From contig OZ024743.1 of assembly GCA_964016885.1 (NCBI GenBank), forward strand, positions 19,406,001-19,470,000: 64,000 nucleotides of DNA, read 5' to 3'. A program made the position numbers and the translations under genes. Source of the DNA: Eledone cirrhosa (Eukaryota). A model generated the notes under the pieces. That model was given only the letters and a program-made list of their open reading frames with translations. It made no database searches and had not been told where the DNA came from. Of this stretch, positions 1 to 64,000 are shown one piece after another; position 1 is the stretch's first letter; each line of letters opens with the position of its first letter.

Positions 1-1605
1 GGGCCCCACGTCCTCTTTAAAAGTGTATTTTAACATTTTGTAAATGTCCATTGGAGCTTTTATCATTTTTAGATTGCTTGTGTGAAATTCGAACCTTCGG
101 TTTTTATTAAGTTGTTATTATAAATAACGTTTAACAGTTTTTTTGTTTATTGTATTTATGTAAGTATATGCATATTTTTCTTTTTATGATGTTTTTTGTG
201 TTGATGTCTGTGTTATATCTTGGGGAAGGGTTGTCTGACGACGAAAGGGGTCGTCTTCCGTATTCGAGGGGAGGGGTTCATTTTTGGCTCGTGTTTGTGG
301 TGTGGGTGATATTGTATTTGTTTTCTGTGTGGGCGGGATGGGTGAGATTGTTTTCAGTTGTGTTTTAACTTGTGGTGTTAGTTGTTTTTGTGGTGATGGT
401 GGTGGTGGATGTTGTGTTGGTAGTGTTGTAGTTGTTGATGTGGGCAAAATCGGTGTTTTTTTGTTTGCTTAGGAACAGGCAACCCTCAGGTGACCTCTGC
501 CACCACAGAGGTAACAACGGGTCGTCTACCCTCCACTGTGAGGTGTAAGTAGGCAAGCCCATCCAGCAATATGCGGTCGGGTATCCTAGCAATTCGTTCT
601 GGCTGCATTTGCACCAGAACTTGCAGGCTAGTTCCACCGAACACGTTGCTGAAAGACTTACCTACCGAAATTACTGCATCCTCTTTCAAGTCGAGGAGGC
701 CACACAGTACCGCCCAGAAATCAATATCTGGATCGATTATGTGTATGGTCAATCTTTGTGTTTTTCTTCCCAAATAAGTGGGGAAGAAGGTAAATAAGGG
801 GGACACAATTGGGGCCAGGGAATGTTTTTCGGTCGTCAATTTATCTTTCATTTGGATGGATAGACTACCGTAGAGTCTATCCTTCCGAATGAATACGTTT
901 TTCAGATGATCTTTTAAAGCCAGTTCAATCTATGTCTGTGTGAGTTGTACTGGCTTTCGGGTTTTGTTTGATATTGTCCTATAAATAATAGTTTTTAAGC
1001 TATTTTCCTTTTTTAGCTTTGGGGGAGAATTTAAAGAAAATAGACCATTCTCCTCCAAAGTTATATACTTCCGTGCATTTTCCATTTGCTGGGCCATGTT
1101 GGAAATGTCAATAGGTTCATACACAATGGGTTTTTTTTATGGTTTGAGCGAACGTCATTTTGTTCGCCACCTCTATGTTTATATTTGTCGAAATGAGGTT
1201 GTTTTCTTTTTTTTTTGTTGTTACAATTATCATTTTTTGTTGTGTTTGTGTTATTTATGTTGGTGTATGCGTTCACATTATTTTTCCGTTGGGGTTAGAC
1301 TCCATTTCTTCAAAAAGTTCACTTATATTTTCAGTATCCGAGAGACTTGTAGTCACTGCTACTACCTCTCTTTCACCTTTGCTGGTGGGTGTGGCACCGT
1401 GAAAAGTCGAAACGGCATCCATTAATGTTGGCAATTTCTCCGAGTCAATTTTTTTCACATATTTTTCATTAAGGTTAGGCTCCATTTTTTCTAAGTTTCT
1501 AATAATCATTTTTCTTTCAGTGGAGAGGGTTGTTGCCTCCGCTACCCGCTCTCTTTCGGTTTGTTTAGTGGGCGTCTCATCGGTACCTGTGGTAATGGCT
1601 TCCAT
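1..1605 (-). pseudogene. ORF1 (gag-like, CCHC knuckle) of copy A, frameshifted
   Basis: Split ORFs 184-447, 486-851, 930-1124, 1273-1704; the central ones align to D ORF1; start approximate. Confidence 0.75.
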
Positions 1606-1812
1606 TACCACTAGCGTAGAGACAATCACAATATTTTTAGGATCAAAAATGTCACCCCAAAAGGGGTGAAATAAATTAACCCTAATGTCCGAAGACCCAG
1701 GCAAGGGGGTTAATTAACACAATAACGCAAGAATACAGGCACACACTTACTGTTAACCTGTAATATATCCAATAATCGACGAGCCGATGTGAAACACGTC
1801 TATACCATCCGG
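1..1812 (-). mobile_element. Tx1/L1-clade LINE copy A (5' part; runs off window start)
   Basis: ORF1 fragments homologous to copy D ORF1 (VLVQMQPERIARIPDRILLD, EGRRP, frameshifted CYLCGGRGHLRVAC knuckle); 5' end abuts (GATA)n at 1813. Confidence 0.85.
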
Positions 1813-1845
1813 AGATAGATAGACAGATATACAGATAGATAGATA
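1813..1845. repeat. degenerate (GATA)n between A 5' end and B 3' end
   Basis: agatagatagacagatatacagatagatagat. Confidence 0.9.
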
Positions 1846-2074
1846 TATTTATTTATTAGCCACAAGGGCGCACAAGAAAAGGGGACCATACAAAGACATG
1901 CTGGGGATTTTACATACAGTCGTGTAAAAAATATAAAAACAAACAATTACAACAATCGAAATCCCCAATAGGGGGAGGCGCCACAAATTTGTTGTTTAAT
2001 ACCCCGTCGATAGAACAACCCTCAACTCCGGGAGCGTGTTGTGCTCCTTTCTTCCTTTTGCTTTCTTCCTCAAC

Positions 2075-5000
2075 CTACAGGCTTATAAACAGAGAAGGCC
2101 CAATCACCCGCGCCATTTTCGCTTCATTCACCCACCTTTCAGTAAATTTACTGGGGTGCAGTGCTCTCTCTCTCTCCACCCTGATTCTCCTTCTAAAGTG
2201 ATACTTAAAGAAGGGAATCAATTGTTGTCCGGAGAGAAAGGCATCTGTCCTCAGTCCTCTCAACCTCGTCCACCATATAACTTCTTTAACCATAGCCACC
2301 GTACAGAGGAAAACCGCCTCTCTTTCGTTTTTGAAAGAGGCTGGCGGTTTGATCTTTACTATGGACTCGGCAGTCAACTGGATTTGTCCCATACGCGACA
2401 GCAGTTGTTCTGCATAGTTCCACAGGTCGGTTACGCCCGGGCTGTGTACAATTGCGTGCAGGACTGTTTCAATGTCCTGCGTGCATCTTGGACACGTCCT
2501 CTTGCAAGGATCCCTGCCGGGGCGTCCGTGCCTGTAGATGTTGTCACGAACCAGTAGAGCTACTCGGTAGCACTGCCAGGCCAGTGACCCCTGGAAGTTG
2601 TCCATAGGTCCCGGGCGGAAAGTCCTACTAAACAGACTGGTGAGCTCATCGTCTTCGACACCCAGAGTCTCACCGAGCACGTCGTCACCCTTGTAACGTA
2701 CAATCCCTCTATAGAATGTCGAAGTGGAGTCTCCACTGATTGCTGCGCCCGCTTGCCAGAGGACTGTGAGCGCCTGAGCGAATTCAATGTGCCAGGCGCC
2801 CATCGTTTTCGGTCTTTTCTTGACCCAGGACTGCAGCTCCGTCAGCGAGACGAGCTGTGGGAAAGCCTGTCTCACAGACGGTGCCCACACCGGTTGGGGG
2901 TCGGTGAGGAATACCTGGAGCTGCCGCAGCCTCAGCGCATGTTTGCGCATCATCAGCCACGGCATACCCAGCCTTCCGTTGGAAGGGTGCTGACAGCAGA
3001 CGGATCTCCTCACCAGCGGAGCCTGCTTCTTCCACATAAACTGGAAGAGCATACGTTCTATCTTGGCGAGGTGTTCACGGGGACAAGGCACGACAGTCAA
3101 GCGGTAGTAGATGACGGACGCTATGAAAGTTTTCGCCACCTCCACTCGACCTTTCAAGGACATTTTGCACTCTGCCCACTTCTGGGTGAGTGCAAACACC
3201 TTGGCCGTGACCTCGTTCCAGTTTTTCTCCACCTGGATGTCTGGACCGAACCAGACCCCGAGCAATTTCACCGGTCCTTCCGTCCAAGCGTCCAACGACG
3301 TTGTCGGACGTCATCGGTTTGCCTCTCCACGTACCGAGTTGCAAACCGACAGACTTGTCCGGGTTTAGTTTTACTCCCGTCAGCGTTTCGTATTCTTTCA
3401 GTAAGGTGCCGATCACCCCGATTTCCGAGGTGCTCGACACCATTACCGTCATGTCGTCGGCATAAGCCAACGCAGCTTTGCGCAGTCCCGCAACAGCTCC
3501 AATTTCCGTAGTAGTGGCTCTGGAGTCAATACATTCAAAATGGAGGAGAGAGGGCACTCCTGTCGAATGGAACGTGTGATTGCGAACGGCTCCGATAGGT
3601 AGCCGTTCACCTTGACTCTCGAGCAGATGCTGGTGTGCATCGCTTCGATCTAGCCTCTGAACACGGGACCGAAACCGGCCGCCTTGAGAATGTCGTCGCT
3701 AGCACCTTGGCCAAAATCTTTAACTCTGTGTTGAGCAGAGTTATGGGGACTGAAGTTATTAATTTCGTCCCCCTTGTTCTCGTCTTTGCTGATCAGCGTT
3801 ACTATGCCCTTGCCTGCAGAACTTGTAATTCTACCGTTCTGCTGCCAATTGCAGTAGACGGCTTCGAGGACACCAGAGAACAAGTCCGGCATGCCTATGT
3901 AAACCTCGTAGGGTAGACCATCTAGACCGGGTGACTTGCGTTTCCCGCAGCGTCCCAGAGCGTCCCGTATTTCAGTGTCCGTGTTCGGTCTTTCGCAGAA
4001 CCTGGCGTCCGTGTTTGAGAGACGCGGCAGGCCGTCGAGGTATTAACTAAAATCCATTTCCTCGTTCGGCTCACCGTCGTTCTGCTCAAACAGTCGCGCA
4101 AAGTGCCGCTGAAACGCCGCGCACATTTGCTTGGGGTCAAGTGAAACGCGTCCGTTTTGGTCTTTCAAAGACCGAATCGTGGGTTTGTTGCCACTTTTTT
4201 CCTCCGCCACTCGGGCCCAGCTGACAGCTTTCGCTCCTTCGTTTCCTAGAGCACGTGATTTGCTTCTGACCACGCAGCCTTCGTGTTTCGCATCGAAGAA
4301 CTGGTCCAGTGCCGTTCTCGACGCTAACACTCTAGCGTTGTCACTTCTAGTGCCTCCTCTATCTTGGCTACTAGTTCTCTTTCTATTCTGTTTTTCTCTA
4401 AGGCTAACTCTCTGCTATACCCTATCGATTCTATCGATAGGGTATAGCAGAGAGTTGTCTACTGATCCGTTCACGATAAGCTTTACGTGCCGGCAACAAC
4501 ACGTTCAGCTTCCAGTATCCGGATCCATGTCTATGTATTCTATCACGGTTGACTAAGCAGACGACTAACTTGTGATCTCAATAGGCAACCATGTGCATTT
4601 GTGGACAGCTTAACATCACCTTGTGCCTTTCTCTAATGAAGAACCTATCTAGATACGATCTAGATGACCCGCTGCGGTTTGCCCACGTCCACTGTGGTGC
4701 AGTCGGAAATCCAGTCGATACCTATCGGCCAGTTGGAATTGGCCGATTAAAGTGTTGAGGCTGTTGCACCCCGCTCTACTGGGACATGCTCCCACATAGT
4801 CCCATCATGCATCTAGGATACCATTCCAGTCCCCCACTAAAAGTAAGGAGCGAGGCGTTCCCAGAAAAGACTCTAGACGCTTAAAGAAGTCTGGCCGCGA
4901 TTGCGATTGCCCGGTCGGGGCATAAACGGCCACCAGTCTGAAGGCTCCACCTCCAATACTGTTCACGTCTAGGACTACCAGTCTACCCTCCGGGTCCAAG

Positions 5001-5257
5001 TGTACTTGCTGTACTTCGACGTCCAGGTTCTTCCGAAACATGACAGCCACTCCACCTCCACCTCCTGGCTGACACAGAGATGCGTAGATCTCAAAGTCGT
5101 CGAATATGGGGGTTAGTTGCTGCCTGTTGTGGATCCTGGACACGGTGATGGCTATCACATCCATACTGTGTGATCTAAGGTCGTTTAAAAGTTGGCCCTG
5201 TTTCCAGGGCATCCCTAGGCCACGCACATTCACGGTCCCAACTCGTAAACTAGCCAT
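2075..5257 (-). pseudogene. ORF2 (APE endonuclease-RT-CCHC) of copy B
   Basis: NVRGL, GDWNGILD (APE); IRQECPLS, AYADD (RT); CPRC..ETVLH (CCHC); frameshifts and a deletion near 3695 removing the LDQSKAFD RT motif. Confidence 0.9.
4406..4456. repeat. perfect 24-bp inverted repeat with 3-nt spacer
   Basis: aactctctgctataccctatcgat-tct-atcgatagggtatagcagagagtt. Confidence 0.95.
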
Positions 5258-5299
5258 GTTGGTGAAGAAAAGTTGGATAAAAAGGACGAAAAGTTGCAC

Positions 5300-7058
5300 T
5301 TACCTTTTCGTTTCCTGGAGATCGGGTTGTTCAATCTCCATTTCAGTTCTGGTGGGGCTGTTGAGTGAGGTGGGGAAACATTTTAATAGGACGCTGTTGA
5401 TGGGTGTCTGGCAGGGGTTGCCCACGTCCTGTGAAAAATTATGTTTTAGGTCACTATAGGTCTCTATAGAAACCCTTATAAGTTTAAGGTTTGGAGACGA
5501 TTCTGCCTTGACGAAAGTTTTGCCCTCCGTCTCCACCTTGGGGTTTTGGGAGATGACTTCCATCAAACTCTCGTTGTTTGTGTTGATGTATGCGTATTGT
5601 TGTTTGTGTTTTTGTTGTGTTGTTTTAGTTTGTTGTTCGTCCGAGAGTTTTCTTTTTATGGTGGGTGCTTGTTTTGGGGGTGGTGTTGGTGTTGGTTTTG
5701 CTGATAGGGGATGTTTGACTGTGGTGTTGTTTGTGTTGTTGTTTGTGTCTGTGGTTCTGTGTTGGTGTTGGTGATTGGAGTTTTTGGGGTTTTGTGGTGT
5801 CTCTTTTTTTGTTTTTTCGATTTCCGCGGCTCTCCCTGTTCTTCACTTAAAGAAGGAGAAGCAGCTTCATCCGTCGATGAATAATCATCGTCAGGTGTGT
5901 GAGGTAGGGGTATGTTGTGTGGTGGTGGTGTTTCGGTGTGTGTGTTTGTGGTAGTGTTTGATGGAGTGGGATGGAGTGGGGCTGTGTTGTTCAGTGGTGT
6001 TGTCTCTGTTTTTTCTGTTGTTGTTGGTTGAGTGTCTGTTTGTCTTGGTGTGGTTGCCCGTTTCGTCTGTCGTTGTACTTGTGGTGGTGGTGGTTGCTTT
6101 GTTGTTGGTGTTGGTAACAGTGTTTTCTTTTGTATTGTTTTGGTTGAGCGTGTTTGTAAAGGACAGGAGGCCTTTAGGTGTATGGTGATATTGCAACGAA
6201 AGCAATGTGGTTGTCGTCCCTCAACTACAATGTTTATGTGGCTGTTGTTGTCAACCATCACTTTTTCTGGTATTTTGGAGATATTTTCCAGGCTCATTTG
6301 CACCAGAATCTCCAAATTTGTACCAGACCAGGTGTGTCTTGTTGACTTTTTGATGGAGGGAATAGTGTCTTTTCTCTCCTTTAAAATTCCTGCCAATCTC
6401 CACCAAATATTAATATTTGGTGGTATGTTTGAAACTCTAATTTGTTGTGTCCTTTTTCCCATGTAGGCAAAAAGGTGTATTTTTGTGACAGTATTGGCGT
6501 CACTGAATATATTTGTGCAAGGGCCTCGCTTTTGAGGAGTACCGAAATACTCCCGTACTGTTTGGCCCCCTGCATAAAGTCAACGTCTGGCAATATCTGT
6601 ATTAAGGTTGCCTCAATTTCCCCTTGACTGAGGAATGCTGGTCTTTTTGTTTCATTTGAAACAGTTCTGAAGGTGATTCTCCTTTGAAATGTTTCCAGAC
6701 GAATTTCTGGGGTGAGTTTATCTGAAATCCCCCGTTTTCACCGAAAGTGATAAACTCCTTTGGTTCAGAGAGCATCTGTGTCGCATTGGAATCCGTGAAA
6801 TCTTGTGTCTTGGTGACTGTTTGCGCAAAAGTTTTTTTGGTGTTGTTGTTGTTGTTGTGGTGGTGGTTGTCGGGTTTTCCGTTTGTAGTTGTGTCAATGG
6901 TTTTATTTTCTGTTGTTTTTTCCGTCTGTTGTACTATGTGTGGTTCGATCTTGTTTTTATTTTTGTTGTTCATATTGGTTTCCATGGTGACGCCAATACA
7001 TGCGGAGGTAGAAGTAACGTTATTATTATTATTTGTGACTGTTTCTGTATAAGTTATT

Positions 7059-7110
<52 letters not shown>

Positions 7111-7308
7111 GGTGGTGGTGGTGGTGGTGGTTGTGGTTGTGGTTGTCGGGCTTTCCGTTTGTAGTTGTGTCAATTATTTTTTTTTGTTTTTTAGTGTGTG
7201 TTGTATACTGTGTGGTTCACTGTGCGATTCAATTTTGTTTGTGTTGTCTACTTCACTTTCATTACACAAAGCTTTGTTGTTAACTACCTCAATACAGGCA
7301 GAATTTTT
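5300..7308 (-). pseudogene. ORF1 of copy B, frameshifted
   Basis: EGRQPHCFRCNITIHLKASCP knuckle; low-complexity T/N/P-rich segments; internal duplication about 6845-6950 vs 7100-7225. Confidence 0.8.
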
Positions 7309-10300
7309 GGGTTTGATCATGACAATGGACTCGGTGGTCAACCGGATTGGTCCCACCCGCGACAATAGTCGTTCTACATAGCCCCACAGGTCAGTGACTC
7401 CCGGGCAGTGTATGAATGCGTGCGCGAGGGTTTCTTCGTCTCGCACGCACATCGGACTGATCTTTTTTGCAGGGTCCGTGCCCCGGCGCCCATGTCTGTA
7501 GAGCTTGTCTCGAACTGGTAGAGCTCCTCGGTAGCACTGCCAGGCCAGGGACTTTTGGAAGTTGTCCATCGGTCCTGGGCGGAAGGTCCTACCGAACAGA
7601 CTGGCCAGTTCATCTTCCTCTATGCCTAGAGTTTCACCGAGCGCGTCGTCGCACTTGCTGCGGATCAACCCTCTATAGAATGACGAAGTGGAGTCTCCAC
7701 TGATCGCCGGGTCCGCCTGTCAGAGGGCTGTGAGCGCCTGAGCACATTCGATGTGCCAGTCGCCCATTTTACTCGGTCTTTGCTTGACCCAGGACTGCAG
7801 CTCGGTCAGCGAGACGAGTCGTGGGAAGGCTCGCCTCACGAACGGGTCCCACACCGGTTGTCCGGTGAGGAATACGTAGAGATGCCGCAGCCTGAGCGCG
7901 TGTTTGCACATCGTCAACCACGGCATCCCCAGCCCTCCGTTAGAAGGGTGTTGGCAGCAGATGGATCTTCTCACCAAAGGAGCCCGCCTCTTCCAAAGGA
8001 ATTGGAAGAGCGCGCGCTCCATTTTGGTGAGCGTTTTGGCTGGACAATGCACGACGGTCAAGCGGTAGTAGATGGCGGACGCTATAAAAGAGTTCGCCAC
8101 CTCCGCTCGACCTTTCAAGGAGAGTTTGCACTCGGCCCACTTCTGGGTGAGTGCAAACACCTTGGCCGTCACTTCGTTCCAGTTCTTCTCCACCTGGAGG
8201 TCCGGACCAAACCAGACCCCGAACAGCTTTACCGGTCCTTCCGTCCAGCGTCCGACGACGCCATCGGGAGGCATCGGTTTGCCTCTCCACGATCCGAGTT
8301 GCGAACCGATGGACTTGTCCCGGTTCAGCTTCGCTCCTGTGAACCTTTCGTATTCCTTCAGTAAGGTGCCGACTTCCTCAATTCGCGAGGCGCTCGACAC
8401 CATTACTGACACGTCGTCGGCGGAGGCCGACGCCGCTTTCCGCAGTCCCGGTTCCAGAGGGACGCCCTTCAATAGCTCCAACTTCCGCAGTAGTGGCTCG
8501 AGAGTCAGTACGTACAGAAGGGAGGAGAGAGGGCATCCCTGTCGAATGGATCGCGTAATATGGAACGGCTACGAGATGTAGCCGTTCACCTTGACCCTTG
8601 AGCAGATGTTGCTGTTGAGCATTGCAGCAATCCAGCCCCTGAACACGGGTCCGAAGCCTGCCGCCTCGAGCACCGCATCCAGGTAACGATGGTCAACCCT
8701 ATCGAAAGCCTTAGACTGATCCAAGTTGATCAGGGCCCCACCGAAGCCGGGTTTACACCCTACCCTCTCTATGATGTATCGCATGAGGTGGAGGTTGTCG
8801 CGTATGGACCTGGTCGGGATTGCGCATGTCTGCGCTTTGCCCGCCAGGTTCTCGACAACAAGCGCCAGCCTCTTTGCCAACACCTTGGCCAAAATCTCTA
8901 ACTCCGTGTTTAGCATAGTTATTGGCCGGAAGTTGCCTATGTCATCCCCCTTATTCTCGTCCTTCCTTATTAGTGTGACCACGCCCCCGGTTACATAACT
9001 GGGAATTCTCCCGTTCTGTTGCCAGTTGCAGTAGACCGCTTCCAGGAGACCGGAGAATAAGTCCGGCATTGATACGTAAAATTCGTAGGGTAGACCGTCG
9101 AGACCTGGAGATTTGAGTTTGCCGCATTGGCTCAGCGCGTCCCCTATCTCAGCGGCTGAAATCTGCTTTTCGCAGAAATCGCCTCGCTCTCCGAGACTCG
9201 CGGTAGGCCGTCGAGGTATGAACCGAAATTCATAGCCACTCCCGGCGCGCCGCCCCTCTCGAACATTTGAGCAAAGTGCCGCTGAAAAGCCGCACACATC
9301 TGCTTCGGCTCACGTATCACGCGTCCGTTTTGGTCATTCGAAGACGGAATCGTGGACTTGTTGCCACTTTTTGCCTCCGTCACTCGGGCCCAGCTAACAG
9401 CAAAATACGTGTTCTGGGAAACGAGGGAGCCAACTCCCTCGTTTCCCAGAGCACGTATTTTGCTTCTGACAACAAAGCCCTCGTGCTTTGCGTCGAAGAA
9501 CTGGTCCAAGGCTGTTCTCGTTGCTAGCACGCTGGCTACATTGCCACTTCTAATTGTCTCTTCTACTTTATCTACCAGTTCCTTCTCGGTTCTATTTCTA
9601 TCTAACGCTAATTCTTTACTAAAAACTATCGAGTTTAATCTAACTGCCCTCTTGAGAGAGTACCACCATCTGTTGTTGACAATGGCCCCTGTCAAGTGCT
9701 GTTTAACTAAAGTGCTAATCCGTCTACTGTAGGCTGTGTTTGTCGGTAACGACAAGTTCAGCTTCCAGTAGCCGGGTCCTTGTCTATGGGTTCTATCAAG
9801 GTTGGCCATGCAGGTCACTAGTTTGTGATCTCAATAGGCAACCATGAACATTTTTGGACAGCTTAACATGTCCCTATCCTTATTTCTAACTAGAACCCTA
9901 TCTAGGTACGATCTAGATGTTCCGCTACGATTACTCCATGTCCACAGTGGCGCAGTCGGAAAATCTAGTCGATATCTATCGGCCAGGTCAAATCGGTCGA
10001 TTAACTGTTTGAGGCTGTTACACCCCCCTTTATCTGGACATTCTCCCACATAGGCCCAACGTGTATCTAGGATTCCATTCCAGTCCCCCACTAAAAGCAA
10101 GGAACGGGACGTTCCCAGAAAAGTCTCTAGACGTTTGAAGAAGTCTGGCCGCGGTGTCCCGGATGGGGCATATGCGGCCACCAGCCTGAAGGCTCCACCT
10201 TCACTACCGTCAACGTCTAGGACCACCAGTCGACCCTCCGGGTCCAGATGTACCGTCTGTGTTACGAGGCCCAGTTGTTTCTGCAGCAAAACGGCATCTC

Positions 10301-10505
10301 CGCCCCCACCCCCCGGTTGACAGAGAGATGCGTAAATCTCAAAGTCATTGAAGATGGGGGCCAACTGTCGCTCGCTGTGGATCCTGGACTCGCAAATGGC
10401 TACCACATCCATACTGTGCGACCTGAGGTCGTTTAAGGGTTTGCCCTGTTTCCAGGGCATCCCCAGGCCGCGTACGTTCACACATCCAACTCTTATATTG
10501 GCCAT
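7309..10505 (-). pseudogene. ORF2 of copy C
   Basis: MANIRVGCVNVRGL, GDWNGILD, SYLDR; KSPGLDGL, NFRPITML, LDQSKAFDRVDH, SADD; stops and frameshifts. Confidence 0.9.
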
Positions 10506-10538
10506 GTTGGTGCTGAAAAGTTAAAAGAGGAAAAGAGA

Positions 10539-12420
10539 TCACTCACCCTTCGTCTCCTGGGGACCAGGCCGCACGGATTTCCATGGGGGTGTTAGAGGGG
10601 TTGTCTGGATGGGTGGTGGTTTCCGGTGGGGTGGGGACGGAGATGTTTGGTGGGGTGGGGTCTGGTGGGATGGGGGATCTGGGGTGGGGAGACAATTGAG
10701 AAGGACGCGGTTGAGTGGTTTCACGCAGGAATTCCCCACATCCTTCTCAAATGTTTCTTTTAGGGACCTATAAGTTTGTATAGGGACCCTAATCAGTTTT
10801 AGGTTCAGTTTTTTGCTATTTTTAATAGAGTGGGCGAAAGTTTTCCCTTCGGTTTTCACCGAAGGGTCGTTCGTGATGGTCTCCATTAGTGTTTTGTTTT
10901 CAGTGTTTATGTAAGTGTAAGTGTAATTTTCTTGTGTTGTGTTTGTTTTTGTCTGTAGTTCTTGTGTGTGCTTTCATTTTGTTGTAGGTATTTTGTTTTC
11001 AGGAGGTGGGGGGTTTTGTTTGTGATGTTTTTGTTGTTTGTGTTGCTGGTTGTATGTTTGTGGTAGTGTTTGCTGTTTTTTTGCTTTTGTGATGTATTTT
11101 CTTTCTTTTCGAGCGATGGGGTTCTCCCTCGTCTTCACTGGGTGATGGCGAGATAGCCCCATCTGTTGTATCGTCTGTGTGATTGGGGAGGGGTATGTCT
11201 TGGGGAGCTGTCCAGGAGTACACGTTATGGGATCATAGCTATTCGCTCTGGGCTCATTTGCACTAGAACTTCAATGCTAGTCCCATTGAATACATCTCTG
11301 GGGTACTTTCCTACTGACAGTATTCTGTCTTCATCAAAATTGATCAAGCCGCACAGTATCAACCATATGTTCAGCTTTGGTGTGACACTCGTGATTTTGA
11401 TCTTTTGTGTCCTTGTTCTCATGTCTCTATCTATCTAAGGCGGGTAAAATTCCCGAGATCCATGGACGAGTTCTCTCCAGCGGTCTCTGTCCCTCATTAT
11501 CGCTGCCATGTCCTGCGTCTCCAACAGTATACACTGAGGATGAAAAAACTCAGAGCTGTATGGGAGTATCCCAAGAGTCAGCTCAAAATTGACACAGAGG
11601 AGACTGAGGTTAGCTGGACATGCTCACCGACATCCAAAGTTTTCCCATGTATGTAGAGAAAAAGGTGTACATGTTCGGTACAATTGGCGACACAGTAATT
11701 TTGGGCCGTCAATTGATCCTTCATGAGTACCGAAATACTCCCAAAAGGTTTGCTTCTTTGAATGAATGCAATATCATTAATTGAATTTTTGAAAGCCAGT
11801 TCAATTTCTCTCTGTGACAATTGGACTGGTTTTCGGGTAGAATTGGAAACTGTCCTAAAAACTATCGTGTTGAGAGCAGTTTCCTTGCGAATTTCTACCG
11901 GAGAATTGATGCTGAAAGCACCATTTTTTTCGAAAGTGACATATCTCCTAGCGTCCTTTAAAAGTTATTCAGCATTTGTTATGTCGAGATATATCAGATC
12001 CTCCTTTTTTTTAACTGTCTCTGCAAAGGAGTATTTTGGTTTCTTTGTGGAATTATCCGTGTTGGTGGTGTTGTCATTATTGTTGTTATTGTTGTTGTTA
12101 TTATTGTTGTCACCGATGTTGATATTATTCGAATTTTCCTTGGTGTTGTTGTTGTCTTTGATGCTGCTGTTATTGGTGTTGTCTTTATTTTTTTCTTTGT
12201 TGTTGTTATCATTGTTGTTTTTATCATCATTATTGGTGTTGCTGTTAGTTTTGTTGTCATCGAACTGTTTGGTGTCATTTGTGTTGTTTGGATATGAATT
12301 TGTTTTTGCATTTTCATTTCGTCTTTCCATCTCTATAGTATCTAGTGAAGAAGACGTTGTTGACTGTGAGCTTTGTAGTCTTACCGCCTCTCCACCACCA
12401 TTATCGTTGGACGCAGCGTT
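10539..12420 (-). pseudogene. ORF1 of copy C; knuckle deleted, RTE fragment inserted
   Basis: Homology to D ORF1; deletion near 11210 removes EGRRP-CCHC; insertion 11425-11641; start approximate. Confidence 0.75.
11425..11641. mobile_element. short RTE-clade insertion with 5' inversion and 9-bp TSD
   Basis: Minus strand reads LLETQDMAAIMRDRDRWRELVHGSREFYPP* + TAGATAGA tail; plus strand 11543-11641 reads KNSELYGSIPRVSSKLTQRRLRLAGHAHRHP; flanks ttctcatgt / ttcccatgt. Confidence 0.8.
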
Positions 12421-12641
12421 GATAACGTAATCAAACTTTTACAATATTTTTTCCAAGATTCGACGGAGGAAAAAATTTTCAAACGGTTATTTCGCTCCTG
12501 TAGGGGCGAAAATGAGTTGACCCACCACTGAGGGTCCAGACGGGGGGTCAAGTTACACAATAATATAAAATTTAACTGAAAACTCACGTTTTTTTTCTTA
12601 CATAAATTAACGGAAACTTCTCCGCCAAGTTACACACGTCT

Positions 12642-12672
12642 GATAGAGAGAGAGATAGATAGATAGATAGAT

Positions 12673-12744
<72 letters not shown>
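12642..12744. repeat. (GATA)n between C 5' end and D 3' end
   Basis: tetranucleotide tract with GA/TA interruptions. Confidence 0.97.
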
Positions 12745-12746
<2 letters not shown>

Positions 12747-13012
12747 GTTTCTTTTATTTGCCACTAGGGCATCAAAAGTGGGACAAGTACAAAGGGGGGA
12801 GTTTACACAAAAAGGCGTCCTCAATAAGGAGGAGGCAATAACAAAATATAAAAATAAAATAAGATATAAAAAAAATTAAATTTTTAACAAAATCCTCAAT
12901 AGAGAGGAGGCGCCTTGGGGGGTCGCACCCCCCCCCCCCCGAAAAAAGTGTGCAACCCTTTTCCTCAGGAGCACAGAGAGGGGGTGCTCCCTCGTTCCTT
13001 CCTCTTTTCCAC

Positions 13013-16000
13013 CTACAGGCTTATGTAAAGAGAAGGCCCATTCACACGGGCCATTCTCGCCACTTTCACCCACCTTTCATAAAAACGGCTGGGATGCAGC
13101 ACCTCTCTCTCCATCCTGATCCTTCTTCCGAAATGATATCGGAAGAAACGGACCAGTTGTTGGCCAGAGAGAAAGGTGCCTGACCTCAGTCCTTTCAGAC
13201 GCGTCCACCATACAACCTCTTTCGCCATGGCTATTACGCACAGAAACACCGCCTCTGCTTCATCTTTGAAGGGGGGAGTCGGCTTGATCATTACAATAGA
13301 CTCGGTGGTCAACCGGATCGGTCCCACCCTTGACAGCAGTTGTTCGACATAGCCCCACAGATCGGCTACGCCCGAGCAGTGTACCAATGCGTGTGCAACG
13401 GTTTCCTCGTCGCACACGCATCTGGGACAGATCTTTTTGGCGGGGTCCCTACCCGGGCGCCAGTGTCTGTAGAGCCTTTCTCGAACGGGTAAAGCCCCTC
13501 GGTAGCACTGCCAGGCCAGGGACTTCTGGAAGTTGTCCATAGGTCCCGGGCTGAATGTCCTACCGAACAGGCTGGCCAGTTCGTCCTCCTCCATGTCTAG
13601 GGCTTCTCCGAGGGCGTCGTCGCACCTGCTGCGTACCAGCCCTCTATAGAATGTTGCGTTGGAGTCTCCACTGATAACCGGATCCGCCTGCCAGAGGGCG
13701 GTGAGCGCCTGGGCACACTCAGTGTGCCAGGCGCCCAGTTTTCTCGGTCTTTGCTTGACTCAGGATTGCAGCTCGGTGAGTGAGACGAGTCTGGGAAAGG
13801 TTCGTCTCACAAACGAGGCCCACACCGGTTGTCCGGTGAGGAATACGTAGAGGTGCCGTAGCCTTAATGCGTCTTTACGCATCATTAGCCACGGCATCCC
13901 CAGCCCTCCTTTCGAAGGGTGTTGACAGCAGATGGATCTCCTCACCATAGGAGCCCGCCTCTTCCAAAGGAATTGGAAGAGCGCGCGCTCCATCTTGGTG
14001 AGGGTTTCCCTTGGGCAGGGCACTACGGTCAGGCGGTAGTAGATGACGGACGCTATATAAGTGTTCGCCACCTCCGCCCGACCTTTCAGGGATAGTTTGC
14101 AACTGGCCCACTTCTGGGTCAGTGCAAACACCCTGTTCGTAACCTCCGCCCAGTTTTTCTCCACCTGGAGGTCCGGTCCGAACCAGACCCCGAGCAACTT
14201 CACCGGGCCCTCCGTCCAGCGTCCGACGACGCCATCAGAGGGCATCGGTCTGCCCCTCCACGTGCCGAGTTGCAAACCGATCGACTTGTCCCGGTTCAGC
14301 TTAGCCCCTGTGAACTTTTCGTACTCCTCCAGTAAGGTGCCGACCGCCTCGATTTCGGAGGCCGTCGACACCATTACTGTCACATCATCGGCGTAGGCTG
14401 ACACCGCTTTCCGCAATCCCGGTTCCAAAGGGATGCCCTGCAACAACTCCAACTTCCGCAGTAGTGGCTCGAGAGTCAACACATACAGAAGGGAGGAGAG
14501 AGGGCACCCTTGTCGGATGGACCGCGCGATTTTGAACGGCTCCGAGAGGTAGCCGTTCACCTTGACCCTAGAGCAGATGCGGCTGCTGTGCATAGCAGTG
14601 ATCCAGCCCCTGAAAACGGGTCCGAAGCCTGCCGCCGCTAGCACCGCATCCAGGTAACCATGGTCGACCCTATCGAACGCCTTAGATTGATCCAAGTTGA
14701 TCAGAGCCCCACCAAAGCCGGGTTCGTTCCCAACCCTCTCTATGATGTATCGCATGAGGTGGAGGTTGTCATGGATGGACCTGGACGGGATAGCGCATGT
14801 CTGCGCATCTCCCACCAGGTTGCCCACGACAAGCGCCAACCTCTTTGCTAGCACCTTGGCCAAAATCTGTAACTCTGTATTTAGCAGAGTTATGGGCCTG
14901 AAGTTACTTATTTCGTCCCCCTTGTTCTCGTCCTTCCTCACTAGCGTGACTACGCCCTTGGTCACAGTACAGGGAATTCTCCCGTTCTGTTGCCAGTTGC
15001 AGTAGACCGCCTCGAGGAGATCGGGGAACAAGTCCGGCATAGCTAGATATAATTCGTAAGGAAGACCATCGAGACCCGGGGATTTGCGTTTGCCGCATTG
15101 GCCCAGCACGTCCTCTATCTCAGCGGCCGAAATCGGCTCCTCGCAAGACTTCGCCTCCCTGTCCGAGAGGCGCGGCAGGCCGTCGAGGTATGGACCGAAG
15201 TCCACGTTTCCAACCGGCTCCCCGCCCTTCCCGAACAGTCGGGCAAAGTGCCTTTGAAAGGCCTCACACATCTGCTTAGGCTCAAGAATCGCCCGTCCAT
15301 CCAGGTCTCGCAAAGACCTGATGGTGGATTTAGTTCCACTGTTGGCCTCTGTCACGAGGGCCCAGCTAACAGCTTTGGCCCCCTCGTTCCCTAGAGCACG
15401 TATTTTACTTCGGACAACGCAGCCTTCGTGCTTCGCGTCGAAAAACTGGCTCAAAGCCGTTCTCGACGCTAGCACTCTGGCCACGTCGCCGCTTCTAATT
15501 GCCTCTTCTACTCTATCTATTAGCTCCCTTTCCTTCCTATTGCTATCCGCAGCTAGAACCTTACTAAATTCAATCGAGACTACTCTAATCTCTCTCTTTA
15601 GAGATACCCACCACCTGCTGTTGACGATCGCTCCAGTCAACCGTTCCTTAACTAACGTACTAATCCGATTCCTGTAGGCTCTACTTGCCGGCAAGGACAA
15701 GTTGAGCTTCCAGTAACCGGGGCCCTATCTATGAGTTCTGTCAAGGTTGACCATGCAGGTCACTAATTTGTGGTCTGAATAGCCAACCATGCGCATTTTT
15801 GGACAACTTAAAAAGTCCTTATCCTTAATTCTAACTAAGAACCTATCTAGGTACGACCTAGATGATCCGCTACGATTTGCCCAAGTCCAGGTTGGCGCAG
15901 TCGGAAAATCTAGTCGATATCTATCGGCCAGGTCAAATCGACCGATTAACCCTTTGAGGCTATTACACCCCTCTCTATCGGGGCAGGCCCCTACGTAGTC

Positions 16001-16450
16001 CCAGCGTGCATCTAGGATACCATTCCAGTCCCCCACTAATAGCAAGGAGCGGGACGTCCCTAGAAAAGTCTCCAGACGATGGAAGAAGTCCGGCCGCATT
16101 GACCCGAAGGGGCCGTAGGCGGCTACCAACCTAAACGCTCCGCCTTTACCACTGCCAAGGTCCAGAACCACTAGTCGACCCTCCGGGTCCAAATGTACCA
16201 TCTGTGTTGCGAGACCCAGATGTTTTTGCAGCAGAACGACAACTCCACCCCCACCTCCGGGCTGACAGAGAGATGCGTGCATCTCAAAGTCATCAAAGGT
16301 GGGGGCCAGCTGTCGCACGTTGCTGATCCGGGCCTCGCAAATAACCATCACATCTATACGTTGTGACCTGAGGTCATTTAGAAGCATTGCTTGCTTCCAA
16401 GTTGAGCCCAGGCCACGCGCATTTAAACAGCCTACTCCTAGCATAGCCAT
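13013..16450 (-). pseudogene. ORF2 of copy D (1145 aa if two stops are read through): APE-RT-CCHC
   Basis: ORFs 15725-16474, 13760-15700 and 13013-13594 share one frame; TAG at 15725-15727 (Gln/Arg codon in other copies), TGA at 13760-13762 (TGG elsewhere); QGCPLS, YADD, CPRC..ET..H...C. Confidence 0.93.
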
Positions 16451-16474
16451 GTTGGTGGTGAAGAGAAAAGGCAC

Positions 16475-18262
16475 TTACCTCTCTGCGTCCCGGGTATCGG
16501 GCTGCACAATTTCCATTAGGGTGGGGGATGGGTTGTTGGGTGGGGTGGTGGTTTGTGGAAGTGTGGGGGCATCAGTGTGTTGTGTGGTTGGGGAGCTTGG
16601 AGTTGTGAGGGTGTTTGGGGAGGGGGTGGGATAGTTTTTTAGGAGGACGCGGTTAATGGGCCCGACGCAGGGGGGACCCACGTCCTCTTTAAAATTGTTT
16701 TTTAAAGTTTTATAGGTGTCCTGTGGGGCCTTAATCATTTTGAGGTGGGGGAAATCCCCTGCCTGGGTGAAGTTAGGCCCTTGTGTTTTTATTAGATTGT
16801 TGTTGTACACAATGTTTAACAGTTTTTTGTTTCTTGTATTTATGTATGTGTATGCATGTTTTTGTTTTTGTGTGGTGTTTTTTGTTTGCTGTTGTGAGCT
16901 CTTTTGTGTTGGTGTCAGTGTTATGTTTTGGGGAGGGTTTTTTTTCATTTGTGTGTCTGAGGTGTGTTTTCTTTTTTTTCTTTTGATTGTGTGGAAGTGC
17001 TCCTCCTCGTCTGACGACGAACTAGGCTCATCTTCCGCGTTGGAGGGGAGGGGTATATTTTCGGGTTGTGTTTGCGGTACGGGTGTTTTGGAAATTGTTT
17101 TTGTTTTTTGAGTGGAGGGGATGGGTTGGACATTGTTTTGTTTTGGTTTGAGCTGTGGTGGTTGTTTTTGTAGTGGTAGTTGTGGTGATTGTGTTGGATG
17201 TGCAGTTGTTGGTGGTGTAGGCAGGATTGGGGTTTTCTTATTAAGTTGGGGACAGACAGCCCTCAGGTGACCTCTGGTTCCGCAGAGGTAACACGAGGGC
17301 CGTCTACCCTCAACGGTAATGTTGATGAAGGTTAGATCATCCAGTATGACGCGTTCAGGGATCTGGGCGATCCTTTCGGGCCTCATTTGAACTACAAGTT
17401 CGAGGCTCGTTCCACTGAACGCGTCACCCGATGCCTTTCCCATGGACACCAGCATGTCATCCTCCAGGTCCAGAAAACCTGTCAAAACCCACCATATGTC
17501 CATAATCGGCAGGATGGTGTGGATTTTTATTTTTTGTGTTCTTCTACCCATGTACGTAGGGTAGAAGGTGTATGCGGTGGATGTGATTGGTTTGATGGAC
17601 AGTTTCACTGCTGTGTCCCTGTCCTTCATGAGAATGGATAGACTCCCGTAGAGTCTATCCTTCTGAATGAAGGTGATGTCCTTCATGACGTCTTTTAAAA
17701 CCAGCTCTATCTCGCTCTGTGATGGTTGAGCTGGTTTTTTACTTTTGTTCGAGATTGTCCTAAACATGACCGTGTTTAGGAGTCTCTGGCTTTTTAGTTC
17801 CGGGGGGGAATGGATTGTGAATGAACCATTTTCCCCGTACACTATATATGTTTTCGCATCCGCCAGTAGCTCCTTCGCTTTTGTTATATCTACTGGCAGA
17901 TAGTCGAGGGTTTTCCTTGTCGTCTCGGCGAAGGAGAAATTTTGTTTGTTTGTGTTGTTGTTGTCGTTGGTGGTGTTGTTGTTATCATTGTTGTTGTTGT
18001 CACCGTTATTGGTCTTGTTGTTGTTATTGTTATTGTTATTGGTGTTGCTTTCGTCCGTCGCATTGTTGTTGTTGTTGCTCTTGCTGCTGGTTCTTTGGGT
18101 TGTTGCCATGGCAACGTCAAGTTGTCGGTTAACAGGTGGAGAGAATTCTTCCTCTGGCTGACCTATCTTCTTGACCTCTGCTACTGTGACAGTGGCAGGG
18201 GGAAGCTGTAAGTTCATCTTCCCCTTTCCTCCTTCGAATTTTGGTGAAGAAGCTTCGGCCAT
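16475..18262 (-). CDS. intact ORF1 protein (595 aa) with single CCHC zinc knuckle
   Basis: Open from ATG to TAA; EGRRPSCYLCGTRGHLRAVCP; poly-Asn N-terminal region; basic KRKKRK segment. Confidence 0.88.
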   Translation of the reverse strand: MAEASSPKFEGGKGKMNLQLPPATVTVAEVKKIGQPEEEFSPPVNRQLDVAMATTQRTSSKSNNNNNATDESNTNNNNNNNNKTNNGDNNNNDNNNTTNDNNNTNKQNFSFAETTRKTLDYLPVDITKAKELLADAKTYIVYGENGSFTIHSPPELKSQRLLNTVMFRTISNKSKKPAQPSQSEIELVLKDVMKDITFIQKDRLYGSLSILMKDRDTAVKLSIKPITSTAYTFYPTYMGRRTQKIKIHTILPIMDIWWVLTGFLDLEDDMLVSMGKASGDAFSGTSLELVVQMRPERIAQIPERVILDDLTFINITVEGRRPSCYLCGTRGHLRAVCPQLNKKTPILPTPPTTAHPTQSPQLPLQKQPPQLKPKQNNVQPIPSTQKTKTISKTPVPQTQPENIPLPSNAEDEPSSSSDEEEHFHTIKRKKRKHTSDTQMKKNPPQNITLTPTQKSSQQQTKNTTQKQKHAYTYINTRNKKLLNIVYNNNLIKTQGPNFTQAGDFPHLKMIKAPQDTYKTLKNNFKEDVGPPCVGPINRVLLKNYPTPSPNTLTTPSSPTTQHTDAPTLPQTTTPPNNPSPTLMEIVQPDTRDAER

Positions 18263-18470
18263 TTAAAAAATATTGACTTTTCAACAAGAAAAAACTTTTT
18301 TTTTAACTATTTCGCCTAAAGGCGTAGAATATTTTGAGAGACTGACCAGATCAAAGTTTGACCTGGCAGTCCCTCTACAAAATGGTACAAAAATTAAAGT
18401 TATCAGACAAGAATTTCTATAGAAATTTAAACAGAACTTACTCAGCAAGTTATACGCGTGTGTCCATCCC

Positions 18471-18576
<106 letters not shown>

Positions 18577-21329
18577 GGATATTTTCTTACTCCTTTTAAG
18601 ATTAACTAAGATGAACAAAGATGAAAACTGAAATGCTGTTACATGATTTAAAATTGAGGTTTTGTACTATATATTTATATTCATATTCGATGTTTCTTAG
18701 TTAATGTAATTCTATGATTTATAGTTTACTCTTAACCTAGAATATTTCATGAGAAAATCATGCTATGCTATTATTTCTCATTGTTTTATATATCTTGTTC
18801 TGAAAATGGTGTCAATTAAAATTGATGATATCCTTGCTGACGATTGACTTGATAATACTTTAAAACCAGTCGCAATATCTATTATTTGATAATTTCTTTT
18901 GGGAATATCATTATCCACATAATCTTAGTCCATATGTTAATCTCTGAATTCAATATTATCCCCACCATCTATATATTACGTCACATTACTCTCATTATCA
19001 ATTAACTGGGAATATTTGTTTTTCCTCGTTTGACCGATTAATATTGACAAAAATCTCCGCCTACGATCTAAAGTAAATGTTCCACCATTATACCTGTGTA
19101 AATAACTAGCAACAACAATTTTTTAAATCAACAGAAAACACTAACTGTGCACTAATCAATCGAGTATAGAAACAACTTCGTTAAATTGTATTTAGAAGGG
19201 ATTTGATTCCGAACGTATTTGTAATATCGTTGAATAATGCATATAACTGTACTAAAATTCGCATCTCTTCCATATCATAGCGAGGATCCTTCTTAATTTC
19301 CAGTCTGTAGTGTACTATGTATATTGTCAAATTGCGTCATTGGTATTTGCTACTGCAACTAGCAGCAAAGAAGCTCCAGAATGACACTATTCACATTTGT
19401 AAACACCAAGTTCGGCAAACAGTTTTCGAATGTTTAGTTATTTGGGATGCCATTGAACAATCTGAAGAGTTTAGACATGACGCTTCTTAGTACTACATCA
19501 GGCTATTTACCAAGACATGATTCAGTCATATAGCTAAGTTATGCACACGAATACGATCGATTAAGGGAATGAGAAAATAATTTCACTTAATTTAAAATCA
19601 TTCTTGGACAATACTTTTTCTTTTACTTGAAATTGATCCATCCGTATTTTTCTGCTTCGCCAAGGAAGAAGACGTAGCGACTACGACCATTCTAGGGCTT
19701 GCTAGAACTATATGAGGAAGATAAAAGTTTTTCTCTATGCACCAAAGAGTCAGGTCGGGGTTTGAAACCGGGTATTTACAGATTAATTCTACAAAATAAG
19801 AAGGGTAAAGCGTGATTTAAACTTAGAGCGAAGGGAGTCATAATATATAACGGAAGGCCACTTGGCCGACGCCCTAACAAATCTGCCAGTTCAACCATCT
19901 TAACTGACAGTAATGATGTTATTTGAGCTCAAAGCACAGAGATTTGAACGAAATATCCATAGCATTCTTTATTTAGTGAATGAAGAATTGTTGCTTTCAA
20001 TGAATTGTAGTTTTTCTGTTTAAAGATATCTGCTACCAAGATATCAGTAACGCAGCATTTTAGCTATATCCATAATATTTTGGCTATTCGTATCCTGTGC
20101 TGAAGCATATCCAATATATATTCTAAGGTCTGTGACCTTATGTACATTTGTCAAATAGAAACAAGCAGAAACCCGAGTATCGGGAGGTACACCACCCATA
20201 GAAACAAAATCATTTTTAGAAAGTGTGGACATCAGTGTACCCAGAATCATTCATACATTCAAATATTGCGAAAAGGTCGGGGATACTCACATAGATATTT
20301 GAAGAGAGCTTTTATTCTCTCGATCACCAATGAATCAATATCTGTGTTAGATATGTAAAAAGACGTTTGGAAAGAAAGTAGTGAAAACCTCTAAGATGAA
20401 AGCCTACCTTGAACCAATATCTTTACATAACAAAAAGACAAAATGAATACCACATACACTTGGAGAGGATATTGTTATACCAGCTGTTATGAAGAACGTC
20501 TCTGAAACTATTCTTAATGTCATTCCTATGACTAGTAATGCAATGAAATGCCGTATTTATAAAACCACACGTGTTGTAAAGAGAATGGTTTCATATCTTA
20601 AGCAATATGAGAGTTTAACGTATCGAAATTCTCTATAGAAATTACTGCAATCCTAGTGTAAAATGCATTGATGAGGAATTTCCTTTTGCTTAAATCTGAA
20701 AGGATCTTCATTTAACGTTTAAGAGGTCTTGATACTATATGCCATTCCATTGTGATATTTGCTTCTGCCATACATGAGAGCAAGGCTAGTGTGTTAAATT
20801 TGCCAATGTATTAAATCTACTACTCAAGTATATAATAGTGTATTCGGAACACCGTTCGCATATATCGTGAATTTTTCGGTAAAACATATTGTTAAAGCAA
20901 TTTCTAAAAGAAGGAAAATGGAAAGGTAAATATTGTAATCTAAGCCTCTTGTGATTATAAGTAGGATATTGCAATAGTATGAGAAAATGAGACAGTGGAA
21001 AATATGTTATTCTGAAATGATGGATGGGTGAGAATACTGGACATACAAAGGGACGAATATTGTAAATTATGTATTAGATATATAGTTGTAATAGTAATTA
21101 ATTCGTACACTTGTACATGTAAAGGCAAAATTTGGAAAATCCAAAAAGTGAATAAATATTGTAACAAAATAATTGGTAGCTAACACAAGATACTGATTCT
21201 TATTTTATATGCATGTTTCTGCGCGTATATGTGTTTGTATTAAATTATGCAGTCTAAATTCTGTTCAAGGTCGTGAGATTAATGTTCATTTCAAATAATT
21301 AACGATCCCCATATGGTGCTTATATCTAT

Positions 21330-21476
21330 GGTAACCATGCTGAGAACATTGCCCTTGCCATTCTGAGTTCAAATCCCGCCAAGGTTAACTTTGCCTTTTA
21401 TGCTTACGGGGTCGATAAATTAAAGTACCAGTAATACACTGGGTAGTTGTGGGCCATGTGCCAAAAGTAGAAACAA
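21330..21476 (+). mobile_element. tRNA-derived SINE (Deu/Nin-like central domain)
   Basis: B-box GAGTTCAAATCCC, TTGCCTTT..GGGGTCGATAAATTAAAGTACC core, tail GTGCCAAAAGTAGAAAC; same family as 25476, 26065, 48274. Confidence 0.75.
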
Positions 21477-21631
21477 GCATTTGCAACGAATCCCTACCAT
21501 CAAATGTGTCAGCCCTGTGATCAGCTATTTCAGCATGATCTGTAGAGCACATACACTCAAAAATACATAATCACATATATAAATGCACTCACACAAAACG
21601 CCCACATATCAACAAAACACAGACACATACA

Positions 21632-21632
<1 letters not shown>

Positions 21633-21710
<78 letters not shown>

Positions 21711-21740
21711 TGAGAGAGAGAGAGAGATGATAGAGAGAGA
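21633..21740. repeat. compound (CT)n(TA)n(GA)n microsatellite
   Basis: direct reading. Confidence 0.95.
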
Positions 21741-22169
21741 CAGTTTGAGGAATAGATAGATTTAATGGCGGAAGCAGTAAAGTCAACGCAATTTACCGAT
21801 TCAGCTATCTATAAACTACTCTACGCAGGTTGAATATCGTTGGGGAGATATAGGCTACGGAGCACATCATATCGAATCGTTTATAGGAAAGCTTCACACG
21901 TATAGAACAAACATGTGTACACACATCAAAAGAAATATAAGGATTCCAACAGTTAAATAAAAAACGTGTTGAGATACATAGAGATGTAATCACCTGGACG
22001 AGAATATTGTGGCTGTCCAAAACATTCATGTTGACCAAAATATTATGGTTTCCACCGCCGATAAAATATACAGCCTCCAGCATTAAAATTTGATTTTAGC
22101 AACAGAGGACCGGTGGCACTTTTCAACAGCAAATAACCACATGCCATCTATGTTTTCTACATTATTATA

Positions 22170-23075
22170 TGGCATTACGACTTCGAAGCGGAGTACAACG
22201 TTGGGACACTAGTTCTCCAAATCACTTCACACCGATCCTGAAAGGGCCTTTCAAAGCCTCGGATGGAATGAGAGGGGCAACAAAATCGACAGCGAGTAAT
22301 TAAATCCCTTTAGGTTCGCTGAAGATAACATTATCTTCATTAGTAACAGAGAACTACAACAAATTATCAGCGAGTTGAACACTGCTAGCTTAGGAAGCAG
22401 TCATTATTTTGGTCAAAAAGACCAAGATCATGTACAAGCAATGCGTTGAGTAAACAGACCTGGCCATCTCGATAAATAACAAGGAGACCGAGCAAGTCGA
22501 CCATTACATCTGCCTCGATTAGCGAATTCCAGTGGACAATGTGTCCCAAGAACAAGAATTGAAGCACCTCATCACACTGGAGCGGCAAGCCATTGGAGGA
22601 GGGTGTGCCATCTTCAAGCAGAAATACATGTAAATTGTCTTGAAACCTCAGGTTTCTGACCAGTGTATTTTCTGACCAGTGTATTTTGCTAACTGTCAAC
22701 TACGGATGAAAAACATGGAACCTAACAAAAGGCAAACTCTAAAACTACGAATAATACAAAGAACATAAGAAAATATCATGTTGAACATTAGATGACAAGA
22801 TGAAAAACAGCCGAATAGACAGGGGAAAAAACAAAAGATTCGCGACATCTTAGATATCATTAGTAAAATAAAATGGAAAAATGCAGGACCAATTGACAAA
22901 ATGGCTGACTACATGTGAACCACACTCATCATACAAGGTCACACAAGAAACCGACGCCACCTGAAGACCAGATGAGAAAATTTGAAAACTTTCGGTTACA
23001 AATGCTTCAGGATTGACAAAGATGACACAGCTCGATGAAGGCTTATATCCAACAACGGACTATCCAGAGCGGAAG
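22170..23075 (+). pseudogene. heavily decayed RTE-clade RT/C-terminal fragment
   Basis: Frameshifted motifs LRSGVQRWDTSSP (about RGVRQGDTISP), RFAED (about RFADD), LRIIQRT*ENIML, KIRDILDIISKIKWKNAG (about KWRWAGH). Confidence 0.6.
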
Positions 23076-25475
23076 ATATATGCAATTGACCATCTCCAGC
23101 AAGCTATGATTACACCCAATTCTATATAGACTTTAGTTTATTTGAGGCGAGTGTGTCATACTGATGAAAGTTTAACAAATCTTGAACCAACTTGTCTAAC
23201 ATTTTCAGAACATACTGGCAACACGGTGATATATATGTCGTGGTGGAATGGAGCAGACTGAAATTAATGAAGACAAGCACATTCCCCTTCGGTCAAGCCT
23301 TTACCAATTTTTTCACATTTCATTTTGAAAGGTAGATGAGTGCGGAGAACGCGGTGCTATCTTCCAGCAAATTTATGAGAGGGTGGGCAAAAGTAGCAAA
23401 AATGGCAAGAGGGAACGAAACTACTCTCAGACTGTGCCTGGCCGGAAAAAAACACGGAGAAGGCACGCAACATTGTTATGTAGATTGATTGTAGATCTGT
23501 GAGATTACTCAATAAATATTCAGGTCTTTGTACGGGAGGACTGAACTTATTATATGATTATATACTATATACGCCTAACTTGTACATCATTTACCGGTGT
23601 TGCCCAATTTCTCATTTCTCTATAAAACCAACCTTAATGTTGTAACTTCTTTTTTAGTGTTTCCTTCATCCGATGCACGTGTGGAAAATTAAAAAAATCA
23701 TTTTTATTAATGTCCATAATTTCTATAAGCTACATCACTCCTTTTTACATAATTTCTCTCCATTGATTTTATCCTTTCTCCCACTTCTTTTTCTGTTTCT
23801 TCCAGTTTCTTTTATTTTCTACATTCTCTTTTACTCTTACTTGTCTTTGTGTTCCCTTTTATAGATTTTTTCTTTATTTCTCCCTTTCCTAACTTTCCAG
23901 GAATGGCTCCCGAATCTATCCACAGTTTTCTCTCCAACACCACACCTTCTCCATTCTCCATTTCAACCACTTTATAAGCTATTTACAAGCGATTTTATCA
24001 GCTATTACTTATAGTAATCAACTGTCGTCACCCTTATTCTCTGTGTTTGGGATCCCTGATTTAAAAAAAATAGTATACATATAAAAAAGGATGTGATCTA
24101 TTGGGGGTGGGGCAAAGGGTAAAAATGCTGAGAACAATAAATAATAACTCGTGTAAAGTATACCTGGGGTTTGAAATCATGACAGGCACCTATATAAGGC
24201 GTGTCTCTCGTATACAGGGCATCCATGTTTAACCATTACACCAAATGCATCTGGTCAATAATTACTCTCATATTGAAACTTTAAATGTTAATCTTTAAAT
24301 ATAATTAACGTTTGCTCGATTAAAACGGCAGCAATGAAATTTGAAACTTGAAGATATGATTGTTTCTTTGGGAAGCCGACACAATGCAGATAACTAGAAA
24401 CACTAGAGTTTGTATATATGTTTGTATCTACGTATGTATATATATATATATGTGAGTGGTTTTATGTGCGTATTTGTGTATTATGTTTAGAATATCCAAA
24501 GGTGTAGACGGAGCTCAATTTTTGAATAGAATTCTCGTGTGTATATTTATTATCTACTATGATATTGGCATTGAAAAACACATGTTTCTTTGCAAACAAC
24601 CGATTTGTGTTGAGAAGAAATGTGAGAATATTTTTTTTTTCATGAATTGTTTTCCCTTTTCTAAAATGGCTTCGCCTGAGGAATTGTAATAGCTGATTTG
24701 GTCCCAATAGAAATCAGTTTATTGCAAAGAGACATATGCCATGTAATGCTAATATTATGGTTCGTAATGAACACACACACAAATCTACACATAAACACAC
24801 ACAGACAGACTGTAAATATTTAAGCATGTGTATACATATATATATATACACACAAGTGCGTGTATCTCTCTACATTAACAAGTATGTTTGTCAAATGATA
24901 ATTTAATGTGTTTCCAAACTATTTAGGTATATATTCAATGAAATTCATAAAGTGTATTCAGCTGGTGTATATATAAATGTACATACATAAACACATATAT
25001 ATATACATATGAATTATATATACATATATATGTGTATGTGTGTGTGTGTATGTATGTGTGCGTGTGTGTATGTAGGTAGTGGTGATGGAGATGTATCTGT
25101 GTGTGTGTAGTAGTATGTTTTTTTTTCTTTGTGTTGTTTCCCTTTCCCATATACCTCAAGCAAATGTGACTGATTCCGAAATGAAAAGATATAAAATACA
25201 TTTTCTTTTCTAATAAAAAAGCATACATGCAGAAATTTCACAATGCATTGCCTAGAAAATTGAACAGCGTCTAGTCAACATTGAATATTAGTTGTGAAAA
25301 CAGAAATAAAATAATTTCTTTCAAAGAAGGAAAAGACACAAAAACAAATTGTTCGTTCATTGTTGTCATTTCGCATAATTATTATTTCTGTACGCAGAGA
25401 AGTGGGTGACAGTCAAAACGTTTGACTGTAAAAATACGACTGAATCACAGGACTAAAAATATGTTGATTCTAATA

Positions 25476-25592
25476 ACTGTTTCTACTTTAGGCACAAGGC
25501 CAGCAATTACCCAGTGCATTACTGGTACTTTATTTTATCGACCCCGTAAGGATGAAAGGCAAAGTCAACCTCGGCGGTATTTGAACTCAGAT
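25476..25592 (-). mobile_element. SINE copy (5'-truncated)
   Basis: ggcacaaggccagcaatt...atcgaccccgtaaggatgaaaggcaaag...tttgaactcag on + strand. Confidence 0.85.
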
Positions 25593-26064
25593 CGTAATTG
25601 TTTTCTGTGTTACTGATTACGGGAGTGTATTATTTACATCAGTTTGACGCTATTTTATATGAGGCCATAACTATAAGTATCTGCAAAATTTTACACCGGG
25701 TGGATCACCCAAAATCACCAATTGTGACATTTAGGATATTGGATTTATAAATACGACAATAACCGTAGGCTTGGAAGATCTTTTGTTTGTATACTCTTAA
25801 GCATTAAAACAACAGTATATTCTTTGTCTATTTGATCCTGACTTTAAATCCCTTTAGCAATGATTTGGCGATGGAAATAAAAAAAATTTAATATATGCAA
25901 GATGTTTTATTCGATTTTTGAAAGCAACATAACTGCCAGACACATACACACACGCGCGCACCTGCACACACACACGCGCGCACGCACACAAACATATTTG
26001 TGTATATATATATATATATATATTCAATAAGGAAAGAAATCTTAAGAAAACCATACAAAGCAAT

Positions 26065-26250
26065 AATTGTTTCTACTTTTGGCACAAGGCCAGCAATTAC
26101 TCAGTACATTACTGGTACTCTATTTTATCGACCCCGTAAGGATGAAAAGCAAAGTTGACCTCGGCGGGGTTTGAACTCAGAATGGAAACGGCCGTAACAC
26201 TATGTGTCAAAGCATGACGTCCGACCCTCTACCGATACTGCCAATCCTCC
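26065..26250 (-). mobile_element. SINE copy (near full length)
   Basis: Closely similar to 25476 copy plus tRNA-like head matching 48274 copy (ccgaccctctacc..tactgccaatcc). Confidence 0.87.
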
Positions 26251-26710
26251 TCCGATACAAGGCGATAATGATATATGTTTGTATAACCCTTCATATAGTA
26301 GGAAACATCTTAGACGTGAGTTCTATATCGAAGGTTATTATGAACTCAAGAAATGAAGATATTAGGGAAAAAAATAACAAATGGAAAGATGGTTGATAGT
26401 GAAAAAGAAAACGGGCAAAGTTAGACAATTTAGTTAGGGAGTCATGTCGTAAAGTCTCCCTTTTCAAAACCAGCTTCAATAAAACAAATTATAAATGAGT
26501 GTATATGTGAGCGTTTGCTTCGTTTGTACGAAATGTTGCGGGTGTTAAAATGCTGATGCCTGTCAGATTATGAGCAAATGTGTGGTTATTGACCATATAC
26601 GAGGATGTGTACGTATTGTAAATACAGGATGTTTATAAACTCATGTGGAGACCTTTCGATATGATTCGATATGAACTTTCAGTTTGTGACAATCGTCACA
26701 CACCTAGCGT

Positions 26711-26828
<118 letters not shown>

Positions 26829-27097
26829 AATGATATTAAATAAATGGAAACTATATTTATAAAACCATATTTATTCTATTATGTATATTTCAAGGGTACC
26901 AAAAACTATGGTACGCTTTCATCAGATAAAATACAAAGTGTGTTTTATAAATTTTGACATAGCAAATGAAACATACCTAATCAGTTGAATTTCCCTTGGA
27001 TATATTTAATATCATTGAATATTTACTCCAGAAACATGTCCAGTGCTCTGAATCAGTTATTTGTTGAATTTCCAACAAATTAAATATCCCTTCTACT

Positions 27098-27133
<36 letters not shown>

Positions 27134-27138
<5 letters not shown>

Positions 27139-27360
27139 TGCGGACTGTGTCTAAACATATTGGTTGCCAGGAGATGAAGGGCGACTACCTACATATAGAA
27201 TGCTACCATTTAATTTTTATAATGAATAAATAGAATTTTCGAAAAAAGACGTAAGTGGAAACAAAACAGTGCAGTCTTTGTGGGAAAATATCTTACCTTC
27301 TCCAATAAAAAAATATTATGTATTTTGCGAAATCCAGAGATTTTCAATAATAACCAGAAG
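27134..27360 (+). repeat. unclassified dispersed repeat, copy 1 (copy 2 about 27931-28155)
   Basis: Both start after TA-rich sequence with TAC(A/T)GTG and share aatgcta(c/t)catttaat..ttataatgaataaata, gtggaaacaaaa, tgtattttgcgaaat. Confidence 0.6.
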
Positions 27361-27477
27361 GTCGACCCTAAATATTACTAATGCCTCTAGGAAAGACATG
27401 AACGACACCACATCTTTTTAACTTTGATTTTGAAAGTAGGTTTATAATTATCAATGTTCACAATACTCGCGTAGCGG

Positions 27478-27550
27478 TCACGGTGGCCTAGTTGGAGAAA
27501 TAATAGACAGCGGTCATCATGTCTGAGGTTCAATCCTGGTCGGGAGTAGG
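27478..27550 (+). mobile_element. possible tRNA-derived SINE head of a second family
   Basis: A-box-like GTGGCCTAGTTGG and B-box-like GGTTCAATCC. Confidence 0.35.
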
Positions 27551-27763
27551 GGTCACAAAATGTTCAAAACAAAGTGTTGTGGTGTCGTTAATGTCTTTCT
27601 TAATGCTATTGCTCCTACTTAAGGTCGACTTCTAAATCAACTGGGTGTTCCATAAGCTACATCCACGTTTTGTTTCTCATATATCTAGACTATATTTTAA
27701 CCTGTGATCCATGTTTCATTTCTGTTGCACCTTATTTCTCCCCATCTCTCTCTTTCACACACA

Positions 27764-27831
<68 letters not shown>

Positions 27832-29234
27832 GATATTTCAATCTACAATGATTTGGGCTTACCTTATTCCTATATATATGATTTTGGATGTCAGATTCAA
27901 ACTTACAATGATTGGCATTATATATAAATATACTGTGGTGGACTAAATCTAAAAATCTTGGCTGCCATATGAAGGGGGCCCACCTATAAAATGCTATCAT
28001 TTAATGTTTATAATGAATAAATAACATTTTCAAAAAATACATAGGTGGAAACAAAAGAGTGTAATCAAATTTTTATGGAAAGATCTCTTAACATCTCTAA
28101 TAAAAAATATGTATTTTGCGAAATTCAAAGACTTTCAATGATGAACCTTGGTCTTTCACACTTACTCAATATATATGTGTGTGTGTGTGTATGTGTGTGT
28201 ATGTGTGTGTATGTGTGTGTACATGTGTGTGTGTGCGTGCGCGTGTGTGTAGTGTGTGTGTGCGTGTGTGTTGTGTGTGTGCGCGTGCGTGTGCGTGTAT
28301 ATATATATATATGAGCGGAACAAGTAAACATTAAACAATCTTTTAAATAAATTAAAATACGATTTAAATATTTACCTCTTCTAGTGCCATAACCGACGGT
28401 TTCGCTTATCAAAAGATTGGAAAGTCAGAGAATTTCCAATGGAAAGATATAGCTCTTCAGAGAGCTTTTCCAAATCTACTAGAGATAAATCCACGTAGAT
28501 GTGGATGTATCGCCTTCTGCCCGGTGAATGAATCAAGCCGTTAAAATGACCCACACACAAATGGGCCGTTAGAAAAAGTGGGAATTATAGACTCGTTGAA
28601 TTTCATGTTGCTAGAAATAGCAGCATGATACAACATTTTTTTCTCTACATTAAGGAGAAATCAGATAAATGATATAGATATCCAGTAGGTACTAAGTACC
28701 CACGGAAATAGATATGGTGTCTATAATAGTGGTTGTTCTATGGTACTAATTTGAGATACCAGAACTGTAATATATATATATATATATGCTTGTGTGTCTG
28801 TGTCTATATATGTATGTTTGCATGCCTGAATGAATACACTAAGATTTAGATTTAGTAGAATGTACAACCACTGATTCCAGCTATTTGCACTATCGTATAT
28901 TTTCGTTTCTAGTAATTCCCTGGGGAATTGGCGGACCAAATACTTTGTTTAACTGTTTTATTTTTATTTTTTTTAATGTTTTTTTTTCTCTTAGACATCA
29001 GCAAAGTATTTGCCCTTAAAATACTACAGTGGGCCCTGCAAGGCTACTGGGGCACTTGCAATGCTACCGTGGACGCCTGGGGCCAACTTGCCAAAGGGCA
29101 ACCTGGCAACATGGCTACTCTGCCACTATATATATAGTATAAGCAGAAAATCAATACAATTACAAAAGATAAGTGTCCCAGCATGGCAATCAGCCGGATG
29201 GCTGCAGCAGGTAAAAGAGTAAAAGAGTACTGCG

Positions 29235-29478
29235 TGTTTGTTGGAGACAATGGGATGGACCCCGAGCAAGATGGTTGCATAACATCCATGAGTTGTATGG
29301 TCACTATTGGGGGTCCATCCGGATCAGTTAGAGACGCTTGTTTGTGACAGGACACGCTGGAGGGAGTGCGTAAGGGCTCTGCCCCCACGAACATCTCAGG
29401 AAGAAGAAGAAGAAGAAGAAGAAGAAGAAGAAGAAGAAGAAGAAGAAGAAGAAGAAGAAGAAGAAGAAGAAGAAGAAG
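29235..29478 (+). mobile_element. RTE-clade 3' end with (GAA)n tail
   Basis: PRARWLHNIHE..LGVHPDQLETLVCDRTRWRECVRALPPRT followed by (GAA)n at about 29400-29478. Confidence 0.7.
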
Positions 29479-29489
29479 CTCGAAATGAT

Positions 29490-29615
29490 TGGATATCGAT
29501 ATAATCCCATCCTACGGGATCGATAAATTAAATCACCATTATTGCACTGGGGCCGATGTGATCGACTTTCGCCTCCCAACAAATTGCTGGCCTTGCGCCT
29601 AAAGTAGATAATTAT
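29490..29615 (+). mobile_element. degenerate SINE 3' part
   Basis: catcctacgggatcgataaattaaa...actggggccgatgtgatcgact...aaattgctggccttgcgcctaaagtaga. Confidence 0.7.
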
Positions 29616-29984
29616 CTACATACGTACGTATATATATATATGTGAGTGTGTGTTTGTGCGTGTGTGTGTATGTGTGTGTGTGTGTCTGTGATTGTCTAGT
29701 TGACTGTATATTATATACTTACTATACACACATACAGTTATATGAGTGTGTGATATACACTTATATGCTACGTGACGAGTACACACTCATTACATACAAT
29801 CAAATACACATTATGCAAAGTTAAAAGTAAAAGCTGCATGTAAACAATATATTCATAAGTAGGATGTTTAATATATTCTGCATTTATACATGTTTGCTTC
29901 ATTTTATATAAACAGTTAAATGACGTTTTTATGTGTATATATATTATTCCGTAATATATTTTTGTTTTATATAAGTATATAAAG

Positions 29985-30083
29985 TATATATATATATATG
30001 TATGTATATATATATATATGTATGTATATATATATATATATATATATATTATTCCGTAATATATTTTTGTTTTATATAAGTAT

Positions 30084-30148
<65 letters not shown>

Positions 30149-30251
30149 ACATATATGTAGAATATATATATACATACCCCACACACAAACACATCTGTCT
30201 GCATATGTATCTCGATGATAGTTTGCATGTATTTATGCCTATCGATATAAT

Positions 30252-30292
<41 letters not shown>

Positions 30293-30380
30293 ATGTGTGT
30301 GTTTGAGTGTGTGTAAATATATATGTATTCGTTTATTTATATATAAGTATGTATATATAAATTTCGTTTCATTTTTTCCG

Positions 30381-30468
<88 letters not shown>

Positions 30469-30792
30469 CTGAGAGAGAGATATATACTTCAGTGTGTGTT
30501 AATATGATTGTAATAATTGCTTCATATGTGAGTCTATGTCACATGACAATGGAACTGTGCATCATTGAATTATGTATAACATACAAACTTTTCCATTTCT
30601 TCTACAATAACCAACTGCTAATTAACTAGACAGTATTTTTCTTCTTTTTCGTTTTCTTAAGCCTCGTCGTTTTACATTTTATCATTGCGTTTTACTTCTT
30701 CTTTATACCCGCCCATAACATGAGTGCATATATCCACGTGCATATATACGCATAGATATTTAGATATGTATGTATATAAATACACACACGCG

Positions 30793-30834
<42 letters not shown>

Positions 30835-30883
30835 TATACACACACTCACACAAACACACACACATTCAGATATATATGTATAC

Positions 30884-30950
<67 letters not shown>
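29985..30950. repeat. cluster of (TA)n, (TG)n, (GA)n, (CA)n microsatellites
   Basis: direct reading; includes a local duplication of about 45 bp at 29941 and 30046. Confidence 0.9.
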
Positions 30951-30951
<1 letters not shown>

Positions 30952-31285
30952 GAGAGCAATCCAAAAAGTAAGGTCTCCAAAGCGATGGGGACGCAGAGGA
31001 ACTGTTCGTACGGCTGTTGGCAACACTGTTGTGATGGTGCTTCCTTCACTCCCAAACAAGCATGCGCGCGCTTCGCTGGGATGCTCAATCTTGGCTTGGC
31101 AGCCGTTGAGAATGGAGCTCCCGTTGAACATTACCGCTAAGTGCGAAGTTTGCCCAGTTATTCGGTTTTTGAACGCAAAAGGCGTTGAACCGATTGAAAT
31201 TCATCGCCAATTGACGGAAGTGTCTGGACAGTCGTGCATGGATGTCGAAAACGTTGGCAAGTGGTGTAGAGAGTTTGCAGTCATA
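30949..31285 (+). mobile_element. mariner (Tc1/mariner) left-end fragment inserted in (TA)n
   Basis: Starts TA-CGAGAG..; ATG 31112 encodes MELPL..KCEVCPVIRFLNAKGVEPIEIHRQLTEVSG..V.KWCREF, the mariner N-terminal HTH; truncated. Confidence 0.8.
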
Positions 31286-31289
31286 AAGT

Positions 31290-31725
31290 AAGACCAGTGG
31301 TTGACTGCCAGGCTGCTGTTGGAGATGCTACTCATCATGATTGCCAAGCATGTGGTAGAGAATGTAAATCAGCAGGAGGGCTCAAACGACATGCAAAAGT
31401 ACATGAACTCCAACCACAGCCGTCTATTCCCAGTGAATGTTTTGGTTGCCGACTCTGTGCAAAACATTTTAGATCATTGGCTGGGCTAAAAAGCCACATT
31501 CGATCGCAGCGCTGTTAATTACTAACGTGTGTGTGTATATATGTGTTTATGAGTGTGCGTGTGTGTGTATATATATATATATATATGTATATTATTATTG
31601 TTGTTGTTGTCGTTATTATTATTGTTGTTATTAAGTTTTTTTTCTCGTGCAATGGCCATACTCGATAACGAGGGGACAGCCATCATGTGTGAATGTATGT
31701 GTATATGTATGTATGAGTGTATGTA
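31290..31725 (+). mobile_element. LINE (probably RTE) 3' end with two C2H2-like fingers and (ATGT)n tail
   Basis: CQACGRECKSAGGLKRHAKVH and CRLCAKHFRSLAGLKSHIRSQ; terminus aatggccatactcgataacgagggg.cagc.atcatgt. Confidence 0.6.
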
Positions 31726-31749
31726 TGTATCAATATATATATGTATTTA

Positions 31750-32386
31750 TGTCAGGTCACTCTTGAGTGCTACAGGGGACATGTAACCCAGTACAACCTG
31801 TCGCATAATCGGTTCGTCGGCGACTAAAGCTGCAACCCCCACCAAGTTTACTTGGTGAGGAGGGGGATTTTGCACAACCTGCAGGACAAAGAACAAAACC
31901 CGACAAAGGGCGGAAGAACTCATAAGAGTCAACGGCCATCCAAAAATGTGTAAATATGTCTATGCATATATATATGTATATATGTATATGCATGTGTGCA
32001 TGCGTATGTATATCCGCGGAGACATAGAAATGGTCGGGCTGGATACCCGATCGCGCGTTTAAGTCACTGGGGGGTGAAGGACCCTTAGCCTTTGTCATGG
32101 CATTTTTCTAGGAGAAGGCAACTCAGGAAACTGGGATAACTCAAACATAAAACCTGCGACTCAGTAGTTACCGATGATGTTGAGCTTTTCTTCTTTTCGG
32201 GATATAGCTCCTTTCGCTCAGAGAGTAGGATTGGCTCAGTGCACAATCTTTCCTCACTTTAGAAAAAATCTTCACGTAGAGGCATTGCACGATAGGATTA
32301 TTTAATAATTATTAATAATGTTATATCCTGTAATGGCCATACTCGATAACGAGGGGGCAGCTATCATGTATGTAAGTATGTATGTC
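31750..32386 (+). mobile_element. non-autonomous bipartite RTE-derived element
   Basis: RTE 5'UTR-like motif atggc....ctaggagaaggcaactc at about 32097-32125; 3' terminus 32333-32385 nearly identical to 31651-31690; no ORF. Confidence 0.5.
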
Positions 32387-32802
32387 TAGATAGATGGAGA
32401 GTTAGATATAGCCAAGTGAAAGTTATTCATTCTCGTCAGAAATAAACACACACACAACTAAACCATTTGATTTTGTGATATCGAAATAGAACGTGTTTTG
32501 CCATCCATTGCTATGACTTCGGACAATTCTTCTAATAGTAATTAAGAATCAGATTCCCAGAGGTTGTGCCGAAAATCTGCAAAGCTTCCAGATCATGAAT
32601 TCTGAATGTTTATTGTATTATAAGTACTGATGTTTCTGCGTCGGAATTATTTTCCCTTTTTTCTTTTGTATTAATATTAATGTTTCCTTCCAAACGAGCA
32701 TATAAGAACTTCTTTTATTTTATTTGTTTCTTTAAAGTTTCGACTTTGAAAAGTTTCCAATATAAATTACGAAAACATGAGGTTACCGAGAATGAGGAGG
32801 AT

Positions 32803-32803
<1 letters not shown>

Positions 32804-32852
<49 letters not shown>
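32804..32852. repeat. (AAT)n at E 3' end
   Basis: direct reading. Confidence 0.97.
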
Positions 32853-32854
<2 letters not shown>

Positions 32855-33104
32855 TTTCTTTATTAACCACAAGGGTTTACATAAAGTAGACATTAAGGAC
32901 ACTGCAGGACAATACAGGACGGTACAAATGGGCATTTCTGCGTGTAAAAAACAAAAACAGAGGATGTAACAAAAAAAATAACAATGAAAAATTTCCCAAT
33001 AGGGGGGAGACTTCGGAGGGACATTTGTGGAGAAAGCCCAGTAAAAGGCCACAGTGACCCTGACCACCAAGGCAAGTGCCCTCTCCCAGTTTTCCACCTT
33101 TAAT

Positions 33105-36100
33105 TTACAGACACATACTCAGAGTAGGCCCATTCACTCGGGCCATTCTTGCCTCTCTCACCCATCTTTCAACGAAATGCTGGGAAGAGAGCACTTCCCT
33201 TTCTACCCTGATTTTCCTTTTCAAATGAAATGTGAAAAAGTTAATCAGGGCATCACCGAAGAGGTAAGTGCTCGTCTTCGGCCCTTTCAAACGTGTCCAC
33301 CATACTATCTCTTTCGCCATGGCCACCAGACAGATAAAAACTGCCTGCCCTTCCCGGCTATAGGAAGAGGGCGGGGCAATCCTCACGATGGACTCAGCTG
33401 ATAGCTGGATCCGTCCCGCACGCGACAGCAGGTGTTCGACATAAACCCACAAGTCAGCAATGCTCGGACACTGGACGAGTGCCTGCAGGACGGTTTCGTC
33501 GCCCTGCGCGCATCTCGGACATGCCCGGCTGACGGCACCTCCATGCCTGTAGAGTTTATCCCGAACTGGCAAAGCTCCTCGGTAGCACTGCCAGGCCAGG
33601 GATTTCTGGAAGTTGTCCATAGGCCCCGGCCCGAAATTCTTCCGAAGAGATTGGCTAGTTGATTTTCGTCGACGCCTAGAGTTTCCCCAAGTACGTCGTC
33701 GCTCTTCCCCTCCACTAATCCTCTATAGAACGCCAAGGTGGCGTTTCCACCGATCACATTGCCCGATTGGTCGAGGGCTGTGAGCGCCTGAAGACATTCC
33801 AGTCTCCAAGCGCTCCCTCTCGGTCTTCGCTTGACCCAGGGCTGCAGCTCCGTCAAGGAGACGAGCTGGGGAAAGACGCGTCTAGCAAACGGAGACCACA
33901 TCTGATCACCGTCGAGGAAGAGGTGGAGATGTCGTAGCCTGAGCGCGTGTCTGGGCATCATTAGCCACGACATTCCCAGCCCTCCACGTAGCGGGTGTTG
34001 ACAGCAGATGGACCGCCTGACCATCGGAGCGCGTCCCTTCCACAAGAAGCGAAAGAGCAAACGCTCCAGCCCAGTCAGGTGGGGCTTAGGACAAGGTACG
34101 ACGGTCAGGCGGTAGTAGATGACGGACGCGATGTACGCGTTAGCCACCTCCGCTCGACCTTTCAGGGATACCTTCCTCTCGGCCCATTTCTGGGTGAGAG
34201 AAGCCACCCTGCTTGTCACCTCGTCCCAGTTTTTGTCCGTCTGGAGGTCTGGACCGAAACAGACCCCTAGCAATTTAACCGGTCCGTCCGTCCAGCGCCC
34301 GACGACGCTGTTGGACGGCATGGACCTGCCTCTCCAGGTGCCGAGCTGCAGGCCCATTGACTTTTCCTGGTTGATCGTGCTCCTGTCACCGCTTCGTATT
34401 CTCTTAGTGTAGTGCCGATTGCCTCGATGTGTTTGGCGTTCGACACCACTACGCTGACATCGTCCGCATATGCTGACACGGATCTTCCGCATCCTAGTTC
34501 GCGCGGGATCCCCCTCAACGTCTCCAGTTTGTGCAGTAATGGCTCGAGTGTCAATACCTACAAGAGGGACGAGAGGGGACATCCTTGGCGGATCGAACGC
34601 ATGATGTTGAACGGTTCCGAAAGGTGACCATTCACTCTCACTACAGAGGAGATGTCGCTGTGCATGGCAGCGATCCAGCCTCTGAAGACGGGCCCAAAGC
34701 CAGCCGCCCTCAGGACTGCCGATAGGTAACGATGATCGACCTTATCGAAAGCTTTCGACTGATCTAAATTGATCAAGGACCGACCCATGCCAGGTTCCCT
34801 AGCTACCCTCTCTACGATGTATCGCATGAGGTGGAGGTTGTCGTGGATGGATCTGTCGGGAATGGCGCATGTCTGCGCCTCTCCCACCAGACCACCAACG
34901 ACAAGCGCCAACCTCTTTGCTAGCACCTTGGCCAAAATCTTGAACTCTGTGTTTAGCAGAGTTATGGGCCTAACATTATCTATGTTATCCCCCTTGGTCG
35001 GATCCTTTCTCAGCAGGACCACAGCTCCTCGGCTCACAGAGCTGGGAATTCTCCCGTTCTGTTGCCAGTTGCAGTAGACGTCCGCCATGAGGCCTCCGAA
35101 CAAGTCTCGCATCTGTAAGTAAAGTTCATAGAGCAGACCATCCAAACCAGGCGATTTACCCCTTGTGCAGCTAGTCATTTCCTCCCGTACTTCAGCGGCT
35201 GTTATCGGCTTTTCGCAACACTCCACCTCAGTGGCCGAGAGCCGCGGCAGTCCGTCGAGGTAGACACTAAAGTCCATCCCTCGATCCGGCCCGCCGCTTC
35301 CCCCGAACAACTAAGCGAAATGTCGCTGAAAAGCTTCACACATTTTCCCGGGATCGAGTAGCATGTGCCCGTCGTGATCCACCAAAGACCGGATCGTGGC
35401 TTTGTTGCCACGGCGCGCCTCCGACACTCGGGCCCATTGAACGGCTTTCGTTCCCTCGTGTCTGAGAGCACGCACCCTAGCTCTGACAACGCAGCCTTCG
35501 TGCTTTGCATTGAAGAATTGGTTAAGGGCCAATTTCGCCGCAAGTCCGTCGGTTGCGATGCCTTTGCTAAGCGCCTCGTCTAATTTTCTAACTAATTCTC
35601 CCTCTGCTCTATTTTTCTCTATTGCTAAAGCCTTATTAAACCTAATGGACTCTATTCTAATTGCTCTTTTCAGAGCAAACCACCACTTGTTGTTGACGAT
35701 GGCCCCCGTCAACGCCCGCTTAACTAGTTCGCTAATCCGGTCTGTGTAGGCCTTGCGCGCTGGTAAGACGCGTTTAGCTTCCAGTAGCCGGGTCCTCGTC
35801 TATGAAGCCTATCTAAATCAAGCACACAGATCACAAATTTATGGTCCGTGTAGCTGACTATCTTGAATTGTGGACAGCCTATGCTAGACCTATCTATTTC
35901 TCTACAAAATACTCTATCTACATATGATCTGGAAGACCCTATGCGATTTGTCCAAGTCCACATTGGCACATTCGGGAAATCCAATCGGTACCTGTCAGAC
36001 AGTTCAAAACGCCTGAGCAGGTTGGTGAGGCTCTTGCACCCTCCTCCCCTATCCGCTAATCCCACACAGTCCCAGCGTGCATCTAAGATCCCGTTCCAGT

Positions 36101-36526
36101 CGCCCACTAACACTAAAGAGCGGGACGTTCCAAGAAGGGTCTCCAGACGCAGAAAGAAATCAAGCCGCCCTGCTCCTGTCGGGGCATAGACGGCCACTAG
36201 CCTGAAAGCTTGCCCGTCTCTGCTGGTCACGTCTAGCACCACCAACTTACCTTCTGGGTCCAGGAAGATGGCCCGTATGGCGAGATCCAAACCTCTCCTA
36301 AAAAGCACAGCAAATCAGCCCCCCCCCCCGATCCCGGGCGGCTGGGAGATACGTACACATCGTAGCCGCCGAAGATCGGTGCAAAGGCCCGTGCTTCAGA
36401 GATTCTGGTCTCGCTGATGGCCACTACCTCTATGTTTAGTGACCTGAGGTCGTTGAGCAGGTGGCCCTGTTTCCATGACGACCCCAAGCCACGCGCATTT
36501 ATGCTGCCTATTCTGAGTGAGGTCAT
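33105..36526 (-). pseudogene. ORF2 of copy E
   Basis: MTSLRIGSINARGL, GDWNGILD, LDQSKAFD, QGCPLS, YADD, CPRC; stops and frameshifts. Confidence 0.92.
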
Positions 36527-36560
36527 GTTGAAATGGAGTGGAAAAGATGGGAAAGACCAC

Positions 36561-38488
36561 TTACCTTACTTCTCGTAGAGGAAGGATGGTTTGCCTATCC
36601 TTTGCACTGCTTGTGGCCTCCTCCGGAAGGATGTCCTTATAAATCCTCCTGGAGAGTGTTTGTCGGAAGTCTCCGATGTCTTTGGGGAATTGTTGTTTTA
36701 GTGTCGTGTACGTTTTCTGTGCGATGCGAGTGATTTGAATGTGTGGAGGTGGTGTTCACTTTGGGGTTGTTGTGTAGTCTTTTTATGTGATGCTGGTGTT
36801 GTGTTGCATGTAGTGTAATAATTGGTTGTTGTTCAAATTTAATGCTGTGTAGTGTGTATCGTTTTGGTTGTTTTGTTTTGTTTGCGTTTGTTGTGGGTTT
36901 GTTTCTGTTACGCTTTTTGGTGACTTTTGTGGTGTTGGTGATGGTGGTGTTGGGGTTAATGATGGTGAACTGTTGGTGTTTGTGGTGATGGGGTTGGTGA
37001 TGCTGGTGTGGATGGTGGCATACCTGTCTTAACTTTCTTGTTCGATAATTTATTTGTTTCCCTCTGTATTTTGTTTTTGGAGGGGGAAGGAAGAGAATTT
37101 TTTCTTTTTTGGTTTCTTTTTTTTCTTTTTTCCTGATACTCGTTGTCACAATCTGTCTCCAGTTGCGATAAGCTGGGGAGTGGAAAATCCTCCACAGGCG
37201 TTGGGTTTGGTTGTGGTGTGGTGGATGGTGTAGGCGCTGGTGCTAGTTCTGGGGCGTTGAGTGGTGGTGGTGTTGCTTTTGCTACTGTTGCTGGGGTTGT
37301 TACTGTTACAGTTGCTTCTGTTGTTGCTGCTACAGTTGTTGCTGCCATTTCTGCTGCTGGTGGTGTTGATCGTTGAGTCACTGGGGTGGGTAAGAGACGT
37401 GGCCCCAACCTTTTAACCTCCTGATGGCAGAAAGCCCCTAGGTGGGTACTTCACCACAAACGACAAACCTAGGTCTTCTGCCCTCGACGATTACGGTGAG
37501 GTGGCGCCGTCAGTGAGGTCTATTACCTCTGGGATCTCCTCAATGCTTTTATGGTCCGCTTGGATCAGGAGCTCCATCCCAGATCCGCACCAGTTTTGCT
37601 ATTTCCATTTTGTTTTGCTATTTCTGTTATTTTGGTGTTGGCCTCGATGCCAGCGAGGACGGCAGCCATTAGCCAGGGAATTTCGATGGCTGGTGGAACG
37701 TGGGTCACCCTGATCTTCACAAGTCTCTGGCCACAATAGCTTGGGATGAGTGTGAAGTCGCCACTTCTTAATGGGGCCATGGAGTGTTCTCTAGCCTCCT
37801 GTGGTGTTTCAAAGAACACGCCCACGGTTCCATACTTCTGCCCACGTCTGATGTGGGGTTTTTTTGCCCACACATGTCCCAAAGCTTTTTGGATTTGGGA
37901 CTCGGATGCCCGTTCCACTCGGCGCGATTTTATGTTAATTGTCCGATAAGATACGGTGCATAGGCGACGTTGCTCCATTTGATTAGGTGATGGGTGAGGC
38001 TGACCCTGTACTCATCTTTCTTTACCATTCCTTTGGCTTCTTCTAATTCATCCTGAGTTACCTGGATCGCTTCGCACGTTTTTGCTACTCTGACAAAACT
38101 CAGGGTAGTTTTCTTAATTTCATTGTTGCTGTTGTTGTTATCGTTATTTTTGCTATTGTTAATTTTAGTTTCAGTTGTGGTGGTGTGGCGTCAGTGGTGT
38201 TCGGTGTGGAAGAGTTCATTTTGGTTGAATTCATTTCAATATCACCAGTTAATTTATTTTTTTCTTTTGTTTCTGTTGTCGCTGTGGTGGTGGTCGGGGT
38301 GGTGGTGGTGGTGGCGGGTTAACACCTGCAGTCATTGGTAATGGCGGGAAATGAACGTCTACCTGAGACTATTTTAAAATAGTGCTAATGCTTACAATTC
38401 CAGTGTTGGCAAACGTAGCAATATTTACAATGGTGTTGTCGGTGTGAGGTGTTGGATTGTGAGGAAGGAGTGACTCTGAGTCATCCAT
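36561..38488 (-). pseudogene. ORF1 of copy E
   Basis: Frameshifted homologue of G ORF1 (YRTINIKSRRVERASESQIQKAL). Confidence 0.82.
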
Positions 38489-38702
38489 GATTTTTCAAAG
38501 AAAATTTTTGTTTGATAATTATAAAAAGTTTAAATTTTGGGCTCAAGGCCCCAATATGTTTGAGTGTCCTTTTCGGAAATCAATGTATGTGCACTTATAT
38601 ACACTTAACAATAAAAATGTTTCATAAATGGCAATTTTAAACAACTGAAAATAACAAACCTTTGCGGAGCTCACGATGATACGATTTACTACGTAGGTCG
38701 CC

Positions 38703-38723
38703 AATAATAATAATAATAATAAT
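38703..38723. repeat. (AAT)7 between E 5' end and Dong1 5' end
   Basis: direct reading. Confidence 0.95.
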
Positions 38724-41700
38724 ATGATTTTTACTTATTTAAAACAACTGTGATAGAATAATTCTTATTACAAATGAAGTATTATATTACAGTTGAACGC
38801 TCACTTTACGGCATAGGGCCCCAATATTTAATATTTAATTTAGGATCAGAAATGTTATAGTCGAAAAAGAGAAAAATTGCAACACCACCACCGCCACCAT
38901 CACCACTACCACGCCAAAAACTCTAGTCTAGTTACCTCAACTTCTATTTCTACTTCAACTTGAACACCATCACTACAGTACTACGATCACATCACCACCA
39001 CCACTGCCTCATTATCGCTACCACCGCTATTCTCTCCCACTACCTCCTGCTAAGACATGCATCGTAGTACCCCCACTAAAAGAGGAAGGCATCAAAAGAT
39101 ATAAATAGACTGATTTGATGACCCGGTCAAAAATCAATAAAACAAAAATCAAAATCAAAACAAAACAGCACAGCAGCAACGAAAAACGTAAAGAAAAGAA
39201 AAATGAAAAGAAAAACAAACAGACAGACAAAGAAGAAAAAAAAAAAACTAAGTCAGACATTCAAACACATTACAATGAATCTTATGCTTACTCTTTTTGG
39301 GGTTTTTTTTACCTATTTGTTTGTTTGATTATTTATGTTCGTCTACAGCGTGATAGTGCCACACTAAAACAACCGGAGGTGATGAAATCACCGCTGGTTA
39401 TGTAACCATGCATTCACCACGCCTCGATAAGAGAGTTTAAATGTCGAACCTAAACAGTTGGAATAACGGTGAAGTGGAGACTGGAATGTCATGTGACAGA
39501 CTCTCATCCAGCCGGTGCTCCCTGGCTCAGCAGCAGGGACCTGGCTGTCAACCAAATACTGCTGGTGTCGGAGGAAGAAGAAGAAGGAAAGGGACCAGAA
39601 CCAACTGGACGAAAGAATTGAATAGAACTGTTATGCAATGTTACCTGAAGTGTAACCCCAAGGAGACAGACTATAGGAAACGGATGCATAACATCTGGAA
39701 CGATATTGGTCTATTTAAATTAGATGAACAAAAATTGGCCGGGCACGCTCGGGTAATAAGAATTAATGGGTGGATAAGCGAGCTGGAACTGGAGGAACTG
39801 AGCAGAGAGATTAGGTTGGTAATGGAGAGTGGTGTATGCCAGACAAAAGAGCCAGTGGGAAATGAAGGTGAAGAGGTTGAGAGAACAGAGGAACCATCCG
39901 AAGCAGACAATGATCTGAATGCTGAAATAAATAATACCTGGAACAAAGAACGGCCATTGAAGAGATGAATGCTGACGGGCTAGGACAAGATTTGGTTGAT
40001 ATCCTAAACTTAGTGTTAGATGAATTGAACAATGATAGTGGGAAACCTATGAACCTAAGATTTGTAGACATGAAAAAGTTAAAAGAAACAACAGCTAAGG
40101 TAGACAAAGTCATCTCATACCTTGAGGCGAGGAGCCTTCACCAGTACAACAATATCCTCAAAGCAACAGCAAATGCCGTGAGGAAATTACTTGGCATAAA
40201 AGCGAGAGGAAACAACAAACAAGAAAGATCAGAACATTGGTGGAAGAAACGACTGAATGGTCAAATCAAGGAAATAAGAAAAGACATTGGAAAGCTTGAG
40301 TCCCTACTGAATGGGACACTAAAAAACATACACACAAAAAAGACTGGAAATAAAGTACAAAACTAGGAGGAAAATGCTAAATATTATCATAGAGGAACTG
40401 AAGCAACGCATTGTAACAAAGAGTGCAAACATTAGGCGATACGAGAACAGAGTCTGTCAGTATAGACAGAACCGCATGTTTTACAACAACCAGAAGATGT
40501 TGTTTGGATAGTTTGAAAGGAAAGAAAGAGGCAACGACTTGATCCCTGAGGCGGAACAAAGTAAGACATTCTGGAGAGGAATATGGGATCAGGATGTTAA
40601 ACATAATGACCAGGCAGTGTGGATTGAGACAGTACAAAAGGAGATTAGTGAACAGGCACACCAACATACTGATTTTAGTATCACAGTTGAAACTCTTAAG
40701 GGGCAGGCCAAAAAGCTAACCAACTGGAAATCACCAGGCCCACATGGTGTGCAAAATATAACATGGTGTGCAAAATATAACATCCCTCCACCCGAAACTG
40801 ACAACCATGTTCAATGACTGCTTGATGTCAGGTGAGGTACCAGAGTAGTTGACAAAAGGTACCACAGTTCTGGTAATGAAAGACCGAATCAAGGGTAATG
40901 ATGTTACCAATTATAGACCTATCACATGTCTGTCCGTAATGTGGAAACTGTTGTCAAGCATTATGTCTGAGGAAATCTACCATCACCTTCACACAAACAA
41001 CTTGTTACCGGACGAACAGAAAGGATGCCGAAAGAAGTCCCGTGGTACAAAGGACCAGTTACTTATTGATAAGATGGTAATGAGGAATTGCAAGAGGAGA
41101 CACACTGGTCTTGCCATGGGATGGATAGACTACAAAAAGGCATTTACCATGGTGCCTCATTCTTGGATCACCAAAATCCTAGAGATCTTCAAGGTGGCAG
41201 ATAACATCAGACAGTTGTTGGGCAAAAGTTTACAGTCCTGGAAAACAGAGGTAACATCGGCTGGAAAATCCTTGGGAGCCGTGAAGATCAAGAGAGGTAT
41301 CTTCCAGGGAGATAGTCTGTCCCCTCTGTGTTTGTCCTTGCCCTGATGCCCCTGACCATTATACTGCGAATAGTTAGAGCAGGATATAAGTTGGGAAAGG
41401 GAGAGCTTACCACCAATCACTCCCTCTTCATGGACGATCTTAAGCTCTTCGGGAGTGAGAAGGAGTTGGATGTGCTTGTTGACACTGTCCGTATTTTCAG
41501 CAATGATATATGTATGCAATTTGGTATTAGTAAGTGTGGAGTCCTTGTGATGAAGAGGGGTAAAATGAGCAGAAGCAACGGAATCCAGGTACCAACTGGT
41601 GAGATGATAAAGGAAATTGACACTGAAGAAGGATACAAGTATTTGGGTGTTCTGGAGGCCATAAAGAACAAAAAAATGAAGGAATTGATAAGATCTGAAT

Positions 41701-42932
41701 ACATTCGGAGAGTAAGGATCGTATTAACATCAAAGCTTAACAGTAGGAATGCCATAAGTGCAGTAAATTCCCGAGCTGTGTCTATTATTAGGTACAGTGC
41801 GTGAATTCTGAGATGGAATGTTGATGAACAAAAAGAAATGGATAGGAAGACTAGGAAGCTATTGACTATCTACAACATGTTCCACAAGAGGAGTGATGTT
41901 GATAGACTCTACTTAAGGAGATCTGAGGGTTGAAGAGGTCTTATCAGCATAGAGGACTGTGTTCATATGGAGAAAAACAACCTACACAAATACGTGACTG
42001 ATAGTAAGGAGCCAATGCTCAGAATTGTACTGAAGGAGAGGACAATAGACCAGGGGATGTCCAAGGAGGAAATAACAACAAGGAGAAAGAGCAGCCTTCA
42101 TGAAAAATCCCTACATAGTACCTTCTTTGAGAAAACTGAATTCAGAGATCCACAGACATGGAACTGGTTGAAAAGAGGAGTCCTTAAAAAGGGGACACAA
42201 GGAATGCTAATGGCTGCGCAAGAGCTGGGACTCAAAACGAAGTGGCTGAAACACCATATTTACAAGGAGGAGGCTAGCCCACTGTGCAGGATCTGTGGAG
42301 AGAGAGAGAGGAGACTGTGGCTCACATTGTATCCGAGTGTAAATACCTAGCGCAGACTCACTATAAAGACTGGAGACATGATGTGATAGGCAGGGTGATC
42401 CACTGTCACCTATGCAAAGTAAACAATTTACCACATTCTGAGAAGTGGTATGATCATAAGCCATAGTCGGTGATAGAAAACGATCAGGTGAAGGTGCTAT
42501 GGGATTTTAGGATACAGACGGACAAGAAATTGGAACACAATAGGCCTGACCTGGTTGTTTTGGACAATGAAAAAAGATCGTGCCTGATTGTAGATGTAGC
42601 CTGCCCATTTGACACGAGATTGCTAGAAAAGGAGAGGGAGAAAATTAACCGATACCAGGGCTTAAAGTGGGAGGTAAAAAGGATTTGGAACTGCCATGAA
42701 GTCAGAGTCATCCCGATTATCATAGGCGCACTAGGTACTATCTCAAAGAGTTTCCAAGGATGGTTAAAGAAAATTTGTCCAGCCCCGCCTTTTGGAAAAC
42801 TTCAAAAGGCATGCTTGCTGGGAACAGCAAGAACCCTCCGATACGTTCTGAATATCTGAGGCTGCATGTAGTGGCTTGATATTCATTTCAACACACTTTC
42901 CAGTTAAATAACATCAATGAATGAGACTCAAA

Positions 42933-42933
<1 letters not shown>
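38724..42933 (+). mobile_element. R4/Dong-clade RLE non-LTR retrotransposon (Dong1), apparently full length
   Basis: Single-ORF layout; (AAT)n on both sides; 5' region homologous to 56138-57100. Confidence 0.88.
39441..42859 (+). pseudogene. Dong1 ORF: RT, CCHC, restriction-like endonuclease
   Basis: RTNWTKELN..MQCY; YRPITCL; IDYKKAF; IFQGDSLSP; FMDDLK; CRICGEREETVAHIVSEC; RHD; RPDLVV..VDVACPFD..EREKINRY; several stops and frameshifts. Confidence 0.92.

Positions 42934-42978
<45 letters not shown>
42934..42978. repeat. (AAT)15 shared by Dong1 3' end and F 3' end
   Basis: direct reading. Confidence 0.97.
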
Positions 42979-42979
<1 letters not shown>

Positions 42980-43066
42980 GTTTCCTTATTGGCCACAAGC
43001 GCTGACACGAAGTAAAACATTAGAGACCAGGGCAAGCGCCATCTCTCACTTTTCCCACTCCTCAGT

Positions 43067-46000
43067 CTACAGGCGTATACTCAGAGCGGGCCTGTTCACT
43101 CGGACTAACTTGCCACTTTCACCCACATTTCAACAAACTTACTAGAAGGCAGTACTTGCCTCTGCACCCTGATTTTGCTCTTCAAGTGAAACTTGAAAAA
43201 GTTATTCAGGGATTGGCCGCAGAGAAAAGTTTCCGTCTTCAACCCTTTCAATCTTGTCCACCACACAATCTCTTTCGCCATGGACACCAGGCAGATTAAA
43301 ACTGCCTGCCCTTCCTCCACTTTAAAGGATGATGGCGGCGCTACCTGCACAATGGACTCAGTCGGTAACAGGATCCGTCCTACATGCGACAGCAGCTGTT
43401 CGACATAGCTCCACAAGTCAGCAATCCTCGGGCAATGAGCGAGTGTGTGCAGGACGGTTTCGTTTCTGCGCGCATCTCGGACAGGCTCGGCTGACAGTAC
43501 CTCCGTGCCTGTAGAGCTTATCCCGAACCGGCAACGCTGCGCGGTAGAACTGCCAGTTTAGAGATTTCTGGAAGTTGTCCATAGGCCCCGGTCTGAAAGT
43601 TCTCTTGAAGAGAGCGAACAGCTGATCGTCTTCGACGCCCAGGGTCTTCCCGAGAACGTCGTCGCTCATTCCCGCTACTAGCCCTCTATAGAACTCCGAG
43701 GTGGTTGTTCCACCGATACTAGGGCCCAGCCTGTAGAGGGCGGTGAGCGCTTGGAGACATTCTAGCTTCCAAGCGCTATCCCTCGGTCTTTTCCTGATCC
43801 TGGACTGCAGCTCCGTCAAGGAGACGAGCTGGAGGAAAAGCGCGTCTGGTAAACGGCGACCACACTTGTTCACCGTCAAGGAGGCACCAGAGATGTCGCA
43901 GCCTCAGCGCATGCTTGCGTATCATCAGCCACGGCATGCCTAGTCCTGCACGCAACGGGTGTTGACAACAAACGGATCGTCTGACCATGGGAGAACGCCT
44001 CTTCCACATAAAGCGGAAGAGAAGGCACTCCCTTTTGCTCAGAGTTGGGTGGGGGCAAGGTATGAGGGTCAGGCGGTAGCAGATGACGGACGCTATGTAC
44101 GCATTCGTCATCTCCGCCAGACCTTTCAGAGACAGCCTCCTCTCGGCCCATTTCTGGGTGAGAGATGCCACTCTGTTGGTCACCTCGCTCCAGTCTTTCT
44201 CCATCTGGAGGTCCGGACCGAACCAGACCCCAAGAAATTTAACCGGCCCTTCCGTCCAGCGCCCCACGACGCTGTCGGACGGCATGGACTTTGCTCTACA
44301 GGTGCCGAGTTGCAAGCTCACCGACTTTTCCTGATTTATCTCTGCTCCTGTCATCGCTTCGTATTCCTTGAGGGCGATGCCGAGCATCTGGACGTGTTTG
44401 GTGCTCGACACCACCACGGTGACGTCGTCGGCATGAGCAGTTAGCGTGGGAACCCCCCTCATTGTTTCGAATTTGTGTAGTAAAGGCTTTAGGGCCAGTA
44501 CGTAAAAGAGGGACGAGAGGGGTCAACCCTGCCGGACTGAGCGCATGAAGCTGAAAGGCTGCGACAGGTGACCATTCAGCCTCACAATCGAGCAGATGTC
44601 GTAGTGCATCGCAGCGATCCAGCCCCTAAAACGGGCCCGAAGCCGGCCGCCTCGAGCACCGCAGCCAGGTACCGATGGTCGACCCTATCAAATGCTTTAG
44701 ATTGATCCATGTTGATCAGGGCCCCACCCGTGCCAGGATCCTTAACCACCCTCTCTATGATTATCGCATGAGATGGAGGTTGTCATGGATGGATCTGCCC
44801 GGGATGGCGCATATCTGCGTCTCTCCCACCAGATCACCGACGACAAGCGCCAATCTCTGTGCTAACACCTTGGCCAAAATCTTCAACTCTACGTTTAGCA
44901 AAGCCATGGGCCTGAAGTTGTCTATAACGTCCCCCTTGTCCGGGTCTTTACCCAGCAGCGCCACCGCTCCCTGGCTCACAAAACTCAGAATGCTCGCGTT
45001 CTGCTGTCAGTTGCAGTAGACATCTGCCAAGAGGTCGCCTAACAAGTCTGGCATATACGCATAAAGCTCGAAGGGCAGACCATCCAAACCTGCGATTTAC
45101 CCCTCGTGCAGACACACATCGCGCCCCGTATTTCACCTGCTGTTATCGGCTTTTCGCAGCACTGCGCTGCGGTCGTGGAGAGCCGCGGCAGCCCGTCGCG
45201 GTATGCACCGAAGTCATACTCCGAACCGGCCCGCCGCCGCTCCCTAACAATTGAGCAAAGTCCTGTTGAAAAGCCGCACACATCTGCTCGGATCCGAGCA
45301 ACATGCGCCCGTTTTGATCAGGCAAAGCCCGACTTGTGGACTTGTTTCCACGTCGCGCCACTGCCACCCGAGCTCATTGAACGGCTTTCGTCCCCTCGTG
45401 TCTTAGAGCACGCGTTCTAACTCTGACAACACAGCCTTAATGCTTTGAGTTGAAGAATTGGCCGAGTGCCAATCTCGCCGCAAGCACGTTGGTTGCGATG
45501 CCTGTCCTAAACACCTCTTCTAGCTATCTTACTAACTCTCCCTCTACTCTATTTTCCCCTATCACTACTCCTTTGCTAAACCTTATCGATTCTACTCTAA
45601 TAGCCCTTTTCAGGGTAAACCACCACCTGTTGTTGACGATCGCACTCGTCAACGAACCCTTAACTAATTGGCTAATCCGGTCTCTGTAAGCTTTGCACGC
45701 CGGGAAAGAGGCGTTCAGCTTCCAGAAGCCGGGCCCTTGCCTATGGAGTCTATCCAAGTCAACTTCACATATCAAAAACGTGTGGTCCGTGTAGTGGACT
45801 ACTTTAAATTGTGGACAACCTACACTAGCCTTATCTGTTTCCCTTCAGAATACCTCATCTGTATACGATCTGGATGACCCGTTGCGGTTTCACCATGTCC
45901 ACATTGGCACATTCGGATAATCCAGTCTATACCTGTCAGACAGTTCAAAACGTCTAAGCAGGTTGTTGAGGCTTTTACCCTCACCTGCCCTGTCTACTAG

Positions 46001-46460
46001 CCCCACATAATCCCAGCATGCATCTAAGATACCGTTCTATTCGCCTACTAACACTAAAGAGCGGTACGTTCCAAGAAAGGTCACAAGACGTCTGAAGAAA
46101 TCTGGCAGTCCTGCTCCTGTTGGGGCGTAGACGGCTACTATCCTGAAAGCATTGCCTTCGCTGCCGTCACGTCCAGCACCACCGACATAGCTTCTGGGTC
46201 CAGGAAGATGGCCCGTATAGCGAGATCCAAGCCTCTCCGAAAAAACACGGCAAACCCTCCTCCCGATCCTGGACGACTGGGAGATGCGTATACATCGTAG
46301 CCGCCGAAGATAGGTGCGAAGGATCGTGCTTAGTAGATTCTAGTTTCGCTGATGGCCACCAGATCTATGTTTAGTGACCTGAGGTCGTTGAGCAGGTGAC
46401 GCTGCTCCAATATGACCCCAGGCCACGCATATTTATACTGCTTCTTCTAAGTACGGCCAT
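43067..46460 (-). pseudogene. ORF2 of copy F
   Basis: NFRPMALL, HADD, WFGPDLQ, MDNFQKSL, CPRC; many frameshifts. Confidence 0.88.
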
Positions 46461-46494
46461 GTTGGCTGAGAAACGGGGTAAATGAGAAAGGATC

Positions 46495-48059
46495 ACTTTC
46501 CTTGATCGTGTGGCGAAGGGACAGTAGAACCGTCTCTTTGGCTGGTCATGGGTGTTTCCAAGAGGATGTCGGTGTATATCCTCTTGGTAACCGACGCTCT
46601 GAAGTCTCCAACTGCGTTGGTGAATTTTTGTTTTAAAAGTTTGTAATGTTCTATTGAGATTTCAATGGTAATTATGTTTGTCGGCAGAGTTCTTGGTGTG
46701 GGTTGGGTGTAGTAGTTTTTTTCTGTGAAGTTTATGGGTGTATACTTTTTGGGGAGAGGGGTGATTTTGTTGCTGTTTTCTTGTTGTTGCTGTTGGGTGT
46801 GTGTGTGTTTTGTTGTGTTTGCGATGTTGGTGTTTTTGGTGATGCTGGTGGTGGTGTGGTTGTTGTTGGTGGTGATGCCTGTGGTGGTGAGGGTGATGGT
46901 GGTGGTGTTGCTGCAAGTCTCCTTGCAGCCTTTACCCCTCTTTGTTTGCCTTCACTTTTGGAGGGTGAAGCTAAGGGGTTTTTCCTCTATTGTTTCTTGT
47001 GGCAGACCGTTTGCCACTTCCCCCCGCTTCATACTCCATGTCAGATTCCGTGGCACCTGGGAGCGGTATGAGCTCCTGCTGCTGATGGTGGTGGTAGTGG
47101 AGACCGCACCGGCAATTTTGCCGCCGGTGTGGCTACTGCGACTGTTGGTGTTGCCGCCACTGCTGCCGCTGCTTTAGTTGTCCGTGGCCTTGGTATGGGT
47201 GCCACGGACGTTGCCCTCCTACTCACCATGGAAGGTTCTTCTGTCTCTGTTGCTTGCCCTGCTCTTGGCGTCGGAAGGAGGGCCCTCTTCTTGGCTGCTT
47301 CTGCGGGCAGAAGGAGCTGAGGTGACCCTTCTGCCCACAGAGATAGCACTTTGAGCGCCTTCCTTCCACGCTTATATGGAGTTGACGCCCTTCTTCGAGG
47401 ACCATGATGCCTGGGATAGCCTCGATTCACTCCTGGTCAGTCTGTATTAGCATGCCTAATCCTGACCAGTTCTCTCTACCCATTCTCTGTATTTGCAGTA
47501 TGGTGGTCTTCTCCTCGATTCCAGCCAGTATAGACGCGGCCAGCCAAGTTATGGGTACGTCGAGTGGGACCTGGGTCACGTTGACACTCACAATTTTCTG
47601 CCCGCAGTAGGAGGGCACCAAGACTATGTACTCACTCTTTAGGGTTTCCAAAGTGTGAGACTTCGCCTCTTGGCGAGGTGGCGAAAAGTACGTCTACTGG
47701 GGCGTACTTTTTGCCTTGGGTGATGTGGGTTTTGTTGGTTATGTTTTTTGTGCTACCGTTGTTGTTTTCGGTGCAATGTGTATTGTTGTTGTTGCAGTTG
47801 TCATTGTTTATTTTCTTGTTAGTGATGTTAATATCGTTGTTGCATTTGTTGTCATTTTTTTCTGTTGTCTGTATTTTGGTTGACGCTGTCATGTTTGTAG
47901 TTGGTGTGGTCAATTTTTTTAATTCGTGTTCTCAGTGTTGTCTTTATTCACGTTGTTTGTGGTGGTGTTTGTTGTATGAATTTCACTAACCTTCCTCTCA
48001 ACTTTTACGCCGTTGTCACACGACAGCAGACATATTGCTGGGAGGCGTGTCTCAGCCAT
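46495..48059 (-). pseudogene. ORF1 of copy F with internal deletion
   Basis: EGRRSKCYLCGQKGHLSSFCP knuckle; PSYCGQ motif as in E/G. Confidence 0.78.
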
Positions 48060-48273
48060 ATTTTTGGGGTTGTTTTTTTTCAAAAGTACAATGTTCAAAT
48101 ATTGTTCAAATATGTGGGTCAAAAGGCCCAAAATATTATACTTTCCCCTTCAGAGGGCAAAGTTCAAGGGGTTATATCCCTTACACAAGAAAAATTTAAC
48201 AAATAATTATAACAGGTAAATAAAGGGAGCGATCAAAAAGACGTCCAATCAGACAAATAATAATAATTATAAT

Positions 48274-48490
48274 GGTTCCTCATATAGGCACAAGGCCAGC
48301 AATTTTAGGGAGGAGAAAGTCGATTAAATCGACCCCAGTGCCTGCCTGGTACTTTATTTTATCGACCCCTTAAGGATGAAAGGCAAAGTTAACCTCGGCG
48401 GAATTTGAACTCAGATAATATGGGGCCTTAACTCTATGCTGCAAAGCATGGAGACCGACCCTCTACCTATACTGCCAATCCACTGCTCTC
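48274..48490 (-). mobile_element. full-length SINE embedded in the AAT array
   Basis: Head with B-box GAGTTCAAATTCC, central TTGCCTTTCATCC..GGGGTCGATAAAATAAAGTACC, tail GGCCTTGTGCCTATATGAGGAACC-ATT. Confidence 0.88.

Positions 48491-48545
<55 letters not shown>
48491..48545. repeat. (AAT)n at G 3' end
   Basis: direct reading. Confidence 0.97.
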
Positions 48546-48546
<1 letters not shown>

Positions 48547-48786
48547 TTTTCTTTATTAACCACAAGGGTTTACATAAAGTAGACATTAAGGACAGTACAG
48601 GACAATACAGGACGGTACAAATGGGCATTTCTGCGTGTAAAAAAAACAGAGGATGAAATAAAATAAAGAAAAGTTCCCCAATAGGGGGGAGACTTCCGAG
48701 GGACATTTGTGGAGAAAGCCCGTTAAAAGACAACAGTGGCCCTGACCACCAGGGCAAGTGCCCTCTCCCAGTTTTCCACCTTTAAT

Positions 48787-51700
48787 TTACAGACACATAC
48801 TAAGAGAAGGCCCATTCATTTGGGCCATACTTGCTTCTCTCACCCATCTTTCAACAAAATGCTGGGAAGAGAGCACTTCCCTTTCTACCCTGATTTTCCT
48901 TTTCAGATGAAATTTGAAAAAGTTAATCAGGGCATCACCGAAGAGGTAAGTGCTCGTCTTCAGCCCTTTCAAACGTGTCCACCATACTATCTCTTTCGCC
49001 ATGGCCACCAGACAGATAAAAACTGCCTGCCATTCCCGGCTAAAGGAAGAGGGCGGGGCAATCCTCACGATGGACTCAGCTGATAGCCGGATCCGTCCTA
49101 CACGTGACAGCAGGTGTTCGACATAAACCCACAAGTCATCAATGCTCGGACACTGGACGAGTGCGTGCAGGACGGTTTCGTCGCCCTGTGCGCATCTTGG
49201 ACATGCCCGGCTGACGGCACCTCCATGCCTGTAAAGTTTATCCCGAACTGGCAAAGCACCCCGGTAGCACTGCCAGGCCAGGGATTTCTGGAAGTTGTCC
49301 ATAGGCCCCGGCCCGAAAGTCCTTCCGAAGAGATTGGCTAGTTGATTTTCGTCGACGCCTAGAGTTTCTCCAAGTACGTCGTCGCTCTTCCCCTCCACTA
49401 ATCCCCTATAGAACGCCAAGGTGGAGTTTCCACCGATCACATTGCCCGATTGGTCGAGGGCTGTGAGCGCCTGAAGACATTCCAGTCTCCAAGCGCTCCC
49501 TCTCGGTCTTCGCTTGACCCAGGACTGCAGCTCCGTCAAGGAGACGAGCTGGGGAAAAACGCGTCTAGCAAACGGCGACCACACCTGATCACCGTCGAGG
49601 AAGAGGTGGAGATGTCGTAGCCTGAGCGCGTGTCTGCGCATCATTAGCCACGGCATGCCCAGCCCTCCACGTAGCGGGTGTTGACAGCAGATGGACCGCC
49701 TGACCATCGGAGCGCGTCCCTTCCACAAGAAGCGAAAGAGCAAACGCTCCAGCGCATTCAGGCGGGGCTTAGGACAAGGTACGACGGTCAGGCGGTAGTA
49801 GATGACGGACGCGATGTACGCGTTAGCCACCTCTGCTCGACCTTTCAGGGATACCTTCCTCTCGGCCCATTTCTGGGTGAGAGAAGCCACCCTGCTCGTC
49901 ACCTCGTCCCAGTTTTTGTCCGTCTGGAGGTCTGGACCGAACCAGACCCCTAGCAATTTAAGCGGTCCGTCCGTCCAGCGCCCGAAGACGCTGTTGGACG
50001 GCATGGACCTTCTTCTCCAGGTGCCGAGCTGCAGGCCCACTGACTTTTCCTGGTTGATCATTGCTCCTGTCACCGCTTCGTATTCTCTTAGTGTAGTGCC
50101 GATCGCCTCGATGTGTTTGGCGTTCAACACCACTACGGTGACATCGTCGGCATATGCTGACACGGATCTTCCGCATCCTAGTTCGCGCGGGACCCCCCTC
50201 AACGTCTCCAGTTTGTGCAGTAATGGCTCGAGAGTCAATACGTACAATAGGGACTAGAGGGGACATCCTTGGCGGACCGAGCGCATGATGTTGAATGGTT
50301 CCGAAAGGTGAGCGTGAATACTCTCACTACAGAGCAGATGTCGCTGTGCATGGCAGCGATCCAGCCTCTGAAGACGGGCCCAAAGCCAGCCGCCCTCAGG
50401 ACTACCGCTAGGTAACGATGGTCGACCCTATCGAAGGCTTTCGACTGATCTAAATTGATCAAAGACCCACCCGTGCCAGGTTCCCTAGCTACCCTCTCTA
50501 CGATGTATCTCATGAGGTGGAGGTTGTCGTGAATGGATCTGTCGGGAATGGCGCATGTCTGTGCCTCTCCCACCAGACCACCAACGACAAGCGCCAACCT
50601 CTTTGCTAGCACCTTGGCCAAAATCTTGAACTCTGTGTTTAGCAGAGTTATGGACCTAAAATTATCTATGTTATCCCCCTTGTTCGGATCCTTTCTCAGC
50701 AGCGCCACCGCTCCTCGGCTCACAGAGCTGGGAATTCTCCTGTTCTGTTGCCAATTGCAGTAGACGTCCGCCAACAGGCCTCCGAACAAGTTTGGCATTT
50801 GTACGTAAAGTTCATAGGGCAGACCATCCAAACCAGGCGATTACCCCTTGTGCAACTAGTCATTGCATCCCGTACTTCAGCGGTTGTTATCGGCTTTTCG
50901 CAACACTCCGCCTCAGTGGCCGAAAGCCACGGCAGTCCGTCGAGGTAGACACTAAAGTCCATCCCTCGACCGGCCCGCCACTGCCCCCGAACAGTTGAGC
51001 GAAGTGTCGCTGAAAAGCTTCACACATTTGCCCGGGATCGAGTAGCATGCGCCCGTCGTGGTCCACCAAAGACCGGATCGTGGCTTTGTTGCCACGACGC
51101 GCACCGCCACTCGGGCCCATTGAACGGCTTTCGTCCCCTCGTGTCTGAGAGCACGCACCCTAGCTCTGACAACGCAGCCTTCGTGCTTTGCATTGAATAT
51201 TTGGTCAAGGGCCAATTTCGCCGCAAGTACGTCGGTCGCGATGCCTTTGCTAAGCGCCTCATCTAATTTTCTAACTAATTCTCCCTCTGCTCTATTGCTA
51301 ATGTCTTACTAAACCTAAAGGACTCTATTCTAATTGCTCTTTTCAGAGCAAACCACCACGTGTTGTTGACGATGGCCACCGTCAACGCCCGCTTAACTAG
51401 TTCGCTAATCCGGCCTCTGTAGGCCTTGCGCGCTGGTAAGGACGCGTTTAGCTTCCAGTAGCCGGGTCCTCGTCTATGAAGCCTATCTAAGTCAAGCACA
51501 CAGATCACGAATTTGTGCTCCGTGTAGCTGACTATCTTGAATTGTGGACAGCATATGCTAGACCTATCTATTTCCCTACAAAATACTCTATCTAGATATG
51601 ATCTGGATGACCCTATGCGATTTGTCCAATTCCACATTGGTACATTCGGGAAATCCATTCGGTACCTGTCAGACAGTTCAAAACGTCTGAGCAGGTTGGT

Positions 51701-52195
51701 GAGACTCTTGCACCCTCCTTCCCTATCCACTAACCCCACACAATCCCAGCGTGCATCTAAGATCCCGTTCCAGTCGCCCACTAACACTAAAGAGCGGGAC
51801 GTTCCAAGAAAGGTCTCCAGACGCCGGAAGAAATTAGGCCGCCCTGCTCCTGTCGGGGCATAGATGGCCACTAACCTGAAAGCTTGCCCGTCTCCGCTGG
51901 TCACGTCCAGCACCACCAACTTACCTTCTGGGTCCAGGAAGATGGCCCGTATGGCAAGATCCAAACCTCTCCGAAAAAGCACAGCAACTCCTCCCCCCGA
52001 TCCCGGACGGCTGGGAGGTGCGTACACATCGTAGCCGCCGAAGATCGGTGCGAAAGCCTGTGCTTCGGAGATTCTGGTCTCGCTGATGGCCACTACATCT
52101 ATGTTTAGTGACCTGAGGTCGTTGAGCAGGTGGCCCTGCTTCCATGACGACCCCAAGCCACGCGCATTTATGCTGCCTATTCTGAGTGAGGTCAT
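48787..52195 (-). pseudogene. ORF2 of copy G
   Basis: 306-aa APE part, RT motifs and 486-aa C-terminal part separated by frameshifts. Confidence 0.92.
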
Positions 52196-52229
52196 GTTGA
52201 AAAGGAGTGGAAAAGATGGGAAAGACCAC

Positions 52230-54243
52230 TTACCTTACTTCTCGTAGGGGAAGGACGGTTTTTCCATCCTTTTCACTGCTTGTGGCCTCCTCAGGAAGGA
52301 TGTCCTTATAAATCCTCCTGGAGAGTGCTTGTCGGAAGTCTCCGATGTCTTTGGGGAATTTTTGTTTTAGTGTCATGTACGTTTTCTGTGTGATGCGAGT
52401 GATTTGAATGTGTGGAGGTGGTGTGAATTTTGAGGTTGTTGTGTAGTCTTTTTCTGTGATGCTGGTGTGGTGTTGGATGTAGTGTAATAATTGCTTGTTG
52501 TTCAAATTTAATGCTGTGTAGTGTGTATCGTTTTGGTTGTTTTGTTTTGTTTGTTGTGGGTTTGTTTCTGTTTCGCATTTTGGTGACTTTTGTGATGTAG
52601 GTGATGGTGGTGTTGGGGTTAATGATGGTGATGGTGTTGGTGTTTGGGTTGATGGGGTTGGTGATGCTGGTGTGGATGGTGGCATATCTGTCCTAACTTT
52701 TTTGTTTCTTAATTTATTTGTTTCCCTCTGTATTTTGTTTTTGGAGGGGGAAGGAAGAGAATTTTTTCTTTTTTGGTTTCTTTTTTTTTTCCGGATATCG
52801 TTTCCCACTCCTCGTCGTCACAATCTGTCTCCAGTTGTGATAGGCCGGGGAGTGGAAAATCCTCCACAGGCGTTGGTTTTGGTTGTGGCGTGGTGGATGG
52901 TGTAGGCGCTGGTGCTAGTTCTGAAGCGTTGGGTGGTGTTGGTGTTGGTTTTGTTGGTGGTGGTGGTGGTGTTGGTTTTGCTACTGTTGCTGGGGTTGTT
53001 GCCGTTATAGTTGCTTCTGTTGTTGCTGCTACAGTTGTTGCTGCCATCTCTGCTACTGGTGGTGTTGATGGTTGTGTCACTGGGGTGGGTAGGAGAGGTG
53101 GCCTCAACCTTTTAGCCTGAGGGCAGAAAGCCCTTAGGTGGGTTCCTTCACCACAAACGACACACCTAGGTCTTCTGCCCTCGACAATTACCGTGAGGTG
53201 GCTGCCATCAGTGAAGTATATTACCTCTGGGATCTCCTCAATGCTTTTTTGGTCCGCTTGGATCAGGAGCTCCATCCCAGATCCGGACCAGTTCTCCTGC
53301 TTTTCTTTTGCTATTGCTATTATTTTTGTGTTGGCTTCGATGCCGGCGAGGACGGCCGCTATTAGCCAGGGAATTTCGATGGCCGGTGGAACGTGGGTCA
53401 CCCTGATCTTTACGAGTCTCTGGCCACAATAGCTTGGGACGAGTGTGAAGTCGTCACTTCTTAATGGGGCCATGGAGTGTTCTCTAGCCTCCTGTGGTGT
53501 TTCAAAGAACACGCCCATGGTTCCATACTTCTGCCCACGTCTGATGTGGGGTTTTTTTGCCCACACATGTCCCAAAGCTTTTTGGATTTGGGACTCGGAT
53601 GCCCGTTCCACTCGGCGCGATTTTACATTTATTGTTCGATACGACACGGTGCATAGGCGCCGATGCTCCATTTTATTAGGTGGGGGGTTAGGCTGACCCT
53701 GTACCCATCTTTCTTTACCATTGGTTTGGCATTTTCTAAATCCTCCTGAATTACCGTAAATGCTTCGAACTGTTTTGCTACTCTGGCGAAACTGAGGGTC
53801 GATTTTATAATGTCATTGTTGTTGTTGTTGCTATCGTTATTTGTGTTAATATTAATTTTAGTTTCAGTTGTGGTGGTGGTGACGTCAGTCGTCTTTGGTG
53901 GGGAAGAGTCCATTTTGCTTGATTTCATTTCGACATCACGAGTTAATTTATTTTTTTCTTCTTTTGTTTCTGTTGTCGCGGTGGTGGTGGGGGTGGGGGT
54001 TGTGGCGGTGGTGGTGGGGGTGGGGGTTGTCGCGGTGGTGGTGGTGGTGGAGGCTTTAACACCTGCAGTCATTGGTAATGGCGGGAAATGAATGTCTGCC
54101 TGAGACAAATTTAAAATATTGCTAGTGCTTATATTTTTTTTAGTGTTGGCAAACGTAGTAACATTTACAATGGTGGTGTCGGTGTGAGGTATTAATTTGT
54201 GAGAAAGGCTTTCAGCTGCTTGGTGCAGAGGTGAATTAGCCAT
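52230..54243 (-). pseudogene. ORF1 of copy G (two frameshifts)
   Basis: Overlapping ORFs 53629-54243, 52709-53671, 52230-52808; EGRRPRCVVCGEGTHLRAFCP. Confidence 0.85.
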
Positions 54244-54453
54244 TTTTTTTTCAAAGAAATTTTATGATAATAATATAAGTTAAAATTTTGGGCACAAGGC
54301 CCCAATCATTTTGGGTGTCCTTTTCGGAAAACAATGTATGTGCGCTTATATATGGTTAACAATAAAAATTTTCCATAAATGGCAATTTTTAACAAACGGA
54401 AATAACAAACCTTTGCGGAGCTCACGATAATACGATTTACTACGTAGGTCGCC

Positions 54454-54485
<32 letters not shown>
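54454..54485. repeat. (AAT)n between G 5' end and Dong2
   Basis: direct reading. Confidence 0.95.
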
Positions 54486-54487
<2 letters not shown>

Positions 54488-54488
<1 letters not shown>

Positions 54489-56078
54489 TAGATAAATGCG
54501 CCAAAGCAACGTTCACAAGAGGAAAGTTGCTGAAGAGTTCAGACATTAATCTTGATCAGGGAAACGTGATAAGAGAACTTTATCAAGAAAAAACTTACAA
54601 ATATCTAGGTGTTTGTGAAGGAGACGGAATCAAGCACTCGACAATGAGGGAAAGGATAAGGAAGGAATGTTACCGCAGAGTAAGAGCAATCTTGAGAACA
54701 GAATTGAATGCAAGGAATAGGATCGATGCCATAAACACGCTTGCCATATCAGTAGTAACCTACAGTTACAATGTCATCAACTGGTCAAGCACAGAGATCC
54801 GTAGGCTCGATACAAAAATTCGAAAATTCTTAACCAGGCAAAGAATGCATCACCCTAAGGCAGATATAGATAGAATATATCTCCCTAGGAAAGAAGGAGG
54901 ACGTGGGTTAGTCCAGTTAGACATTGCGTTGAAAACTGCAACAATTGGATTATCTACATATCTAAGGGAATCACATGATTGGATGATCAAACTCGTTTTG
55001 AAACACGAAAGCATCAAAAGATCATATTCCATTACAAAGGATGCACAGAGATACAGTAATGGACTACAAATTTCAGAAGTCCCATTTACTGCTGAAATGG
55101 AAAACACAGAAAAAGCAAAGCAGGTAAAAGTAACTGCAAATAAAGAACTGCTACAGAAACTGGCTAAGAAATGGCAAGAAAAGCCTCTGTATGGAAAATA
55201 CCCAGAGCGAACTAACAATCCTGATGTTGACAAAACTTTAACTCATTAGTGGTTGGCATCCTCTGGACTGAAATCGGAGACTGAAGGACTGATTATATCA
55301 GCACAAGATCAGTGTCTGCCAACAAAAAATTACCAAGCCAACATAATAAAAAATGGATGCAGCCCATTATGCCGTGTATGCAAAAAACAACCAGAGACCA
55401 TTGGCCATATAATTGCAATGTGCAGTCCTATAGCTCCAACCGAATACCTAAACAGGCATGACAGGGCTGCACAATACATACATTGGATAATGTGTAAGCA
55501 TTTTGACCTGCACCATCAAATGAATTGGTGGGAGCATCAACCACCTCCCATACTTGAAAAAGATCACATCTCAATCTTGTGGAACTTTAGCATCCAAACA
55601 GACCGAAAAATAGATGCAAATAGACCTGATATAATATTGAAGGACTTTAAAAAGAGGGTATGCCTGCTAATTGATATGTCCGTTCCAATAGACAAGAATG
55701 TATCTATAAAAACATTTGAAAAATTGAGCAAGTATAAGGACCTGGAGATAGAAATTGGAAAAATGTGGAAATTGAGAACTAAAACAATACCAGTGGTTGT
55801 GGGCGCTCTGGGAATGATACCTAAGGGGTCTAATGATTACTTATCGCAAATCCCAGGAAACCCGCGTATAGGAGAAATACAAAAGATAGTACTAATGGAA
55901 CTGCCCATATACTAAGGAAGATTCTGTCAATATAAGTACATCACAAGTCTAAACACTAAAGATGCATGTGTGAGTATGTATGTTCTTTCTTGAACATGGC
56001 GGACCTTGTTGTCTCTTGAGGTCACTGGTTGTGACTTGGTGATAACTCGTCTGAACATAAAGCAAGATAAATGCAACT

Positions 56079-56079
<1 letters not shown>
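54488..56079 (+). mobile_element. 5'-truncated R4/Dong element of a second family (Dong2)
   Basis: Begins at DKCAK; YKYLG; MHHPKADIDRIYLPRKEGGRGL; CRVCKKQPETIGHIIAMC; RHD; NRPDII..IDMSVP..EKLSKY; (AAT)n tail. Confidence 0.9.

Positions 56080-56137
<58 letters not shown>
56080..56137. repeat. (AAT)n between Dong2 and Dong3
   Basis: direct reading. Confidence 0.97.
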
Positions 56138-59100
56138 TTTTAACATATTTAAATCATTTGTGAAATAACAACTCTTAGTACAAATGCTACGTAAAGCATC
56201 CGACTTGAGCCCCAAAAAAATTCGGACCCAAAATATATTGTTATAAGGCTCAAATATTCAAATATTCAACTTTGTATTGTACATTGTATATTCAAAAAAG
56301 AAAATGGCTATAAATGGGAGAAGAAGACCCCCCCCCCTCCTCTGTCTACACTATATAGAACAGCCAAACAACACCAATCTCACCGCCGCCACCACTCCTT
56401 CATTGCTACCACCGCTACAACACCACCATCACTACAGTAATACGACCACATCACCACCACCACTGCCATCATTACTACCACTATCCCACCACCGCCGCCA
56501 CCACTCCTGCATTGCCACCACCGCTACAACACCATCACTACAGTAATACGATCACATCACCACCACCACTGCCTCAGTATCGACATCATCACCACCACTG
56601 TCTCAGTATCGCTACAGCCGCTATTCTCTCCCATTGCTTCCTGCTAGTTGCTGCCACCAGATTATAGAATTCCTACTAAAAAAGAGGAAGGCATCAAAAT
56701 ATATAGATAGACTCAAAAGAAAAAAGAAAAAAACAAACATCAAAACCAAAGCAGCACAGCAACAACAGCAAAAAAAAGAGAAAAACAAACAGAGATAAAC
56801 AAAAACAAAAAGAAAACCGTAAAGAAAATAAGAATGAAGAGAGAAACAAGCGGACGGACAGAGAAGAGAAGGGAAAAACTAAGTCAGACATTCGAACACT
56901 ACATTACAATGAAACTTATGCTTATTCATGTTTGGGGTTTTTTCTGCCTGTGTGTTTGTTTGTTTATTTGTGTTCGTCTACAGCGTGGTAATAATGCCAC
57001 ACAAGAGCCAAGTGGAGCGGCGCAACCACCGGAGACGGTGAATCCACAGATGGTTATGTAACCATACATTCGCCAATCCTCGATAAGAGTGTTTAAATAT
57101 TGAACCTAAAGAGTTCGAATAACGGTGAAATGGAGACTAGAACGTCATGTGACAGACTCTCACCCAACAGGTGCTCCCTGGCTCAGCAGCAGGAACCTGG
57201 CTGTCAACCAAATACTGCTGGTGTCGGAGGAAGAAGAAGGAAAGGGACCAGAACCAACTGGACGAAATAATTGAATAGAACTGTTATGCAATGTTACCTG
57301 AAAAGTAACCCCAAGGAGAGGGGCTATAGGAGACGGATGCATAACATCTGGAACGAGATTGGTCTATTTAAATTAGATGAACAAAAATTGGCCGGGCAGG
57401 CTCGGGTAATAAGAACTAATGGGTGGATAAGCGAGCTGGAACTGGAGGAACTGAGCAGAGAGATTATCTTGGAGATGGAGTGTGGAGTATGCCAGGCAAA
57501 CGAGCCAGTGGGAAATGAAGGTGAAGAGGTCGAGAGAACGGAGGAACCACCCGAAGCAGACAATGATCTGAATCCTGAGATAAATGATACCTGGAACAGA
57601 GATACGGCCACTGAGGAGATGAATGCTGACAGGCTAGGACAAGATTCGGTTGACATCTTAAATTTAGTGGTAGATGAATTGAACAATGATAGTGGGAGAC
57701 CTATGAACCTAAGATTTGTAGACAGGAAAAAGTTAAAAGAAACAATAGCTAAGGTAAACAAAGTCATCCCATACCTTGATGCGAGGAGCCTTCACCAGTG
57801 CAACAATATCCTCAAAGCAACAGCAGATACGGTGAGGAAACTACTCGGTATAAAAGCGAGAGGAAACAACAGACAAGAAAGAGCAGAGCCTTGGTGGAAG
57901 AAACGACTGAGTGGTCAAATCAGGGAAATGAGAAATGACATTGGAAAGCTTGAGTCACTACTGAATGGGACACTAAAAAACATAGGCACTAAAAATAGAC
58001 TGGAAATAAAGTACAAACTAGGAGGAAAAAGCTAAATATTATCATAGAGGAACTGAAGCAACGCATTGTAGCAAAGAGTGCAATAATCAGGCGATACGAG
58101 AACAGAGTCAGTCAGTATAAACAGAACCGCATGTTTGACAACAACCAGAAGATGCTGTTTGGACAGCTTGAGGGGAAAGAAAGAGGCAACGACTTGATCC
58201 CTGAGGCGGAACAAACTAAAACATTCTGGAGAGGAATATGGGAGCAGGATGTTAGACATAATGACCAGGCAGGGTGGATTGAGACAGTACAGAGGGAGAT
58301 CGGTGAGCAGGGCACACCAATAAATTGATTTGAGTATCACAGTTGAAACTCTTAAGGGGGCAGGCCAAAAAAACTAACCAACTGGAAATCACCAGGCCCA
58401 GCTGGTGTGCAGGGGCATTGGATTAAAAATGTAACATCCCTCCACCCGAAACTGACAACCATGTTCAATGACTGCTTGATGTCAGGTGGGGTACCAGAGT
58501 GGATGACAAAAAGGTACCACAGTTCTGATAATGAAAGACCGAATCAAGGGGTAATGATGTTACCAACTATAGATCTATCACATGTCTGTCCGTAATGTGG
58601 AAAACTGTTGACGAGCATTGTGTCTGAGGAAATCTACCATCACCTCCACACAAACAACTTGTTACCGGACGAAGAGAAAGGATGCCGAAATAAGTCACGT
58701 GGTACAAAGGACCAGTTACTTATTGATAAGATGGTAATGGGGAATTGCAGGAGGAGACACACTGATCTTGCCATGGGATGGATAGACTACAGAAAGGCAT
58801 TTGACATGGTGCCTCATTCTTGGATGACCAAAAGCCTGGAGATCTTCAAGGTGGCAGATAACATCAGACAGTTGCTGGGCAGGAGTATAGGGTCCCTGGG
58901 AGACAGAGTTGACATCAACTGGAGAATCCTTGGGAAGCGTGAAGATCAAGAGAGGTATCTTCCAGGGAGATCATTGTGATGAGGAGTGGTAAGTTGAGCA
59001 GAAGTAACGGAATCCAGAAACCAACAGGTGAGATGATAAAAGAAATTGACTCTGAGGAAGGATACAAGTATTTGGGCGTTCTGGAGGCTGATGATATCAA

Positions 59101-60094
59101 GAACAAAAAAAATGAAGGAATTGAATACCTTCGGAGAGTAAGGAGCGTATTAAAGTCACATCTGAACAGTAGGAATGCCATAAGTGCAGTAAATTCCCGA
59201 GCTGTGTCTATTATTATGTACAGTGCGGGAATTCTGAGATGGAATGTTGATGAACAAAAAGAAATGGGTAGGAAGACTGGGAAGCTATTGACTATCTACA
59301 ACATGTTCCACAAGAGGAGTGATGTTGATAGACTCTACTTAAGGAGATCTGAGGGTGGAAGAGGTCTTATCAGCATAGAGGACTGTGTTCATATGGAGAA
59401 AAAACAACCTACACAAATACGTGACTGATAGTAAGGAGCCAATGCTCAGAACTGTACTGAAGGAGGGGGACAATAGGCCAGGGGATGTCCAAGGAGGAAA
59501 TAACATCAAGGAGAAAGAGCAGCCTTCAGGAAAAAATCCCTTCATAGTACCTTCTTTGAGAAAACTGAATTTAGAGATCCACAGACATGGAACTGGTTGA
59601 AAAGAGGAAACCTTAAAAAGGCTACAGAAGGAATGTTAATGGCTGCGCAGGAGCAGGCCCTCAAAACGAAGTGGTTGAAAACACCACATTTACAAGGAGG
59701 AGGGCTAGCCCACTGTGCAGGATCTTTGGAGAGAGAGAGGAGACTGTGGCTCACATTGTATCCGAGTGTAAACACCTAGCCCAGACTCACTATAAGGGAT
59801 GGAGACATGATGTGATGGGCAGGGTGACCCACAGGCACCTATGCAAAGTAAACATTTTACCACATTCTGAGAAGTGGTATGAGCATAAGCCAGAGTAGGT
59901 AATAGAAAAACGATCAGGTGAATGTGCTGTGGGATTTTAGGATACAGACGGACAAGAAACTGGAGCACAATAGACCTGACCTGGTGGTTTGGGACAAAGA
60001 AAAAAAGATCGTGCCTGATTGTGGATGTGGCCAGCCCATTCGACACGAGAGTGCAAGAGAAGGAGAGGGAAAAAAATTAACCGATACCAGTACT
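56138..60094 (+). mobile_element. R4/Dong element (Dong3), same family as Dong1, cut by assembly gap
   Basis: Colinear with 38724-42660; many frameshifts; deletion at about 58972 removes the FMDD RT segment. Confidence 0.88.
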
Positions 60095-60294
60095 NNNNNN
60101 NNNNNNNNNNNNNNNNNNNNNNNNNNNNNNNNNNNNNNNNNNNNNNNNNNNNNNNNNNNNNNNNNNNNNNNNNNNNNNNNNNNNNNNNNNNNNNNNNNNN
60201 NNNNNNNNNNNNNNNNNNNNNNNNNNNNNNNNNNNNNNNNNNNNNNNNNNNNNNNNNNNNNNNNNNNNNNNNNNNNNNNNNNNNNNNNNNNNNN
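60095..60294. other. assembly gap (200 N)
   Basis: run of N. Confidence 1.
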
Positions 60295-60381
60295 GAAGAA
60301 GAAGAAGAAGAAGAAGAAGAAGAAGAAGAAGAAGAAGAAGAAGAAGAAGAAGAAGAAGAAGAAGAAGAAGAAGAAGAAGAA
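60295..60381. repeat. (GAA)n
   Basis: direct reading. Confidence 0.97.
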
Positions 60382-63300
60382 TGATTTTCAATGAATAATT
60401 ATGTGCCAGCAATAGTACTTTTAAAGAACTGAAGTCTCCAGAATTAAATAAGATATAAAAGTCCATAACAAATAACACTATTTGTTGTGTGAAATATGCG
60501 TGAAATACAGTTTTGTTAATCAAAGAATTAAAGAGTATGACGTTCTTTAATTCTTTTCTTTGACAATACGTAATAGCTTACTACATCTCCCCGTTCTTTT
60601 TGTATTTTATTTATACTGACGTAGAATTGCTGTAATGTTATTTACAATATATGGTGTTATTTAGTACAGCTTAAAGGAAATGGGTTTAATTTAGGCGGCT
60701 TATTTCCGTCCTATAATATATTTGTTTTCATTTTCTTTCACTTTTTTGCGTCCTTGTGTCTCCTTATTCTTTGTTTTTTTTTTATTTGACTTAGTTTTAC
60801 ACATCTTCTTTAACATGCACTAAACGACATCAATAATAATTGACACCACGCTATTTATAAAACATGTTAGGTCTATTATATACATAAAAAGTATATCAAA
60901 ACTATAGTATATAATATTTATTGATGGTGTTTAGCTTTTTGTTAGCGCAGATTCCGCACGGCCATACGTTCAAAGGCATTTTCTTTATGACTATCATGTG
61001 TTATTTTATGTTTTATAATATCTAAGGATTATATGTAAGATTTTTGTAAGATGTTGGAGTATGAATTAAGAGAAGTTGGCCGCTATTTTAAGAAGATCGA
61101 GTTTCTCCCTTGCTGGCTTGACCTGGTATTTTTATTGATTGTGAATTCTAGCTTCTTGGTAACTGCGATAACACAAAACCTATGGCCAGACGCTTTGCAG
61201 ATGTGCCAATTTATCTATTCTGTTGTTTTTCTTTTAGACTTCCTATACCTAGCACTATATTGTCCTTATAATTTCGTTTTATGGCGGAGGATGTGATTTA
61301 AGTGGTAATTCTCTAATACTTCCGGCAGGTTGATCACTGCATTGACACTCCCATGTTGAATACATATAGTACAGTTATACAAGATGTTGAATTATCAGAA
61401 ATGTTGAATTCAGAAACGTATCTTCTTTCGGCTGCAGAGTAGATGAACTTACTAATAGATGCCTTAGTTGAATACATTTTGAAGAAAAATAGTCCACACA
61501 TGACCACCACAACTATTTATACATGTAATAACTATGTTTATCCTTCCTGTATTCTTGCAACAATGCCTTGATCTGTCATTGAGGGACATGGCTGATATTT
61601 GAGTTCGAAGAATTGATTAAAATAACAATCGTAGGTTAGAAAATAAGTCGATTCAATCGAAAATACATCGGTATTACAAAAAGATACTTTAAAAAGTAAG
61701 AATAATATTCAAATATGCTTGCGGTGAAACACTTCGGTAGCTTCTCCACCAGCTACAAATAGCAGCCGCATTCTCCAAATGTCTCTCTAATTTGAAAAAA
61801 AGGAACAATATCGTATTATATAGACCCGGAGGCACTCTAGTTGCGAAAAGAATTATATGTCAAGATTGGAGCATATTTCAACGTAGATCTAAATGATAAA
61901 CCCACAAATGGAACTAAGGAATAAAAACCCTAACAATTGCAGTGTCAACCATACACTGTTGTAGCAAATACCTGCCTATTTCATAAATATAAGTACATGG
62001 TTATTATTTTTCATTACATACTCTCAATTAAGGAACAAAAACAAGCAAAATAGCATAAAAGCAACACACTAAGACGAGGTACTATATCAGGGCTTCGAGA
62101 GGAAATAGTAACCGTATAATGTAAATAGTAGAGAAAAAGGAAGAACCTTGCCGTACTCGATCTGGGAGAACAAGCAGCAACATGTTTCATATCACATTCA
62201 ATCCTGTTAAATTAAGGAATGGCACTGGGTAATGCAATCGTTGTTATGCGCGATTTCACCGTATTGTCACAGATAAAAGAATTTTGATCATATGTCAACT
62301 TCATTCGAGCTGAGTTGATTCTGAGCAACAAAGCCCAACAACCAAATTTTTCTCTGTATTAATAATGTTACTAAAGGATTAAGAGTACGTAGATAAAATA
62401 AAGCTGTAAATGTACAAATAATATTTATATAAAACAAATTATATTATTTGAATACCCTTCTTTTTTCGATATATTCTTATTTACCTCAGATTAAATTTAA
62501 CAGAACAGAGCTATGATAAAAGACATTCTGTAAGTTATTTGGTATATTGCTTTTAGAAGAAAATTATCCAATTTGACTTTTTCAGTTTTTAGACGATGTT
62601 TTGTTACGTATTTTACGAAGATTGCTGCTATCTCTAGTTTCTCGAGTGACCATCTTTTAAGGGTTGTATTCATCGTGTTGAAATATGCAGTTGTATGTAG
62701 CGTAGAAGTTAATAGCACTATTTCAATTCAAGTTTACGTTGAACTTTATTTTAATTTACTTACTTTGATAATATCTTTCGAGAAGGCATAATCCTCACAA
62801 CATAGCATTTCCTCTATTATATTTAAATAAATATATATATGGGTTCCTGCGATAAGTTGAAAAGAAATCAATACGTACGTATTCATTGCAATTTGTATTC
62901 TTCTGTACCTAATAAGACAATTTCCTTTGTGTATGAAACCCAACATGTTACAAGTTTATTGACATGAGCCGTGCAACCATTTCTGCTACAATAAATACAA
63001 AAGATAATTATTTATAAATGTTTGATAATAAGTTTCCTTTAGAATGAATTGTGTCAGATTCTCTAAATTTCGAAATCAATCCTGGTTAAACTCAATGTAA
63101 GCAACAGTGCTTAATTTTATAAAGTGATTTATATATGCCACCTTAGGGAACTATTATCGACTATCTATTCTTAACGGAAAGAGCGCCAGATTCGAAAATA
63201 CATAGCCTTATAGCAGAAACTATAACAAGTCGGATAGCCTTATTAACATAACAACCCAATATACTGCAAAGTCTTTCCAATGGCTGTTAGCGAGGTTAAC

Positions 63301-63706
63301 AAAAAGGGTTTTATGAGCGTGTACACTTACATATATCAACATCCATTTCACTTCCTTTGTAAAAACATTGAAAATAGGTGGAGTTGCTGAAGATTTTAAA
63401 AAATAAAAGCTATGTATTTTGAGGTCTTCGATACTACTCAATTTATATTTTTGTAACTTATGTATTAGTATATTTCACAAATGCATATAAAGATACACAA
63501 TCAATATAAGGATCCGAATGTTTGAAGAGTACACGAAAATGTATGTTTAAATGGTGGGAAGTAGTCTGACCAAGTCTAGTCATGGTAAGTTCACCGATGC
63601 CAACTCTTCACTCTGAACTCTAAATGATCAAGTTTCATGAGGGGATATAACATGTAACCGTTGAAGTTTTCAAACATTAAATATAATATATATATACACT
63701 AAATAT

Positions 63707-63752
63707 AATTGTTTCTGCTTTTGGCACAAGGCCAGCAATTACCCAGTGTATT
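63707..63752 (-). mobile_element. SINE 3' fragment
   Basis: aattgtttctgcttttggcacaaggccagcaattacccagtgtatta matches 26065 copy. Confidence 0.7.
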
Positions 63753-64000
63753 ACGCAGCTCCGTCATCACGGCATTCTTGGTGGCTTCCACGACCGGAAA
63801 ACGGATGGTACTCGAGGATCCATGACTCATATTGAGGAGCTGTTAAGAAAAGCACGTAAAAAACATAAAATGACAGTAGAGAGCTGAAGTCGCAGTTATA
63901 TACTACCCAGATATTATGTCACTGGTGACACTACTGACGTACCTCGGATATTTCTGCGATGTAATCGCGATAAGCCTTCCTTGCAAACAGATAGCTTTTA

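Follow-up and report, generated by a model that had tools for sequence, protein, structure and literature searches.

In LINEs with two open reading frames, ORF1 protein is made in large excess over ORF2 protein, an imbalance usually ascribed to poor re-initiation on a single RNA; zebrafish L2 LINEs reportedly have splice sites. Among LTR retrotransposons, Drosophila copia splices out POL to give a subgenomic Gag RNA (Yoshioka 1990, cited in the available part of PMC5580714), and Arabidopsis EVD uses a conserved U1 site, placed at the border of the structural and enzyme regions as in the Ty1/Copia shGAG RNA. For EVD, the sections to hand describe splicing and non-splicing roles of U1, a donor that matters more than the acceptor, and premature termination that is coupled to a short intron, whose splicing creates the stop (PMC5580714). 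Human L1, a relative within the L1 superfamily, has functional donors in its 5' UTR, and its SpIREs arise from events within the 5' UTR or between 5' UTR and ORF1 that leave spliced copies; the accessible text names no donor at the L1 ORF1 stop (PMC5860796). The Tx1 elements Kibi and Koshi have two ORFs, with an endonuclease-RT ORF2, and insert into microsatellites, and the available passages report no splice signal for either (PMC4494074). The elements described here share the layout of Kibi and Koshi and have, like EVD, a conserved donor-like site at the structural/enzyme border. Removal of an intron of ~3 kb covering the whole enzyme region would leave a structural-protein RNA resembling the subgenomic Gag RNA of copia; copia, however, has LTRs, a single ORF and demonstrated splicing, whereas these are two-ORF LINEs whose donor falls on the ORF1 stop and whose splicing is putative.

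Elements of the window and their kinship

The copies lie in a window of 64,000 nucleotides from Eledone cirrhosa, the whole stretch that was analysed (Table 1). Their ORF2 contains the Pfam domains Exo_endo_phos and RVT_1, with zf-RVT just below the cut-off; in a narrow comparison with solved structures the RT is nearest to L1 (human L1 ORF2p, E 1e-44; R2, E 1e-18), and the atlas neighbours of ORF1, which has a single CCHC knuckle, are zf-CCHC and ZCCHC3-like clusters. GATA or AAT arrays border the window copies and most of the full-length copies compared from the genome, those around element D occupying 12642-12745 and 18473-18581; as targets these elements use GATA, AAT and a 66-nt repeat. 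Preference for repeat targets is presented as a defining trait of the Tx1 clade in the available part of PMC4494074, and ORF2 domains, RT likeness, the ORF1 CCHC knuckle and repeat targeting together suggest that these elements are Tx1 members. The layout is that of a two-ORF non-LTR element, with neither the single Gag-Pol ORF nor the LTRs of the Ty1/copia type; the elements may work like copia, yet they are no members of Ty1/copia.

Element D belongs to a young family, with at least 1419 candidates and ~99% identity at the junction region among the 30 loci compared; two stops in the ORF2 of the window copy (15727-15725 and 13762-13760) are private to it. Element A runs past the window start and has its own AG/GTAAGT junction and ORF2 there, and its reading as an ORF1-only copy was rejected on that ground.

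Table 1. Window coordinates of element D and of the donor-like and acceptor-like features; a slash marks the putative exon-intron border.
Element	Feature	Position	Strand	Remarks
D	Full-length two-ORF LINE of L1/Tx1 kind	12746..18472	-	
D	ORF1, 595 aa	16475..18262	-	Stop TAA 16477-16475; one CCHC knuckle, aa 324-337
D	Donor-like motif GAG/GTAAGT	16473..16481	-	Hexamer 16478-16473; phase 2; putative last exon base 16479
D	Pyrimidine-rich spacer before ORF2 ATG	16451..16472	-	
D	ORF2 (endonuclease, RT, zf-RVT)	13013..16450	-	Candidate intron
D	Candidate acceptor: pyrimidine-rich final ORF2 codons and TAG stop	13013..13040	-	TAG 13015-13013; additional AG 7 nt upstream
D	3' UTR, start purine-rich	12746..13012	-	Candidate terminal exon; AATAAA 12758-12753
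D	5' UTR second donor-like GTAAGT	18436..18441	-	Followed by T-rich tract and TTTTGTAG ending 18375
B	Donor-like motif AAG/GTAAGT at ORF1 stop	5298..5306	-	Hexamer 5303-5298
B	ORF2 stop TAG, candidate acceptor	2075..2077	-	
C	Donor-like motif AGG/GTGAGT	10541..10549	-	Hexamer 10546-10541; phase 1 in intact C copies
C	5' UTR donor-like GTGAGT	12582..12587	-	
A	5' UTR donor-like GTAAGT	1745..1750	-	
E	Donor-like motif AAG/GTAAGT	36559..36567	-	Hexamer 36564-36559
F	Junction AAG/GAAAGT, mutated form of family AAG/GTAAGT	46495..46503	-	Hexamer 46500-46495
G	Donor-like motif AAG/GTAAGT	52228..52236	-	Hexamer 52233-52228

A donor-like motif at the ORF1 stop

The donor consensus of U1 is AG/GTRAGT. 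The earlier note on this DNA had read motifs of this kind, each leading into a pyrimidine tract and the start codon of ORF2, at the ORF1/ORF2 junctions of B to G, and all six were recovered at the minus-strand hexamer coordinates of Table 1, with tract and ATG in place. Other F copies have an intact AAG/GTAAGT, so the window F copy is a point mutant. Beyond the window, a G/GTRRGT-type motif overlaps or immediately precedes the ORF1 stop in 12/12 family representatives, which form one radiation in one genome, have ORF2s mostly 67-90% identical, and were tabulated with the old, donor-mutated copies L225, L236 and L238 set aside. In an alignment anchored on G/GTRR, which fixes five positions by construction, positions -2 to +6 are conserved in 10-12 of the 12 families, -3 and +7 in seven, and none of 43 flanking positions in 11 or more; the motif exceeds its neighbours in the per-position comparison that the note had named as a check. 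The unforced observations are A at -2 (11/12), G at +5 (11/12), T at +6 (12/12), together with the register relative to the stop codon of ORF1. All variants (GTAAGT, GTGAGT and GTAGGT) fall inside the donor consensus, and the sole family without G at +5 has a preceding CAG; the match extends from -2 to +6 with GT at +1/+2, against the general consensus, which may not be that of the host's U1.

ORF1 stops differ among the families (TAA, TGA or TAG), and on well-supported ORF2 trees the codon phase of the motif shifts at least three times between two phases; where C, F, I and I2 copies are intact, their stop lies one codon past the hexamer (G-K/E-stop, phase 1). Because it is kept through three stop codons and these shifts, the motif acts at the nucleotide level, and the conserved donor-like signal claimed in the note stands, with conservation confined to the U1 footprint. 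As a control, the same context occurs at 19 of 2077 other stop-like triplets. By U1 complementarity, the junction site takes a rank of 1-8 among the 260-311 GT sites of each element in 10/10 families, family I, with its interrupted copy, being left out of this ranking and of the synonymous-site analysis. Of the loci selected through an ORF2-start pattern, 30/30 have G/GTRR and 28/30 the full GTRRGT, and of those selected through an outside protein, 29/30 have G/GTAAGT. The spacer that follows is 0.75-0.92 pyrimidine in the 12 families, and a putative cut at the donor keeps ORF1 intact. The literature searched, in which most subscription papers and Repbase reports lay outside the scope, held no description of a splice donor at a Tx1 ORF1 stop.

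Judged from these patterns, the junction motif is probably a functional U1 site, and a donor conserved on the stop codon of ORF1 speaks for RNA-level control, as in copia-type LTR elements. We tentatively propose that the donor permits removal of ORF2 from some transcripts for extra ORF1 protein. U1 snRNP would likely bind the consensus kept at the stop, and part of the transcripts would likely be spliced from there to an AG at the extreme end of ORF2; excision would leave an mRNA for ORF1 protein only, and unspliced RNA would supply both ORF2 translation and the template for new copies. The likely purpose would be an excess of ORF1 protein, as copia and EVD achieve for Gag. On the same provisional reading, ORF2 might be an optional intron of 3.4 kb throughout one LINE radiation, and a non-LTR element might independently have reached the strategy of copia.

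The ORF2 end and the search for spliced copies

In B (2075) and D (13013), ORF2 closes with CTGTAG/GT, as the note had it; the window D sequence after the stop is a minority form, the other full-length D copies (5/5) having CTATAG/GTGAGG. A TAG ends ORF2 in 10 of the 11 families having a 3' end (family K has no usable one), preceded by 14 bases of which 8-11 are pyrimidines and followed by 30 bases that are 70-93% purine, with AATAAA ~200-270 nt further on. When the frames are joined at this AG, ORF1 stops within two codons in its own phase in 8/10 families, versus 3/20 for the other frames (Fisher p 0.001 if families were independent; they are related, the match represents about three independent origins, and the choice among nearby AGs was made after inspection). 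B and C2 mismatch in phase when joined at the TAG; through an AG 7-13 nt upstream, B, C2 and G reach a stop in 2-4 codons. If ORF2 is indeed excised, which we hold to be possible rather than probable, the stop beyond the acceptor would have shifted frame together with the donor, on the 3' side in the A/D/H/J clade and on the 5' side in C.

The very active G/E family has lost the ORF2-end TAG. The ORF2 of G ends in TAA (48789-48787), as does that of E, and G is therefore without a TAG acceptor; the AG that the note saw retained there is present, as AAAG/GTGG 7 nt beyond the stop, but makes a weak acceptor, with no adjacent pyrimidine tract and, by eye, a long extension of ORF1. Synonymous sites at the ORF2 end are not conservation outliers, fully conserved synonymous sites being common (15-42% by amino acid), and no clear branch point was seen there by eye. 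Candidate acceptors inside ORF2, at about nt 409, 1835 and 2801, were rejected: they are conserved in 9-10/10, yet are no synonymous outliers.

The suggestion that ORF2 is spliced out has fared unevenly, since the stops lying in matching phase beyond ORF2 favor it, indirectly, and precise ORF2-less retrocopies, for which the note had proposed a genome search, were found in none of A, C, C2, D, G and H. Probes covered joins at both nearby AGs in A, D, G and H and the TAG join in C and C2. Those for D gave 3 + 6 + 2 matches, all point changes or small indels, and an A/D probe gave two, both at known indel places; the G probe gave one, a micro-inversion, against 1099 normal junctions, the C/C2 probes 12, all local changes, and the H probe none. 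All 201 copies compared run through the donor into ORF2, most having been chosen by ORF2 or junction queries; among 30 A loci chosen by ORF1 sequence there was no precise ORF2 loss, and the deletions of one A locus, L046, miss both splice-like sites. The absence counts, because LINE RNAs that lack ORF2 can be templates for copying in trans. Dictyostelium TRE5-A.2, in which a two-ORF non-LTR element is reduced to ORF1 with its native 3' end, is so copied, being, in the account available, a DNA deletion derivative and no splice isoform (PMC3159450); no such family was found here. Tx1, for its part, likely mobilises SINEU, according to the accessible part of PMC4494074.

Four contig sets of unspecified kind, compared with D, held no donor-to-ORF2-end joint among the best 15 of 256 joints. 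Relative to run X1, run X4 had higher depth on D ORF1 and 3' UTR than on ORF2, in contig depths, which cannot rank parts and count neither for nor against splicing. The protein search returned 32 homologous proteins, with no named Tx1 reference among them, and two metagenome scans gave no locus.

Other possible roles for the motif

U1 could bind the motif with splicing inside the element rare or absent, aiding transcription, blocking premature 3' ends or acting on nuclear fate; any splicing would then target neighbouring or host acceptors. We consider this rather unlikely, although several observations agree with it. Families A, C, D, I, I2 and J have a further GTRAGT 30-100 nt from their 5' end, as by eye do B and H, with an acceptor-like AG downstream in only some (D, J and B); these donors of the 5' UTR persist with no conserved acceptor, so the elements can hold unpaired donor-like sites, and the probes run gave spliced copies for neither donor. 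ORF1 contains several AATAAA/ATTAAA hexamers, one of them ~250-350 nt upstream of the donor in 8/11 families, and the U1 site of EVD blocks premature termination, in the part of that report available (PMC5580714). Binding without splicing leaves unexplained, however, both the exact siting at the ORF1 stop and the stops in matching phase beyond ORF2. Protection from premature polyadenylation, a variant raised in the note, has lost some force, since most families' ORF2 lacks AATAAA/ATTAAA (none in A, C, C2, D, G, H and window B, 0-3 in the others), which leaves little downstream for U1 to protect. Unlike in EVD, the LINE ORF1 stop is present without splicing and ORF2 holds few poly(A) hexamers.

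Less probable again is a motif unrelated to U1, acting as a termination/re-initiation signal for ORF2 or inherited as an ancestral block. ORF2 of L1 is held to be made by re-initiation, the families are related, with the synonymous conservation noted above, the stop itself forces TRR in phase-2 families, and the probes gave no spliced product. Against this, the motif stays in place through at least three shifts of the stop relative to it; conservation drops sharply at -2 and +6, with coding and spacer flanks both variable, and the ATG lies at variable distances of 25 to 52 nt. Variable bases from +7 would also argue against a fixed rRNA-pairing motif.

Splicing from the 5' UTR donor to the pyrimidine-rich spacer ahead of ORF2 would yield an ORF2-only mRNA and make the ORF1-stop motif incidental or regulatory. 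In family K, the ATG is directly preceded by CTAAC, a long pyrimidine tract and TAG; an AG at this place is shared by C, C2 and some I-group copies, and human L1 splices from 5' UTR donors, leaving spliced copies (in the accessible text of PMC5860796); yet a scripted test places AG before the ATG in just 3/12 representatives, and copies of such an RNA, which encodes ORF2, would be expected and were not found for I2, making this route very improbable. A mini-intron that runs from the donor to the earliest AG around the start of ORF2, removing the stop and fusing ORF1 to ORF2, is hardly credible: in A, B, D and G that AG lies within a Ser or Arg codon in a frame-fusing phase, but the intron would measure ~34-54 nt, likely too short by the usual size limit, the frame misfits in C, I2 and related I copies, AGR is common for Arg in these ORF2s (29/64 conserved columns), and the A, D, G and H probes gave no such deletion copies.

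Even without splicing inside the elements, the thousands of strong-donor copies in this genome, among which exact junctions of family G alone number 1099, could cut into transcripts of the host.

Donor-like motif at the ORF1 stop

In the window, G000:C4:19406001-19470000, seven LINE copies (A–G) lie on the minus strand, amid GATA and AAT arrays. The junction motifs that the earlier note had placed at their ORF1 stops, resembling 5' splice donors of the type G|GTRRGT, were all confirmed at its positions; the GAAAGT form of F holds for the window copy but not for its family, being a mutation of that copy (other F copies are intact). The sample was widened with neighbouring DNA, loci matching an ORF2-start pattern, loci picked by an outside protein and 40 full-length regions. 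Among the first 30 of 4428 pattern matches, G|GTRR was present in 30/30 and the full GTRRGT in 28/30, while G|GTAAGT was found in 29 of the 30 loci picked by outside protein. Because the pattern was derived from families already seen, the sample represents one radiation; ORF2 identity across families is 67–90% (one interrupted copy set aside). Positions -2 to +6 are kept in 10–12 of 12 family representatives and -3 and +7 in seven, with none of the 27 upstream or 16 downstream flanking positions kept in 11 or more; the alignment anchor fixed five motif positions but not -2, +5 or +6, nor the register relative to the stop. The motif is thus conserved above its neighbours, a check that the earlier note had proposed.

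The stop (TAA, TGA or TAG) lies inside the motif in eight families (phase 2) and one codon past it in four (phase 1). Mapped onto two well-supported ORF2 trees, the phase has shifted at least three times. As a control, 19 of 2077 other stop-like triplets of these elements share either context. When GT sites are scored by a simple count of U1 pairing, the junction is among the top 1–8 of 260–311 per element in 10/10 families, and a pyrimidine-rich spacer lies directly 3' of it. As judged from these alignments, the donor is conserved at the nucleotide level. The conservation, phase shifts, control and pairing rank together indicate that the junction motif is probably recognised by U1.

ORF2 as a candidate intron

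Our preferred, though tentative, reading is optional splicing of ORF2, in which the donor would be joined in some transcripts to the AG at the ORF2 end, giving an mRNA for the ORF1 protein alone. Such a structural-protein-only mRNA would recall copia, whose 3-kb intron spans POL, and the conserved U1-type site recalls EVD, where one such site sets both splicing and termination (available text of PMC5580714). The proposed mechanism works like this LTR-element strategy, but the elements here are not members of that class; what would be new is the strategy in a Tx1-type LINE, with the splicing step putative. A search of the literature, outside subscription journals and Repbase, found no report of an ORF1-stop donor in Tx1 elements.

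TAG closes ORF2 in 10 of the 11 families with a 3' end, preceded by moderately pyrimidine-rich and followed by purine-rich sequence, with AATAAA ~200–270 nt further on, and its AG is a plausible candidate acceptor. The donor–TAG join would give ORF1 a stop within two codons, in its own phase, in A, C, D, F, H, I, I2 and J, after 26 codons in B and after 28–33 in C2; other frames do so within two codons in 3/20. This early stop is present in 5/5 other D copies (window D is a minority form without it) and in one of three A copies seen, and B, C2 and G have an alternative AG 7–13 nt upstream, in the ORF2 frame. Since the phase-matched stops trace to about three origins, and the AGs were chosen after inspection, they amount to a hint. 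Six C/C2 copies (L177, L179, L182, L184, L185, L187) share an identical 7-nt deletion between two AGs that removes the ORF2 stop, likely through microhomology or descent in one sub-lineage.

The precise ORF2-less retrocopies suggested as a check were not found with probes for A, C, C2, D, G and H, which sought an ORF1 end with no donor after it or a 3' UTR with no ORF2 before it; the I/I2 probe is blind to a donor–ORF2-end join. The D and A/D probes returned only point changes or small indels, the C/C2 probe 12 matches, all local changes, and the G probe one match, an inversion, against 1099 normal junctions; the H probe gave no precise ORF2-less copy. Each of the 201 collected copies that include the end of ORF1 continues into ORF2; most of them were chosen by ORF2 or junction queries. 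Because trans copying of LINE RNAs without ORF2 is possible in other systems (available text of PMC3159450 and PMC4494074), the missing copies argue against abundant germline splicing; rare, somatic or poorly copied isoforms are compatible with them. The earlier proposal of an ORF2 intron keeps its conserved donor-like signal and plausible acceptor, and is weakened by the missing copies, the loss of the ORF2-end TAG in G and E, and ordinary synonymous conservation at the ORF2 end, where no excess was detected.

Other readings and the 5' UTR donors

Somewhat less likely than ORF2 splicing is U1 binding without internal splicing. Most families carry a second GTRAGT 30–100 nt from the 5' end (as in copies L159, L163, L172, L221 and L224), in several of them with no acceptor after it. 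In D the 5' UTR donor marks the start of a neat intron-like segment of 67 nt that ends in TTTTGTAG; no copy missing it was found among an uncounted set of D copies that reach the 5' end. Both observations support this alternative, in which U1 sites act unpaired. Protection from premature polyadenylation, the earlier note's variant, would have little target, ORF2 being without poly(A) hexamers in most families. That the motif is a translation signal or inherited passenger is more doubtful again; ORF1 skipping, from the 5' UTR donor to just before the ORF2 ATG, is very improbable, and a mini-intron fusing ORF1 to ORF2 even more so.

Donor-like motifs in the 5' UTRs of three copies
Feature	Position	Strand
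D, GTRAGT	18436-18441	-
C, GTRAGT	12582-12587	-
A, GTRAGT	1745-1750	-

By eye, and with no comparison with chance, GTRAGT or AG|GTAAGA occurs within ~280 letters in at least six of the first 29 of 223 bivalve L1-Tx1 consensus starts (available part of PMC10294476). Among molluscan Tx1 elements a donor in the 5' UTR may be a general feature.

Element families and their setting

D encodes a 595-aa ORF1 with a single CCHC knuckle and an endonuclease-RT ORF2, for which human L1 is nearest among solved structures and Argonauta hians the source of the nearest named homolog (60%), which makes an octopod host likely. The CCHC ORF1, endonuclease-RT ORF2 and repeat-array setting fit Tx1, a label that rests on those features. 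With at least 1419 D candidates in the 3.0-Gb genome and many intact ORF2s in G and I2, several families are young. The 3' end of window D (12746-13040) differs from five other D copies, the remainder being ~98–99% identical, which suggests recombination between families.

Family H (L156, L157) sits in a ~66-nt tandem repeat rather than a microsatellite and forms head-to-tail arrays. I2 forms ~10 tandem copies at 5.84-kb spacing (G000:C1:423365218-423418069), and in several of these the 1150-aa ORF2 frame is intact. LINE-like copies of a different type, on the plus strand and with RT-like frames (38989-42658, 56583-60090 and 54431-55915; the first two 87–91% alike), are interspersed with the Tx1 copies and adjoin AAT or GAA arrays. 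ORF2 codons 526–534 (L156 numbering; TELKILAKV, RT domain) show unusual synonymous conservation across 10 families (score 4.43 against 3.79, the shuffles' 99th percentile), which may reflect gene conversion or a signal in the RNA or DNA. In the 3' UTRs of all families a hairpin-like CCC-TATT-GGG/GAG motif, seen by eye, precedes a T-rich tract (e.g. ~12830-12890) and is a candidate RT recognition signal.
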